Source: an uncultured Anaerolineales bacterium (GTDB lineage Bacteria > Chloroflexota > Anaerolineae > B4-G1 > SLSP01). From it: DNA of 51,437 nt. The notes beneath the pieces were generated by a model. The model worked only from the letters and a program-made list of their open reading frames with translations, ran no database searches and was not told the DNA's origin. Where the stretch lies: assembly GCA_964516885.1 (NCBI GenBank), contig CAZEXX010000001.1, positions 1-51,437 on the forward strand, written 5' to 3'. A program made the translations under genes and the position numbers. Positions 1 through 51,437 of this stretch are shown one piece after another (position 1 is the first letter of the stretch; each line of letters starts with the position of its first letter).

Positions 1-402
1 ACCGTACGAGTCGGCAAGCGTAAACCAGCGTTTGGAGACCTGGGCAACCTGCCGGCCGCGACGGAGAAAACGATACTCGTAATCCAGGAAATTGCCTTTG
101 GCAAGCAGATTCGGCTCGCCCTTGATGGAGATCACAAAGCGCGACCCCAGAACCGACAGCAGTCGCTTCTGCACGATCGCGCACAGCCGCCCCCCGCAGT
201 AGATCCTGTACTGCAGACGCCAGCTGACAAGCTTCTGCCGGATATCCAGCAGCTCCCGGCCGTGGACATCCTCAAACGAGAAACGGTCACGGATGCTGAT
301 CAGACGTCCCTTGACGACATAGACGTCATTTCCCTCGGCATCCCGGATGCGGAACTGATCTCGCAGCGAAAAGAGCTTCTGTCTCATCTGATAACTACGC
401 AT
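1..402 (-). CDS. LURP-one-related (DUF567, tubby-like) family protein, 3' end truncated by the window edge
   Basis: Absent from the ORF track because there is no stop in the window. The minus frame from ATG 402-400 (GAGGTG just upstream) reads MRSYQMRQKLFSLRDQFRIRDAEGNDVYVVKGRLISIRDRFSFEDVHGRELLDIRQKLVSW... and stays open to position 1. The pattern matches bacterial LURP-one-related proteins as I remember them. It starts 10 nt after the sulfatase stop. Confidence 0.55.
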   Translation of the reverse strand, partial: MRSYQMRQKLFSLRDQFRIRDAEGNDVYVVKGRLISIRDRFSFEDVHGRELLDIRQKLVSWRLQYRIYCGGRLCAIVQKRLLSVLGSRFVISIKGEPNLLAKGNFLDYEYRFLRRGRQVAQVSKRWFTLADSYG

Positions 403-412
403 GCTTCACCTC

Positions 413-1900
413 TCAGTAAACGTGCCGGATGCTGTCAAACTGGCGCAGGATCGGATCGTCCAACCGCACCATATGCTCGCGCATCAACTCGATAAGCTCA
501 TCCTGCAGCGCCTCGGTCTCCTGCAGGTCGATCAAGTTGTGCATCTCCCACGGATCATTGACCAGGTCGTAGAGTTCGCCGATATCCGAGTGATTGTAGA
601 CGAACTTGTGGGTACGCGTTCGCACCATACGCTGCTCAAAAGTGAAGAGCTGGGCAAAGAATTGCGCATAGACGCTCTCCCGACCCGTGGGCACGGATCG
701 CCCCAGCACTTGGCTGAGGATACTCTGGGTATCAGGCTCCTCCGGCGGCGGACGCCCAGCCACATCCAGAAACGTTGGATAAAGATCCTGCAGATAGACA
801 AACTCATCACTCACGCTGCCGGGAGCCTCACACTCAGGATGTGCCACAATCATCGGCAGCCGGTAACACTGCTCGTACGTAAAGGGGCCCTTCTCGATCA
901 GCCGGTGCGCGCCCATATTATCGCCGTGATCGGTGCTGAAGACAACAACAGTATCTTCGTCACACCCCAGCGCCGCCGGCTCTGCCAGGAGCAGACCGAC
1001 CAGGTCGTCGATCATCGTCACATAGCCCCAATAGCGGGCCACGATCTCGCGCCACCTGGCCCATCCGCCGTCGGAGAGACCCCAATAGCGCTCCACGAGT
1101 TGCTGGACGAAGGGCTTTCGCTCCCAGGTCTCGTCAAAGCTAGGCTCCACCGGAATGGAAGCGGGGTCATACATCGAATAGTATGGCTCAGGGATGAGAC
1201 AAGGCGTGTGAGGTCCCCAAAAGTTAGCCCAGATGAAGAACGGTGCGCCATCTGCATCGCGCTTCTCCTTCATCGAACGCATCAAGTCGATCGTGTCCTC
1301 GGCCACCATTGTCTCAAAACTGGACTCTATCCCCCCTGAATGCAGCGCATACATCTCCTGGCCCTGTTTGCCGGGATTATCCCCGTAGTGCGCCTCAAGG
1401 ACCTTGGGGCATTCCAAGCCGTGGGATTCGAGGTATTCCTTGTAGTGTGTGGTTGCACCTCGACTGTCGGCCGGCGGGCCGAAGCGCAGCCCTTCAACCA
1501 GACCCTTGTAGACAGGATAGCCGTAGCCGGGGAAGTCCTTTCCCTCGAAACCGTAATCTGTGGCCACCCCGGGATCATCCACGTGCCACTTACCCGCGTA
1601 GCCCAACTGGTAGCCGGCCTGCCTCAACTCGGAGCCGAGGTTGGGAATATCCGGGTTAAGCACCTGGTTGTTGACGCGGACGTGGTTCTTGTGCGGATAG
1701 ACGCCGGTGAACAGCGCTGCCCGTGATGGAGAACACGGGACTGTCGAAGTATAGGCACGATCAAAACGCACCCCCCGGGCCGCAAGCGCATCGAGATTCG
1801 GCGTCCGGCAGATCTCCGCCCCGTAGCATCCTAAGGTGTCGTAGCGATGCTGATCGGTGATAATCAAGAGTATGTTCGGTCGAGAGTCTCTTTCTGCCAT
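413..1900 (-). CDS. Cys-type sulfatase (arylsulfatase family), apparently cytoplasmic
   Basis: Track ORF is 413..1921. I prefer the ATG at 1900, which follows AAGGAGGGTGGG. N-terminus reads NILLIITDQHRYD and carries the formylglycine motif CSPSRAALFTG. No signal peptide is visible. Confidence 0.85.
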   Translation of the reverse strand: MAERDSRPNILLIITDQHRYDTLGCYGAEICRTPNLDALAARGVRFDRAYTSTVPCSPSRAALFTGVYPHKNHVRVNNQVLNPDIPNLGSELRQAGYQLGYAGKWHVDDPGVATDYGFEGKDFPGYGYPVYKGLVEGLRFGPPADSRGATTHYKEYLESHGLECPKVLEAHYGDNPGKQGQEMYALHSGGIESSFETMVAEDTIDLMRSMKEKRDADGAPFFIWANFWGPHTPCLIPEPYYSMYDPASIPVEPSFDETWERKPFVQQLVERYWGLSDGGWARWREIVARYWGYVTMIDDLVGLLLAEPAALGCDEDTVVVFSTDHGDNMGAHRLIEKGPFTYEQCYRLPMIVAHPECEAPGSVSDEFVYLQDLYPTFLDVAGRPPPEEPDTQSILSQVLGRSVPTGRESVYAQFFAQLFTFEQRMVRTRTHKFVYNHSDIGELYDLVNDPWEMHNLIDLQETEALQDELIELMREHMVRLDDPILRQFDSIRHVY

Positions 1901-1917
1901 CCCACCCTCCTTGGCAA

Positions 1918-3156
1918 TCACATATCCAGACAGTTCGCTTTGGCGACCTGGCCCAGCCAGCGTGCACTTGGCTTCACCGTCCGCCTCTGCGTGCTACGGT
2001 CCACCTCAATGATACCGAACTTCGGACCATAGCCCCGCATCCATTCGTAGTTATCGAAAGCCGACCACGCAAAGTAGCCGCGGATATCAATCCCGTCCGA
2101 CAGACAACGCCGAACTCCGGACAGGGCCCGCCGGTAGTAGTCCAACCGCTGCGCATCATCCTCTGTCCCAATGCCGTTCTCCGTGACATAGACGGGGAGT
2201 CCGGTCACTTCCACCGCACGACGTATCGTCATCTCCAGCGCCTCCGGCCAGACCTCGTAGCCCATCTGGGTCACAGGCACCCCATCCTCCGGTGGCAGGG
2301 GACCCTGCGGGCCATAGCGCTCCCGCGTATAGGTCTGCACGCCGATGAAGTCATCGCCGCGCGCGGCCTCCAAGAAGATATCCTGCAGCTCTCGCCGCGC
2401 CTGATCACGCAGCGCTTCGCCGCCGGCGACAGCCTGCATATCGCCCAGGGCCACCGTCATCCCCACGGGTAAGTCGCTGCGTTCAGCCTTGATCGCCGCT
2501 GCACTCTGCGCGTGTGCCGCCAGGATGATGTCGCGCTCCCGGGCGGTATCCGCGAAGAGGAAGGGGACCACTTCATCTTTGTCCATTCCAAACGCCTGAG
2601 CTGCTTGTTGCCGAAATGTAGTCTGCTCTGGGTTGCCGGCGTCACGCTTCATCCACTGACCGATCATCGACGGTATATTGACCTCGTTGATGGTACAGGC
2701 GGCCGCCATCAGATCTCCAAGGCCACTCGTCGCCTTCGCACAGTAGTCGGCAAACCGGCCGACCGTGTCTGGAGATCGCCAGCCGCCGCACGAGATCAGC
2801 CACCGCGGGGAGGTGAAGTGATGGTAGGTCACAACGGGTTGAAGCCCGTGACGGTGACACGTCTCCAGCATCCGCCGGTAATGATCGAGTGCGGCCTGAG
2901 AGAAATGGCCTGGCTGCGGCTCAACGCGTGCCCACTCGACCGAGAAGCGATAGCTGTTGAATCCAAGGTTGGCCAACAGCGCGATGTCGTCTGGATAACG
3001 ATGATAGTGGTCGATCGCGTCCCCAGAAGGCTCCGCAAACACAGTGTTGGCCAGATGCTCCAAGACCCAGAGGTCGCTGTTGACGTTATTGCCCTCGACC
3101 TGATGAGCCGCTGTCGCCGTGCCCCACAAGAAACCGTCGGGGAACCGCTCAGTCAT
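1918..3156 (-). CDS. GH1 family beta-glucosidase
   Basis: Track ORF is 1918..3255. The start is placed at ATG 3156, preceded by AAAGGAGGACAGCG. FPDGFLWGTATAAHQVEGNN and YVTENGIG are the classic GH1 acid/base and nucleophile motifs. Confidence 0.9.
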   Translation of the reverse strand: MTERFPDGFLWGTATAAHQVEGNNVNSDLWVLEHLANTVFAEPSGDAIDHYHRYPDDIALLANLGFNSYRFSVEWARVEPQPGHFSQAALDHYRRMLETCHRHGLQPVVTYHHFTSPRWLISCGGWRSPDTVGRFADYCAKATSGLGDLMAAACTINEVNIPSMIGQWMKRDAGNPEQTTFRQQAAQAFGMDKDEVVPFLFADTARERDIILAAHAQSAAAIKAERSDLPVGMTVALGDMQAVAGGEALRDQARRELQDIFLEAARGDDFIGVQTYTRERYGPQGPLPPEDGVPVTQMGYEVWPEALEMTIRRAVEVTGLPVYVTENGIGTEDDAQRLDYYRRALSGVRRCLSDGIDIRGYFAWSAFDNYEWMRGYGPKFGIIEVDRSTQRRTVKPSARWLGQVAKANCLDM

Positions 3157-3259
3157 CGCTGTCCTCCTTTCTGGGAACTCAATATGTTCATTGTATTGCA
3201 TCCTGGGAGCAAGCCAACTCTGGCGGATGTCGCACGCACACCTCAGGACCATCAATGGT

Positions 3260-3287
3260 TTGACAGCAACCTGCGCGTGAGTAGACT
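3260..3287 (+). promoter_or_regulatory. sigma70-like promoter for the FHA regulator gene
   Basis: TTGACA (3260-3265), a 16-nt spacer, then TAGACT (3282-3287), about 22 nt before ATG 3310. Confidence 0.4.
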
Positions 3288-3309
3288 GAGAAATCGTGGA
3301 GGCAGCACA

Positions 3310-3930
3310 ATGACGAACGATCCGACGGAAAAACCAGTCCCCTACTTAGAGGATCCCACAGGCCGCGAGCATCTGCTGACAGGCGAATCCGTGACAATCG
3401 GCCGTGCGATCGGCAATGACATCGTGATCACGAGCAAACGGGTCTCCCGCGAGCACGCGCGCATCCGTCGGGACGGGTGGCGACGCATCCTTGAAGATCT
3501 CGACAGCACCAACGGTACATTCTTGAACAACGAACGCATCGTGACGGGTCGAGAACTGCGGGACCGCGACCGCGTCAAGATTGGCGATGTTATGTTTACG
3601 TTCCACGACCCTGACATCACCTACAGCGACTCGGTCTTCCCGAACCTGGAAATCGATACGTCTGCAGGCGTCGTGCGCGTCAACCGGCAGATTGTCGAAC
3701 TGTCACCAAAGGAATTCATCTTGCTGGCCTACTTGCGCCAGCGCGCCAACGAGGTGTGCTCCAAGGATGAGATCGCGCATACAGTCTGGCCGGAGTATGA
3801 GAGCGATGTCTACGATTACCAGATCGAGAACCTCGTCCGGCGGCTGCGGGCCAAGATCGAAACCGAGCCGTCCGATCCACAATTGCTGCTCACCATACGG
3901 GGGCTAGGCTACAAACTGGTCCACGGATAG
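3310..3930 (+). CDS. FHA domain + OmpR/PhoB-type winged-helix DNA-binding regulator
   Basis: True start is ATG 3310 after GGAGG; the upstream part of track ORF 2512..3930 is antisense read-through of the GH1 gene. FHA signature: TIGRAIGNDIVITSKRVSREHARI...STNGTFLN. The C-terminus (LSPKEFILLAYL...YQIENLVRRLRAKIE...IRGLGYKL) looks like a trans_reg_C domain. Confidence 0.85.
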   Translation: MTNDPTEKPVPYLEDPTGREHLLTGESVTIGRAIGNDIVITSKRVSREHARIRRDGWRRILEDLDSTNGTFLNNERIVTGRELRDRDRVKIGDVMFTFHDPDITYSDSVFPNLEIDTSAGVVRVNRQIVELSPKEFILLAYLRQRANEVCSKDEIAHTVWPEYESDVYDYQIENLVRRLRAKIETEPSDPQLLLTIRGLGYKLVHG

Positions 3931-4098
3931 CCAACTGTTATCTCAACGCTAGGCAGACGCCACAGATTGTGCCTAAGATATGGACAGGAATCGGATCTCG
4001 ACAGACGTCGAGCACGCAGGCATCCGAAACCTACTGGTAACTCAGACAATGATGGGGCGGAGGCCGGAATAGTGCCGGAACAACGACAACGAGACAAC

Positions 4099-5658
4099 AT
4101 GGCCAAGACTTCACGAGAGGGAACGACACTGGGGCGATACAGGCTCCTGGAAACTCTGGGGCACGGGGGCATGGCGCGGGTCTACCGCGCGTATCATCCC
4201 CAACTCGATCGCTATGTTGCCATCAAGATCCTCCGCTCTGACCTGGTTGATGACGCGGCGTTTCTGGCACGCTTCCAGAGGGAAGCACGCGCCGTGGCGA
4301 GCCTTCGTCATCCCCACATTGTGCGCGTCTTCGACTTCGACGTCGAGGATGACGCCTACTACATGGTGATGGAGTACCTCGAAGGCGACACGCTGAAAGC
4401 TCGCTTGGACGACTACCGCGTGCAAGGCGAGCGTATGCCATTGGGAGAGATTGGACGCATCCTGCTTGACGTCCTGGACGGACTGGCCTACGCTCACAGC
4501 GAAGACATGATCCACCGCGACGTGAAACCCTCCAACATCCTACTCACAAAACGCGGACTGGCTGTCCTGGGAGACTTTGGCATCGCCCATATGGTCGGCG
4601 GCACGCACTACACCGCCACCGGTGCGCTGATGGGCACACCGGAGTACATGGCACCGGAACAAGGCCTGAAGGGCTGCTGTGATGCCCGCAGCGATATTTA
4701 CGCAATGGGTGTGATCTTCTACGAAATGCTCACCCAACGGATCCCCTTTGAAGCTGAGACGCCGCTCGCCATTCTGATGAAGCACGTCAATGACCCGCTG
4801 CCCCTACCGCGCCAGATCAATCCAGACATTCCGGACGTTCTGGAGCGCGTGGTCCTCAAGGCCATGGCCAAGGATCCAGGCGACCGCTACCCGGACGCAG
4901 CTTCAATGGAAAGAGCGGTCACAGCCGCCCTGGAAGAATGCGGCATCGACCTCCCTGACCACGTCTCACACCCTCGCTCATTCACCACCATTGAGGCACC
5001 ATCGGAAAGCGTCCAGGTGATCTCCGGCCCACGCCTGCAGGGGCAGGTGGACACCGGAATTACCGAGGCGAACACCGACATCACGCTTGGGCAGCAGCTT
5101 CGTGACGCACAGCCGCCAACCACTAGAAAGGCAAGGCGACAAGCCCGGAAAGCAGCGAGGGCCGCCAAGGCAAAACGCCCGCCCAGGGGTCAACCCAGAC
5201 CACACCTTGCCATGAACATCTTCCTCTCCATCGGCATCGTGGCACTGGGCAACCTATTCGCCGTTACTCTGTCTTCCGTTTCCAGGGACTGGGCCATCTT
5301 CGGTATCGGCTGGTCGCAGGAACTCCTGTTGACCGGCGGCGCCCTCTTCATCCTGATGGCGACCAGCAAGACCATTTGGCTCTCCATTCCCGCCAGCCTT
5401 CTCGCAGCCAACGGTTTCATATTCGCCTACTGCACCTTCTCGGGCAACTGGCATCACTGGGCCTTTCTATGGGTCATCGAGCCCTGGGTGGTTGCAGCTG
5501 CTGTGATTATGTCAGTCCAACTCAGCCGGCAGCAAGAAGAGGCCCACAAGATCAGCTATCTCTTCGGCTGGGCGGGTGGCCTCACTACCCTCGTGGCAGC
5601 AGTGGCGGTGCAAGGTGGCGCGCTCGTCCTGAGCACTGTGCAGCGGGTCTTCAACTAG
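4099..5658 (+). CDS. Hanks-type Ser/Thr protein kinase with a polytopic C-terminal membrane domain
   Basis: Start chosen at MAKTSREGTTLGRYRL (ATG 4099). Kinase motifs are intact: LGHGGMARVY, VAIKIL, HRDVKPSNILL, DFG, GTPEYMAPE. A basic K/R/A-rich linker follows, then about 4-5 hydrophobic helices (5212-5655). Confidence 0.85.
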   Translation: MAKTSREGTTLGRYRLLETLGHGGMARVYRAYHPQLDRYVAIKILRSDLVDDAAFLARFQREARAVASLRHPHIVRVFDFDVEDDAYYMVMEYLEGDTLKARLDDYRVQGERMPLGEIGRILLDVLDGLAYAHSEDMIHRDVKPSNILLTKRGLAVLGDFGIAHMVGGTHYTATGALMGTPEYMAPEQGLKGCCDARSDIYAMGVIFYEMLTQRIPFEAETPLAILMKHVNDPLPLPRQINPDIPDVLERVVLKAMAKDPGDRYPDAASMERAVTAALEECGIDLPDHVSHPRSFTTIEAPSESVQVISGPRLQGQVDTGITEANTDITLGQQLRDAQPPTTRKARRQARKAARAAKAKRPPRGQPRPHLAMNIFLSIGIVALGNLFAVTLSSVSRDWAIFGIGWSQELLLTGGALFILMATSKTIWLSIPASLLAANGFIFAYCTFSGNWHHWAFLWVIEPWVVAAAVIMSVQLSRQQEEAHKISYLFGWAGGLTTLVAAVAVQGGALVLSTVQRVFN

Positions 5659-5806
5659 ACAGATCTCGGGTTCACAACAGCGCCGGGTTCGATGTGAACC
5701 TGGCGCTGTTGTATGTAATGTTAGCCACCTGTTAGCCTAACGATGGGCACCATAAGCCGGAGACCATTACTATGGACACAGATAGGGTTCACAGTGTGGA
5801 GGGATT

Positions 5807-6541
5807 ATGAATAGGAAACTTATGACGGGCATCGGTGCGACATTGGTCGTCGTCGGAGTCATAGCCCTGGCATCCAGTGTTTTCGGGCTGCTGTTTGGCT
5901 TCAGGATTTGGCAGCTATGGCCCTTGGTCGTCATCACAGCAGGTCTGCTGGTCACTGCGCCGGCGGTCTTTGTCCGGAATCGTCGCGGGCTCGGCGCGCT
6001 TTACGTGCTCGGGTTGCCCATCGTCACCACAGGCGTGCTGTTGCTCTTCGCCAGCGTCTTCCGTTGGCGGAATGTTTGGTCAATTCTATGGCCGCTGGAG
6101 GTTCTCAGTGTTGCGGTCGGCTGTCTTCTGGCTGCTATCAAGGCGAAGGCCCACTGGCTTCTCGTGCCGGCAATCATCATCGGCGCCAATGGGCTGATTC
6201 TACAGTTCTGTGCCATCACCGGCTGGTGGCATGCGTGGGCGGTCCTCTGGGCGGTTGAGCCCATCGCCGTCGGGATCTCTCTGCTGACAGTCAACACCCG
6301 CCGGCCAAGCAGAGGCTTGCTGACAACCGGCTTGGTCTTCTGTGCCATCGGTGCGATCGGGTCGATGGCAGGCGTGGCCACCGCATCCCTATCCGCGCTG
6401 CGCCCCTTGTGGTGGCTATTGCGTTGGCTGGCGCCGGCGACGGTCATCCTGCTCAGCGCAGGCCTGCTCGGCGCAGGACTGGTCTTCTGGGGCACGACGC
6501 GTAGCGGCGTCGTCCCGGATGTGCCGGTTCCTGCCGAGTAG
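5807..6541 (+). CDS. polytopic membrane protein, paralogous to the kinase C-terminal membrane domain
   Basis: 244-aa ORF after GGAGGG. It is almost entirely hydrophobic helices with repeated W-x-x-LWPL/EP motifs. By hand alignment, about 20 of 42 ungapped positions match kinase residues KTIWLSIPASLLAANGF...LWVIEPWV. Confidence 0.7.
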   Translation: MNRKLMTGIGATLVVVGVIALASSVFGLLFGFRIWQLWPLVVITAGLLVTAPAVFVRNRRGLGALYVLGLPIVTTGVLLLFASVFRWRNVWSILWPLEVLSVAVGCLLAAIKAKAHWLLVPAIIIGANGLILQFCAITGWWHAWAVLWAVEPIAVGISLLTVNTRRPSRGLLTTGLVFCAIGAIGSMAGVATASLSALRPLWWLLRWLAPATVILLSAGLLGAGLVFWGTTRSGVVPDVPVPAE

Positions 6542-6656
6542 GCGACGACCCACAACCACCTCAGACCGTCAAGCGTAACTCTCACCGGACCTGTGTGTAA
6601 TAATAGTTGATTACAGGCTGCCACGAAACTCAGAGCTACGGAATAAGGTAGAGACT

Positions 6657-7358
6657 ATGTTGACTTCAATAATCTACTGGCTATCAAGGCCGATTATCGG
6701 ACTGTATGGGCGGATGCTGAAGTTGGATGTGGTTAGGCACGAGCGCTTGCCCAAAGGGCCCAAGATTGTCACACCCAACCACCCGACGACTTCCGATCCC
6801 TTCCTGGCGACCTACGCGCTGCGTGAGCCATCGGCCACGCTGGTGATCAACCACGCCTTCGATGTGCCCGGATTCGGGGCCTACCTACGGGCTTCGGGGC
6901 ACATCCCTGTCGTCGAAGGGGAGGGACGGCAAGCCTTTGAGGCTGCCGAGGCACATCTTCGCAACGGGGGGACGCTCATCTTGTTCCCGGAGGGGCACCT
7001 CAGCCCACGCGAAGGTGGACTCCTTGAACCCCATACGGGAGCAGCCCGGCTGGCCTTGATGACCGGAGTACCCATTATCCCCATGGGAATCAGCGTGTCA
7101 CCACGCGGACTCTGGCATATGGAGAGCGACATCGGCAACGAATGGGTTGCCAGCCGCTGGGCGCTACGCGGTCCATACGGGATCACCATCGGCCGCCCCC
7201 TCCACGTGGAGGGCAACGTCGAGGATCGCACCTTCGTGAAGATGGCCTCCAGGCGCGTCATGCAGCATATCATCGAGCTAGCCCACGAGAGCCAGGAACG
7301 CCTCCAGGCTCCCCACCTGTGGCCGTCCATACTGGAACCGCTCGTCCCGGTGCGCTGA
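6657..7358 (+). CDS. 1-acyl-sn-glycerol-3-phosphate (lysophospholipid) acyltransferase family protein
   Basis: HX4D motif NHPTTSDP and the FPEGH motif. RBS AAGGTAGAG upstream. Confidence 0.8.
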   Translation: MLTSIIYWLSRPIIGLYGRMLKLDVVRHERLPKGPKIVTPNHPTTSDPFLATYALREPSATLVINHAFDVPGFGAYLRASGHIPVVEGEGRQAFEAAEAHLRNGGTLILFPEGHLSPREGGLLEPHTGAARLALMTGVPIIPMGISVSPRGLWHMESDIGNEWVASRWALRGPYGITIGRPLHVEGNVEDRTFVKMASRRVMQHIIELAHESQERLQAPHLWPSILEPLVPVR

Positions 7359-7378
7359 TCAGAAGACGCTCACGGCCA

Positions 7379-7657
7379 CTATTTACGGCGGTGAGCCAGC
7401 TCCACGCGCACGTCGTCCAGCGTCAGATTCCGCGAAGCCAACAAGACGAACAGATGGTATAGGAGATCGGCGGACTCCTCAATCAGCCGTTCATCGCTCT
7501 GCCCCTTGCCCGCCAGGATGACTTCCACCGCCTCTTCGCCGACTTTCTTGAGGACCTCGTCGCCACCGGACAACAACTTCGCCGTGTAGGAGCCCGACGT
7601 CGGGTTCTCCTTTCGATCGAGAATCACCGCAAACAGCTCGTCCAGCACATCGCTCAT
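7379..7657 (-). CDS. hisE: phosphoribosyl-ATP pyrophosphatase
   Basis: Start at MSDVLDELFAVILDRKENPTSGSYTAKLL (ATG 7657). The pattern EEAVEV...ESADLLYHLFVLL is typical of HisE. Confidence 0.85.
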   Translation of the reverse strand: MSDVLDELFAVILDRKENPTSGSYTAKLLSGGDEVLKKVGEEAVEVILAGKGQSDERLIEESADLLYHLFVLLASRNLTLDDVRVELAHRRK

Positions 7658-7700
7658 ACGCCCCCCCCAAGGTCTTTGACCCGAGTCCCCGGCCAGACGT

Positions 7701-8024
7701 TCAATCTGGCCAGATCTTCCGGTAGAAGCAGCTCTGCTCACCGGTATGGCAGGCAGGCCCTGTCGGCTCGACTTTCACGACTAACGTATCCGCATCGCAG
7801 TCCACCCAGATCTCGCGGACGCGCTGCACATTTCCCGACGTCTCCCCCTTGTGCCACAGCTCCTGCCGGCTGCGGCTCCAGAAGTGCGCCTCGCCGGTCT
7901 CCTGCGTAAGCCGCAGGGAGTCCGCATTCATCCACGCTACCATCAGAATCTGGCCCGTGGCGACATCCTGCAGCACCGCGGGGATCAGCCCGCGATCATC
8001 GAACTTCAGTGGGACTTCAGACAC
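7701..8024 (-). CDS. hisI: phosphoribosyl-AMP cyclohydrolase
   Basis: GLIPAVLQD...MVAWMN...[17 protein letters not shown]...[18 protein letters not shown]. Confidence 0.9.
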
Positions 8025-8027
8025 TGT

Positions 8028-8825
8028 TCAGTCGCCCCCTTCCCAATGACGCACCGTCACACCGTGCGCAGCCAGGTACGATTTCACCGCGCCGATCCCC
8101 AGCACCCGATCGTGGAAGAGCGACGCGGCAAGCGCCGCATCAGCCTTGCCCTCCGTCAGGACCTCGGCAAAGTGCGCCAGCGTCCCAGCGCCCCCGCTGG
8201 CGATCACCGGCACCGGCACGGCCTCAGCCACCGCTCGCGTGAGTTCGATATCGTAGCCGGCAAGCGTACCATCACCATCCATGCTCGTCAGGAGGATCTC
8301 GCCTGCACCAAGCTCCACACCACGCACACACCATTCCACAACATCCAGCCCGGTGGGGACGCGTCCCCCGTTGATGTACACTTCCCACTTCGCGGGGTCA
8401 GGCGAACAGGAGCTGTTCGCGGACACCCGCTTGGCGTCGACGGCGAGCACGATGCACTGGCTGCCGAAACGTTCTGCGCCGGCGGTGAGGATCTCCGGGG
8501 TGCGCACCGCCGCCGAGTTGATGCTGACCTTATCGGCACCCGCCAGCAGTAGGTTACGCACATCATCAATCGTTCGCACACCACCGCCGACGGTGAAAGG
8601 CATGAAGACCTCGACCGCAACCCGTCGAACTATGTCGATCATCGTCTTGCGTCCCTCGATGGTCGCGGAGATGTCTAGGAGGACCAATTCATCCGCCCCC
8701 TGGACATCATAAATGCGGGCCTGCTCAACTGGATCACCTGCATCACGCAGGTTGACGAAGTTCACACCTTTGACCACACGTCCTTCCCTGACATCGAGAC
8801 AGGGGATTATCCGCTTAGCCAACAT
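8028..8825 (-). CDS. hisF: imidazole glycerol phosphate synthase, cyclase subunit
   Basis: [23 protein letters not shown]...; AAGGAGG RBS. Sits directly after hisA in the operon. Confidence 0.95.
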
Positions 8826-8840
8826 AGCGCCTCCTTGTAC

Positions 8841-9563
8841 CTATGCCTGGGTGAGGGCGTCCGAGAGTTCGATATGGCCCTCATAAAGGGCACGTCCGAT
8901 GATCACACCGGCGAGCCCCGCATCACGCACACGCTGTACATCCGACAGCGTCTTCACACCGCCCGAGGCGATAACGCGGAGACCCGTGGAGTTTGCCAAC
9001 ACAGTCGTCGCGTCCACGTTGACCCCACTCCCCATACCGTCACGCGAGATATCGGTGAAGATCAGCCACCTTCCGCCCATATCGGCCCAGCGCTGCGCCA
9101 ATTCCTCGGCCGTGATCATCGCAGCCTCCTGCCAGCCGCGAATCTGCGCCACGCCATCGCGAGCATCGATGCCCACGGCCACCCGCTCCGGGCCGAACTG
9201 CTCCAGCGCCGTCAGCACAAAGCCCGGGTCCTCAACAAACGCAGTGCCGACCACCACCCGTGAGGCCCCCAGATCGAAGGCTTGGGTGATCGAAGCCATA
9301 TCGCGGATGCCACCACCAAACTGCACGGACAGCGGTGTCTCCAGGATCCGGGTCAGAGCCTGATAGTTCTGCTTGCCCTCCTCGCCAAAGGCGCCGTCAA
9401 GGTTGACGCAGTGCAGCCAGGTCGCTCCGGCGGCTTCCCAGCGCCGCGCAACCCGCAAGGGGTCATCACTATAGCTTGTCTCGCGACCGGGATCTCCCTG
9501 CGCCAATCGCACTACCCTTCCCTGCCGCAGGTCGATTGCCGGGTAAACTGTGAACTCACTCAT
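8841..9563 (-). CDS. hisA: ProFAR isomerase
   Basis: Start placed at MSEFTVYPAIDLRQGRVVRL (ATG 9563, 14 nt after the hisH stop, GAGGAAG RBS). The longer track ORF overlaps hisH. Confidence 0.9.
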   Translation of the reverse strand: MSEFTVYPAIDLRQGRVVRLAQGDPGRETSYSDDPLRVARRWEAAGATWLHCVNLDGAFGEEGKQNYQALTRILETPLSVQFGGGIRDMASITQAFDLGASRVVVGTAFVEDPGFVLTALEQFGPERVAVGIDARDGVAQIRGWQEAAMITAEELAQRWADMGGRWLIFTDISRDGMGSGVNVDATTVLANSTGLRVIASGGVKTLSDVQRVRDAGLAGVIIGRALYEGHIELSDALTQA

Positions 9564-9576
9564 AGGCTGGACTTCC

Positions 9577-10200
9577 TCACTCTCCACCATTCGTCCCAAT
9601 TCCGTGGACGAAATTACGCATGACCTGCAGACCAATGTGCTGGCTCTTCTCAGGATGGAACTGCACGCCATAGAGCTTGCCGCGCCCCACAACCGAAGCG
9701 AACGGGCCACCGTAATCCGTCGTCGCCAGAGTGTCATCCGGTGATGCCCGGCAGTAGAAGCCATGGTTGAAATACGTCCAGGGCGCTGCCGGCAACTCGG
9801 CAAGCAGTGGTGATTCGGTTACAGGCTCGACTTCATTCCAGCCTGTGTGTGGCACCTTCAGCGCGGGGTCAATGGTAAACTGCACGACACGACCGGGGAG
9901 CAGGCCCAGGCCCACATGTCCGCCCAGCTCTTCACCATACTCAAAGAGCACCTGCATGCCGACGCAGATTCCCAAGAACGGCACGCCGCCGGCCACGACC
10001 TCCTTGACCGGATCAATCAGCCTCAGCCGTGCCAGATTTTCCATACAGTCAGCAAAAGCCCCCACGCCGGGCAGCACAACCTTATCCGCACCCAAGACCA
10101 CCTCTGGTGACTGCGTCAGTGTGACATCTGCCCCGACCGCCAAGAGGGCTTTGCGCACAGAGCGAACGTTGCCTGCGCCGTAGTCTATAAGCGCGATCAT
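9577..10200 (-). CDS. hisH: imidazole glycerol phosphate synthase, glutamine amidotransferase subunit
   Basis: [15 protein letters not shown]...LPGVGAF...GICVGMQ...VQFHPEKS. ATGA overlap with the hisB stop. Confidence 0.95.
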   Translation of the reverse strand: MIALIDYGAGNVRSVRKALLAVGADVTLTQSPEVVLGADKVVLPGVGAFADCMENLARLRLIDPVKEVVAGGVPFLGICVGMQVLFEYGEELGGHVGLGLLPGRVVQFTIDPALKVPHTGWNEVEPVTESPLLAELPAAPWTYFNHGFYCRASPDDTLATTDYGGPFASVVGRGKLYGVQFHPEKSQHIGLQVMRNFVHGIGTNGGE

Positions 10201-10787
10201 CAGAGCACCCCTTTTGTCGAAGGCACAGCGTCCCCACGACGGGGATCGACCTGCGTGGCACCATCCAGAGCTCGTCCAAGTGCCTTGAACAACGCCTCAG
10301 CCTTGTGGTGATCGTCACGACCGTAGAGCACACGCACGTGCACATTGGCCCGTGATGTCACCGAAAAAGACTCGAAAAAGTGCTCCCAGACCGTCACAGG
10401 GACACCGCCGACCTCAAGACCCGTCCATGCGATATCGACAACGGCATATGGACGCCCGGACAGATCCAGGGCCACAAACGCCAGCGTCTCATCCATGGTG
10501 ACGTAGGCCGATGACATCCGCACAATGCCCTTGCGACTTGCCAGCGCACGATCGAAAGCAGTCCCCAAAGCCAGAGCAACATCCTCCACAGTATGGTGAA
10601 AATCGACCTCAAGATCACCTTCAGCGCGCACGGTCAGGTCAAACAGCCCATGCACCGATATATGTGTCAGCATGTGATCCAAGAACCCGATGCCGGTGGA
10701 GATCTCGTGCTTGCCGGTACCGTCCAGATCCAGCACAACCGCAATCTTGGTCTCACGCGTCTCGCGTTTCACCTCTGCTCGTCGCAT
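10200..10787 (-). CDS. hisB: imidazoleglycerol-phosphate dehydratase (monofunctional)
   Basis: RETKETKI..., [23 protein letters not shown]. 195 aa with no phosphatase domain. Confidence 0.95.
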
Positions 10788-10808
10788 CCTCTTCCTCCCT
10801 ATGTCTCC

Positions 10809-11900
10809 CTACACCAACCGTTCCAGGGCAGCTATCACCGCGTCACTCTGCTCCGGCTTCCCCACCGTGAACCGCACGTGATCGCGCAGGCGTGGCTTAC
10901 GGTAGTAGCGAATCAAAATCCCCTCCTGCTCCAAGGCCAGTTTGAGCTCTTGAGCATCACGTCCCAGTACCTGACACAGGATGAAGTTGGACTGCGAAGG
11001 GTGAGGATGCAGATAGGGAATCGACGCCAGATGAGCAGCGAAGCGACCACGCTCCTCGACGATGCGCTGGACTTTATCCTGAAGCCACGCCAGATCCTCC
11101 AGAGCCGCAATTGCCGCCGTCGACGCCGCAACCGAGACGTTGTACGGTTGTTTGATCTTCCATAGATGCGGCATCAGCGGAGTCGGGAAAGCACCATATC
11201 CGACGCGCAACCCAGCCAGGCCGGCCAACTTGCTGAAGGTGCGTAGAACAATCAGGTTGTCCCGTGATCGGACCTGACCAATGCGACTGCGCTCCATCCC
11301 CGCGAACTCCACGTAGGCCTCATCCAGCACCACCATCGCGGGCAAGGCCAGCAGTCGCTCCAAGATCTCATCCGTCACCCAACCTCCATCCGGGTTGTTG
11401 GGTGACGTGACGAAGATCAGCTTCGGACGACGTGTGTCCACTGCTTGTTCGATCCCGTTGATGTCAAGCGAATAATCTTCGAGGCGGGGGACCGACATGA
11501 CCTTGGCCCCGCTTATTGCAGCATCAAACGCGTACATGCCAAAGGTCGGCGGGCAGTTCAGGATCTCGTCTCCCGGCGCCAAAAACAGCCGCATGATGAG
11601 ATCCAACAGCTCATCTGCCCCCGCGCCCGCGAGCAGAAGCTCTGCAGGCACGTCGACAAACTTAGCCAGCGCCTCACGCAACGCCCGGCTCTCGGGATCC
11701 GGATAAATGCTAATATACTTCAGATCCCCCAAGGCCGCACGGACCTTGGGGGAGGGTCCATACGGGTTCTCGTTGGCGTCTAGCTTGATGATCTCCTCAG
11801 GCGCGCGGCCCAATCTCGCGGCCAGGACCTCAAGGGGGAAGATCGGCGTGTACGGCTCCATCGCGGCGATGTCCGGACGAACTAAGTCAGCAGGCTTCAT
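10809..11900 (-). CDS. hisC: histidinol-phosphate aminotransferase
   Basis: KLDANENPYGPSP and the class II aminotransferase pattern. Track ORF starts at 11912 (MEKDM); the ATG at 11900 has the better GGAGAAGG RBS. Either start is possible. Confidence 0.9.
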   Translation of the reverse strand: MKPADLVRPDIAAMEPYTPIFPLEVLAARLGRAPEEIIKLDANENPYGPSPKVRAALGDLKYISIYPDPESRALREALAKFVDVPAELLLAGAGADELLDLIMRLFLAPGDEILNCPPTFGMYAFDAAISGAKVMSVPRLEDYSLDINGIEQAVDTRRPKLIFVTSPNNPDGGWVTDEILERLLALPAMVVLDEAYVEFAGMERSRIGQVRSRDNLIVLRTFSKLAGLAGLRVGYGAFPTPLMPHLWKIKQPYNVSVAASTAAIAALEDLAWLQDKVQRIVEERGRFAAHLASIPYLHPHPSQSNFILCQVLGRDAQELKLALEQEGILIRYYRKPRLRDHVRFTVGKPEQSDAVIAALERLV

Positions 11901-11936
11901 ATCCTTCTCCATACAATTTGGGCCAGTTGGGTGATC

Positions 11937-13292
11937 CTACGCGATCTCATCCCCACCGACGATTCGCCAGCGCGCCGCAGCAGCGTGAGCGGTTAGGGAC
12001 TCCGCACGGGCGATGAGATCAGCATCAACGGCCAAAGCCGATGCGGTCTCCGCGGTCAATCCAATCAGGTTGATGACCTTGACGAAGTCCAGAACATTGA
12101 CCGGGCCCTTGAACCGGGCCGACCCGCCAGTGGGCATAATGTGGCTGGGGCCTGCAACATAGTCACCGAGCACCTCAAACGAGTGTTCACCAAGGAAGAT
12201 GCCCCCGGCGTTGCGAATCTGCGGCGCCCATGTCTCGACATCGGCCACGGAAAGGCACAGGTGTTCCGGGGCAAAAGCATCGGCCGCCGCGACCGCGGTC
12301 GCCAGGTCCGGCGTCAGCACGATCCCCCCCTGTCCGGCCAGGGAGCTCTCGATGGTATCCCTGCGCGTCAGTCGTGCCGCCTGGCGGGCGACTTCAGCCT
12401 GCACCGCCTCGGCCAACGCGCGGGACGGCGTCATCAAGATGGCCGTCGCCAGGACGTCGTGTTCCGCTTGCGCCAGTAGATCCGCGGCTACCCAGCGCGG
12501 ATCGGCGGAGTCATCGGCGACGACGACCGTCTCCGTAGGCCCGTAGATGCCGTCCAGACCCACAAATCCATAGACCTGCCGCTTGGCAACGGTGGTGAAG
12601 AGCCCCCCGGCGCCAACAACCTTGTCGACACGCGGCACGCTTGCCGTTCCAAACGCCATTGCTGCAACGGCCAAAGCACCGCCAAGGATGAAAAGCCGGT
12701 CCACGCCGGCCACCTGAGCAGCCGCAAGGATCAGGGGAGATGGCTGCCCGGTCTGCCTGTCTGCCGGCGTGCACACAATCACCTCATCGACGCCGGCGAC
12801 GCGTGCCGGGACGACGGCCATAAGCAAGGAGGAGGGCAGCGGCGCCGTGCCACCGGGCACATAGACGCCCACGCGCTCCAACGGCACCAGTCGCTGACCC
12901 AGCAATCCGCCCATCTCATTCGACGTCCAGTTGGGGATCGGTTGCCGGGCGTGGAAGTCGCGAATGCGTTCGGCAGCCCGTTCCGTGGCCCCACGCAGTT
13001 CAGGTGAGAGGCCATCATAGGCCTCTGCCCACGCTGACTTGGGGACCTCCAGAGCCTGCGTGGTCACACCGTCAATCCGTTCTGTCCATTCGCGCAGTGC
13101 ATCGTCCCCGCGTGCGCGCACATCCGCCAGCAGACGTGCCACCGCGGCCTCAGGCGTCAAGGCCTCGCCGAAAACGCGCTTGATGCTCTCCAGCACGACC
13201 TCGGGCACATCCTCAACCGTGGACATGATGCGCCGCTTAAGGATTCCCGCAGCCGACTCAACATTCTCATAGATGGCGATCATCGCAGCCAC
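11937..13292 (-). CDS. hisD: histidinol dehydrogenase
   Basis: About 450 aa, with the QAEHD motif (LLAQAEHDVLA). GTG start lies 6 nt after GGGAGA and just past the hisG stop. Confidence 0.9.
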   Translation of the reverse strand: MAAMIAIYENVESAAGILKRRIMSTVEDVPEVVLESIKRVFGEALTPEAAVARLLADVRARGDDALREWTERIDGVTTQALEVPKSAWAEAYDGLSPELRGATERAAERIRDFHARQPIPNWTSNEMGGLLGQRLVPLERVGVYVPGGTAPLPSSLLMAVVPARVAGVDEVIVCTPADRQTGQPSPLILAAAQVAGVDRLFILGGALAVAAMAFGTASVPRVDKVVGAGGLFTTVAKRQVYGFVGLDGIYGPTETVVVADDSADPRWVAADLLAQAEHDVLATAILMTPSRALAEAVQAEVARQAARLTRRDTIESSLAGQGGIVLTPDLATAVAAADAFAPEHLCLSVADVETWAPQIRNAGGIFLGEHSFEVLGDYVAGPSHIMPTGGSARFKGPVNVLDFVKVINLIGLTAETASALAVDADLIARAESLTAHAAAARWRIVGGDEIA

Positions 13293-13294
13293 CG

Positions 13295-14305
13295 CTAGTC
13301 TCCCATCTCAACAGCCCGCATCATGGCACGGATGCGATCCGGCTCTTCCTCAAAGATGTAGGTTACGGGCGTCACGACCACACCACTGCCGCCAATCGCG
13401 CGCAATTCAGCAATAGCCGGGATCAGGTCGTCGCGTCGCACCACGATCTGGACGGCGTGCCAGTTCTCACTGCTGTTCGCACTCACCACCCGGGAGATCG
13501 TGGGGCCCTGAAGGCCCCCCAGGACATCCTGTTCAAACAGCCGCTGGGCGATGAGTTCCGGCGATACGCCGCGTATATTGGCCACAACCATGACATGCTC
13601 TTGGGCCCGTAGATGCGCCTCGGCCAACTCGAGCAGCGTCCGTGCGATACTGAGGACCTCGGGACGTCTGCGCAGCGCCGCGCGATTGACGATCAGTGCA
13701 GCCTGCGACCGGAGAATGACGCCATCGTCCAATGCACGCAGCCGATTGTCCCTCAGCGTCTGTCCAGAGGAAACCAGGTCCACGATACAATCCGCATAGC
13801 CAATCTCAGGTGCTACCTCAAGGGTCCCCTCAGAGTGAACAAGGGAGAAGGGCGCGACACTATGCTCCTTGAGAAAAGCCCCAGCCAGGTTTGTGAACTT
13901 CGTGGCCACACGTAGCGGGCGGTCCCAATCAGCGACCGCGACGGCGAGATCTGCAACCGTGTGGACGTTGTCCCAGGCCTCTGGCACCGCGATCGCCAAC
14001 CGGCAGGCGCCAAATCCCAGCGCCTCGTGAAGCACCAGGAGCTCCCCATTGCCCCCACCGTACTCCTTTGTCACATCAAGACCCGTTATACCGAAGTCGA
14101 CGCTGCCGTCTCGCACGCTCACCACAATGTCAGTCGGGCGCTGGAGCAACACCGTCACGTTAGGCAGTGCGGGCATAGTAGCTGCATACTGGCGTGGATT
14201 AGGCTTGTACATCCGCAGACCACATGCCGCCAAAAAGGCCTCGGCACTCTCAGCCAAGCGTCCCTTGCTGGGCAAGGACAAACGGACATCGGTTCGTTCA
14301 GGCAT
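13295..14305 (-). CDS. hisG: ATP phosphoribosyltransferase, long form with C-terminal regulatory domain
   Basis: Start at MPERTDVRLSLPSKGRL (ATG 14305, GGGGGAG RBS). First gene of the operon; no hisZ needed for the long form. Confidence 0.85.
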   Translation of the reverse strand: MPERTDVRLSLPSKGRLAESAEAFLAACGLRMYKPNPRQYAATMPALPNVTVLLQRPTDIVVSVRDGSVDFGITGLDVTKEYGGGNGELLVLHEALGFGACRLAIAVPEAWDNVHTVADLAVAVADWDRPLRVATKFTNLAGAFLKEHSVAPFSLVHSEGTLEVAPEIGYADCIVDLVSSGQTLRDNRLRALDDGVILRSQAALIVNRAALRRRPEVLSIARTLLELAEAHLRAQEHVMVVANIRGVSPELIAQRLFEQDVLGGLQGPTISRVVSANSSENWHAVQIVVRRDDLIPAIAELRAIGGSGVVVTPVTYIFEEEPDRIRAMMRAVEMGD

Positions 14306-14322
14306 AGTCTCCCCCTTGAATG

Positions 14323-14353
14323 AAAAAGCCCCCCGGTCCAATCCGGGGGGCTC
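14323..14353 (-). terminator. intrinsic-terminator hairpin inside the hisG 5' leader (putative attenuator)
   Basis: The minus strand reads GAGCCCCCCGG-ATTGGA-CCGGGGGGCTTTTTCATTC. That is a 10-11 bp GC stem, a 6-nt loop and a U5 tract, ending about 18 nt before the hisG ATG. Confidence 0.6.
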
Positions 14354-14482
14354 TGTGTTCGTCTTGCTCAAGCCAGGCTAGGCTTCACGATGCGTGCGAA
14401 GCCACACCTCCCGCATTGGGTGGTGTCAAGATCGTATGATAATGATTGCCATAGGCAAGATTGAGTGTTTTCATTCCTGATA

Positions 14483-14510
14483 ACAGTACCACGGTTCCAT
14501 CAAGTGTCAA
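14483..14510 (-). promoter_or_regulatory. possible promoter of the his leader
   Basis: On the minus strand: TTGACA (14510-14505), a 16-nt spacer, then TACTGT (14488-14483). It overlaps the dehydrogenase stop codon. Confidence 0.3.
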
Positions 14511-15511
14511 GCAAGAGAGGGCACCATCAGAACTTTCTTAACACCGTCGAGCCCTGACTCTATCATCTCGACACCTCTCTCAAAATCCCTCAGGGGCAGA
14601 CGATGCGATATCAACTCCGACACCTTAACCTGCCCGGAGTGTAGCATCGCAACCGCCTGATAGGAGTTGCGCTTGGATGTGAAGGAGGACCGCAGTGTCA
14701 GCCCCTTCTCAAAGATGGCGAAGGCGTCCAGCGTCAGATCTGCGCCCCTCGGCGGCACACCGAAGAGCAGAATCGTGCCCCCAGGACGCGCCAACTCTGT
14801 GGATCGCGCCATCACGCCCGGTACACCGGTTGCATCGATCACGACGTCGAAGGCGTCGGACGGCATCGTCGCCAGGTCATCGACCCGGCTCGCCGCACCC
14901 AGCAATAGCGCCAGCTTCGCCCTTGCAGGCTGTCGCTCCAGCACCGTCACATCAGCCGCGCCCTGTTGTAGCGCTACCTGCAAGAGCAAAAGCCCGATCG
15001 GACCCGCACCCAGGATCGCGATGCGATCCGCCAGCCTGATCTCGGCGCGCTCGATGCCATGGATAACACAGGAGAGCGGTTCCACAAAGGCAGCGTGCTC
15101 GTATGGAAGAGATCCAATATCGAAGACCACCCTCTCCGGGGCGACTACGAACTCAGCCATGCCCCCGGGGCGCGTCACACCGACCGCTTGCCAGTTAAGA
15201 CAGAAGTTCTGACGATTGTTCAGGCAAGCGTAACAATTGTCACACGCGATATTCGGCTCAACCGCGACACGGTCCCCAATCTGGAAGCGCCGCACATCCG
15301 AGCCGGTCGCGACCACCTCCCCAGCGAACTCGTGCCCGGGGATGACCGGATAGTCACCCAGGTACTCACCGCGGAAGATGTGAACATCCGTACCGCAGAT
15401 GCCGCAGGCAGCCACCCGGACCAAGACCCCATCGGGACCGGGGTCCGGCACCGGGACGTCTTGTACATCGACATGATTCGGTTGGTGAATCATCAGGGCT
15501 TTCATCGACAT
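14507..15511 (-). CDS. Zn-dependent medium-chain dehydrogenase (threonine/polyol dehydrogenase-like)
   Basis: VAACGICGTDVHIFRGE, GHEFAGEVV, the structural-Zn Cys cluster CDNCYACLNNRQNFC, and the Rossmann motif GAGPIG. Confidence 0.85.
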   Translation of the reverse strand: MSMKALMIHQPNHVDVQDVPVPDPGPDGVLVRVAACGICGTDVHIFRGEYLGDYPVIPGHEFAGEVVATGSDVRRFQIGDRVAVEPNIACDNCYACLNNRQNFCLNWQAVGVTRPGGMAEFVVAPERVVFDIGSLPYEHAAFVEPLSCVIHGIERAEIRLADRIAILGAGPIGLLLLQVALQQGAADVTVLERQPARAKLALLLGAASRVDDLATMPSDAFDVVIDATGVPGVMARSTELARPGGTILLFGVPPRGADLTLDAFAIFEKGLTLRSSFTSKRNSYQAVAMLHSGQVKVSELISHRLPLRDFERGVEMIESGLDGVKKVLMVPSLA

Positions 15512-15713
15512 CAGCAGGTCTCCGCCAGACTTCGCAGGCTGAGTTTGGCCTGCAGATCTGTATGGACGGAACCCGGAACCTGTGCCGTCAGCCAGGCTTC
15601 ATCGGTACGTGCCTCTCGGAATGCAGCAGCAGAAGGCCGCGAACGTTTGACCACACTTCCTCCTCAGCTATTAGGAAATCGACTGCCCATCCATCCAGAA
15701 GACGGCTCAGTGC

Positions 15714-16649
15714 CTACATAACCAGCCGTTCGTACAACAGCTCAGGGCTCAAGTCAGGACAGACCGTTTCATGGCAAGCGATTGTCTGCGCCGCAGCCGC
15801 CGTGCCCAACCTCACGGTCTCCTCAGGCGACATCCCTTCGATTAGGCCGTAGGCAACCGCAGCCGTCAGGGCATCTCCAGCTCCCGTCACATCCACAACC
15901 TCCACAGGGAAAGGAGGAATCCTACCACTCTCCCCCGACGTTGCATAGTAAAGCCCGGCAGCACCCAGTGTGATGATGGCCAAGTCCACACCGGATTGCA
16001 CCAGGCGCCGAGCAGCAGCACCGATGTCCTCATCGTCCTGCAGCTTCTGCCCCACGAGCGCCTCAGCTTCGACCAGATCAGGTGTGATTGCCACGATCTG
16101 CGGAAGATACGGATGTAGACGATGGGCCAGCAGTGCAGCCGTGGGATCCGCACACACCGGGATATCGTACTCGGAGGTAAGCCGGAACAGAGTCTGGAGC
16201 GTTCGCGCAGACAGATTCGCGTCGATGCAGACAATGTCCGCATCCCGCACTAAACTCCGCAGGCGGTGAAGGTGCCCAGGCGTGATCTCACGAATCACCG
16301 CCATGTCGTCAAAGGCCACCCAGGGCTGCTCATCGAAATGGGAAAGCGCGACATACGAACCCGTCGGATGCTCATGTGAAACAATGCATGCATCGGTGTT
16401 AATCCCCATGTCATGCAGCTGGCTCAGCAGCATATGCCCACACCAATCATCACCCACGGCTGTGATCAGGTGGACCTCAACCGAAAGGCGCGCCAGGTTC
16501 TCCGCAATGTTGCGGGCCGCACCACCCCATCCCCAACGGATCAGACCAGGATTGGAGCGCGCAGGTTCGATTACGACAGTGCGAGGTCGCACACTGAGAT
16601 CCAGACCGGCGGCGCCCACCACCAACGCGCGATGCTCTGCGTAACTCAT
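15714..16649 (-). CDS. PfkB-family carbohydrate/nucleoside kinase (pseudouridine-kinase-like)
   Basis: GGAARNIAENLARL near the N-terminus and TGAGDALTAAVAYGL near the C-terminus. GGGAGGGGG RBS. Confidence 0.85.
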   Translation of the reverse strand: MSYAEHRALVVGAAGLDLSVRPRTVVIEPARSNPGLIRWGWGGAARNIAENLARLSVEVHLITAVGDDWCGHMLLSQLHDMGINTDACIVSHEHPTGSYVALSHFDEQPWVAFDDMAVIREITPGHLHRLRSLVRDADIVCIDANLSARTLQTLFRLTSEYDIPVCADPTAALLAHRLHPYLPQIVAITPDLVEAEALVGQKLQDDEDIGAAARRLVQSGVDLAIITLGAAGLYYATSGESGRIPPFPVEVVDVTGAGDALTAAVAYGLIEGMSPEETVRLGTAAAAQTIACHETVCPDLSPELLYERLVM

Positions 16650-16855
16650 TCTGCACCCCCTCCCTGATCAACAGCCGCGGTGTGCCTATCAAACCTGATC
16701 CGGCATCATCATCGCAACATGCCCAAAGCCCACTTCAGCCTGCAGTTCCGTCAAACGCCGCATCCACCGGATGATATCTTGACAACCTGCAATTCAAGAA
16801 GACGGACAGGAGCCAGTTCCCTACGCAGATACCCCGAGCACAGGGGAACCGCGCC

Positions 16856-18169
16856 CTACCCGGGTTGTGGGCCGGCCGGGATCTCAGCGGTGGGGGAAGA
16901 CTGGGGATCCTGCGGAGTGGTGGTGGCAATACGCACAAGGTCCTCAGCCTGTGAGATAAATAGACGTTGTCGCTCAGGGCCCTGATCCGACACAGCCGCA
17001 TACAACACCTTGAGAAAACTGGCGATGATCAACTGCGAAGGCACCTCAGCCTCGTCGCTGATGAGTCCCTGTACCTCCTCAAGCATTCTATTGACGAACC
17101 TCACTTGGGCCTCTACACGCGCATCTTTTGCCAGCTGCTCAAGGTCTGTGCCCGGCTCCATCGGATACACGTCGATGTTCTTCTGCAGCTTAGCCTGCCA
17201 GAACTCAAGCCACTGGCGTGAGATCGCCTCCTCGGCAGGACGTACCATCCCGAGCTCTATCCGCTCCACAATGACTCCCCGCTCAGCACCCTTGTCGCGC
17301 ACAATCCTCTCGATTTCGACCTCGAACTCAAGCAAGAGCTTCGGAGCCGGCACATCGTCCTCCTCAAGCCAGTACCGCGGGTTCAGAAACTCATCTAGAC
17401 GGTATTGCTCCAGCACATCTCTCACAGCGCTATCCAGTACGCCCATCGACATACCGGTCACCCAGTCCGAGACACGGTCCCGCCCCTCATGCTTACGCAC
17501 AGACTTGGACGTCGTGACCTTGAGAACTGCCCCTTCCGAATACCCAAAGGGTGGCATTGCCCCCTCAAACGCCTCCTGCCGAGACGATGCAATTCGGCAA
17601 ACGATGCTGGCTTGACAAGAGGCAGGGATACCGTCGCGCGTCACGAACTTGACCGTCACCGTGCGGCGCTGAGGACGCATATCCACCACGTCCCAAACCC
17701 TCTCGAACGCCCGCAAATCATGGACACCTGGGCCCAGGATGCGACTGAGCTTACCCAAGCGGCTGGTCACGACCACGTTATTATGGTCTACATTGAGCTT
17801 CGCCGGGCCTCCCACCTTGTGGACAACTGGGGGGCCGTCAAGATCCACCTGTCCGCCCTGCACACTCAGAGTCACGCCCCGGGCCGCATAGGGAATCAAC
17901 CCGGACAACAGACGACTCGTCAATGCCTCAGCATCACCCACACTCAAGTCATGCAGCGCCTGCGTGTACTGGCGTAGCACGCGCGGCACGTGATAGAAGG
18001 CGACGAGAACGGCAATGCCGAATCCTGCGAGAAGGATCAAGTAGTCGATGCGCTGGGAAGACCCCAGCAACTGGTGCCCATCACTCCAGAGCACGATCGG
18101 CAGGGTCGCCGCATAGACCACAAAGAGCACGCCGATCACCAAGGCCACGAGAGTTCTGCGTAGATTCAC
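16856..18169 (-). CDS. SPFH/band-7-like membrane protein (2 N-terminal TM helices)
   Basis: The GTG start overlaps the upstream stop as GTGA; GGAGGGGAG RBS. SPFH-like core: NVVVTSRLGKLSRILGPGVHDLRAFERVWDVVDMRPQRRTVTVKFVTRDGI, followed by a helical C-terminal region. Confidence 0.75.
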   Translation of the reverse strand: MNLRRTLVALVIGVLFVVYAATLPIVLWSDGHQLLGSSQRIDYLILLAGFGIAVLVAFYHVPRVLRQYTQALHDLSVGDAEALTSRLLSGLIPYAARGVTLSVQGGQVDLDGPPVVHKVGGPAKLNVDHNNVVVTSRLGKLSRILGPGVHDLRAFERVWDVVDMRPQRRTVTVKFVTRDGIPASCQASIVCRIASSRQEAFEGAMPPFGYSEGAVLKVTTSKSVRKHEGRDRVSDWVTGMSMGVLDSAVRDVLEQYRLDEFLNPRYWLEEDDVPAPKLLLEFEVEIERIVRDKGAERGVIVERIELGMVRPAEEAISRQWLEFWQAKLQKNIDVYPMEPGTDLEQLAKDARVEAQVRFVNRMLEEVQGLISDEAEVPSQLIIASFLKVLYAAVSDQGPERQRLFISQAEDLVRIATTTPQDPQSSPTAEIPAGPQPG

Positions 18170-19809
18170 GGGTTCTCCCCTCCGCCGGCATCCCTCTCGA
18201 TATTCTTGAAGACCTTCTCCAACGCCGGAAGCGCCGATTCAGGCAGCATACGCTGCACCTCTGAGCTACGCGCCATTCCAATAAGGCGATCGAGGACGTG
18301 ATAGGCAACCAGCTCACGCTTGGCAGCACCATCAACGTCCTTGAGCCGCGTGCTCATCTCAGCAATCAGCCCCGAGGTCATCTTGCTGTCCGCATCTTGC
18401 CGCATCTTGCCCAGTGCCGCGACACGTTTGCGCTCAATGCTCTCCTGCCAATCCATCACCTTGGCCATGAAGCGCGACTTCCACGCTTCCACCCGCTGCT
18501 CAGTGATGGCCCGGCTGACAGGCTCGATCGAACCGCTTACCCCACCGCCGGCAATCTCCAAGCCGCGCGGCGCCAGGGCTTGCTGAACCGACCGGCGCAC
18601 AGTCTTGCCGATCGTCTGCCGGCACAAGCGATCCCCAAGCTGACGATCCTTGGACAGCCCCAAGGAGGTCTCAACGAGCCTGTGAGTCTTCAACAGCTCG
18701 TATTGTGGATCTCGCGGAACGCGTGCCGCCTTTGCATCAGTGATGCCGCCATAGAGTTGGTCCAGACTATAGAAGGAAACAGCCTGTTCCAGCTTATGTG
18801 CCGATAGCTTGATGGGGAGATCCTCCCAAGGGTGTGCCGTGTGCGCATCCACGGGACTCCGTCCCGAGGGATCCACTTCTTCAGCAAACAGCGCCTGCAG
18901 CACATCTCGCTGTGCCCGATATGGCCAGGGCACCCCAAGCGAGATCTGGCGGCTGCCTCGCTGAATCCGGAACGCTGCGGAAATGGGAACACGCACCTCA
19001 ATCCCATCACGCGTAATCGCACTCACCGTGGCAGATCGCGTCTGGTCTCGCAGATCAACAACCCTGAACGGGATTTCGCCTCTCTGTGTCAGGACGGCCC
19101 CCGGGCCGGCAACCCGGGTGATCCGAGATCCCATTTTGAGAACAACCACGTTCTCAGGCTCGGTCACCAGCAGGCCTGGACCGATGCCACGACCGGCATT
19201 CCCGTCAATCCGCCTGCGTACTTTGCCGTCCTCCACAAACCAGGTCGTCTTGGGAACTGAGGAGAAGAAACCCAATACCAGCGACAATGCTACGCGCAAA
19301 GGCGCGTCGACGTCATCGTTCATCGGCACCACAGCGGGTGCCCAGATGATCAAGAGCCAGACCGAGACAGTTGTTGGTGTGATTGATGAGAGGCAGAAGA
19401 GCCCGAATTTGGCATACGAGATCTCGGGTTGGATCAGAGCAGCCAGAAGGACCAAAGCTGTGAAAAGCAGAATCGATCCGGCCGTCAGAATCAAGGCCGG
19501 GCGATTCGCCGACTGCCCGTATGACGTGAAGACCCCACTGAAGAGCAGGAACAGGCTGAGGCAACATAGAGGCAGCAGGAAAGACAACGATAGCACGAAC
19601 AGGGGAGACAGGTCCAGGAGGCCGATCCACAGCACCCCGGGGAAGATCCACAGCGTCGGTCCCCACACCCGAAAGAGTGCCATCCACGGCTCGCTCCCTG
19701 GAGACGCACGAAGACTGCTTGAAGTAGGGTGATGCCCCCGCAGATATCTGTTTAGGAGATAGGTTCCCGTCAAGTAGAAGACCAGCAACCCCACGCGCAC
19801 AGCCGCCAT
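18166..19809 (-). CDS. SPFH/band-7-like membrane protein with a polytopic N-terminal domain
   Basis: Start moved to ATG 19809 (AAGGAGGAGATGG upstream); the track ORF begins at GTG 19845. About 5-7 hydrophobic segments come first, then NVVVLKMGSRITRVAGPGAVLTQRGEIPFRVVDLRDQTRSATVSAITRDGI. It is a paralogue of the downstream gene. Confidence 0.75.
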   Translation of the reverse strand: MAAVRVGLLVFYLTGTYLLNRYLRGHHPTSSSLRASPGSEPWMALFRVWGPTLWIFPGVLWIGLLDLSPLFVLSLSFLLPLCCLSLFLLFSGVFTSYGQSANRPALILTAGSILLFTALVLLAALIQPEISYAKFGLFCLSSITPTTVSVWLLIIWAPAVVPMNDDVDAPLRVALSLVLGFFSSVPKTTWFVEDGKVRRRIDGNAGRGIGPGLLVTEPENVVVLKMGSRITRVAGPGAVLTQRGEIPFRVVDLRDQTRSATVSAITRDGIEVRVPISAAFRIQRGSRQISLGVPWPYRAQRDVLQALFAEEVDPSGRSPVDAHTAHPWEDLPIKLSAHKLEQAVSFYSLDQLYGGITDAKAARVPRDPQYELLKTHRLVETSLGLSKDRQLGDRLCRQTIGKTVRRSVQQALAPRGLEIAGGGVSGSIEPVSRAITEQRVEAWKSRFMAKVMDWQESIERKRVAALGKMRQDADSKMTSGLIAEMSTRLKDVDGAAKRELVAYHVLDRLIGMARSSEVQRMLPESALPALEKVFKNIERDAGGGENP

Positions 19810-20185
19810 CCATCTCCTCCTTAAGAGATCACCATACAGAACCACTGTAGCACACTACAGCGAAAAGGAGAAACCGCCGGGCAACCCGGGATGTGGCCCA
19901 GACAGATGACCCCGCGGTCAAACCGAAGTGGTGCCCGATAGCGGCATCCACCGGTTTCTGCTGGGTGCGTTCCATCTTCGGGGCAGAGACAAGTTTGGAA
20001 TCGGCACAAACTGAAGGCCGTTAGCAGTCGTGGCTTTGTAGCACCCACTAGACTGGGCATCGTCGGGGCCAAGACTGCCAAGGAGTGTTTCAGAGTGGGC
20101 CGGAGACAATCTTGTGGTCCAGCAACAAGCCTTTCCTATCCATTCACCCCCCATTCTGAAGCACGCCCAGTTTGCACTCCCAGCA

Positions 20186-20213
20186 TTGTCAACGCCCTGA
20201 AAGCGGGTAGAAT
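20186..20213 (+). promoter_or_regulatory. sigma70-like promoter upstream of folC
   Basis: TTGTCA (20186-20191), a 16-nt spacer, then TAGAAT (20208-20213), about 110 nt before the folC ATG. Confidence 0.45.
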
Positions 20214-20325
20214 CCCGAGTTAACTTCAGATAGACTAGGCCTGCAATCTACTCAAGGATATTCAGCCTGACCCACAGCAGTCATTCATAGCCTACTTAGC
20301 AATCAAGGATCACTCGACCATAGGT

Positions 20326-21690
20326 ATGAAGTATCACGACGTCTTGCGCTACCTCTATGGGCTCGTAGACTATGAGAAACGCCGTATCGAGCGTTACTCA
20401 GCCCGCGTTTTCAAGATTGAGCGCGTCATACAGCTTCTTGAAAAACTGGGTAACCCGCATCAAGCGTATCCAACGTTACATATCGCGGGAACCAAGGGCA
20501 AGGGCTCTGTGTCCGCAATGATGGCGAGCATTGCCCGTGCCGGGGGGCTGCATACGGGGCTGTATGTCTCGCCCCATCTACACACGTACCGGGAACGCAT
20601 CCAGGTCGACGGGACACCGATCTCACGATCCGCTATAGCCGAGTTGGTCGAGGAAATCCAGCCGGTCGTGGAGACAGTTGCTGGATTGACCACATTTGAG
20701 GTGACCACGGCTTTGGCGTTCCTGCACTTCCTGAGAGCGGATGTCGATCTGGCCGTGATGGAGGTTGGGCTGGGCGGCAGGCTAGATGCCACGAACGTGA
20801 TCACTCCTGAGGTCAGCCTTATCACCTCGCTGAGTCTGGACCATACCTACCTGCTTGGCGATACACTGGCGGAAATCGCTTTTGAAAAAGCCGGCATCAT
20901 CAAGCCAGGCATACCCGTTGTGACATCACCGCAGAAGCCGGACGCGCTTCAAGTTCTACGGCGTGTTGCCGAAGAGCGAGGAGCACCGTTGACCATCGTG
21001 GGCCAAGACGTGACCTGGGAACCCGTTTCCCGATCACGCAGCCACCAGACGCTGCGGATCAACCATACGGCAGCCCCATCGCCGTTTGATGGCGACTACG
21101 AACTTGCGCTGCTTGGCGAATTCCAGCTGGAGAACGCCACCACGGCCGTCGCCGCATCAGCAGTCCTGCAGGCAAACGGCCATCCGTGGGCTACGCCGGA
21201 GGCTGTGCACAAGGGCCTGGAGACCGTGAGCTGGCCTGGACGTATGGAGATATTGAATGAGAACCCGCGACTCATTGTAGACTGCGCCCACAACCCCTAT
21301 TCAGCCCAAGTATTGGCTAGATCGCTGAAACTGTGGTTCCCCGACACCTCGTGGATCCTGCTATATGGGGCCTCCAATGACAAGGACATCACTGGCATGC
21401 TTAGGGCACTGCTGCCCATCTGCGAGCACGTGATCGTTACGCGTTCCTATCACCCCCGCGCAGCGGCCCCCTACGTATTGGCCGATATCTGTGCCGACCT
21501 TGGCAAGGGTGCCGAGATCGCTGTGAATCCCCAACGTGGTCTGGAGCAGGCGTGTCGTAGGCTGCAACCCGGTTGGGGCATCATCGCCACAGGCTCGATC
21601 TTCCTCGTAGCTGACACTCGCGAGGCCTGGGCCAAGGATGCGCATCTTGATCTCCCGAAGGGAGATTGGGTCGACGAACCCTGGGAGTAG
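20326..21690 (+). CDS. folC: bifunctional folylpolyglutamate synthase / dihydrofolate synthase
   Basis: HIAGTKGKGS P-loop and Mur-ligase-like layout, 454 aa. Confidence 0.9.
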   Translation: MKYHDVLRYLYGLVDYEKRRIERYSARVFKIERVIQLLEKLGNPHQAYPTLHIAGTKGKGSVSAMMASIARAGGLHTGLYVSPHLHTYRERIQVDGTPISRSAIAELVEEIQPVVETVAGLTTFEVTTALAFLHFLRADVDLAVMEVGLGGRLDATNVITPEVSLITSLSLDHTYLLGDTLAEIAFEKAGIIKPGIPVVTSPQKPDALQVLRRVAEERGAPLTIVGQDVTWEPVSRSRSHQTLRINHTAAPSPFDGDYELALLGEFQLENATTAVAASAVLQANGHPWATPEAVHKGLETVSWPGRMEILNENPRLIVDCAHNPYSAQVLARSLKLWFPDTSWILLYGASNDKDITGMLRALLPICEHVIVTRSYHPRAAAPYVLADICADLGKGAEIAVNPQRGLEQACRRLQPGWGIIATGSIFLVADTREAWAKDAHLDLPKGDWVDEPWE

Positions 21691-21693
21691 ACT

Positions 21694-24093
21694 ATGGGCT
21701 GGGACAAACTACCACTGACACCTGAGGACTTCTTCGGAGAAGCTTTCGACACAGGAACTGGCGGAGAAGGCCCCTTCGAGGCGGTCATCCTTCCCCTGCA
21801 GGAGCTGGTGGTCTATCCGCAGATGGTGACACCCCTTTTTGTCGGACAAGATGAATCCCTGCAAGCACTGTCCGTCGCGGTCCAGGAAGACTGGCCCGTC
21901 GTCGTCGTAGCGCAACAGAACAGGAACACAGAAAGTTACCCGGCCGGTGCAGATCTCTACGCTATCGGAACAGAGGTCGTGATCGCCCGCTCAATTCGAC
22001 TACCTGATGGCACCACCAGCGCTATCGCTCAGGGCGTGGGTCGAGTCAAGATTCTGGATTACATTCAGGAACGCCCCTACTTGATCGCCAGCGTCGAAAT
22101 GCTTCCGGAACCCTCTGAGGAAGGCGCGCTTACGGAAGCACTCGTGCGTGCGGTTCTGACGATGTTTGAGAAGGTGGTCCAGCTCAACCAGGCATTACCC
22201 GAGGAGGCCTACGTCTATGCGATGAACGTGGCCGCTCCCGGGCAATTAGCCGACGTTATTGCACAGATCGTCAACTTACCAACAGAAGCCAGACAAGCTC
22301 TCCTCGCAACACAGGATGTCACCGAGCGACTTCAGAGCATCAGCGCACACCTGGCTCGAGAGCTCGACGTCTTGGAACTTGAGAATCAGATCCAGACAAC
22401 GGTACAGGAGGAGGTCGACAAGAGCCAACGCGAGTACTTCCTGCGGGAGCAGATGCGCGCGATCCAGCAGGAGCTGGGAGAAGGTGACGCCTTCACCCAG
22501 GACGTCCTCACAATCCGCGAGCAACTGGCGACCGCAGACTTCCCTGATCACGTCCGTGAACGAGCGGAAGCCGAACTGAAACGCCTATCAATGATGCCGG
22601 CGATGGCGCCGGAGGTCGGGATCATCCGCACCTACCTGGATTGGCTGCTCAATCTTCCCTGGGACAAGGCCAGCGAAGACAACCTCGATATAGCACATGC
22701 TGCTAACATCCTCGAATCCCAACACTACGGTTTGCCGAAAGCCAAGCAGAGGATCCTTGAGTACATCGCCGTGAGAAAGATGGCGCCACAGGCCCAGCAG
22801 GGCACCATTCTCTGCTTTGTGGGAGCGCCTGGTACAGGCAAGACATCGCTCGGACGTTCCATCGCGGATGCGTTAGGCCGTGAGTTCGTCCGCATCTCAC
22901 TGGGCGGCGTCCGTGACGAAGCGGAAATCCGGGGACATCGGCGCACGTATATCGGGGCGATGCCTGGGCGGATCCTGCAGACGATTCGCCGCGCCGGAAC
23001 AGTAAATCCGGTCTTCATGCTCGATGAAGTGGACAAAATGGGGATGGATTTCCGCGGGGATCCATCTTCTGCGCTGCTGGAGGTATTGGATCCTGAGCAG
23101 AATAACACCTTCTCCGACCACTACATTGAGATACCGTATGATCTCTCCAAAGTGCTGTTCATCGCTACGGCAAACGTACTGAACACGATTCCACCGGCGC
23201 TGGAAGACCGGATGGAAGTTATCGAGTTCCCTGGCTATACTGAGCTTGAGAAGATCGGAATCGCCCGGCGCTTCCTTATTCCTCGCCAGATCGAGAAAGT
23301 CGGTCTCTCTGCTCATCCCCCCACCTTCCCTACCAACACCCTGCACACGCTGATACGCCAATACACATATGAGGCCGGGGTTCGAAATCTGGACCGGGAG
23401 ATTGGGAGCATCTGCCGCAAGGCAACCCGTCGCCTGGCTGAGGACAAGAGCCCCATCCACACGATCACAACGAAATCAGTGACACGCTATCTTGGCCCAC
23501 CGCGGTTCCAGGAGGAGCATCTGGAAACCCACCACACGGTGGGCGTCGCCATGGGACTGGCATGGACATCCAACGGCGGGGATTTGCTCCCGGTCGAGGT
23601 GGCCTTGATGCCGGGCAAAGGCATCCTCACGCTCACAGGACACCTGGGGGACGTGATGCAGGAATCCGCGCAAGCCGCACTGACCTACTTGAGATCGCAG
23701 GCAGAAGCGTGGAACATCAGTCCGGAGAAGTTTGATAAGACAGATATCCATATTCATTTTCCGGAGGGTGGTATACCCAAAGACGGGCCATCCGGCGGCA
23801 TCACCATCGCCACAGCACTCTTTTCAGCCTTCTCGGAACAGCCAGTGCGCCGCGACGTAGCGATGACGGGGGAGATCACACTGCGGGGGCGAGTTCTAGC
23901 CATCGGTGGACTCAAAGAGAAACTACTGGCCGCCCATCGGGCCGGCGTGCAGACAGTCGTACTGCCTACGCGCAATAAGAAGGACATACAGGACATTCCC
24001 AAAGAAGTCCTGAATGGCGTTGAATTGGCCTTTGTCGAGACTATGGACGAGGTCCTGGAATCCGCGCTCGTTCCATCGTCTGCAGAAGTCTAG
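21694..24093 (+). CDS. lon: ATP-dependent Lon protease
   Basis: Lon N-domain, Walker A GAPGTGKTS, and the protease active-site motif PKDGPSGG with its downstream Lys. 799 aa. Confidence 0.95.
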   Translation: MGWDKLPLTPEDFFGEAFDTGTGGEGPFEAVILPLQELVVYPQMVTPLFVGQDESLQALSVAVQEDWPVVVVAQQNRNTESYPAGADLYAIGTEVVIARSIRLPDGTTSAIAQGVGRVKILDYIQERPYLIASVEMLPEPSEEGALTEALVRAVLTMFEKVVQLNQALPEEAYVYAMNVAAPGQLADVIAQIVNLPTEARQALLATQDVTERLQSISAHLARELDVLELENQIQTTVQEEVDKSQREYFLREQMRAIQQELGEGDAFTQDVLTIREQLATADFPDHVRERAEAELKRLSMMPAMAPEVGIIRTYLDWLLNLPWDKASEDNLDIAHAANILESQHYGLPKAKQRILEYIAVRKMAPQAQQGTILCFVGAPGTGKTSLGRSIADALGREFVRISLGGVRDEAEIRGHRRTYIGAMPGRILQTIRRAGTVNPVFMLDEVDKMGMDFRGDPSSALLEVLDPEQNNTFSDHYIEIPYDLSKVLFIATANVLNTIPPALEDRMEVIEFPGYTELEKIGIARRFLIPRQIEKVGLSAHPPTFPTNTLHTLIRQYTYEAGVRNLDREIGSICRKATRRLAEDKSPIHTITTKSVTRYLGPPRFQEEHLETHHTVGVAMGLAWTSNGGDLLPVEVALMPGKGILTLTGHLGDVMQESAQAALTYLRSQAEAWNISPEKFDKTDIHIHFPEGGIPKDGPSGGITIATALFSAFSEQPVRRDVAMTGEITLRGRVLAIGGLKEKLLAAHRAGVQTVVLPTRNKKDIQDIPKEVLNGVELAFVETMDEVLESALVPSSAEV

Positions 24094-24108
24094 GAACTCG
24101 CTGAAGAG

Positions 24109-24147
24109 CAGTGAGGCGCCCTTTTCGGGGCGCCTCACTGTGTTTTT
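24109..24147. terminator. intrinsic terminator between convergent lon and hpf
   Basis: CAGTGAGGCGCCC-TTTTCG-GGGCGCCTCACTG followed by TGTTTTTGG. It has a 13-bp stem. The A-rich tract on the other side allows some bidirectional function. Confidence 0.8.
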
Positions 24148-24155
24148 GGTTACGT

Positions 24156-24713
24156 CTAGTACATCGGTTTCAAGACACCGTAGTCGCCATCCTCACGCCG
24201 GTACACCACGCTGAGCCGTCCATCAGCGGCGTCGACGAACAGGAAGAATTGGTGCCCGAGCAGTTCCATCTGCTCAACTGCTTCGCCGGACAGAATTGAG
24301 CTAACCTCAAACTCCTTCACCCGAGCAATGCTGGGCATGTCCTCCAACAACAGTTCATCGTCCTCCAAGTCCGAGACATCCGCCGACACAACCGGCTCTG
24401 GGACACGTCGCATCGTTCGACGTCGCCCCTTATAGCGCTCCACACGGCGAGCCATCTTATCCATCACCAAGTCAACAGCCGCAAAGATATCGGCAGCCCG
24501 TTCCTCAGCACGTAGAATCGCTTTGGGGACATAAATGGTGATCTGCGCAACCATGCGTCGAGAACTATCCCTTGCATTGCTTTCGGAGAGATCAACACGG
24601 ATGCTGTCAAGATTCGGCAGGTACCGCTGGAGCTTGGAGGTCTTGTCTTCAACGTGATCACGCAAGCGATCGGTCAACTCCAGGTTCCGAGAGTAGATCT
24701 GTAGCATTTCCAT
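24156..24713 (-). CDS. hpf: ribosome hibernation-promoting factor, long form
   Basis: MEMLQIYSRNLELTDRLRDHVEDKTSKLQRYL... plus a C-terminal dimerisation domain. AAGGAGGA RBS. Confidence 0.9.
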   Translation of the reverse strand: MEMLQIYSRNLELTDRLRDHVEDKTSKLQRYLPNLDSIRVDLSESNARDSSRRMVAQITIYVPKAILRAEERAADIFAAVDLVMDKMARRVERYKGRRRTMRRVPEPVVSADVSDLEDDELLLEDMPSIARVKEFEVSSILSGEAVEQMELLGHQFFLFVDAADGRLSVVYRREDGDYGVLKPMY

Positions 24714-24744
24714 AGGTGAATCCTCCTTAGTGTTAGGATTGGAG

Positions 24745-25500
24745 CTAGAGGGCGTGTGCCAAGGTAAATGCGCTCACGGCTCTAGCCCCCTGGGCTATCA
24801 ACGCCACAGCACAAGCATCCAATGTGGCGCCTGTCGTCGCCACATCGTCCAACAGAGTGATACGTAGTCCGGATAGATCACGCGCATCCGAGCATGCAAA
24901 GGCATCCCGCACATTGTCCCAGCGCTCCTGTCTCCCCAGATGCGTCTGAGAGGCCGTCGCCCTTGTCCTGAATAGTATAGTCTCATCTATCGGCACTTCA
25001 ACTCGGGTCGAGAGTGCTCGTGCCAGCAGGATGGACTGGTTATAACCGCGACGTGCCTCACGGTCGCTGAAGAGCGGCACCGGTACAAGCAGATCACTGC
25101 TGAGCCCCCAACAACGCCAAGCCTCAGCCATACGTCTAGACAAGGGATCGACAACCTGGACGCCCCCGCGATACTTCAGCACGTGGATGGCATCACGGAT
25201 AGCGTCCTGGAACAGAAACACTGACGTGATCGGCGCGGCGCGCAGCGGAGAGGTACGACAACGCGGACAAAGCCCTGGTCCTTCCCACGCATCACCGCAA
25301 CGCGGGCATACGGGGCGATCAGCAAAAGAGATCTGCTCTGCACAGCCATCGCAAAGCCAGATTTCGACCTTGCCGCAGACAACGCAGCAGGGCGGGAGAA
25401 CCAGATCCAACAAGAGACGATAGAGTCGCCTGACGGCAATTGTCGTCCGCTTCACCCCAACACCTAACCTGTGCAAGGAGGCTATCGCGAGCCGGAACAA
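24745..25500 (-). CDS. comFC: ComF-family (ComFC) phosphoribosyltransferase-fold protein
   Basis: N-terminal 4-Cys zinc finger (CCVVCG...CDGC, CPRCG...CPRC) and a C-terminal PRTase motif LLDDVATTGATL. The start codon is uncertain (TTG 25500 or GTG 25455). It lies 14 nt after the tadC stop. Confidence 0.8.
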   Translation of the reverse strand: MFRLAIASLHRLGVGVKRTTIAVRRLYRLLLDLVLPPCCVVCGKVEIWLCDGCAEQISFADRPVCPRCGDAWEGPGLCPRCRTSPLRAAPITSVFLFQDAIRDAIHVLKYRGGVQVVDPLSRRMAEAWRCWGLSSDLLVPVPLFSDREARRGYNQSILLARALSTRVEVPIDETILFRTRATASQTHLGRQERWDNVRDAFACSDARDLSGLRITLLDDVATTGATLDACAVALIAQGARAVSAFTLAHAL

Positions 25501-25514
25501 CAGCTTGCGGGCAT

Positions 25515-26444
25515 CTACCCGCCGAACATACCCGATTCTTTGATCAACAGAATCGCCGGCCCCAGAAGCACAATCAAGATTGTCGGAAAGATGAGAAATA
25601 CCAGCGGCAGCATCATCTTGACCGGTGCCTGGCGGGCCTTTTCCTCAGCGCGCTGTCGCCGCTTCATACGCATAGTGTCAGACTGGATCCGCATCACCTT
25701 GGCTATGCTGACACCCAACTGATCAGCCTGGATAATCGCAGCGACAAACGTCGTCATGTCGGCGACATCCATGCTCGCAGCCATATTGCGCAGTGCCTCG
25801 CGACGCAGTTTACCCAACTGCATCTCCTGAACGGTGCGCTGAAAAGCGCGACTCAGCTCATTGTCCCACTTCTCCGCCACCTTCTGCATGGAGGCGTCAA
25901 ACCCAAGGCCGGCCTCAACACAGATAGTCAGGAGATCCAGAGCATCAGGGAGTGCTTTGAGGATCTCCTCCTGCCGTGCCGAGATCTTGGAGCCCAGCCA
26001 TGTGCCGGGAAGAAGATATCCCATCATAAAGGCAACGAGGACCATCAGCAACCGCTGGCCAAAGGGAATGTCAGAAGCAAAGACCACCAGCAGCGAGCCC
26101 ATGCCCAGCAGCAGCGCCGCCCCCACACGATAGCCGAGGAACTGCGCGGCCTTGACCTTGTGTCCGATGCCGGCAAGCGCCAACTTGTGTCGGGTTGATT
26201 CAAGCGTGTTAGCCGGCGTGAATCGCTGTGCCACCTTGCTCAAGGCTTCGACCATCGGGACTATCACGCGTTGGCTAAACGGCTGTGAGAGCTCCAACTC
26301 CTCAAGCGTCACCGATTGCCCCAAAGCAGCCAGCTCATTGAGCCGGTCTTCCACGCTTTGTGTGGAGCCACGGCTGCGCATAGCAATCAAAACAACGACC
26401 CCGACAGCGCCTAGGAGCCCAGCAATGATCAGTACGCCCCCCAT
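25515..26444 (-). CDS. tadC: Tad/Flp pilus assembly inner-membrane platform protein (T2SS-F family)
   Basis: N-terminal TM, a cytoplasmic T2SSF-type helical domain and C-terminal TMs. GAGGAGGA RBS. Confidence 0.8.
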   Translation of the reverse strand: MGGVLIIAGLLGAVGVVVLIAMRSRGSTQSVEDRLNELAALGQSVTLEELELSQPFSQRVIVPMVEALSKVAQRFTPANTLESTRHKLALAGIGHKVKAAQFLGYRVGAALLLGMGSLLVVFASDIPFGQRLLMVLVAFMMGYLLPGTWLGSKISARQEEILKALPDALDLLTICVEAGLGFDASMQKVAEKWDNELSRAFQRTVQEMQLGKLRREALRNMAASMDVADMTTFVAAIIQADQLGVSIAKVMRIQSDTMRMKRRQRAEEKARQAPVKMMLPLVFLIFPTILIVLLGPAILLIKESGMFGG

Positions 26445-26454
26445 CGTGTCCTCC

Positions 26455-27402
26455 TCAGACCTCTATGCTCACTATCTTGTCGATCACGATGTATCCCACC
26501 ACAATCATCACAACGGACACGCCCAACATCATCCAACCGCACGGATCAGTAAAGAGTGGGGCCATAAACTCAGGATTGATCAAGGAGATCACGCCGGTCA
26601 GGACAACCGGCAGGAACGTGATCAGCAAGCCTGTAGCACGACCCTGTGACGTCAGGATCTTGATCTCTCCCTTGATCCGGACGCGCTCGCGAATGGTGAA
26701 GCTGATCGCATCCAAGACCTCAGCCAAGTTACCACCGACTTCGCGCTGTACACTCATGGCTGTGATAAGCAAATCCAGATCCGGGCTGGGCATACGCCGA
26801 AGCAAGTTGGCCATAGCCGCATCAAATGAGACGCCCAGTTGGAGCTCAAGAACGACGCGACCATACTCCTCCGAAATCGGAGGCGGCATTTCGTTGGAAA
26901 TCACCTCTAGGGCCTGCATTGTGGAATAACCAGCGCGTAAGGAGTTGACCATCAGATTGAGCGAATCACTCAGCAGGTCGTTGAAGTCCTTAAGACGTTT
27001 GCTTTCCCGCGAGCCGAGATAAATCCGAGGAATGAAGAAACCCGCGATGACACCAACGGGGATGAAAACGTAGCGCTTGATAGCAAACGCAACCAGACCA
27101 AGGACTAGCGACGCAAGCATCGTCAGAACCAGAAACTCACCGACCGTCCATTTGAGGTTTGCCCGAGCCAGTTGTGTTGACAGGTTAGCCGCAAAACCGC
27201 GTCCCGCAACGGCTCGATCAACGACAGTACTGACAAAGCCGGGTCCACCTTGCTGCTCCGATGGCGTATCGGAAACGGCAACCGCCTGGTTTCCTAGCCG
27301 TTCTTCGACCAGAGCCTGACCAGTGGGTGCTCTGGACAGGCCAAACACCAGGAGGATAACGGCTACCAGCAGTATCGCGCCGACTAAGATAATGAAACCC
27401 AT
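26455..27402 (-). CDS. tadB: Tad/Flp pilus assembly inner-membrane platform protein (T2SS-F family)
   Basis: Paralogue of tadC. Start placed at ATG 27402 after GGGAGGAGG; the track ORF starts at GTG 27432. Confidence 0.8.
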   Translation of the reverse strand: MGFIILVGAILLVAVILLVFGLSRAPTGQALVEERLGNQAVAVSDTPSEQQGGPGFVSTVVDRAVAGRGFAANLSTQLARANLKWTVGEFLVLTMLASLVLGLVAFAIKRYVFIPVGVIAGFFIPRIYLGSRESKRLKDFNDLLSDSLNLMVNSLRAGYSTMQALEVISNEMPPPISEEYGRVVLELQLGVSFDAAMANLLRRMPSPDLDLLITAMSVQREVGGNLAEVLDAISFTIRERVRIKGEIKILTSQGRATGLLITFLPVVLTGVISLINPEFMAPLFTDPCGWMMLGVSVVMIVVGYIVIDKIVSIEV

Positions 27403-27468
27403 ACTGATCAACCTCCTCCCAGCCAAGCCCACTCCGGCCGCCGGACTGGCTGATAATGCGGACTCGGG

Positions 27469-28869
27469 TCAGTAACGCAATCGCTGAGCAACACCGAAGA
27501 TGGACGGAGGCAGATGGATACCGGCCTGCTCAATACGGTCCATGAACTTCGGGCGAAGCCCGGTCGGGCGAAGCCGGCCAATGACCTTGTTATTCTCAAA
27601 GCCGGTCTGCTCGAATTTGAAGATATCTGCCATCGTGATCACATCGCCCTCCATACCTTGTACCTCGGTGATGGAGATCACACGCCGAGACCCATCCCGC
27701 ATGCGCGACAGCTGAACGATCATGTCGATAGCGGCCGCCACTTGCTCCCGGATGGCGCGGTGAGGCAACTCCATACCGGACATGAGCACCATCGTCTCCA
27801 GACGGGAGAGCGCATCGCGCGTGTTGTTCGCATGCAACGTCGTCATACTGCCTTCGTGCCCGGTGTTCATAGCCTGCAACATATCCAAGGCCTCACCACC
27901 ACGACACTCACCGACGACAATCCGGTCGGGGCGCATTCGCAATGAGTTGATTACCAGGTCACGAATAGCAATCTCACCCTTACCCTCAACGTTGGCGGGA
28001 CGTGACTCCAGCGTGACAACGTGTTCCTGACGAAGCTGTAGCTCCGCAGCATTCTCGATCGTGATAACGCGTTCGTCTGCCGGAATATAGCTCGAGAGGA
28101 TGTTCAGGAACGTCGTCTTGCCTGTACCAGTGCCCCCTGAGATCACCACGTTGACTGCCCCGACAACGCATGCCCTGAGGAACTCAATGGACTCCTCCGT
28201 TACCGTGCCAAAGCGAATCAGATCTTCCACAGTCAGCGGCCTCTTGAAGAACTTGCGGATCGTCAGAATCGGGCCCTGCAGAGAAATTGGAGGGATAACG
28301 GCATTCACACGTGAGCCATCCTTGAGCCGAGCATCCACAGTGGGGCTGCTCTCGTCAATGCGTCGCCCCAGGGGTGCCACAATGCGCTCAATAATGCGCA
28401 TCAAATGCTCATCTGACTCAAACGAGACATTCACGCGCAGAAGCTTGCCGCCGCGCTCGATAAAGATCTTCTTGGGCCCATTGACCATGATCTCACTGAT
28501 GGACTCATCTGCCAACAGCGGCTCCAGCGGCCCCAAGCCCAGTATCTCAGCCACAATCTGCTCGAAGAGCGCGTCCCTTTCCCGCCGCCCCAGAATGATG
28601 CTCTCCTCCTGGAGAATTGCATCGTACATCTCCTTGATCGTGCCACGCACCTCATCCATCCGAGATACATCCATCGCGGGATCCAACTCCGCGATCAGCC
28701 GGTTCTGGACTCGGTTCTTGAGATCCATATAAGCATCACGAGCCTGTGGCACTGGGCGACGTTGTACAGCGCGGTCCGAAGCAGTCGAAGGCTGGGGAGA
28801 GGACGAACTCTTCCGGCGCCCATCCGAAGCGCCTCCTGGTTTCTTTTCAATCCTGCGTAAGAGCGACAT
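27469..28869 (-). CDS. cpaF: CpaF/TadA-type secretion ATPase
   Basis: Walker A GGTGTGKTT, an Asp box and a His box (TGHEGSMTTLHAN). 466 aa. Confidence 0.9.
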   Translation of the reverse strand: MSLLRRIEKKPGGASDGRRKSSSSPQPSTASDRAVQRRPVPQARDAYMDLKNRVQNRLIAELDPAMDVSRMDEVRGTIKEMYDAILQEESIILGRRERDALFEQIVAEILGLGPLEPLLADESISEIMVNGPKKIFIERGGKLLRVNVSFESDEHLMRIIERIVAPLGRRIDESSPTVDARLKDGSRVNAVIPPISLQGPILTIRKFFKRPLTVEDLIRFGTVTEESIEFLRACVVGAVNVVISGGTGTGKTTFLNILSSYIPADERVITIENAAELQLRQEHVVTLESRPANVEGKGEIAIRDLVINSLRMRPDRIVVGECRGGEALDMLQAMNTGHEGSMTTLHANNTRDALSRLETMVLMSGMELPHRAIREQVAAAIDMIVQLSRMRDGSRRVISITEVQGMEGDVITMADIFKFEQTGFENNKVIGRLRPTGLRPKFMDRIEQAGIHLPPSIFGVAQRLRY

Positions 28870-28908
28870 GCCTCACCTCATTGAATCCTGCTAATCCGGC
28901 GCCAGAGA

Positions 28909-30198
28909 CTAAAGCAGACGGCCTAGACCGGAGCGGCGTGGTGTCTCGACCTCCGGCCGCTCTTCCTCTGTTACCACGTGAACCCGTTCGTGAATCGTAT
29001 TGGCCAACTCCAGAATGCCCTGCCCCAGCGCGGTCCGAGCACCCTTGACCATCACCGGTTCACCAAGGTTGGCAGCGCGCAGTGCCGTGCGCTCGTCCAA
29101 TGGCACGTGGGCAAGCGCCGGCATCATCGCACGCTCTATCGCTTCCGGCTGAATACCCATCCGCTTACGGTCCACGCTGTTGATGACCAGACCAACTCTG
29201 TCAAAGCCATAATCAAGCTTTCGCAACAGGTCTATATACATCCGGGCACCACGAATTTCAGGGATCACCGGGCGCGTCACGACCAGCAGCAGGTCCGTCA
29301 TGTCCATCACAGCCAGCAGGATCTCGTCCACTTGATGGGCCGTATCGATGATAACGTAATCAAAGAGCGGACAAGCAAACTGAAGAATGGACCGGAGGGT
29401 TGCGTTGGCGCCACTCTCCTCCGTGCCGGACTCCCGGAATATCTCCGCCTCTTCCGGTGAACTCGGTGCTACCAGCACCCTTACACCCGAGCTATGTGTC
29501 ACCAGGATCGTCTCAAGCAGATCTGGATCCAGGTCACCGACGTGCGGAACCAAATCCGCCAGCGTACGTGATGGCTGCAGCTTCATGAAAATCGACACAT
29601 CACCGAACTGCAGGTTAGCATCTACCAAGCAGATCCGGGCCTCGGGTCCCAAGATCGACTGCAAAGCGACCGCCACGTTCACTGCCAGAGTCGTGCATCC
29701 TGTTCCGCCTTTGGGACTGTAGAACGTGATGACTTTGGCGTCCATCACCCCAGAGGCGGCAGCCTGTGCCTGCTGCTCGTCCTGCTGGGACAATGGACGC
29801 AACATCCCAGTGCCCATCTTCTGTTTCAGCCTGAAGGCACGATGAATTGCGTCCATTAACTCATCGGCACCAGGCGGTTTCGTCAAGTAATCACGTGCCC
29901 CGGCCATCATGGCGCGACGAAGGTAATCCGTCTCGCCCTGAACCGAAAGCATAATCACCTGAACCGATGGGACAATCTCGATAATCTTCCCGGTGGCAGC
30001 GATGCCGTCCATTCCAGGAAGGTTGATGTCCATCAAGATGATGTCCGGGTAGGCTTCCGCAACAATACCAATAGCTTCCTCACCCGAGGCCGCCATTGCC
30101 ACCACGTCGATATCAGGATCGAACGAGAGCAGTTTTCGCAACTGCTCTCGTGTCTCAGCGATATCGTCTACGATCAATACCTTTATTCGATCCGGCAT
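28909..30198 (-). CDS. cpaE: response-regulator receiver domain fused to a CpaE/TadZ-like ParA/MinD ATPase
   Basis: The N-terminal REC domain has D11, D12, D57 (DIILMDINLPGMDG), S85 and K107 (YLTKP). The deviant Walker A is SPKGGTGCTT. Confidence 0.85.
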   Translation of the reverse strand: MPDRIKVLIVDDIAETREQLRKLLSFDPDIDVVAMAASGEEAIGIVAEAYPDIILMDINLPGMDGIAATGKIIEIVPSVQVIMLSVQGETDYLRRAMMAGARDYLTKPPGADELMDAIHRAFRLKQKMGTGMLRPLSQQDEQQAQAAASGVMDAKVITFYSPKGGTGCTTLAVNVAVALQSILGPEARICLVDANLQFGDVSIFMKLQPSRTLADLVPHVGDLDPDLLETILVTHSSGVRVLVAPSSPEEAEIFRESGTEESGANATLRSILQFACPLFDYVIIDTAHQVDEILLAVMDMTDLLLVVTRPVIPEIRGARMYIDLLRKLDYGFDRVGLVINSVDRKRMGIQPEAIERAMMPALAHVPLDERTALRAANLGEPVMVKGARTALGQGILELANTIHERVHVVTEEERPEVETPRRSGLGRLL

Positions 30199-30221
30199 AC
30201 CTGGCTCTATTCTCCTTGCCC

Positions 30222-31349
30222 TTACTCCTGCGGTACCTCAGTCGGTTCAGGGAGCACCTCTAGAGGAGGATGAACCTGTACGGGGGCCACAGCGTCGGCG
30301 GGCATCGAGTCGGGTAGCTGATACTTGTCCAGAATGTAACGGAACCAGATCGGTTGAGTCTGCATCAGCGTGCCCTTCACGCCGGCCGGTCTCAGCACCA
30401 GATCCAGATCTGCTCCCATTTCGTGGAGGTACTTGAGCACCAAAGCATCCTCACGCGTCACCAACAACGTCACGAGTTCAATCTCCCGGACCTCATCGGC
30501 TATGGGCACAGGCGTTGGCGCAGCCGCAGCCCCGCCCGCCAAGGGTGCCAAGCCACCCTCGCCCCCAACACCAGATTCCAGGCCTGACGGATCGCCGGCC
30601 TCAGCGTCCTGATCCCATAACCCAACATGCCAGACCACCGCGTCCTGAACTGTCATCTGAACGAGCAACGCAGGATTCACGGCGGGTTGGGAATCCACCG
30701 GGTAGATGGCTGCCCATTGACCATTAGGTAGAAGTTCAAAGTCACCGTACTGACTAGACTGAGCAGCCTCGCCCTCCGCTCCACTGAGAAGGTAAGTGAA
30801 CTGCTTCACTCCACCGTCCAGGAAGTCCGTGTACACAGGCTCGATATGCAAAGCGGCAAGCACATCAACACGATCTCCTGGCTGCACAGCCCACCCGATA
30901 GCCCCCTGAGTGTCAAAGGGGATGGCATAGGCAACTCTGTCCTCTGGCTCAAACAGAGCTGCTGCAGAGCCATTGACCGCAAGCATGCCCCCTGGGCGCC
31001 CGACCATATCGGGCATAACCGGCATACCACGGGGAATTTCCATCCGGGCGAACTTGCCGTCGACCTCTTCCAGGGAGGCATAGTACTCGTAAGGCAAATT
31101 GGCGTTCGGCCACTCCTGCAGCGAGATCGCGTTATCAGAAACACTGATCGGCATGCCGCGAGGAATGTTCTGTATGGCCACGACAATCTCAGTCGTAGCC
31201 ACCTGCTGAAGTTCCGGAGTCGCCTCCAGATCAGAGTCCGGCCCACTTCCGGGGGCCATCATATTGAGGTAGAAGTAGACCGCGCCGGCCGCGACAGCCA
31301 GGACGATCAATACCAACGCAATAATGACCAGACTTCTGTTACCGCGCAT
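30222..31349 (-). CDS. cpaB: CpaB/RcpC-like Flp pilus assembly protein
   Basis: N-terminal TM, a SAF-like segment IVVAIQNIPRGMPIS, and an Ala/Gly/Pro-rich linker. GTAAGGAGG RBS. First gene of the block. Confidence 0.75.
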   Translation of the reverse strand: MRGNRSLVIIALVLIVLAVAAGAVYFYLNMMAPGSGPDSDLEATPELQQVATTEIVVAIQNIPRGMPISVSDNAISLQEWPNANLPYEYYASLEEVDGKFARMEIPRGMPVMPDMVGRPGGMLAVNGSAAALFEPEDRVAYAIPFDTQGAIGWAVQPGDRVDVLAALHIEPVYTDFLDGGVKQFTYLLSGAEGEAAQSSQYGDFELLPNGQWAAIYPVDSQPAVNPALLVQMTVQDAVVWHVGLWDQDAEAGDPSGLESGVGGEGGLAPLAGGAAAAPTPVPIADEVREIELVTLLVTREDALVLKYLHEMGADLDLVLRPAGVKGTLMQTQPIWFRYILDKYQLPDSMPADAVAPVQVHPPLEVLPEPTEVPQE

Positions 31350-31451
31350 AGGAGCCTCCTTACTGAACCAGGACGTGATCGCTGATAATTATGGCCAGAG
31401 TCCTTCAAGAAGCCGAACTCAGAGCTAATGGTATGTGCACGCTCTAGTTCC

Positions 31452-31457
31452 ATTATA
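31452..31457 (-). promoter_or_regulatory. consensus -10 box upstream of cpaB
   Basis: The minus strand reads TATAAT in an AT-rich context (TTGTTAAAAATAGGTTATAATGG). No good -35 at 17 nt. Confidence 0.3.
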
Positions 31458-31645
31458 ACCTATTTTTAACAAAACAGCGACTGGAGTATGCAGATATAAG
31501 AATCAACGGGGGGAAGTAGTCCATGACACGGATATCAGGTTAGCATTGTGGCAGAGCATGCCATTCCCCCCCTTGCTATCATGCATCATTCTATCACAGC
31601 TGAAATTCCAGCACAACTAAGGATCAATATCGCTTACGTTACAGA

Positions 31646-31673
31646 TTGACGGGTAGACATGTCTCAGTAGAAT
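31646..31673 (+). promoter_or_regulatory. sigma70-like promoter placing the TSS at the sfsA start codon (leaderless)
   Basis: TTGACG (31646-31651), a 16-nt spacer, then TAGAAT (31668-31673). Only 6 nt separate it from ATG 31680, and no SD is present. Confidence 0.5.
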
Positions 31674-31679
31674 TGGCTC

Positions 31680-32453
31680 ATGAACACCACGTTAGGTTTT
31701 AGCCTGAATGAAGTCGGAGTAGATCTGGGCACGCTCGTAGAGGGAACCTTCCTCACGAGAACGAACCGATTCCGTGTCGAGGTCCGCGTCGGCCACCAAG
31801 TGACTTCCGCGCATCTGGCAAACCCAGGACGGCTGGAGGAATTGCTGATTCCCAACCGTACCGTGTGGCTGAAGCGCGCCGACCGGCCACATCGAAAAAC
31901 CGACTACGATCTAGCCCTGATCGAGTATGGCGAGATACTGGTCTCCCTGAATTCGCATCTCCCAAATGCGCTGCTGGCCCAAGCCCTGCGTGGCGGACAC
32001 CTACCGTGGGTTGACAGAGACGCAGTAGTCCGGACCGAAGCACGTCTCGGCGCGAGCCGTCTTGATTTTCTACTACTCGGCCAGGACAACCGGCAATGGT
32101 GGATAGAGGCCAAATCCGTTACCTTGGTCGAAGGACATCTGGCAAAGTTCCCGGATGCCCCCACCCGCCGAGGACGTCGGCACATTCACGAACTCATCTC
32201 CGCAGTCCACCAGGGAGACCAAGCCTCGGTCATCTTCGTCGTGCAGCGCAGCGACGCCGAACGTTTCACCCCCAACGACAGAACCGATCCGGACTTCGCC
32301 GACGCACTGCGCGCTGCCGCAGAGGTGGGCGTGCAGATACGCGCGATACGCTGCAAGGTTACCCCCAATCATATCAGCTTGGACCGGGCGATTCCTGTGT
32401 CTCTTGACCGTCCAACACGCCACAGCTATAATCACAGCCGAAGCCTCAGCTAG
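31680..32453 (+). CDS. sfsA: sugar fermentation stimulation protein A homologue (nuclease-fold DNA-binding protein)
   Basis: FLTRTNRFRVEV, HLANPGRLEELL, SRLDFLL, EAKSVTL, FPDAPTRRGRRH. Confidence 0.85.
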   Translation: MNTTLGFSLNEVGVDLGTLVEGTFLTRTNRFRVEVRVGHQVTSAHLANPGRLEELLIPNRTVWLKRADRPHRKTDYDLALIEYGEILVSLNSHLPNALLAQALRGGHLPWVDRDAVVRTEARLGASRLDFLLLGQDNRQWWIEAKSVTLVEGHLAKFPDAPTRRGRRHIHELISAVHQGDQASVIFVVQRSDAERFTPNDRTDPDFADALRAAAEVGVQIRAIRCKVTPNHISLDRAIPVSLDRPTRHSYNHSRSLS

Positions 32454-32483
32454 AGGAGACACCACCGGAGGAGAAGCAACCGG

Positions 32484-33383
32484 ATGAAAGGCATCTTCGA
32501 AAGCCTGCGCAGAACCCGCACCAGCGTCTTTGGTCAGATCGTCAGTCTACTTGGAGCTGGTGATATTGACGAAGAGACCTGGGAAGACATGGAAGCTCTT
32601 CTGATTCAAGGGGACGTCGGCGTCGAGACTGCACTTGCACTTGTGGAGCGACTACAGCAGAGAGTTGACAAAGAGGGCATCTACCGAACCCAGGGTCTGG
32701 AGCGGATTCTGCGCGAGGAAATACTCGCCTTGCTCCCCGAAGCCGAGCCACTGAACCTGGATTGGCCGCTGGTCGTCGTGCTGATCGTAGGCGTCAATGG
32801 ATCGGGCAAGACAACGAGCATCGGGAAGCTCGCCTATCAGTTCAAGGCACAGGGCAAGAAAGTGGTTCTGGCTGCCGCGGACACATTCCGTGCGGCGGCA
32901 ATGGACCAACTCAAGATATGGGGGCAGCGCGCTGGCGTTCCGGTCATTGCCGGTCCACAGCAAGGGGACCCCAGTGCGGTAACCTTTGACGCCATGGAGT
33001 ACGCGCAGGCTCACAAGGCAGATGTCCTGATCGTTGACACAGCAGGACGCCTGCACACCCAGCACAACCTGATGGCAGAGCTGGAGAAGATCCAACGGGT
33101 CATCTCCAAACGCATCGCCTGGGCTCCGCACGAGACGCTGCTCGTGCTAGACGCCGCCACCGGTCAGAATGGGCTGATTCAGGCCCAGCAATTCCTTGCA
33201 GTTGTTAAGGTCAGTGGCATCGTCCTGGCCAAACTGGACGGCAGTTCCAAAGGGGGCATGGTATTGTCCATCGGCCACCAGTTACATCTCCCGGTTCGCT
33301 TTGTAGGAACAGGGGAGAGAATCGAAGACCTGGCCCTATTTGACCGTCAGGCGTTTGTGAACGGTCTGTTGGGCAGTGGCTGA
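32484..33383 (+). CDS. ftsY: signal recognition particle receptor (NG-domain-only form)
   Basis: [40 protein letters not shown]. Confidence 0.95.
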
Positions 33384-33429
33384 GACGCCGGCCCGAGTTG
33401 GAAAAGACACAAGCACAAAGAGGATCACT

Positions 33430-34519
33430 ATGAGCGAACTATCAAATCGTCTGGAAAAACTGGCTGAGCGGATTGAGTCGATCTGGAGCCGTCTTTGACT
33501 TATCCGCACGGATGACAGAACTTGAGGAACTGGAGAGACGGAGCGCTGATCCGGCTCTCTGGAACAATCCGAAAAACGCCCGAGAGCTGATGCAGCGACT
33601 TTCGGCGCTGCAAGAGGACATCGGGTACTGGACACACCTACGACAGCAAGTAGCCGACGCCATCGAGCTTGAGGGCCTGGGTGATGATGATCTTGGTCCA
33701 GAATTGGTAGACGAGGCCAGCCACTTGGAATCGGAGTTAGGCCAGGCGGAGTTCAGGCTGATGTTGTCGGGCCCGTACGACCGGGGCAATGCGATTCTCG
33801 CGCTCCATGCCGGCGCGGGCGGTACGGATTCTCAGGACTGGGCTAAAATGCTGATGCGGATGTTCCTTCGCTGGGCAGAGAAGCGGAACTTCAAAGCAGA
33901 GATTCTCGATTCCACGGAGGGTGAGGGCGCGGGTCTCAAGAGCGTCACAGTGAGTATGGCCGGCAGGTATGCTTACGGATATCTGAGATCAGAACGAGGG
34001 GTCCATCGACTCGTGCGTTTGTCGCCGTTTGATGCAGCACATCGCCGCCACACTTCTTTCGCCCTTGCCGAAGTCTGGCCTGATCTAGAAAGGGAAACCG
34101 AGATCACTGTCGACCCCAAAGATCTGCAAATCGACACCTACCGCGCCTCATCAGCCGGCGGGCAGCATATGCAGAAGAACGATACGGCCGTTCGTATCAC
34201 TCACATTCCAACGGGCCTCGTCGTTGCTTGCCAAAACGAGCGATCTCAAGGACAGAACCGCGAAACAGCGCTGCGAATCCTGCGTGCGCGACTCATGCAG
34301 AGGCAGGAAGAAGAACATCGCAAGCAAATCAACGATCTCAAAGGAGAGCATGTGGACGCGGGGTGGGGAAACCAGATCCGCTCCTACGTTTTGCATCCCT
34401 ATCAGATGGTGAAGGACCACCGCACAGGCCATGAGACCGGCAATGTGCAAGCGGTACTAGATGGCGAACTAGACCCTTTCATGGAAGCATACCTGCGCGC
34501 TACGCTAAGCGCAGACTGA
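33430..34519 (+). CDS. prfB: peptide chain release factor 2, requires a programmed +1 frameshift at 33496
   Basis: Frame 0 reads ATG 33430 ... MSELSNRLEKLAERIESIWSRL then TGA (33496-98). The +1 frame continues from 33497 as DLSARMTELEELE... and carries SPF (LVRLSPFD) and GGQ (SSAGGQHMQ). Effectively join(33430..33495,33497..34519). Confidence 0.9.
33485..33499 (+). promoter_or_regulatory. prfB autoregulatory +1 frameshift site
   Basis: GGAG-CCGT-CTT-TGA-C: an internal SD-like GGAG 4 nt upstream of the canonical CUU UGA C slippery/stop context. Confidence 0.85.
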
Positions 34520-34544
34520 TTGCCAATCCAAACGGAGGTAACCG

Positions 34545-35795
34545 ATGGCCAGCAAGCGCAGTAAGTCGTCCACCAGATCAAGTGGCAGCAAATCATCCCG
34601 GTCGAAGTCGTCCTCGTCCTCGACATCCCGATCCAACCGGACGCTCTCGTCAAGCGTATCCGGGTCAAAATCTAGTTCAGGAAGCAGCCGGGATATCAGC
34701 AGGAGCAGCTCGACAACACCTCGCCACACAGGGTCGACCGCCACGGATGCGCAGGCTCAGCGACTCTCTGCCGTGCAGATGAGCTGGCAACGCGTAGCCG
34801 GCACGCTAGCCCTTGCATCCTTGTTCGATGTCCTCGACGACGTCACAGGCGATTTGGACAGCTTGTCGCAGAAACTGGCTGACGTGCGGGCACGGGGTTA
34901 CCGATTCGGGCGGGATTGGGAAACGCAGGTAGGATCGCTAAACGATCGATGGCCACAGCAACGAAGTCAGGCAACCCGCTTGCTGCAGAACGAACAACGA
35001 ACGCTTCAGCGCGGCGCGAGCGACATCGACATGCTTCTGCAGAGGGCAGCTAGAAATGCGGGTCTGATCTCTACAGCCGAAAGCCGTATCCGAGCACTGG
35101 AAAGCAATGCCAGAAGCGCTGAGACCCGCGTTCGGCAGACCTTCGACGCAACCACGCAGCAAGCAGACGCCTTGCAGCAAGAGATCAGCGCAGCCCGATT
35201 CGTCATGGATGCACTCGACGCATCGAGCTTCGATCTATTCCCGGATGAGCACGCCATCGCGGCATGCCGGTCCATCTGGGTCAGCGATCATCAAGAGCCG
35301 GAGGGTTTCTTGTTCCTGACGGATGCTCGCCTGATCTTCGAGCAGCGGCAGGAAATCGCCACGAAGAAGGTCCTGTTTATCACGACCAAAAAGGAATTGA
35401 TCCAGGAGAAGTTATGGGAATCCCCGATCGGCGCGGTGGAAGAACTCGAAGCCGAGGACCAGAAATCTTTCCTGAAGCGCAAGGAAATGCTCACGATCCG
35501 CTTCAGTGAACGCACCCGCGAGATTCCCGGCGACATTACACTGCAACTCCAGGGTGCGGACAACGATACCTGGCGAAGCCTGATTCGCCGGGCGAAGAGC
35601 GGTCAGATCGACGGCGATCGATTCGGCGCGCCGGCACCTGATGAACAACTGGCGGCACAACTCGAACAAGAAACTGCCGAACCCGAGGAGGAACTGCCGA
35701 CCGTCTGCCCCAGCTGCAACGCACCACTACCGCCCATCTTCAAGGGAATGCCGCAAGTCACTTGCGAGTACTGTGGCGCTACCATCAACATCTAG
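34545..35795 (+). CDS. hypothetical protein: Ser/Arg/Lys-rich N-terminus, coiled coil, PH/GRAM-like domain, C-terminal zinc ribbon
   Basis: Strong RBS ACGGAGGT. 416 aa. By my count 31 of the first 60 residues are Ser. FLFLTDARLIFEQ...MLTIRF...ITLQL...DTWRSLIRRA looks PH-like. The zinc ribbon is CPSC...CEYC. Confidence 0.75.
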   Translation: MASKRSKSSTRSSGSKSSRSKSSSSSTSRSNRTLSSSVSGSKSSSGSSRDISRSSSTTPRHTGSTATDAQAQRLSAVQMSWQRVAGTLALASLFDVLDDVTGDLDSLSQKLADVRARGYRFGRDWETQVGSLNDRWPQQRSQATRLLQNEQRTLQRGASDIDMLLQRAARNAGLISTAESRIRALESNARSAETRVRQTFDATTQQADALQQEISAARFVMDALDASSFDLFPDEHAIAACRSIWVSDHQEPEGFLFLTDARLIFEQRQEIATKKVLFITTKKELIQEKLWESPIGAVEELEAEDQKSFLKRKEMLTIRFSERTREIPGDITLQLQGADNDTWRSLIRRAKSGQIDGDRFGAPAPDEQLAAQLEQETAEPEEELPTVCPSCNAPLPPIFKGMPQVTCEYCGATINI

Positions 35796-35845
35796 CACAC
35801 CGTCAAGTCGGAGCAGCCGTTGAGGCAACGCAAGCGCAAGCAGCC

Positions 35846-37315
35846 ATGGATCTCTTCCGCGAGGTAGATCACTATATCAGACGACACCAGCTTCTCGAAC
35901 CTGGTTCGAGTGTTGTCGTCGGCACATCCGGAGGCCCGGATTCTGTCACACTGCTGCATCTACTGCGACGCTTGGCCGGCCCCTATGAGCTCAGCCTGCA
36001 TGCCGCGCATCTGAACCACCGGATCCGGGGCCAAGATGCCGACGACGATCAAGCGTTTGTACATGATCTAGCTGCTGGATGGGCACTACCGTTCACGAGT
36101 GACAGCATTGATGTGCCTGCCATCGCCTCCCGAGAAAAGCTGGCACTCGAAGAAGCAGCGCGGCGCACGCGGTACGGCTTTCTCAGTCGCATCGCACAAC
36201 AGATCGGTGCGACTCATATTGCTGTCGGTCACAACGCCGACGACCAAGCAGAAACCGTGTTGATGCACCTGTTGAGGGGGGCCGGCCCTGCCGGACTGCG
36301 AGGTATGTTGCCAAGCACCCGGCTAAGGGACTACCGGTTGCTGCAGGGCTCCTCAAGACCACCCACAGATCTGACGATTATCCGGCCCTTACTGGCGACA
36401 CCGCGCGCTGACATCGAAGCATACTGCAGAGAGCACAATCTGGAAACAAGATTCGATCGCTCCAACCTGGACACGACGTACTTTCGCAACAAGCTTCGGC
36501 ACGAGGTCCTCCCGTATCTTGGCCAGATCAACCCGCAGATCTCCCAACGACTCCAGAATCTGGCTGAGGTGGTGCGGGCGGACTACAAGCTACACCAGGA
36601 GTTCGTCAGTGTGGCACAGGATACCTTGCTGGTAACCTCCTATCCTGACGCTTTGGTCTACAATCTGGCCCGCTGGCGCGAACAACCCCTCGCCATCCAG
36701 AGGGCCATCGTTCGCCGTGCGGCCTACTGGCTCCGACGGACGCTGCGCGACGTTGATTTCGATCATATCGAGCATGCGGTAGATGTCGCCCAGCGAGGTC
36801 AGACCGGAGCACAAGCGGTGCTGCCCCACAGACTGGCTCTGACGGTGGGCTATACGACCCTAACCATCGCTGCAGATGATGCTCTGCATCTGCCATCCGA
36901 ACGGCCGTGGCTGGATGTGGACAACGACATTCGCATCTCAATTCCTGGGATGACACCCTTGCGCAACGGGTGGGCAATTCAGGCCAAAGAGGTCGCGCAC
37001 TGGGACCTCGAGGTGATCAAAGAAAACCCGAACCCTCTTGTTGCCTGGCTCGATGCGGGTGCTCTGTGCAAGACACCGTTGCTCCGCACCCGACAGGCCG
37101 GAGATCGCTTCCGTCCACACGGTATGAAAGGATCTGAAGTGCGGCTAAGCGACTTCTTGATCAACATCAAGATCCCTCAACGTTGGCGCGATCGGCTACC
37201 GCTGGTAGTGGCCGATGACCGCATCATGTGGGTCGCCGGCCTTCGGCTGAGTGAAGAAGCTCTCGTCCGTACCGACACAAAACGTGTGATGTACTTACGC
37301 TTCCTTGAGCCATAA
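35846..37315 (+). CDS. tilS: tRNA(Ile)-lysidine synthase
   Basis: Start at MDLFREVDHYI (ATG 35846). PP-loop VVVGTSGGPDS. About 489 aa with a C-terminal TilS domain. Confidence 0.85.
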   Translation: MDLFREVDHYIRRHQLLEPGSSVVVGTSGGPDSVTLLHLLRRLAGPYELSLHAAHLNHRIRGQDADDDQAFVHDLAAGWALPFTSDSIDVPAIASREKLALEEAARRTRYGFLSRIAQQIGATHIAVGHNADDQAETVLMHLLRGAGPAGLRGMLPSTRLRDYRLLQGSSRPPTDLTIIRPLLATPRADIEAYCREHNLETRFDRSNLDTTYFRNKLRHEVLPYLGQINPQISQRLQNLAEVVRADYKLHQEFVSVAQDTLLVTSYPDALVYNLARWREQPLAIQRAIVRRAAYWLRRTLRDVDFDHIEHAVDVAQRGQTGAQAVLPHRLALTVGYTTLTIAADDALHLPSERPWLDVDNDIRISIPGMTPLRNGWAIQAKEVAHWDLEVIKENPNPLVAWLDAGALCKTPLLRTRQAGDRFRPHGMKGSEVRLSDFLINIKIPQRWRDRLPLVVADDRIMWVAGLRLSEEALVRTDTKRVMYLRFLEP

Positions 37316-37345
37316 CAACGAGGCCAGAGGCCCGAAGGAAACTCA

Positions 37346-38008
37346 ATGACTAAGCACCTGATCCTCGTAGCTGGCAACATAGGCGTAGGAAAGACATCGC
37401 TCGCTGAACGTCTTGGCAGTCGATTGGGGTGGCACGTTGCTTACGAGTCAGTAGATGATAACCCCTACCTTCCCGATTTCTACGCCGATATGCGTGCTTG
37501 GAGCTTTCACCTTCAGGTCTTCTTCCTGGGACATCGAGCCAGACAGCATGAGGCGCTCTATGCTATGCCGGCGTCAGCCATTGTTGACCGAAGTATCTAC
37601 GAGGACGCACACATCTTTGCCAGAGCCTTGCACGAGCTGGGCAACATGTCAGATCGAGACTACCGGGCCTACCAAGCACTCTATGAACTGGTAACCGCCA
37701 AGCTTCCCCGGCCCCATCTGCTGGTGTACATAGAGGCCAGTGTGCCGACTCTCTGCGACCGCATCACCAAGCGGGGCCGAGACATCGAGTCGGCCATCAG
37801 TGAGGACTACCTCACACTACTGGGGCGCTACTACGACGAATGGATGAGCCACTTCGATCTCTGTCCCGTCTTGACCATCCCCGGCGATGACCTGGACTTT
37901 GTTCGCTATCCGGAGCACCTAGAGATCATCGCGGATCGCATCGAGGCCAAGCTGGCTGGGAAGGAAGCGGTTCGATTCCCCAAGCCGGAGGCTATCGTTG
38001 GCAGCTGA
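37346..38008 (+). CDS. deoxynucleoside kinase
   Basis: P-loop GNIGVGKTS and the DRSIYED motif. 220 aa. GAAGGAAA RBS. Confidence 0.85.
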   Translation: MTKHLILVAGNIGVGKTSLAERLGSRLGWHVAYESVDDNPYLPDFYADMRAWSFHLQVFFLGHRARQHEALYAMPASAIVDRSIYEDAHIFARALHELGNMSDRDYRAYQALYELVTAKLPRPHLLVYIEASVPTLCDRITKRGRDIESAISEDYLTLLGRYYDEWMSHFDLCPVLTIPGDDLDFVRYPEHLEIIADRIEAKLAGKEAVRFPKPEAIVGS

Positions 38009-39362
38009 GTACGGCGGACCACTGAGCGAGCGCGAGCTTGAAATCACAGGACTCGTCGCCCAAGGCCTCACCAACCGAGAAGTAGCTGTGCGGCTCTACC
38101 TCAGTCATAACACCGTTAAGGTGCACCTTCGCAACATCTTCACCAAGACAGGTGTGGCCTCACGTACTGAACTCTCAATGCTGGCCGTGCAGCAAGGCTG
38201 GATCAATCTGCCGGGTGGCTCAGAAGAAGCGCCACCCGCGACGGACGAAGCGGAACCGGGAACCCGATCGCCCGCCGCTGCCACGGCAGCTGAGCGTGCT
38301 TGGTGGCCCCGGTGGCCGTGGCAGCGCTGGGCTACCTTGGCCTGTGGGCTGGGGCTGGTGTTGATCATCTTCTTGCTGCCGCAACGGTACTCTGCACCGG
38401 CAGCTTCTTCCGGACCGGGCGACATATTCGGGACCAATGATCCGGCGCCGAACCTTCTGGCGCCCGCCGCTGGGGATAGCTGGCAAGAGCTGGCACCTCT
38501 CCCCGTGCGACGTGCGGCGATGGGCACGCTGGCATACGCCGGCAAGATCTATGCCATCGGGGGCATGGCAAATGATGGCCCCAGCGGGCGGGTAGACATC
38601 TACGACATCGCGTCAGACACGTGGGGGCAGGGCCAATCCCGGCCGGTGGCGCTGGCTAACGCCGGAGCCGTGGCTCTCGGAGATCGGATCTGGGTTCCGG
38701 GCGGGTGTGATGACAGCTTGGTACCCAGTAACACCACGGACAGCTACACGCCTGAACAAGACACCTGGTCAAAAGCCGCCCCTATGCCGACGCCTCTTTG
38801 TGCCTACGCTAGCGAGGCGTACGAGGATCAGATCTACCTCTTTGGCGGGTGGGACGGTCAGACCTACCGGGCGCTCACGTTCGTCTATTCGCCGACAGAT
38901 AACGCGTGGCGCGAGTTGGCCCCTCCCCAGCAGGCCCGAGGATTCGGCGCCGCTGCGGCGCTATCTGATCGCATCTTCTATGTCGGCGGATTCGATGGAG
39001 ATCGCGAGTGGTCCACCTGCGAAGTCTACTTCCCGGCCACCGACAGCTGGGACAGCTGCCCATCTATGCTGCAGCCACGCGGAGGCCTGAGTCTCGTGGC
39101 AATCGGTGGGCGCCTGTACGCAATCGGCGGGGGTTGGCACACACCCTTGGGCTTCAACGAGCGGTACACACCGGCAACCGACCAATGGAACGTGATGGAA
39201 ACGCCGATCGTGGGTGAGTGGCGCAGCCTCGGCGCTGTGCCCTGGGAGACAGCCATCTACACTGTCGGAGGGTGGAGTGGTACAGACTTTCTGAACCGGA
39301 CGTACGCCGTGGAGATTATGCCGTGGCGCGTCTTCATCCCCGGGACGTTCCGCACACCGTAG
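37998..39362 (+). CDS. LuxR-type HTH regulator with one TM helix and a C-terminal Kelch-repeat propeller
   Basis: TTG start 6 nt after GGAGG; overlaps the dNK end by 11 nt. LSERELEITGLVAQGLTNREVAVRLYLSHNTVKVHLRNIF is the LuxR HTH. The TM is WATLACGLGLVLIIFLL. Six Kelch-like blades follow (KIYAIGG, RIWVPGG, QIYLFGGWDG, RIFYVGGFDG, RLYAIGGGW, AIYTVGGWSG). Confidence 0.8.
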   Translation: MAAEYGGPLSERELEITGLVAQGLTNREVAVRLYLSHNTVKVHLRNIFTKTGVASRTELSMLAVQQGWINLPGGSEEAPPATDEAEPGTRSPAAATAAERAWWPRWPWQRWATLACGLGLVLIIFLLPQRYSAPAASSGPGDIFGTNDPAPNLLAPAAGDSWQELAPLPVRRAAMGTLAYAGKIYAIGGMANDGPSGRVDIYDIASDTWGQGQSRPVALANAGAVALGDRIWVPGGCDDSLVPSNTTDSYTPEQDTWSKAAPMPTPLCAYASEAYEDQIYLFGGWDGQTYRALTFVYSPTDNAWRELAPPQQARGFGAAAALSDRIFYVGGFDGDREWSTCEVYFPATDSWDSCPSMLQPRGGLSLVAIGGRLYAIGGGWHTPLGFNERYTPATDQWNVMETPIVGEWRSLGAVPWETAIYTVGGWSGTDFLNRTYAVEIMPWRVFIPGTFRTP

Positions 39363-39460
39363 GAGCTTTTTTGGAAGCGGGCGGAGAATCCAAATCCTTT
39401 TCAGGCAACCCTCGCAAGAGAGCGACCAGCCCTCCGCAGCCCCGGGGCCGGCTAGCAGCA

Positions 39461-40480
39461 CTAGGTGAGTTGTAGCCCCGGATCAATATCCAGATCCCAC
39501 CCCGCGCGTTCCCCCGCCTGATAGCGGTAGAAGCCAGCGGCGGCGATCATCGCAGCATTATCCGTGCAAAGCACGCTGGGCAACGCGTATACCGGCAGCG
39601 GAACTTTCGCACGTGCAGCTTCGCGCAGCGCAATATTGGCCGAAACGCCGCCCGAAAGCAGAACAGCATTGGGCCCAAATTCCTTCACCGCCGCGAGTAT
39701 CTTCTCAACCAGGACATCGACCACAGATTCCTGGAATGCCGCGGCCATATCAGCATAGAAGCGGGGTGGTACCGGTCCGGTATACTTCTGCTGGATACGC
39801 AACACAGCCGTCTTGAGGCCGCTGAAGCTGAAGTCGTACGTGCCGGGTAACCAAGCCCGCGGTAGGTCAATCGCCGCCGGATTGCCCTTCTTCGCGGCTT
39901 CCTCAACCACGGGGCCACCAGGATACCCAAGTTTCAGCATCCGGGCGACTTTGTCAAACGCCTCTCCGGCGGCATCGTCTAGGGTGCTCCCAAGCCGCTG
40001 ATACTGCCCGTGACCGTGAACCAAGACCAAGTCGGTGTGCCCACCCGAGACGATCAAGGCGATCAGAGGAAATCTCAGCTTCCCCGCACCACTGCCTTCA
40101 GCACCTGTGTCAAGCCAATGCGCATACAGGTGTCCTTCTAGGTGGTTGATGGGAACCAAAGGTAAGCCTGTCGCGAGTGCAGCGCCTTTTGCGTAGTTCA
40201 AACCAACCAACAGCGAACCCGGCAGTCCGGGGCCATACGTGACAGCAACGGCGTCCAGGTCGTCCCAGCCAATATGTGCTGCAACCAAGGCCTGGTCCAC
40301 AACCAAGGCGATGGATTCGACGTGCATGCGCGAAGCCATCTCAGGATAGACACCGCCGTACTGAGCATGGAACTCAGCCTGTGAGGCGATGATGTTGGAG
40401 AGTATGGTGTGTCCGCCATCCACAACAGCCGCAGCCGTTTCATCGCAGGATGTCTCGATGCCCAGAATGCGAATCGTCAT
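39461..40480 (-). CDS. tsaD: tRNA N6-adenosine threonylcarbamoyltransferase
   Basis: Start at MTIRILGIETSCDETAAAVV (ATG 40480, GAAGGAG RBS). Carries the HLEGH motif. Confidence 0.95.
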   Translation of the reverse strand: MTIRILGIETSCDETAAAVVDGGHTILSNIIASQAEFHAQYGGVYPEMASRMHVESIALVVDQALVAAHIGWDDLDAVAVTYGPGLPGSLLVGLNYAKGAALATGLPLVPINHLEGHLYAHWLDTGAEGSGAGKLRFPLIALIVSGGHTDLVLVHGHGQYQRLGSTLDDAAGEAFDKVARMLKLGYPGGPVVEEAAKKGNPAAIDLPRAWLPGTYDFSFSGLKTAVLRIQQKYTGPVPPRFYADMAAAFQESVVDVLVEKILAAVKEFGPNAVLLSGGVSANIALREAARAKVPLPVYALPSVLCTDNAAMIAAAGFYRYQAGERAGWDLDIDPGLQLT

Positions 40481-40493
40481 AGGAATGCTCCTT

Positions 40494-41738
40494 CTAGACC
40501 AGGTCTGACCCCATGGGGACAACCAGATCATAGGGCATATCGGTCAGATTGTGAACTGTGCTGTCCTCAGCTATCCACAGAACGTCCTCGACACGGCACC
40601 CCATGCCCTCATCGGGATAGTAGAGCCCGGGCTCGATCGCAAATAGGTGCCCCGGCAGGAGACGTGTGCCGTTACTCGGATCATCGTGGAATCGAGGAAC
40701 TTCATGGACATCCAAACCGACACCGTGGGCGATCCCGTGCACATAGCCCCGCTGTGTTGCAGGGTCTTCAGCCACCGTAGGGTGTCCACGGTCACCGAGG
40801 AAATCGCAGGTCATGCGCTGGTAGTAGCTCGCCATCTCGCCGGCACGCACATCAGCCTCAAGCGCAATCAGACAATCAACAACATCCCGGTGCAAGCGAG
40901 CCACCGGCTCAGGAGCGTAGCCCAGACAGAACGTCCGCGTGAGATCGTAAAAATAGCCGCCGCCAACTTCCCGCGGAAAAATGTCGAAGACAATCGACTC
41001 ACCCAGGCGGATTAGTGCATCTAGCTGTCCCCGGCTGTGGGGAATGCCGGCGTCCCGCCCAGTAGAGAAGATGAACCCTTCTGGATCTTCGAGCCCCTCA
41101 TAGGCAACCAACCGAGCAATTCGGGCGTGAACATCGCCGACCGTCAAGCGATCACCATCGGCCTTGCGCAGGATTTCGCCGTCCCCCACTTCGTGAGACT
41201 GAAGAAACGCCACAGTCTGCTTCACCACCGCGACCGTGTGCCGTCCCACATCGCGGATGCGCGCGACCTCATCAGCATCTTTTGTCGCGCGAGCTACGCG
41301 GATCAAGTCCGCCTCGATCTCACCAACGATCTCGATATCAGGCGTAGCAGCATCCAGCGCCGTCAAGAAGGCGTAAGCATATCCCTGGTCCAGGTAGCCA
41401 TAGCATCCCAGACGCCCGGAAACCCCGAGATCCTCGAAGATCTTCCGATAGTAGGCAACCGACGCAGCAAGTGGATCTCCTTCATGTTGCTGGAGCAATT
41501 CACCATACCGGTAACGCGTCGTCAGGACAACCGTGTGACCTGATTTAGCGGCAGAGGCTCGGTCCATAGGCCCGGCAACTACCGTGGGCGCTTCTCCCCG
41601 CTTCTTGATAACCACAGCTTGAGTGAGGTGCACACCATTCAGCATATAGAACAAGGGTGGGTTGCCGAGAACCTTTCCCCTGACCAGGATCACATCCAGG
41701 TTCCGGTCAGCCATCAGTTGATCAATGTCACGTCTCAT
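40494..41738 (-). CDS. M24-family Xaa-Pro aminopeptidase
   Basis: Start at MRRDIDQLMADRNLD (ATG 41738, GAGGTG RBS). Metal ligand motifs HGIAHGVGLDVHE, EPGLY and RVEDVL. Confidence 0.85.
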   Translation of the reverse strand: MRRDIDQLMADRNLDVILVRGKVLGNPPLFYMLNGVHLTQAVVIKKRGEAPTVVAGPMDRASAAKSGHTVVLTTRYRYGELLQQHEGDPLAASVAYYRKIFEDLGVSGRLGCYGYLDQGYAYAFLTALDAATPDIEIVGEIEADLIRVARATKDADEVARIRDVGRHTVAVVKQTVAFLQSHEVGDGEILRKADGDRLTVGDVHARIARLVAYEGLEDPEGFIFSTGRDAGIPHSRGQLDALIRLGESIVFDIFPREVGGGYFYDLTRTFCLGYAPEPVARLHRDVVDCLIALEADVRAGEMASYYQRMTCDFLGDRGHPTVAEDPATQRGYVHGIAHGVGLDVHEVPRFHDDPSNGTRLLPGHLFAIEPGLYYPDEGMGCRVEDVLWIAEDSTVHNLTDMPYDLVVPMGSDLV

Positions 41739-41999
41739 CCAACCGCACCTCACAGATAGGGTATAATGGTTGATCTGGGGCCATTGTGCCACAAGGGGAC
41801 AGAAATGCCAAACGGCAGGGCAGTCATTGTATCAACGCGCGACGCTCCACACATCCGGCAAAGCCCAGTGGATTCGGGCCTGACAGAAGCTTCACGGCAT
41901 ATTTCCCTTTAGGGGTGAACGAGTGTCCAGCAGTCTGGCGACAAGCCTGTCTTGGGCAGTCGTCCCAACTCTGAAACACGCCCGAGATGCCAAGTTAGA

Positions 42000-42028
42000 T
42001 TGCGGTCGTTGCCTATTCTAGGTATACT
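42000..42028 (+). promoter_or_regulatory. possible promoter of der
   Basis: TTGCGG (42000-42005), a 17-nt spacer, then TATACT (42023-42028). Confidence 0.35.
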
Positions 42029-42082
42029 TAAGTTGCTAATCTTGCCCGAACGCTCTAAGGAGCGCCGAGCTCTGGAGTATTC

Positions 42083-43474
42083 ATGGTAAAACCACTTGTA
42101 GCTATCGTTGGACGCCCCAATGTGGGCAAATCAACGCTGTTTAATCGCATCGTCGGCGAGCGCCGGGCGGTTGTGAGCGATATCCCGGGCACCACTCGCG
42201 ACCGAATTGTGGCTGAAACCGAATGGAATGGCCGCTCTTTCCTGATTGTTGACACAGGCGGCATCGAGATCCGCCCACCGACGGTGGATGCGGGGCGCCG
42301 TGCACCTGAGGTGAAACCGCTGCTGGAAGATTCCGCAGAGTTTATCCCCTTGATCCGAGCGCAGGCCGAGGTCGCGATTCAGCAAGCTGATCTGATCATA
42401 TTCCTGACCGACGCCGGCACGGGGCTCACCGGCGCGGATCGTGAGGTAGCTGACCTGCTGCGAAAATCCAAGAGACCCGTGATGATCGCCGCTAACAAAG
42501 CGGAGAACGAGGCCCGCGAGTTGACCGCTTTTGAGTTCTACGAACTGGGTATGGGAGAGGTGCGCACCCTCTCTGCCATCCACGGGATGGGGGTCGGTGA
42601 CCTCCTTGACGACATCGTGGCTAGACTCCCGGGTGTTGAGGACCCTGAGGGACCCAAGGATGAAGGCGTCCGCATTGCCTTGATTGGTCGACCCAACGTG
42701 GGTAAGTCTTCACTGCTGAACCGTCTTCTGGGCGAAGAACGCGCCATCGTTAGCCCGGTAGCGGGTACCACGCGTGACGCGGTGGACACAGAGATGATGT
42801 GGGAAGGGCAGAAGATTATCCTGGTGGATACAGCGGGCATCCGGCGTCGCGGCAAGATCGATGTGGGCGTGGAGAAATATAGTGTGCTGCGGACAGCCCG
42901 AGCCCTGAAACGGGCTGACCTGGCTCTGCTGCTGATCGATGCAACGATAGGTATAACCGCACAGGATGCCCACATAGCCGGTATGACCGTCGCCGAAGGT
43001 GTCAGCGTCGTCGTCCTCGTCAACAAGTGGGATGCCGTCGAGCCGGAACTGCGCCTACTCCGCCAAGACATCGAAGACCATGTCCGTGAACAACTGCAGT
43101 TCCTCAACTTTATTCCGGTGCTCTTCATGTCAGCTCTCACCGGGATGAACGTGAATCGTATTCTTCCAACCTCGCTTGAGATTGTCGAAGCCAGATATCA
43201 ACGCATTCCCGCTGTCCAGCTTAATGATGTGGTGCAGCAAGCACTTCTAGACCACGCACCACCCAGCAGTGGCGGACGCCGGCTGGTAATCTACTTCAGC
43301 GCCCAGACTAGGGTCGCACCGCCGCACTTCACCTTCTACGTCAACAACCCGGATATCGTGCACTTCTCATACGAACGGTACCTGAAGAACTGCATCCGCA
43401 ACATCTTCCCCTTCCCTGGCACTCCCATCAATGTGACATTCAAAGGACGTCGGACGAGCAGAGGTAACCAGTAG
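42083..43474 (+). CDS. der: ribosome-associated GTPase Der/EngA
   Basis: Two tandem GTPase domains (GRPNVGKSTLFNR, GRPNVGKSSLLNR; DTGG and DTAG; NKAE and NKWD) plus a KH-like C-terminus. Confidence 0.95.
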   Translation: MVKPLVAIVGRPNVGKSTLFNRIVGERRAVVSDIPGTTRDRIVAETEWNGRSFLIVDTGGIEIRPPTVDAGRRAPEVKPLLEDSAEFIPLIRAQAEVAIQQADLIIFLTDAGTGLTGADREVADLLRKSKRPVMIAANKAENEARELTAFEFYELGMGEVRTLSAIHGMGVGDLLDDIVARLPGVEDPEGPKDEGVRIALIGRPNVGKSSLLNRLLGEERAIVSPVAGTTRDAVDTEMMWEGQKIILVDTAGIRRRGKIDVGVEKYSVLRTARALKRADLALLLIDATIGITAQDAHIAGMTVAEGVSVVVLVNKWDAVEPELRLLRQDIEDHVREQLQFLNFIPVLFMSALTGMNVNRILPTSLEIVEARYQRIPAVQLNDVVQQALLDHAPPSSGGRRLVIYFSAQTRVAPPHFTFYVNNPDIVHFSYERYLKNCIRNIFPFPGTPINVTFKGRRTSRGNQ

Positions 43475-43573
43475 CATCAGCGTTGGACTCGTGCCGACAG
43501 CCATCGTGGGGATGGGTTGGCGAGGGATTGCCTCGCTGACCCTAATATGACCAACACTCGCAAGGAATGAACG

Positions 43574-46500
43574 GTGAGCCCTGAACTTCAGGTAAGGATC
43601 CTCAGACTAGGGAATCACTACGTTGCCGTCACCACGGGCCGCGACGGGGAAGAGATTCTACGGAACGAGTTCCAGCACGGGACGATGCACCTCACCTATC
43701 TGGGGCCGCTCTGGCTCATTGATCAGGATAGCCTGGTCGCGGAGGAAAAGCATCGTCTGAGTGGCATTCTGAAGGGTAAGTCCAGCCTGGCACATGTAGC
43801 CGATCAAGGCCGGAGACTCTTCCGAAATCTCTTCGGCGATGGGTCCGTCCTGAGGAGCTACATAGCCCAGCACCCGGACGAGACGAGCTACCAACTGACC
43901 CTTGTCTTCACCCCAGAGGCGGCTCAACTAGCACGCCAGCCCTGGGAATACCTCTTCGATGGAAAACACTTCCCGTGCCTGACCGGCGAGTTGCTACTCA
44001 GCCGCCGGCCATCCACTGCAGCCTCCCTGGACGCCGCGCCCACTGCCGGTTCGCCGCTGCGTATCCTGGCCGTTGTGGCTGCGCCAACCGATCAAGTGGC
44101 GATTGATGCACCGGCGGAGTTGGAGACCCTCCAGACATCCCTCGAACAGTGGCTTGCCCGCGGCATAGTGGAGCTGGATGTCCTGCCGGAACCCACGTCC
44201 AGCGCGCTCCTCGAGAGAACCGGCGACAAAGCTTACCACATCATCCATTACGTGGGACATGCCACGTACCACCTATCGCAGCATCAGGGGTTCCTGTGCT
44301 TTGAAGACAAACTCGGCCAGGCGGAACTTTTGAGCGGTACGCAGTTGGCCCGATTTCTCGCCGGGAAACCCCCCGGACTCCTCACGCTGGCCGCCTGCCA
44401 GAAATTCCAGGTCGGCATTCTTGACGCATTCCAGAGCGTTGCCGCTGAACTTATGGACTACAAGATCCCCGGCGTGCTGATTGTACCGGCCAGCCTTTCC
44501 GCAGCCACAGCTGCGGTCCTCTACAAGACGCTCTACGGCAGCATCGCTCAAGGTGAGACTGTCCAGGAGAGCTTGCACAGGACACGCGTGGCAATGCAAC
44601 AGGCCGACCGGGAGACAGAAAGCGGAAAGCAGCGCTTTGAGTGGGGAGTACCTGCACTGATTCAGAGAGCGGCAAATCTCACGCTCGTTCAGCCTCCGCC
44701 CCGAGGATCCACACAGAATGATACTTCCGAGACCCACACGGCGATCGACCCACTGACCACGATGCCTTTGGTAGGACGTACCCGTGAAATCCAGGCTATC
44801 CGGAAGGCACTTCGCGAAGAGGCCACCATCTTCTACATCCTGGGCGACGAGGGGGTCGGCAAACGGGTCTTCACGTCATACACCATAGAGCATCTTGCCG
44901 TGAGGCCTGGCGCAGTCCTGACCATCCGTTGTCGGCAAGAACTCGATCCCCTCACTGCCCTTGCCAAAATCGCTGACTTCTGGAGAACGAGCCTACGCGA
45001 GGCTGATCCACAGGCAGCGGACCTGCTGCTTGATGCGCATCAAGCCCCCTTCGAACGCGCACAGAAGGCCCAGAAACTCCTGGCACGGAAACGCTACCTG
45101 CTCGTATTTGAAAACTTCGATACTTGGTTTGATCCACATCCAGAGGGCCCAACCCGGCTGCAAAACGAAACGCTGCGCCAGGCGTTATTGGGAATGCTCA
45201 GCGAGCCCAGCAAGGCGCTCTTTTTCTTCACAGCCGAACATCGCTGGGAAGACCTGGCCGGCATTGCCGTTGAGCTCCGCAGAGAGATCCGGCTCCCGCT
45301 GCTCTCGCTGCAGCACGCCACACAGGTGATCAACCAGCTGCCGGCCCTGCGACAGATGGCCGGTTCGTCAGCGGAGAAGCGAGCCGTCTATGCACAGCTT
45401 GGGGGACATCCTCTAGCACTCCAGATTCTGGATCGATGGCTGATCCTGGGCAATAACCTGCAATCGCTCGAAGAACTAAGGCCGACCGAGTCTGGATCAG
45501 CAGCAACCTGGGTTGACAGCTTAGTTGCGGACATCTTGACTCAGATGGATCCTGGTGAGTATGGCGTTCTTCAGGCCTTGTCCATTCTGACGCAGCCGTT
45601 CACTCAACAGACCATCTCCAGTCTCACCATGGTCACCGCCCAGCATGCCGGCCCACTGATTGAGAACTGGCTCTATTTTGGCCTGGCTGAACCCGTAGCC
45701 CCGGACAACGCCCCGCAGCAGTTCAGAATAACGGACCCGGTTCGCCGAGTTGTCTTGGACGGGCTGAGTGACGATGAGCTCAAAGCGCTCCATCTGCAAG
45801 CCGCCAGCTCCTACGCGGCGCCATACTATGATGCGGCGCGACGCCAAGTACTCGCGCGCAACATAACCACTTGGGCGGAGGACCGAATTGGTTGGCTGGC
45901 GCGAGATGCCGGCGGCATTCTGGGCATGTGGCTGCGACAGGAGCAGACAACTGAGGGAAAGGCCCGGTTGGTGGCTTCAGCATACGCGTGGCAGTATCAC
46001 CTGATGCAGGCCGGGGACATCGCAGCAGCATCAGAGATCATCCAGACTATCGCACCGGTGCTTGATCGACAGGGCCAGCGCGACCTGTCCAGAGAGTTAC
46101 TGCAACGGATGCTCAGCGCGAGCGATAGCGGCGCGAGCACCGGCAATGAGGTCGAGTCATTTGTCAGACTAAAACTGGAAGAGGGTCCGCTCTCCACAGC
46201 CCTTGATGTCTACGAGGATGTCTACCAGTCCTTGGATCCCGACGAAGCGGGAATCCAGCGTGCCTACGTCCTGCTGCGCACCGGCAACGTGAAGCAGCGA
46301 CTCAGCGACCCCAAAGCCGCGATCGAAAGCTACAGAGAGGCGCTCCGCATTGCACGCGAGGAGAAAGACCGGGAGGCAGAAGCAGGATGTCTCTACAAAC
46401 TGGCCACCGCCTATCGGGAAATCCTCAATTTCCGGCAGGCCCTTGTATGCAGCCAGGCGGCCAAAGAGCACTACGAAGTCCTTGCCTACCCCAATAATCT

Positions 46501-46834
46501 GGCGATCGTCGAACGCGAACAGGGACTCATTCTGGAACGGATGGATCGCCCTGAGAGCGCCTTGGAGCGCTTTGCTGCCAGCCTCCAGATGTGCCGCCAA
46601 CTGGCCGATCGACGGTGCATCGCGGACAATCTCACAGATATCGGGCGTCTCTTTGAGAAAATGGGCAAGACTGAGATGGCGATTCAGGTGATCGAGGAAG
46701 CTCTACACCACTACGGGTATCTGAGAAATCCCAAGCACGGCAAGGTTCTCTCACTTCTTGAGGAACTCTATGCACACAAGCAGCGGATAGACGAAGCTGT
46801 AGCACGACTCCGGGCCTCTCGGCGCGGCGAGTAG
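43574..46834 (+). CDS. CHAT (caspase-like) protease domain + STAND/NB-ARC-like P-loop NTPase + TPR repeats
   Basis: GTG start after AAGGAA. CHAT region is about aa 1-370, with PWEYLFDG, His229 in IIHYVGHA and Cys275 in LTLAACQ. Walker A is GDEGVGKR (aa 424-431); the Walker B-like motif is YLLVFENFD. The C-terminal ~230 aa are TPR-like (AIESYREALRIAREEKD..., ALERFAASLQMCRQLAD...). Confidence 0.8.
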   Translation: MSPELQVRILRLGNHYVAVTTGRDGEEILRNEFQHGTMHLTYLGPLWLIDQDSLVAEEKHRLSGILKGKSSLAHVADQGRRLFRNLFGDGSVLRSYIAQHPDETSYQLTLVFTPEAAQLARQPWEYLFDGKHFPCLTGELLLSRRPSTAASLDAAPTAGSPLRILAVVAAPTDQVAIDAPAELETLQTSLEQWLARGIVELDVLPEPTSSALLERTGDKAYHIIHYVGHATYHLSQHQGFLCFEDKLGQAELLSGTQLARFLAGKPPGLLTLAACQKFQVGILDAFQSVAAELMDYKIPGVLIVPASLSAATAAVLYKTLYGSIAQGETVQESLHRTRVAMQQADRETESGKQRFEWGVPALIQRAANLTLVQPPPRGSTQNDTSETHTAIDPLTTMPLVGRTREIQAIRKALREEATIFYILGDEGVGKRVFTSYTIEHLAVRPGAVLTIRCRQELDPLTALAKIADFWRTSLREADPQAADLLLDAHQAPFERAQKAQKLLARKRYLLVFENFDTWFDPHPEGPTRLQNETLRQALLGMLSEPSKALFFFTAEHRWEDLAGIAVELRREIRLPLLSLQHATQVINQLPALRQMAGSSAEKRAVYAQLGGHPLALQILDRWLILGNNLQSLEELRPTESGSAATWVDSLVADILTQMDPGEYGVLQALSILTQPFTQQTISSLTMVTAQHAGPLIENWLYFGLAEPVAPDNAPQQFRITDPVRRVVLDGLSDDELKALHLQAASSYAAPYYDAARRQVLARNITTWAEDRIGWLARDAGGILGMWLRQEQTTEGKARLVASAYAWQYHLMQAGDIAAASEIIQTIAPVLDRQGQRDLSRELLQRMLSASDSGASTGNEVESFVRLKLEEGPLSTALDVYEDVYQSLDPDEAGIQRAYVLLRTGNVKQRLSDPKAAIESYREALRIAREEKDREAEAGCLYKLATAYREILNFRQALVCSQAAKEHYEVLAYPNNLAIVEREQGLILERMDRPESALERFAASLQMCRQLADRRCIADNLTDIGRLFEKMGKTEMAIQVIEEALHHYGYLRNPKHGKVLSLLEELYAHKQRIDEAVARLRASRRGE

Positions 46835-46870
46835 CGCCCCGACCGGTGCCCTGAGCTGGTCACGCCCACG

Positions 46871-49800
46871 CTATGGCTGGATCTCAATCAAACTGAGTCT
46901 TGCACGATCCTCACCCAATCGCGTACCCGCCCCGTAAAGTGCCTGCCGCGTGCCACGTTTAGCATCATACATCCCCACATAAAGCTCATAATCGCCGGCA
47001 GGCACATCCGCCGGCACCCTCAAGACGTGGCGGTCGACAATCACCTCGCCCTCAGACCATGTGGTTGTTGGTGCAACACCGCCATCCGGCCAGGCATCGG
47101 ACTGCGCCAGGATCCCCTTGTCGGGATCGACCAGGTGGACAAAGACCGTATAGTCAGCCTCTGCAGGCCCCTGAGCTCGCCAGTAGAGCGTGACATCTAG
47201 ATCATCTCCCGGCCGGGGCTCAAGGTTCGCCAGATCCGCGCCGACAAGCTCACCGAACCCCTCAACCCTGACCGCCAACGGAATGTCAGGCACACGCGGT
47301 AACACGAAATCCCGCGAGCGCTGCTGCACAGAGACCTCGCCCACAATGACGGCACCAGCCGACAGTCCATTGCCAGCCGCGGGCCACACGGCCAACGTGC
47401 ATGTCCCCTCAGGTAGGTCAGGGGAGAGCAGCGGCGCATACTTCACTTCATACCGGTGCCCAACTGGCCACGCCTCAGGGGTGGACGGGGCCCACTGGAG
47501 AAGACCCAGCTGGGATCGCCGCACCCCAGTGCGGCTCTCTGGCGCTGCACCACAGACCAATTCCCACGCAAGTGCATCTGCAGACGGTCCCTCACGACGC
47601 TCCAGGCCTAGGGAGAACGGCATCGCCCGCCCGGCCATCAGCTGCATCTTTGGCGGTCCCACGCCGATGACGCGTAACCCGGGCCACTCAGCATCTCGAG
47701 CGATCAGCCGGTCAAGTTGCGGCGCAGGATATGGCGGGGCTTCAACGACCACATCCCCCAGCACCAACTGCGTGCCACCAAAGGAACCGTCGCTGCGCGT
47801 GAGCCCCAGCCAACCGTCCGAGCCAGACAGCGACATCACCAGAGTGTACGTGCCGGGCGGAAGATCCAGTGGTATGGCAACGTAGGCCTCGGCGTCAGTG
47901 ACTGCACCGGTCAGCCAGTCGGGTGCGGGCCAGCCCCAGCCATTGACGACGCGCTGCCCACCGTCGGCCCAGACAATCTCCCGTGCCCCGTCACCGGTCT
48001 TCAGGGCCAAATATATCTCCAATTCCCCAAGCGTCGTACGAGGCAGCCACCGCATATGCACAGTCAGAGGATCCAGGGCCCGCACCGGATCGGCCCACGC
48101 GATACTGACCAGATCGACCGCACCGGCGAAACGGGCCAGATAGGGCTCCGGCGCCCGCAGCGCCGTAGACAGCCGGCATCGCTCCGCCTCGAAGCCGCCC
48201 ACCGGCGCTGCGGGCTCGCACACCAGACGCCCAGCTTCCTCACCTGCAGCGAAGAGCATCTCAAGCTGAGCCTCGGTGATCGGATAGCACAGTGGAGCGT
48301 GCACCCACAAGAAGGATGTCGCCGGATCCATAGTCGCATTGAGCCAGGCCACAAGACCATCCGGCGTGGCTCCCTCCGCCGCCGCTAGGGACGAGAGACC
48401 CGGAAGCGGACCAGCGGACAGCAACGGCAGGGATGAAGGTTCAGCCGGAGTGGCGGTATAGATCGTCGCCACTTCACGACCGGCGAGCCGCAGTCGCGCT
48501 GCCACCGCATAGCCATCGGCGGCGCTGGATCTCTGGCCGATGATGGCATCGGTACATCCCACAGTCGAAACGGTCCGTGGCCAGGTCTCACCGGAGAAGA
48601 AGGGTGCCGTGCCGCTGACATTCTCAGTGAGAACGGTAGCCGTCTCCGGCGCAGGCAGCAGCCGGTTCAGCTTGCGGGCCGCGAACCCCGATGCCTCGCC
48701 CCACCCCAAGGGAATAACTGCCTGAGCACCCCAGGGGCCGCCGAGGAGCGGGGATGCGTAATGGAGAGGAACTATGGCAACAAGCGCCCAAGGCAGCAGA
48801 AGCAGTCCCAAGGCCACCCGCCGCCAACCACGTTTGGCCTGCGACCAGACGGATGCAGCCGCCGGGGTGAGTAACGGAATCACCGTGAGGATATAGCGGT
48901 CGAACTTCTTGACCGCTACGGTAAGCGCGACCAAGTAGAACAGCGTCACCAAGGCCCCCCAGCACAGAAGCCGGCGTGCATCGCCGACTGAGGCACCGCC
49001 TCTGCAGCGTGAAACGCCAGACAGCGCGCCGGCTAGACCAAGAAGTACAAGCGGCGTCATCCGGAACAGCAGGACCAGAGGATAAAAGGCTGGCCCAGGA
49101 TCTGTGCGCATCTCACCAAGGAAGAACACCGACCGCAGACCAATACCTTCGTGGTAGGTAACCGCACCGACCAGCGAGTTCAGGGCGGCACGCGGCGCCA
49201 CCCAGAAAGGGGGATAAAGCAGCAGCAAGAAGATCACGGTCAGGACAGCAACGAAGATGACCTGTACGGACCGTTGCTGCAGCGTCCCCTCACCCCACAG
49301 AAGAATTGCCAACGCTAACCCCGGCGCCACCAACAATCCCAGCGTCTTGGTCAGCCCAGAAAGGGCCAGACACAGTGCCGCGAGGCCTAGAAGCATCACC
49401 CGGCGTACGCGCCGGCGGCGGGTGTAGGGTGCAGGATCAGGTTCAGCCCGCGGGAGTACCAACAGAACAGCCAGCAGAGCAAAAGTAGCTTGGAGCGCAT
49501 CGGTGTGCAGAAGGCCTGAATGCCCCGCGAGAAAGGGGTCCAGTGCCAGGAAAAGCGCCATCCACCGGGAAGTGCGCGCTCCGAATCGCCGTCGCCCAAG
49601 CTGATAGGCCCAGACCAGGCCCGCGCTGGTGACCACAGCCACAAGCACACGTCCGGCAGGCAGGAAGTAGGCAAGGTGCTCGAAGGCCTCAGCATTCTCC
49701 GGGGCGAGCCAGGCCATGCTGGCGATCCAATCTTGATGCGCCGCAGACGCATCCGGCTGCAGCCACGCCATGGCCTTCACGCCCAGGGCACCCAGCGCCA

Positions 49801-50020
49801 TCGTCGTGATGCCGGGGTGTCCTGTCTGCGGCACGCCGGCCCAATCGCCGGCCTTAATTGCCTGCAGAAACTCAACACTCCGCATCACCCAGATCGGCTC
49901 ATCGGGCGTGACGTAGAACCCCAACGGTACAAGGCGCACGGAAAGCGCCACGATAAAAATCGCGGCGCTGAGTATGGCTATTCGGATCGGTGATTCGTCA
50001 AGCGACTGGCGCCCCACCAC
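46871..50020 (-). CDS. GT-C fold (GT39/ArnT-like) polytopic glycosyltransferase with a ~570-aa extracytoplasmic C-terminal region
   Basis: The GTG start is 1-2 nt after the GT2 stop. The N-terminal ~480 aa has many TM helices plus a VTPDEP loop motif typical of ArnT/PMT-like enzymes. The C-terminus holds three related modules ending LPPGTYTLV, LPEGTCTLA and VPAGDYELY. Confidence 0.8.
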   Translation of the reverse strand: MVGRQSLDESPIRIAILSAAIFIVALSVRLVPLGFYVTPDEPIWVMRSVEFLQAIKAGDWAGVPQTGHPGITTMALGALGVKAMAWLQPDASAAHQDWIASMAWLAPENAEAFEHLAYFLPAGRVLVAVVTSAGLVWAYQLGRRRFGARTSRWMALFLALDPFLAGHSGLLHTDALQATFALLAVLLVLPRAEPDPAPYTRRRRVRRVMLLGLAALCLALSGLTKTLGLLVAPGLALAILLWGEGTLQQRSVQVIFVAVLTVIFLLLLYPPFWVAPRAALNSLVGAVTYHEGIGLRSVFFLGEMRTDPGPAFYPLVLLFRMTPLVLLGLAGALSGVSRCRGGASVGDARRLLCWGALVTLFYLVALTVAVKKFDRYILTVIPLLTPAAASVWSQAKRGWRRVALGLLLLPWALVAIVPLHYASPLLGGPWGAQAVIPLGWGEASGFAARKLNRLLPAPETATVLTENVSGTAPFFSGETWPRTVSTVGCTDAIIGQRSSAADGYAVAARLRLAGREVATIYTATPAEPSSLPLLSAGPLPGLSSLAAAEGATPDGLVAWLNATMDPATSFLWVHAPLCYPITEAQLEMLFAAGEEAGRLVCEPAAPVGGFEAERCRLSTALRAPEPYLARFAGAVDLVSIAWADPVRALDPLTVHMRWLPRTTLGELEIYLALKTGDGAREIVWADGGQRVVNGWGWPAPDWLTGAVTDAEAYVAIPLDLPPGTYTLVMSLSGSDGWLGLTRSDGSFGGTQLVLGDVVVEAPPYPAPQLDRLIARDAEWPGLRVIGVGPPKMQLMAGRAMPFSLGLERREGPSADALAWELVCGAAPESRTGVRRSQLGLLQWAPSTPEAWPVGHRYEVKYAPLLSPDLPEGTCTLAVWPAAGNGLSAGAVIVGEVSVQQRSRDFVLPRVPDIPLAVRVEGFGELVGADLANLEPRPGDDLDVTLYWRAQGPAEADYTVFVHLVDPDKGILAQSDAWPDGGVAPTTTWSEGEVIVDRHVLRVPADVPAGDYELYVGMYDAKRGTRQALYGAGTRLGEDRARLSLIEIQP

Positions 50021-50021
50021 G

Positions 50022-50987
50022 CTACTCCTCTGAGCGGATCACGTAGATCGGTTTGTTCTGGACCTCGAAGTAGGTACGCGCCTGGATCTCCCCCAGCAGC
50101 CCCATAACCAGGAACTGAACGCCCAGGATCATCAGCAAAATGGCCAACGACAACAGCGGACGACTGCCAATATCGACGCCAGCCACGACCTTGAGCAGTG
50201 TCAGGTATAGCGCCATGGCAAATCCCACCCCCCCACTGATCAACCCCGCCAACCCAAAGAGCTGCATCGGCCGAGCCAGATAACTCAGCAGGAAGATGAT
50301 CGTCACCAGATCCAAGATGACCCGAACCGTCTTCGAGATATTGTACTTCGACTTACCATAGACCCGCGGGCGATCATTGACCGCGACCTCAGCCACTCGC
50401 ACCCCGATGCCGGAAGCCAGGGCCGGGATAAACCGGTGCAATTCACCGTAGAGGTTCACGTGCTTGGCCACCTCGCGATGGTAGATTTTGAGCGAACACC
50501 CGTAGTCGTGCAGCACGACGCCGGTCGACCGGCCGATGATACGGTTGGCGATCATCGAGGGCAGACGGCGCGACAGAAAAGGCTCCTTGCGGTCCTTCCG
50601 CCACCCGCTGACGATATCGTACCCCTCGTCCATAACGTCCAGGAGCCGGGAGATATCAGCCGGATCATTCTGGCCATCGGCATCCATGGTGATCACATAC
50701 CGGCCCCGGGATAGGTCGAATCCCGCAGCGAAGCCGGCCGTCTGGCCGAAATTACGCCTGAAACTGACGATCCTCAGATTGGGTTCGTCGTCCTTGAGTT
50801 CGCGCAGGACCTCGAGACTATCGTCTGTGCTCCCGTCATCAACAGCGATGATCTCATACGATCGCCCTATTGCCTGCAGCGCCACGGATAGCTCGGGGAT
50901 GAATGAGCGCAGATTCCCGGCCTCATTATAGACAGGCAAAACTATGGAGATGTCTAGCTCGGGATCACCTGTATGTTTCTCTATCAT
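50022..50987 (-). CDS. GT2 polyprenyl-phosphate glycosyltransferase (DPM1/ArnC/GtrB-like) with two C-terminal TM helices
   Basis: ISIVLPVYNE, VDDGSTDDS, MDADGQNDP (DXD), then two C-terminal hydrophobic helices. GGAAAGGA RBS. Confidence 0.9.
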   Translation of the reverse strand: MIEKHTGDPELDISIVLPVYNEAGNLRSFIPELSVALQAIGRSYEIIAVDDGSTDDSLEVLRELKDDEPNLRIVSFRRNFGQTAGFAAGFDLSRGRYVITMDADGQNDPADISRLLDVMDEGYDIVSGWRKDRKEPFLSRRLPSMIANRIIGRSTGVVLHDYGCSLKIYHREVAKHVNLYGELHRFIPALASGIGVRVAEVAVNDRPRVYGKSKYNISKTVRVILDLVTIIFLLSYLARPMQLFGLAGLISGGVGFAMALYLTLLKVVAGVDIGSRPLLSLAILLMILGVQFLVMGLLGEIQARTYFEVQNKPIYVIRSEE

Positions 50988-51062
50988 GGCGTCCTTTCCA
51001 TTCCCGCAGTTGCTCTACGCTGAGTTCTACCACGAAGATGCTAGCTGGCAAATGCGGACAGC

Positions 51063-51090
51063 TTGACAGTCATCTCAAACCCGTTATAAT
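51063..51090 (+). promoter_or_regulatory. consensus sigma70 promoter of rpmG
   Basis: TTGACA (51063-51068), a 16-nt spacer, then TATAAT (51085-51090). Confidence 0.6.
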
Positions 51091-51173
51091 GCTGGATACG
51101 CTAAGAATAGTGAAATCTTGCCGATGAGCTGCGCCGACCGCAGCTTGGTGCAGACTCATAAGGAGGATGGATA

Positions 51174-51335
51174 ATGGCAAAAAGAAGCGCCCGAATTCTG
51201 GTTAAGATGAAGAGCACCGAGAGCGGACACATGTACTACACTGAGAAGAACCGCCGCAGCGACCCGCAGCGGCTGGAGCTGAAGAAGTACGATCCCTTTG
51301 TCCGCAAGCACGTCACCTACCGCGAGACCAAGTAA
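51174..51335 (+). CDS. rpmG: 50S ribosomal protein L33
   Basis: Below the track size cutoff. TAAGGAGG RBS. Reads [53 protein letters not shown] (53 aa), the non-zinc L33 form. Confidence 0.9.
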
Positions 51336-51380
51336 CCGCATTCTCGTCCACGACACGGACGAACACATAACGTCAAACAG

Positions 51381-51416
51381 CCACGGTGCTCACTCCTGAG
51401 CACCGTGGTTTTGCTT
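51381..51416 (+). terminator. intrinsic terminator after rpmG
   Basis: CCACGGTGCTCA-CTCC-TGAGCACCGTGG followed by TTTTGCTT. Confidence 0.75.
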
Positions 51417-51437
51417 CCTGCGGACACACGTCGACTT

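Follow-up and report, generated by a model that had tools for sequence, protein, structure and literature searches.

The ORF downstream of der encodes a genuine tripartite NLR-like protein, in which a CHAT protease, a STAND NOD and a C-terminal TPR array follow one another. The gene was not a mobile defense-island gene: it belonged to a monophyletic, vertically inherited clade and was locked between der and a PMT_2/GT2 glycosyltransferase pair. It was under purifying selection, and the sensor was its most constrained part. There is about an even chance that the protein is an NLR-like protease switch that has been domesticated, responds to a conserved and probably endogenous cue and acts in lineage-specific regulated proteolysis or cell fate. 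Features of the window (the whole 51,437-nt stretch that was analyzed; 51 kb) are given in Table 1.

Table 1. Features of the der–CHAT–PMT_2 region, with positions counted from the first nucleotide of the window.
Feature	Position (nt)	Strand	Basis and remarks
der (engA), ribosome-biogenesis GTPase	42083..43474	+	TIGR03594, E 1.9e-154; invariable upstream neighbor
der–CHAT intergenic leader, 99 nt	43475..43573	+	Sequence; AAGGA at 43562-43566
CHAT-STAND-TPR ORF	43574..46834	+	ORF list, translation; GTG start, 1086 aa, stop codon included
N-terminal region, family-specific, aa 1-96	43574..43861	+	AlphaFold2; three beta-strands then helices, before the Pfam CHAT match
CHAT protease domain (caspase-fold, clan CD), aa 97-348	43862..44617	+	PF12770; Foldseek to 8tl0; profile to 8tl0
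Catalytic His229 codon (HYVGHA)	44258..44260	+	Aligned with His of the SAVED-CHAT dyad
Catalytic Cys275 codon (LAACQ)	44396..44398	+	Aligned with Cys of the SAVED-CHAT dyad
Linker, aa 349-397	44618..44764	+	Partly disordered; fastest-evolving segment
NOD nucleotide-binding domain, aa 398-560	44765..45253	+	AAA_16 above cut-off; Foldseek to PH0952 and Apaf-1
Walker A GDEGVGKR, aa 424-431 (Lys430)	44843..44866	+	Sequence, alignment
Walker B LLVFENFD, aa 509-516 (acidic residue Glu513)	45098..45121	+	Sequence, alignment
Sensor-1 FFFTAEHR, aa 550-557 (hhhTxxR)	45221..45244	+	T553 invariant; conserved family-wide
NOD helical domain, winged helix and arm, aa 561-800	45254..45973	+	AlphaFold2; co-linear Foldseek match to PH0952, 716 columns
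GxP motif GGHPLAL, aa 610-616, STAND helical/winged-helix module	45401..45421	+	Family alignment
C-terminal TPR array, aa 801-1086	45974..46831	+	Pfam TPR_12, TPR_1 and others; LGN/Pins-like TPR fold
PMT_2-like (GT-C type) membrane glycosyltransferase, 1049 aa	46871..50020	-	Weak PMT_2 and Agl23 matches; invariable convergent downstream neighbor
GT2 glycosyltransferase, operon partner of the PMT_2-like gene	50022..50987	-	PF00535, E 3.5e-32

The first-pass annotation of the window had read the ORF as a three-part CHAT, NTPase and TPR protein. This was borne out by Pfam, AlphaFold2 and Foldseek, and effector, switch ATPase and repeat sensor follow one another as in NLR-like STAND proteins. The codon arithmetic behind its positions for His229, Cys275, Walker A and Walker B was correct. 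Pfam matched CHAT at aa 97-348 (E 1.8e-19), AAA_16 at aa 398-522 (36 bits, above the cut-off of 32.6) and TPR_12/TPR_1 within aa ~870-1050. Among the 20 members of the family set, the CHAT, AAA_16 and TPR families matched 19, 16 and 20 members, respectively; Pfam showed neither a DNA-binding domain nor any other output domain in the ORF or in family members. A public collection lists an identical protein under the name ‘CHAT domain-containing protein [Anaerolineae bacterium]’. The Shine-Dalgarno motif lies 7 nt upstream of the GTG start and is kept in close relatives. The AlphaFold2 model of the 1086-aa protein (mean pLDDT 84.6, pTM 0.74) matched the TPR-sensor STAND PH0952 (6mfv; E 2e-14, 716 columns), Apaf-1 (E 1e-7) and the SAVED-CHAT filament 8tl0 (E 4e-6) in Foldseek. 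Family members aligned from aa 2-14 on, generic CHAT proteins only from ~aa 70-79. In the linker, pLDDT fell below 50 at aa 378-392, identity to orthologs was 16-35% and dN/dS was 0.36-0.60.

The NOD is of the MalT/PH0952- and Apaf-1-like STAND type. Other family members had ATPase_2 and NACHT matches for the nucleotide-binding domain, and WHD_MalT and TPR_MalT matches were found in relatives. Walker A residues G424, G427, G429 and K430 were invariant in all 20 members and in every ortholog covering the region. The acidic Walker B position was Glu or Asp in most members; exceptions were P0003 (Gly), L011 (Lys), L012/L013 (insertion) and L025/L027 (deletion). Sensor-1 can be written in a longer form, FFFTxxRRW (aa 550-558). 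In the GxP motif G610 and G611 were invariant, and H612 and P613 nearly so. Sensor-1 and GGHPLAL are STAND hallmarks that were absent from the first-pass annotation.

A profile of the family CHAT domain matched 8tl0 with an E value of 2.6e-20, and the family His and Cys fell on chain positions 355 and 402, which lie 47 residues apart, as do H375 and C422 of the published catalytic dyad. By this alignment to an experimentally validated dyad, His229/Cys275 of the window protein is intact, as had been proposed. Both residues were kept, across deep divergence, in about three quarters of der-linked loci, the window included. His229 was retained in most orthologs, with Tyr, Asn or Leu in its place in L022, L024, L041 and L047; Cys275 was replaced by Pro, Ser, Arg or Gln in L017/L018/L048, L020, L022, L024 and L041. 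The proteolytic dyad was repeatedly lost in otherwise intact orthologs, in at least four to five independent events that left Walker A, sensor-1 and GGHP in place, which does not support a strict requirement for the protease effector. CHAT dN/dS was 0.37 in the Cys-less pair L017/L018 and 0.35 in the dyad-intact pair L025/L027, which are of similar divergence. Where the dyad is lost, the output of the ortholog would have to be non-proteolytic (scaffolding or sequestration).

In all 17 species-level genomes, whose representative loci were sampled through a LuxR-Kelch anchor gene independently of the CHAT gene, the CHAT gene lay directly 3' of der and converged on the PMT_2/GT2 pair. All genomes compared were MAGs. 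Patchy distribution had been expected of an accessory gene; the opposite was found, the same position recurring in those 17 genomes and in every der-linked metagenome locus. The der-linked CHAT genes were monophyletic, and the position between der and PMT_2 held down to ~35% protein identity. The synteny was also present in L001-L004, L007-L009, L037, L038, L041, L042, L043-L048 and L052. The PMT_2-like gene was convergent wherever the contig reached, and GT2 was 78-96% identical across loci. The 99-nt leader was 91% conserved across five close relatives, and no terminator-like or promoter-like plus-strand site was found in it; in seven other loci the der–CHAT gap was 0-20 nt. The two genes are probably co-transcribed, as judged only from spacing and from the lack of consensus signals; such signals are poorly calibrated for Chloroflexota.

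Whole-gene dN/dS was 0.21-0.28. The TPR array was the most conserved domain (46-59% identity to orthologs versus 38-49% for CHAT and NTPase) and had the lowest dN/dS (0.07-0.18; three sister pairs with unsaturated dS covering the TPR). Purifying selection with the sensor most conserved does not support a conflict-type gene. Protein identity was 45-48% compared with 70-84% for housekeeping neighbors, an approximately twofold faster evolution. Universal housekeeping synteny, named in the first-pass annotation as an argument against a conflict role, was found within the clade, but the gene is confined to that clade, and true housekeeping genes evolve more slowly.

The window is core-chromosomal. 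It contained no defense or mobile-element genes, and GC was ordinary, with no compositional anomaly. PADLOC models gave no match to either the CHAT or the NTPase module at a threshold as loose as E<=10, and the family was not found in viral contigs. The gene was correctly described as solo, with der upstream, the convergent PMT_2-like and GT2 genes downstream and no gasdermin, CRISPR or other substrate gene adjacent; CBASS genes were likewise absent nearby. Its proposed candidacy as a conflict or cell-death system stands as to NLR-like layout, intact dyad and solo occurrence, but not as to accessory status or defense signals. A mobile anti-phage gene in this Anaerolineae lineage was considered and rejected; the gene is stably inherited behind der. 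In the sister clade the dyad was kept, gene context differed already at ~80% identity, neither der nor PMT_2 was a neighbor, and in one member (L063) an integrase and a PIN toxin adjoined the gene.

The best structural match was the PH0952/MalT type (P. horikoshii PH0952; PMC6468293), which shares the order NBD-HD-WHD-arm-TPR with the window protein at ~14% sequence identity for PH0952. Its resting, ADP-bound, TPR-autoinhibited mechanism is a natural model here. However, proteins of the MalT type activate transcription and have a DNA-binding output of LuxR type, whereas the window protein has an N-terminal CHAT protease and no DNA-binding domain. With Apaf-1 it shares the NOD fold and the logic by which an oligomeric NOD platform turns on a caspase-fold protease, and in bacterial Apaf-1-like versions the protease is likewise fused directly at the N-terminus (PMC13581612). 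In contrast to Apaf-1, the sensor is TPR rather than a WD40 beta-propeller, the protease is CHAT-type rather than a C14 caspase, and there is no CARD adaptor. Described bacterial N-terminal caspase-like STANDs are cyanobacterial, and the likeness is one of architecture, orthology not being implied. The N-terminal CHAT had been called unusual, but NLR and Avs proteins as a rule begin with the effector, and STANDs with a caspase-like domain at the N-terminus have been described (PMC13581612). The closest solved CHAT by sequence profile was SAVED-CHAT (type III-B CRISPR/CBASS hybrid), which is also activated by oligomerization, but its switch is cA3 binding to the SAVED domain rather than an NTPase with a C-terminal TPR. 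For TPR-CHAT/Csx29 (type III-E) the switch is a gRAMP-crRNA complex, and the order is the opposite one, TPR before CHAT. HetF of Anabaena is a CHAT protease with a chromosomally fixed, non-immune role in development and cell division of a filamentous bacterium (PMC9457339, PMC8406250). The window protein is not a HetF ortholog: HetF lacks the STAND NTPase and TPR module, and the match of the window protein to the HetF NCBIfam model, through CHAT, was weak (E 1.9e-9; 36 bits versus an equivalog cut-off of 1200).

Under the domesticated-switch reading, the triggering cue would be conserved and most probably endogenous, and the ancestor may have been an accessory, conflict-type gene. The sister clade, with its intact dyad, shifting contexts and, in one member, an integrase and a PIN toxin alongside, still resembles such an ancestor. 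By analogy with PH0952/MalT, Apaf-1 and SAVED-CHAT, the protein would rest as a closed ADP-bound monomer autoinhibited by TPR-NBD contacts, in keeping with the published resting-state model of TPR-sensor STANDs (PMC6468293). In these solved relatives' manner, ligand capture by the TPR would release autoinhibition, ATP would replace ADP and the NOD would oligomerize; induced proximity could then activate the clustered CHAT domains, which would cut a substrate whose gene lies elsewhere. Non-immune roles have precedents in HetF and in STAND clades without a defense role, which are interspersed among defense clades, but the study that describes these clades uses a caspase-like effector itself as a criterion for ‘defense-associated’ STAND clades, which counts against domestication (PMC13581612). 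Also against it, vertical inheritance is compatible with immunity, core-genome immune receptors exist, Avs TPR sensors recognize conserved folds too, so that diversification is not required, and the gene outpaces its housekeeping neighbors about twofold.

The protein might instead be an Avs-like abortive-infection NLR whose TPR binds a conserved phage protein, whose NOD oligomerizes and whose CHAT cleaves host proteins, leading to arrest or death, with stable inheritance incidental. The effector-NOD-TPR layout is identical to that of characterized Avs proteins, and Avs and bNACHT are likewise single-gene systems (PMC10907252, PMC13581612); most orthologs, like the window protein, keep the dyad, and CHAT proteases such as SAVED-CHAT are known immune executioners. 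The accessory behavior of the sister clade and the pace of evolution point the same way. This reading is nonetheless rather unlikely, as the protein matches no PADLOC Avs or NACHT model and the gene, outside any defense island and without defense or mobile neighbors or viral copies, is neither patchy nor horizontally mobile in its clade, its position being fixed in 17 of 17 species. Its sensor is the most conserved domain, dN/dS of the gene is <0.31, and the repeated dyad losses, with the remainder constrained, would abolish a protease-based abortive-infection output.

Those losses beside invariant nucleotide-binding motifs, and the similar CHAT dN/dS with and without Cys, would suit a NOD-TPR switch as the selected function, with CHAT mainly a non-catalytic binding or oligomerization module of a nucleotide-gated scaffold or sequestering factor. 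Inactive caspase domains often serve as binders or as dominant negatives in the conflict systems that multicellular bacteria carry (~70% in VMAP systems; PMC7159879), and the closest fold is the MalT homolog PH0952. Retention of both residues in most der-linked loci, however, argues for catalysis under selection in most species, and no output domain was detected; such a scaffold, comparable to a MalT-type signaling hub minus its DNA-binding domain and with proteolysis dispensable even where the dyad is present, is improbable. Least probable, and only a slight prospect, is coupling to a fixed neighbor. In that case the protein would either guard Der, the product of its probable operon partner, or be under Der's control, or else it would govern envelope glycosylation by the convergent PMT_2/GT2 pair. 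A 12-gene block was syntenic as a whole in the der-linked clade, and being neighbors in a single clade says little when that clade conserves a larger block as well; the proximity of der or PMT_2 may therefore lack functional meaning. The sister clade has neither neighbor, and convergent orientation rules out co-transcription with PMT_2/GT2. In favor of coupling, der gaps were as short as 0-10 nt, the PMT_2-like gene (dN/dS 0.25) evolved at a rate similar to that of the CHAT gene, and SeAvs7 with EF-Tu shows that the TPR sensor of a STAND protein can engage a host translational GTPase (PMC13581612). The core moved or broke as a unit: the break in L016 fell between M24 and der, and in L041 the order der -> CHAT <- PMT_2 <- GT2 persisted although the outer flank differed.

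The CHAT-STAND-TPR gene was recovered as a single uninterrupted ORF with a GTG start, in the extent and length proposed by the first-pass annotation, whose residue-to-nucleotide arithmetic was also correct. An AAGGA ribosome-binding motif lies 7 nt 5′ of the start and is kept in close relatives. Pfam searches of the protein returned a CHAT domain (PF12770; E = 1.8e-19; 70.7 bits against a cut-off of 24), an AAA_16 match above its gathering score, and several TPR families in the C-terminal third. Of 20 full-length family members, 19 carry CHAT, 16 carry AAA_16 and all 20 carry TPR families. The Walker A motif fits GxxxxGK[ST/R], and its G424, G427, G429 and K430 were invariant in all 20 members and in every orthologue covering the region. 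A Walker B strand, LLVFE513 (hhhh[D/E]), is followed by sensor-1, FFFT553xxRR (hhhT/SxR strand); a small number of orthologues (P0003, L011, L012/L013 and L025/L027) have an altered or disrupted acidic residue at Walker B. The sensor-1 strand and a GxP motif, both conserved in the family alignment, add to the motifs listed earlier.

An AlphaFold2 model based on the 20-sequence alignment was confident (mean pLDDT 84.6; pTM 0.74). Its best Foldseek match in the PDB was PH0952 (6mfv; E = 2e-14; 716 columns), a STAND protein with a TPR sensor and a MalT homologue, which has the NOD-TPR fold closest to that of the window protein and is ADP-bound and TPR-autoinhibited at rest. Other PDB matches were Apaf-1 (E = 1e-7), LGN/Pins-type TPRs and the activated SAVED-CHAT filament 8tl0 (E = 4e-6). 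8tl0 was also the sole PDB match of the CHAT-segment family profile (E = 2.6e-20), in which the family GH and C aligned to HFIGHG and LNACCT, 47 residues apart. This spacing is shared with the SAVED-CHAT dyad H375/C422, which was validated by mutation (10.1101/2023.06.23.546230), and therefore supports the assignment of His229 and Cys275 as the catalytic dyad. Every sequence and fold feature tested was found: Walker A, Walker B with sensor-1, the GxP/winged-helix NOD fold and the effector-NTPase-repeat layout of STAND proteins, together with the profile match, caspase-like fold and homologously placed His-Cys dyad of the CHAT family (clan CD). By sequence and predicted fold, the window protein is thus a member of both the STAND superfamily and the CHAT family; its NCBI name is only 'CHAT domain-containing protein'. 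The three-part composition and NLR-like order of effector, switch and sensor proposed earlier were accordingly borne out by Pfam, the model and Foldseek, and the caspase fold, STAND ATPase and dyad alignment, on any of which the proposal could have failed, held.

Coordinates of the features described (nt for the window and for loci from relatives or metagenome contigs; aa for the window protein)
Feature	Sequence	Position	Strand	Length
CHAT-STAND-TPR gene	window	43574-46834	+	1086 aa
CHAT domain	window protein	aa 97-348		
AAA_16 match	window protein	aa 398-522		
Walker A, GDEGVGKR	window protein	aa 424-431		
Sensor-1 strand, FFFTxxRRW	window protein	aa 550-558		
GxP motif, GGHPLAL	window protein	aa 610-616		
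TPR array	window protein	aa ~801-1086		
Pfam-less ORF	window	5807-6541	+	244 aa
Pfam-less ORF	window	18166-19845	-	559 aa
Tad/Flp-type pilus cluster	window	25515-31349	-	
Pfam-less ORF	window	34545-35795	+	416 aa
LuxR-Kelch protein	window	37998-39362	+	454 aa
Promoter/terminator scan	window	41700-47100		
Hairpin, GCGAGG-GATTG-CCTCGC	window	43520-43536	+	6-bp stem
PMT_2/Agl23-like protein	window	46871-50020	-	1049 aa
GT2	window	50022-50987	-	
Broken der	L001	8596-9991		
Broken frame, shortened CHAT gene	L015	15250-15950		
ORF at block break	L016	13788-14270	-	160 aa
Shortened CHAT gene, broken der	L024	14661-19048		
Possible multi-protease locus by the outgroup CHAT-STAND-TPR gene	L040	9320-10765	+	
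CHAT gene directly downstream of a 137-aa ORF and a PIN-domain (VapC-like) ORF	L063	3006-5949 and 6001-9240		

By analogy with PH0952/MalT (PMC6468293), Apaf-1 and SAVED-CHAT, ligand capture by the TPR array would release TPR-NBD autoinhibition, exchange of ADP for ATP would allow the NOD (the NTPase switch module) to oligomerise, and the clustered CHAT domains could then turn active and cleave a substrate encoded elsewhere. Homology thus suggests ligand-induced, nucleotide-dependent oligomerisation of the window protein (PMC6468293), which may be likened to an NLR/apoptosome switch with the caspase-fold effector directly fused. The combination of caspase-like effector, STAND module and TPRs is not new and leaves established concepts unchanged so far.

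An N-terminal effector is the NLR norm. STAND proteins with an N-terminal caspase-like domain have also been described (PMC13581612), so the N-terminal CHAT domain is not the oddity it was first taken for. Type III-E Craspase differs in that Csx29 carries its TPRs before CHAT, lacks an NTPase and works with gRAMP/Cas7-11 and Csx30/31, whereas the window protein runs CHAT-NTPase-TPR; no CRISPR-associated genes were found in the window or the syntenic loci. Bacterial gasdermin systems pair a protease with an adjacent bGSDM, and no ORF of the 51-kb window gave a gasdermin-like Pfam match. MalT-type STAND regulators carry a LuxR/GerE-type DNA-binding output, whereas an HTH was present in 0 of the 20 family members. 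Orthology to HetF was rejected: NCBIfam NF045509 scored 36.4 bits against an equivalog cut-off of 1200, and the match was restricted to the CHAT domain. PADLOC-DB (PADLOC 2.0.0, 2023), searched to E = 10 with the whole protein and with each of the three modules, returned generic TPR matches only, so no defence family of that release applies.

The window is ordinary core chromosome throughout its 51 kb, with genes for histidine biosynthesis, Lon, a Tad-type pilus cluster, FtsY, a release factor, TilS, dNK, a LuxR-Kelch protein, TsaD, an M24 peptidase and Der. The neighbours of the CHAT gene are der and, convergent on its 3′ side, a PMT_2-like membrane glycosyltransferase gene followed by GT2; as first noted, neither a gasdermin nor a CRISPR gene adjoins it, and no integrase, transposase, toxin-antitoxin, restriction, CRISPR or gasdermin genes were found in the window. 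GC across the gene (0.56-0.60) is in line with that of its neighbours.

All genomes compared were MAGs of an uncultured clade. A word-indexed search of 5.8 billion proteins gave 39 matches, 21 of them full-length and co-linear at 100% down to 29% identity, and every named full-length match came from an 'Anaerolineae bacterium' MAG. The core order der, CHAT-STAND-TPR gene, convergent PMT_2-like gene and GT2 was found in members at 89, 87, 81, 48, 46, 45, 40, 37 and 36% identity, and synteny of the CHAT gene was kept down to ~35%. Because such searches sample only genomes carrying the gene, species-representative genomes were also scanned with an independent anchor, the lineage-specific LuxR-Kelch neighbour ~4 kb upstream. 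The CHAT gene stood directly after der in 17/17 anchored loci extending past der, and the PMT_2-like gene followed convergently wherever the contig reached. The patchy distribution expected of an accessory gene was therefore not borne out: no empty site, with der abutting PMT_2 and the CHAT gene missing, was seen among the anchored species-representative loci. Two anchor-positive loci without the CHAT gene (L016 and L029) also lack der and do not count as empty sites, the block being broken there. L016 holds the one break of the block at the junction of the M24 peptidase gene and der, and a 160-aa ORF lies at this point; by eye, its C-terminal end, rich in Cys, is reminiscent of a degraded TnpB/IS605-family zinc finger. 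A scan of metagenome contigs for the CHAT family itself added seven more der-linked loci (L043-L048 and L052), and viral contigs scanned with the family alignment gave no matches. The context of P0067 was left out, its contig being too short.

Shortened CHAT frames in L015 and L024 were considered as real pseudogenes and rejected. Both are MFD MAGs; the N-terminal CHAT-gene region of L015 reads as frame-shifted sequence, der is broken too in L024, and in a third MFD MAG (L001) der is split into 51-aa and 410-aa pieces. Assembly frameshifts are the likelier cause of all three.

The gap between der and the CHAT gene was 0-20 nt in seven loci, 45-100 nt in most others (99 nt in the window) and 185-315 nt in two. 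A consensus scan, which is uninformative for Chloroflexota, showed no terminator-like or promoter-like site in the gap; over the wider scanned region counts did not exceed those of shuffled sequence, and the + strand around the CHAT gene was empty. The small gaps and the lack of such sites make co-transcription with der plausible, as judged from spacing. An RNA element does not explain the leader, since the whole window gave no Rfam match at gathering thresholds. The hairpin in the gap was rejected as a terminator or regulatory element: it lacks a T-run and shows mismatch, not covariation, in close relatives.

At E ≤ 1e-30, an exhaustive HMMER search of 1.84 billion representatives with aa 1-800 retrieved 87 proteins, ~50 of which are ~1,100 aa long and co-linear over CHAT and NOD, down to 22-25% identity. 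Nearly all of these carry the canonical motifs (GHG, C, hhhFDNFE, FTSR and GGHP); the architecture thus marks an established though uncharacterised family. Members beyond the der-linked clade (L005 and L040) occupy unrelated contexts. In the sister clade, even proteins sharing ~80% identity have different contexts: L053 has the neighbours of L005, L054 and L063 do not. The copy in L063 shares 30% identity with the window protein. It sits immediately 3′ of a PIN-domain ORF and has a tyrosine recombinase 2 kb away, a setting of accessory or mobile type that differs from that of the window gene. Given these shifting contexts against the constant one behind der, the sister clade behaves as an accessory gene and the der-linked clade as a fixed one. 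Downstream of the outgroup gene in L040 (28-30% identity), several Pfam-less genes and one for a Peptidase_C25 (gingipain-like, likewise clan CD) share its strand, and the region could be a multi-protease locus.

Between the window and three genomes, identity was 71-73% for Der, 79-84% for TsaD, 79-81% for GT2, 45-48% for the CHAT-STAND-TPR protein and 48-54% for the PMT_2-like protein. The PMT_2-like protein thus changes at the pace of the CHAT gene, unlike its GT2 partner at ~80% identity. Whole-gene dN/dS of the CHAT gene (Nei-Gojobori) was 0.21-0.28 against three close relatives, with every domain below 1; housekeeping neighbours gave 0.05-0.17 and the PMT_2-like gene 0.25. The CHAT gene is thus among the fastest-evolving of the block, yet not diversifying. 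The TPR array had the lowest domain dN/dS (0.07-0.18) in the three sister-species pairs that cover it with unsaturated dS, and the highest identity in most comparisons (46-59% versus 38-49% for CHAT and NTPase). Diversifying selection in the TPRs was rejected at dN/dS of 0.07-0.31. Judged from substitutions, this pattern is the reverse of that expected for an immune sensor under rapid adaptation; it may also suit a sensor aimed at a conserved phage fold.

Dyad states were read from gap-free, well-flanked alignment. Cys was replaced by Pro in L017, L018 and L048 and by Ser in L020, and His by Leu in L047. Both residues were replaced in L022 (P0013, on five contigs; His to Tyr, Cys to Ser), L024 (His to Tyr, Cys to Arg) and L041 (P0050; His to Asn, Cys to Gln). 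All of these orthologues are der-linked and retain Walker A, as well as sensor-1 and GGHP where the region is covered. In a quick neighbour-joining tree the der-linked clade was monophyletic and the losses fell on separate branches, implying at least 4-5 independent events; His and Cys were kept in 7/7 sister-group and outgroup sequences of that tree. CHAT-domain dN/dS was 0.37 in the Cys-less pair L017/L018 versus 0.35 in the similarly diverged, dyad-intact pair L025/L027, which indicates that the domain is still constrained after dyad loss. Catalysis is evidently dispensable for retention of the gene. Since ~3/4 of der-linked loci, the window included, keep both residues, the predicted catalysis is probably still used in most species. 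Loss in ~8/27 der-linked loci versus ~2/24 others is suggestive only, as loci are not independent and no significance is claimed.

Bacterial NLR-like STAND proteins are today mostly read as anti-phage sensors, and to our knowledge very few non-defence, non-transcriptional cases have been examined. While the observations of the first-pass annotation were confirmed, its reading of the gene as a conflict or cell-death system is supported only in part. From the comparative data we infer, at about an even chance, that the protein responds to a conserved, probably endogenous cue and has a lineage-specific role in regulated proteolysis or cell fate, derived from a conflict-type ancestor. Non-immune roles have precedents: HetF, a CHAT protease of a filamentous cyanobacterium, acts in cell division and differentiation (PMC9457339, PMC8406250), and defence and non-defence STAND clades are interleaved in recent phylogenies (PMC13581612). 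A stably inherited Avs-like anti-phage NLR would share the layout and could accommodate the constrained TPRs. We consider it rather unlikely: neither the CHAT nor the NOD module matched the 2023 PADLOC models of known defence systems, as would be expected of an Avs/bNACHT member, and accessory behaviour was not seen either, given the fixed locus, deep synteny, core-chromosome setting, ordinary GC and lack of viral matches. If correct, a core-genome, vertically inherited anti-phage NLR would also be unusual.

A protease-independent NOD-TPR scaffold would fit the recurrent dyad losses, and conflict systems of multicellular bacteria often contain inactive caspase domains (PMC7159879); with the dyad intact in most der-linked loci, this reading is improbable. 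Coupling specifically to Der or the PMT_2/GT2 pair has a precedent in SeAvs7, which engages EF-Tu (PMC13581612), and fits the constant neighbours; family members also occur in unrelated contexts, and such coupling is very doubtful. The endogenous-cue reading can be extended into a fuller but unlikely scenario, in which a single insertion placed a conflict-type CHAT-STAND-TPR gene behind der in a common ancestor of the uncultured Anaerolineae clade, and the inserted gene then became a core gene co-transcribed with that of the essential ribosome-assembly GTPase. The domesticated NLR would monitor an endogenous state (ribosome biogenesis via Der, or envelope glycosylation) and trigger caspase-like proteolysis and cell-fate decisions, and several lineages would now be converting it into a pseudoprotease scaffold. 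The distinguishing interest of the gene is evolutionary. One family holds a natural contrast between an accessory-like sister clade, with intact dyad and shifting contexts, and a clade frozen behind der under purifying selection, with the sensor most conserved and the dyad repeatedly lost. Domestication, if true, would offer a tractable case of an immune-type switch co-opted for an endogenous role, in a lineage whose relatives in culture form multicellular filaments, and a parallel to the way eukaryotes took over NLR/apoptosome machinery for the endogenous control of cell death.

Several other features of the window were recorded. The Tad/Flp-type cluster encodes two TadB/C-like T2SSF proteins, a CpaF-like ATPase, a response-regulator-ParA/CpaE-like protein and a CpaB/RcpC-like SAF-domain protein. 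Three ORFs gave no Pfam match at E ≤ 1e-5: the 244-aa ORF; the 559-aa ORF, which adjoins an SPFH/Band-7 gene; and the 416-aa ORF between the release-factor gene and tilS, where several syntenic loci carry a Pfam-less gene of 408-414 aa. The PMT_2/Agl23-like (GT-C type) protein gave weak profile matches only; together with GT2 it forms the constant convergent flank of the CHAT gene. The LuxR-Kelch gene, whose start overlaps the end of dNK, encodes an N-terminal LuxR/GerE HTH, a hydrophobic segment (WPWQRWATLACGLGLVLIIFLLPQ) and a C-terminal Kelch beta-propeller. This protein is lineage-specific, with 53-92% identity among ~20 Anaerolineae MAGs at species level, and L063 encodes a paralogue close to its sister-clade CHAT gene.
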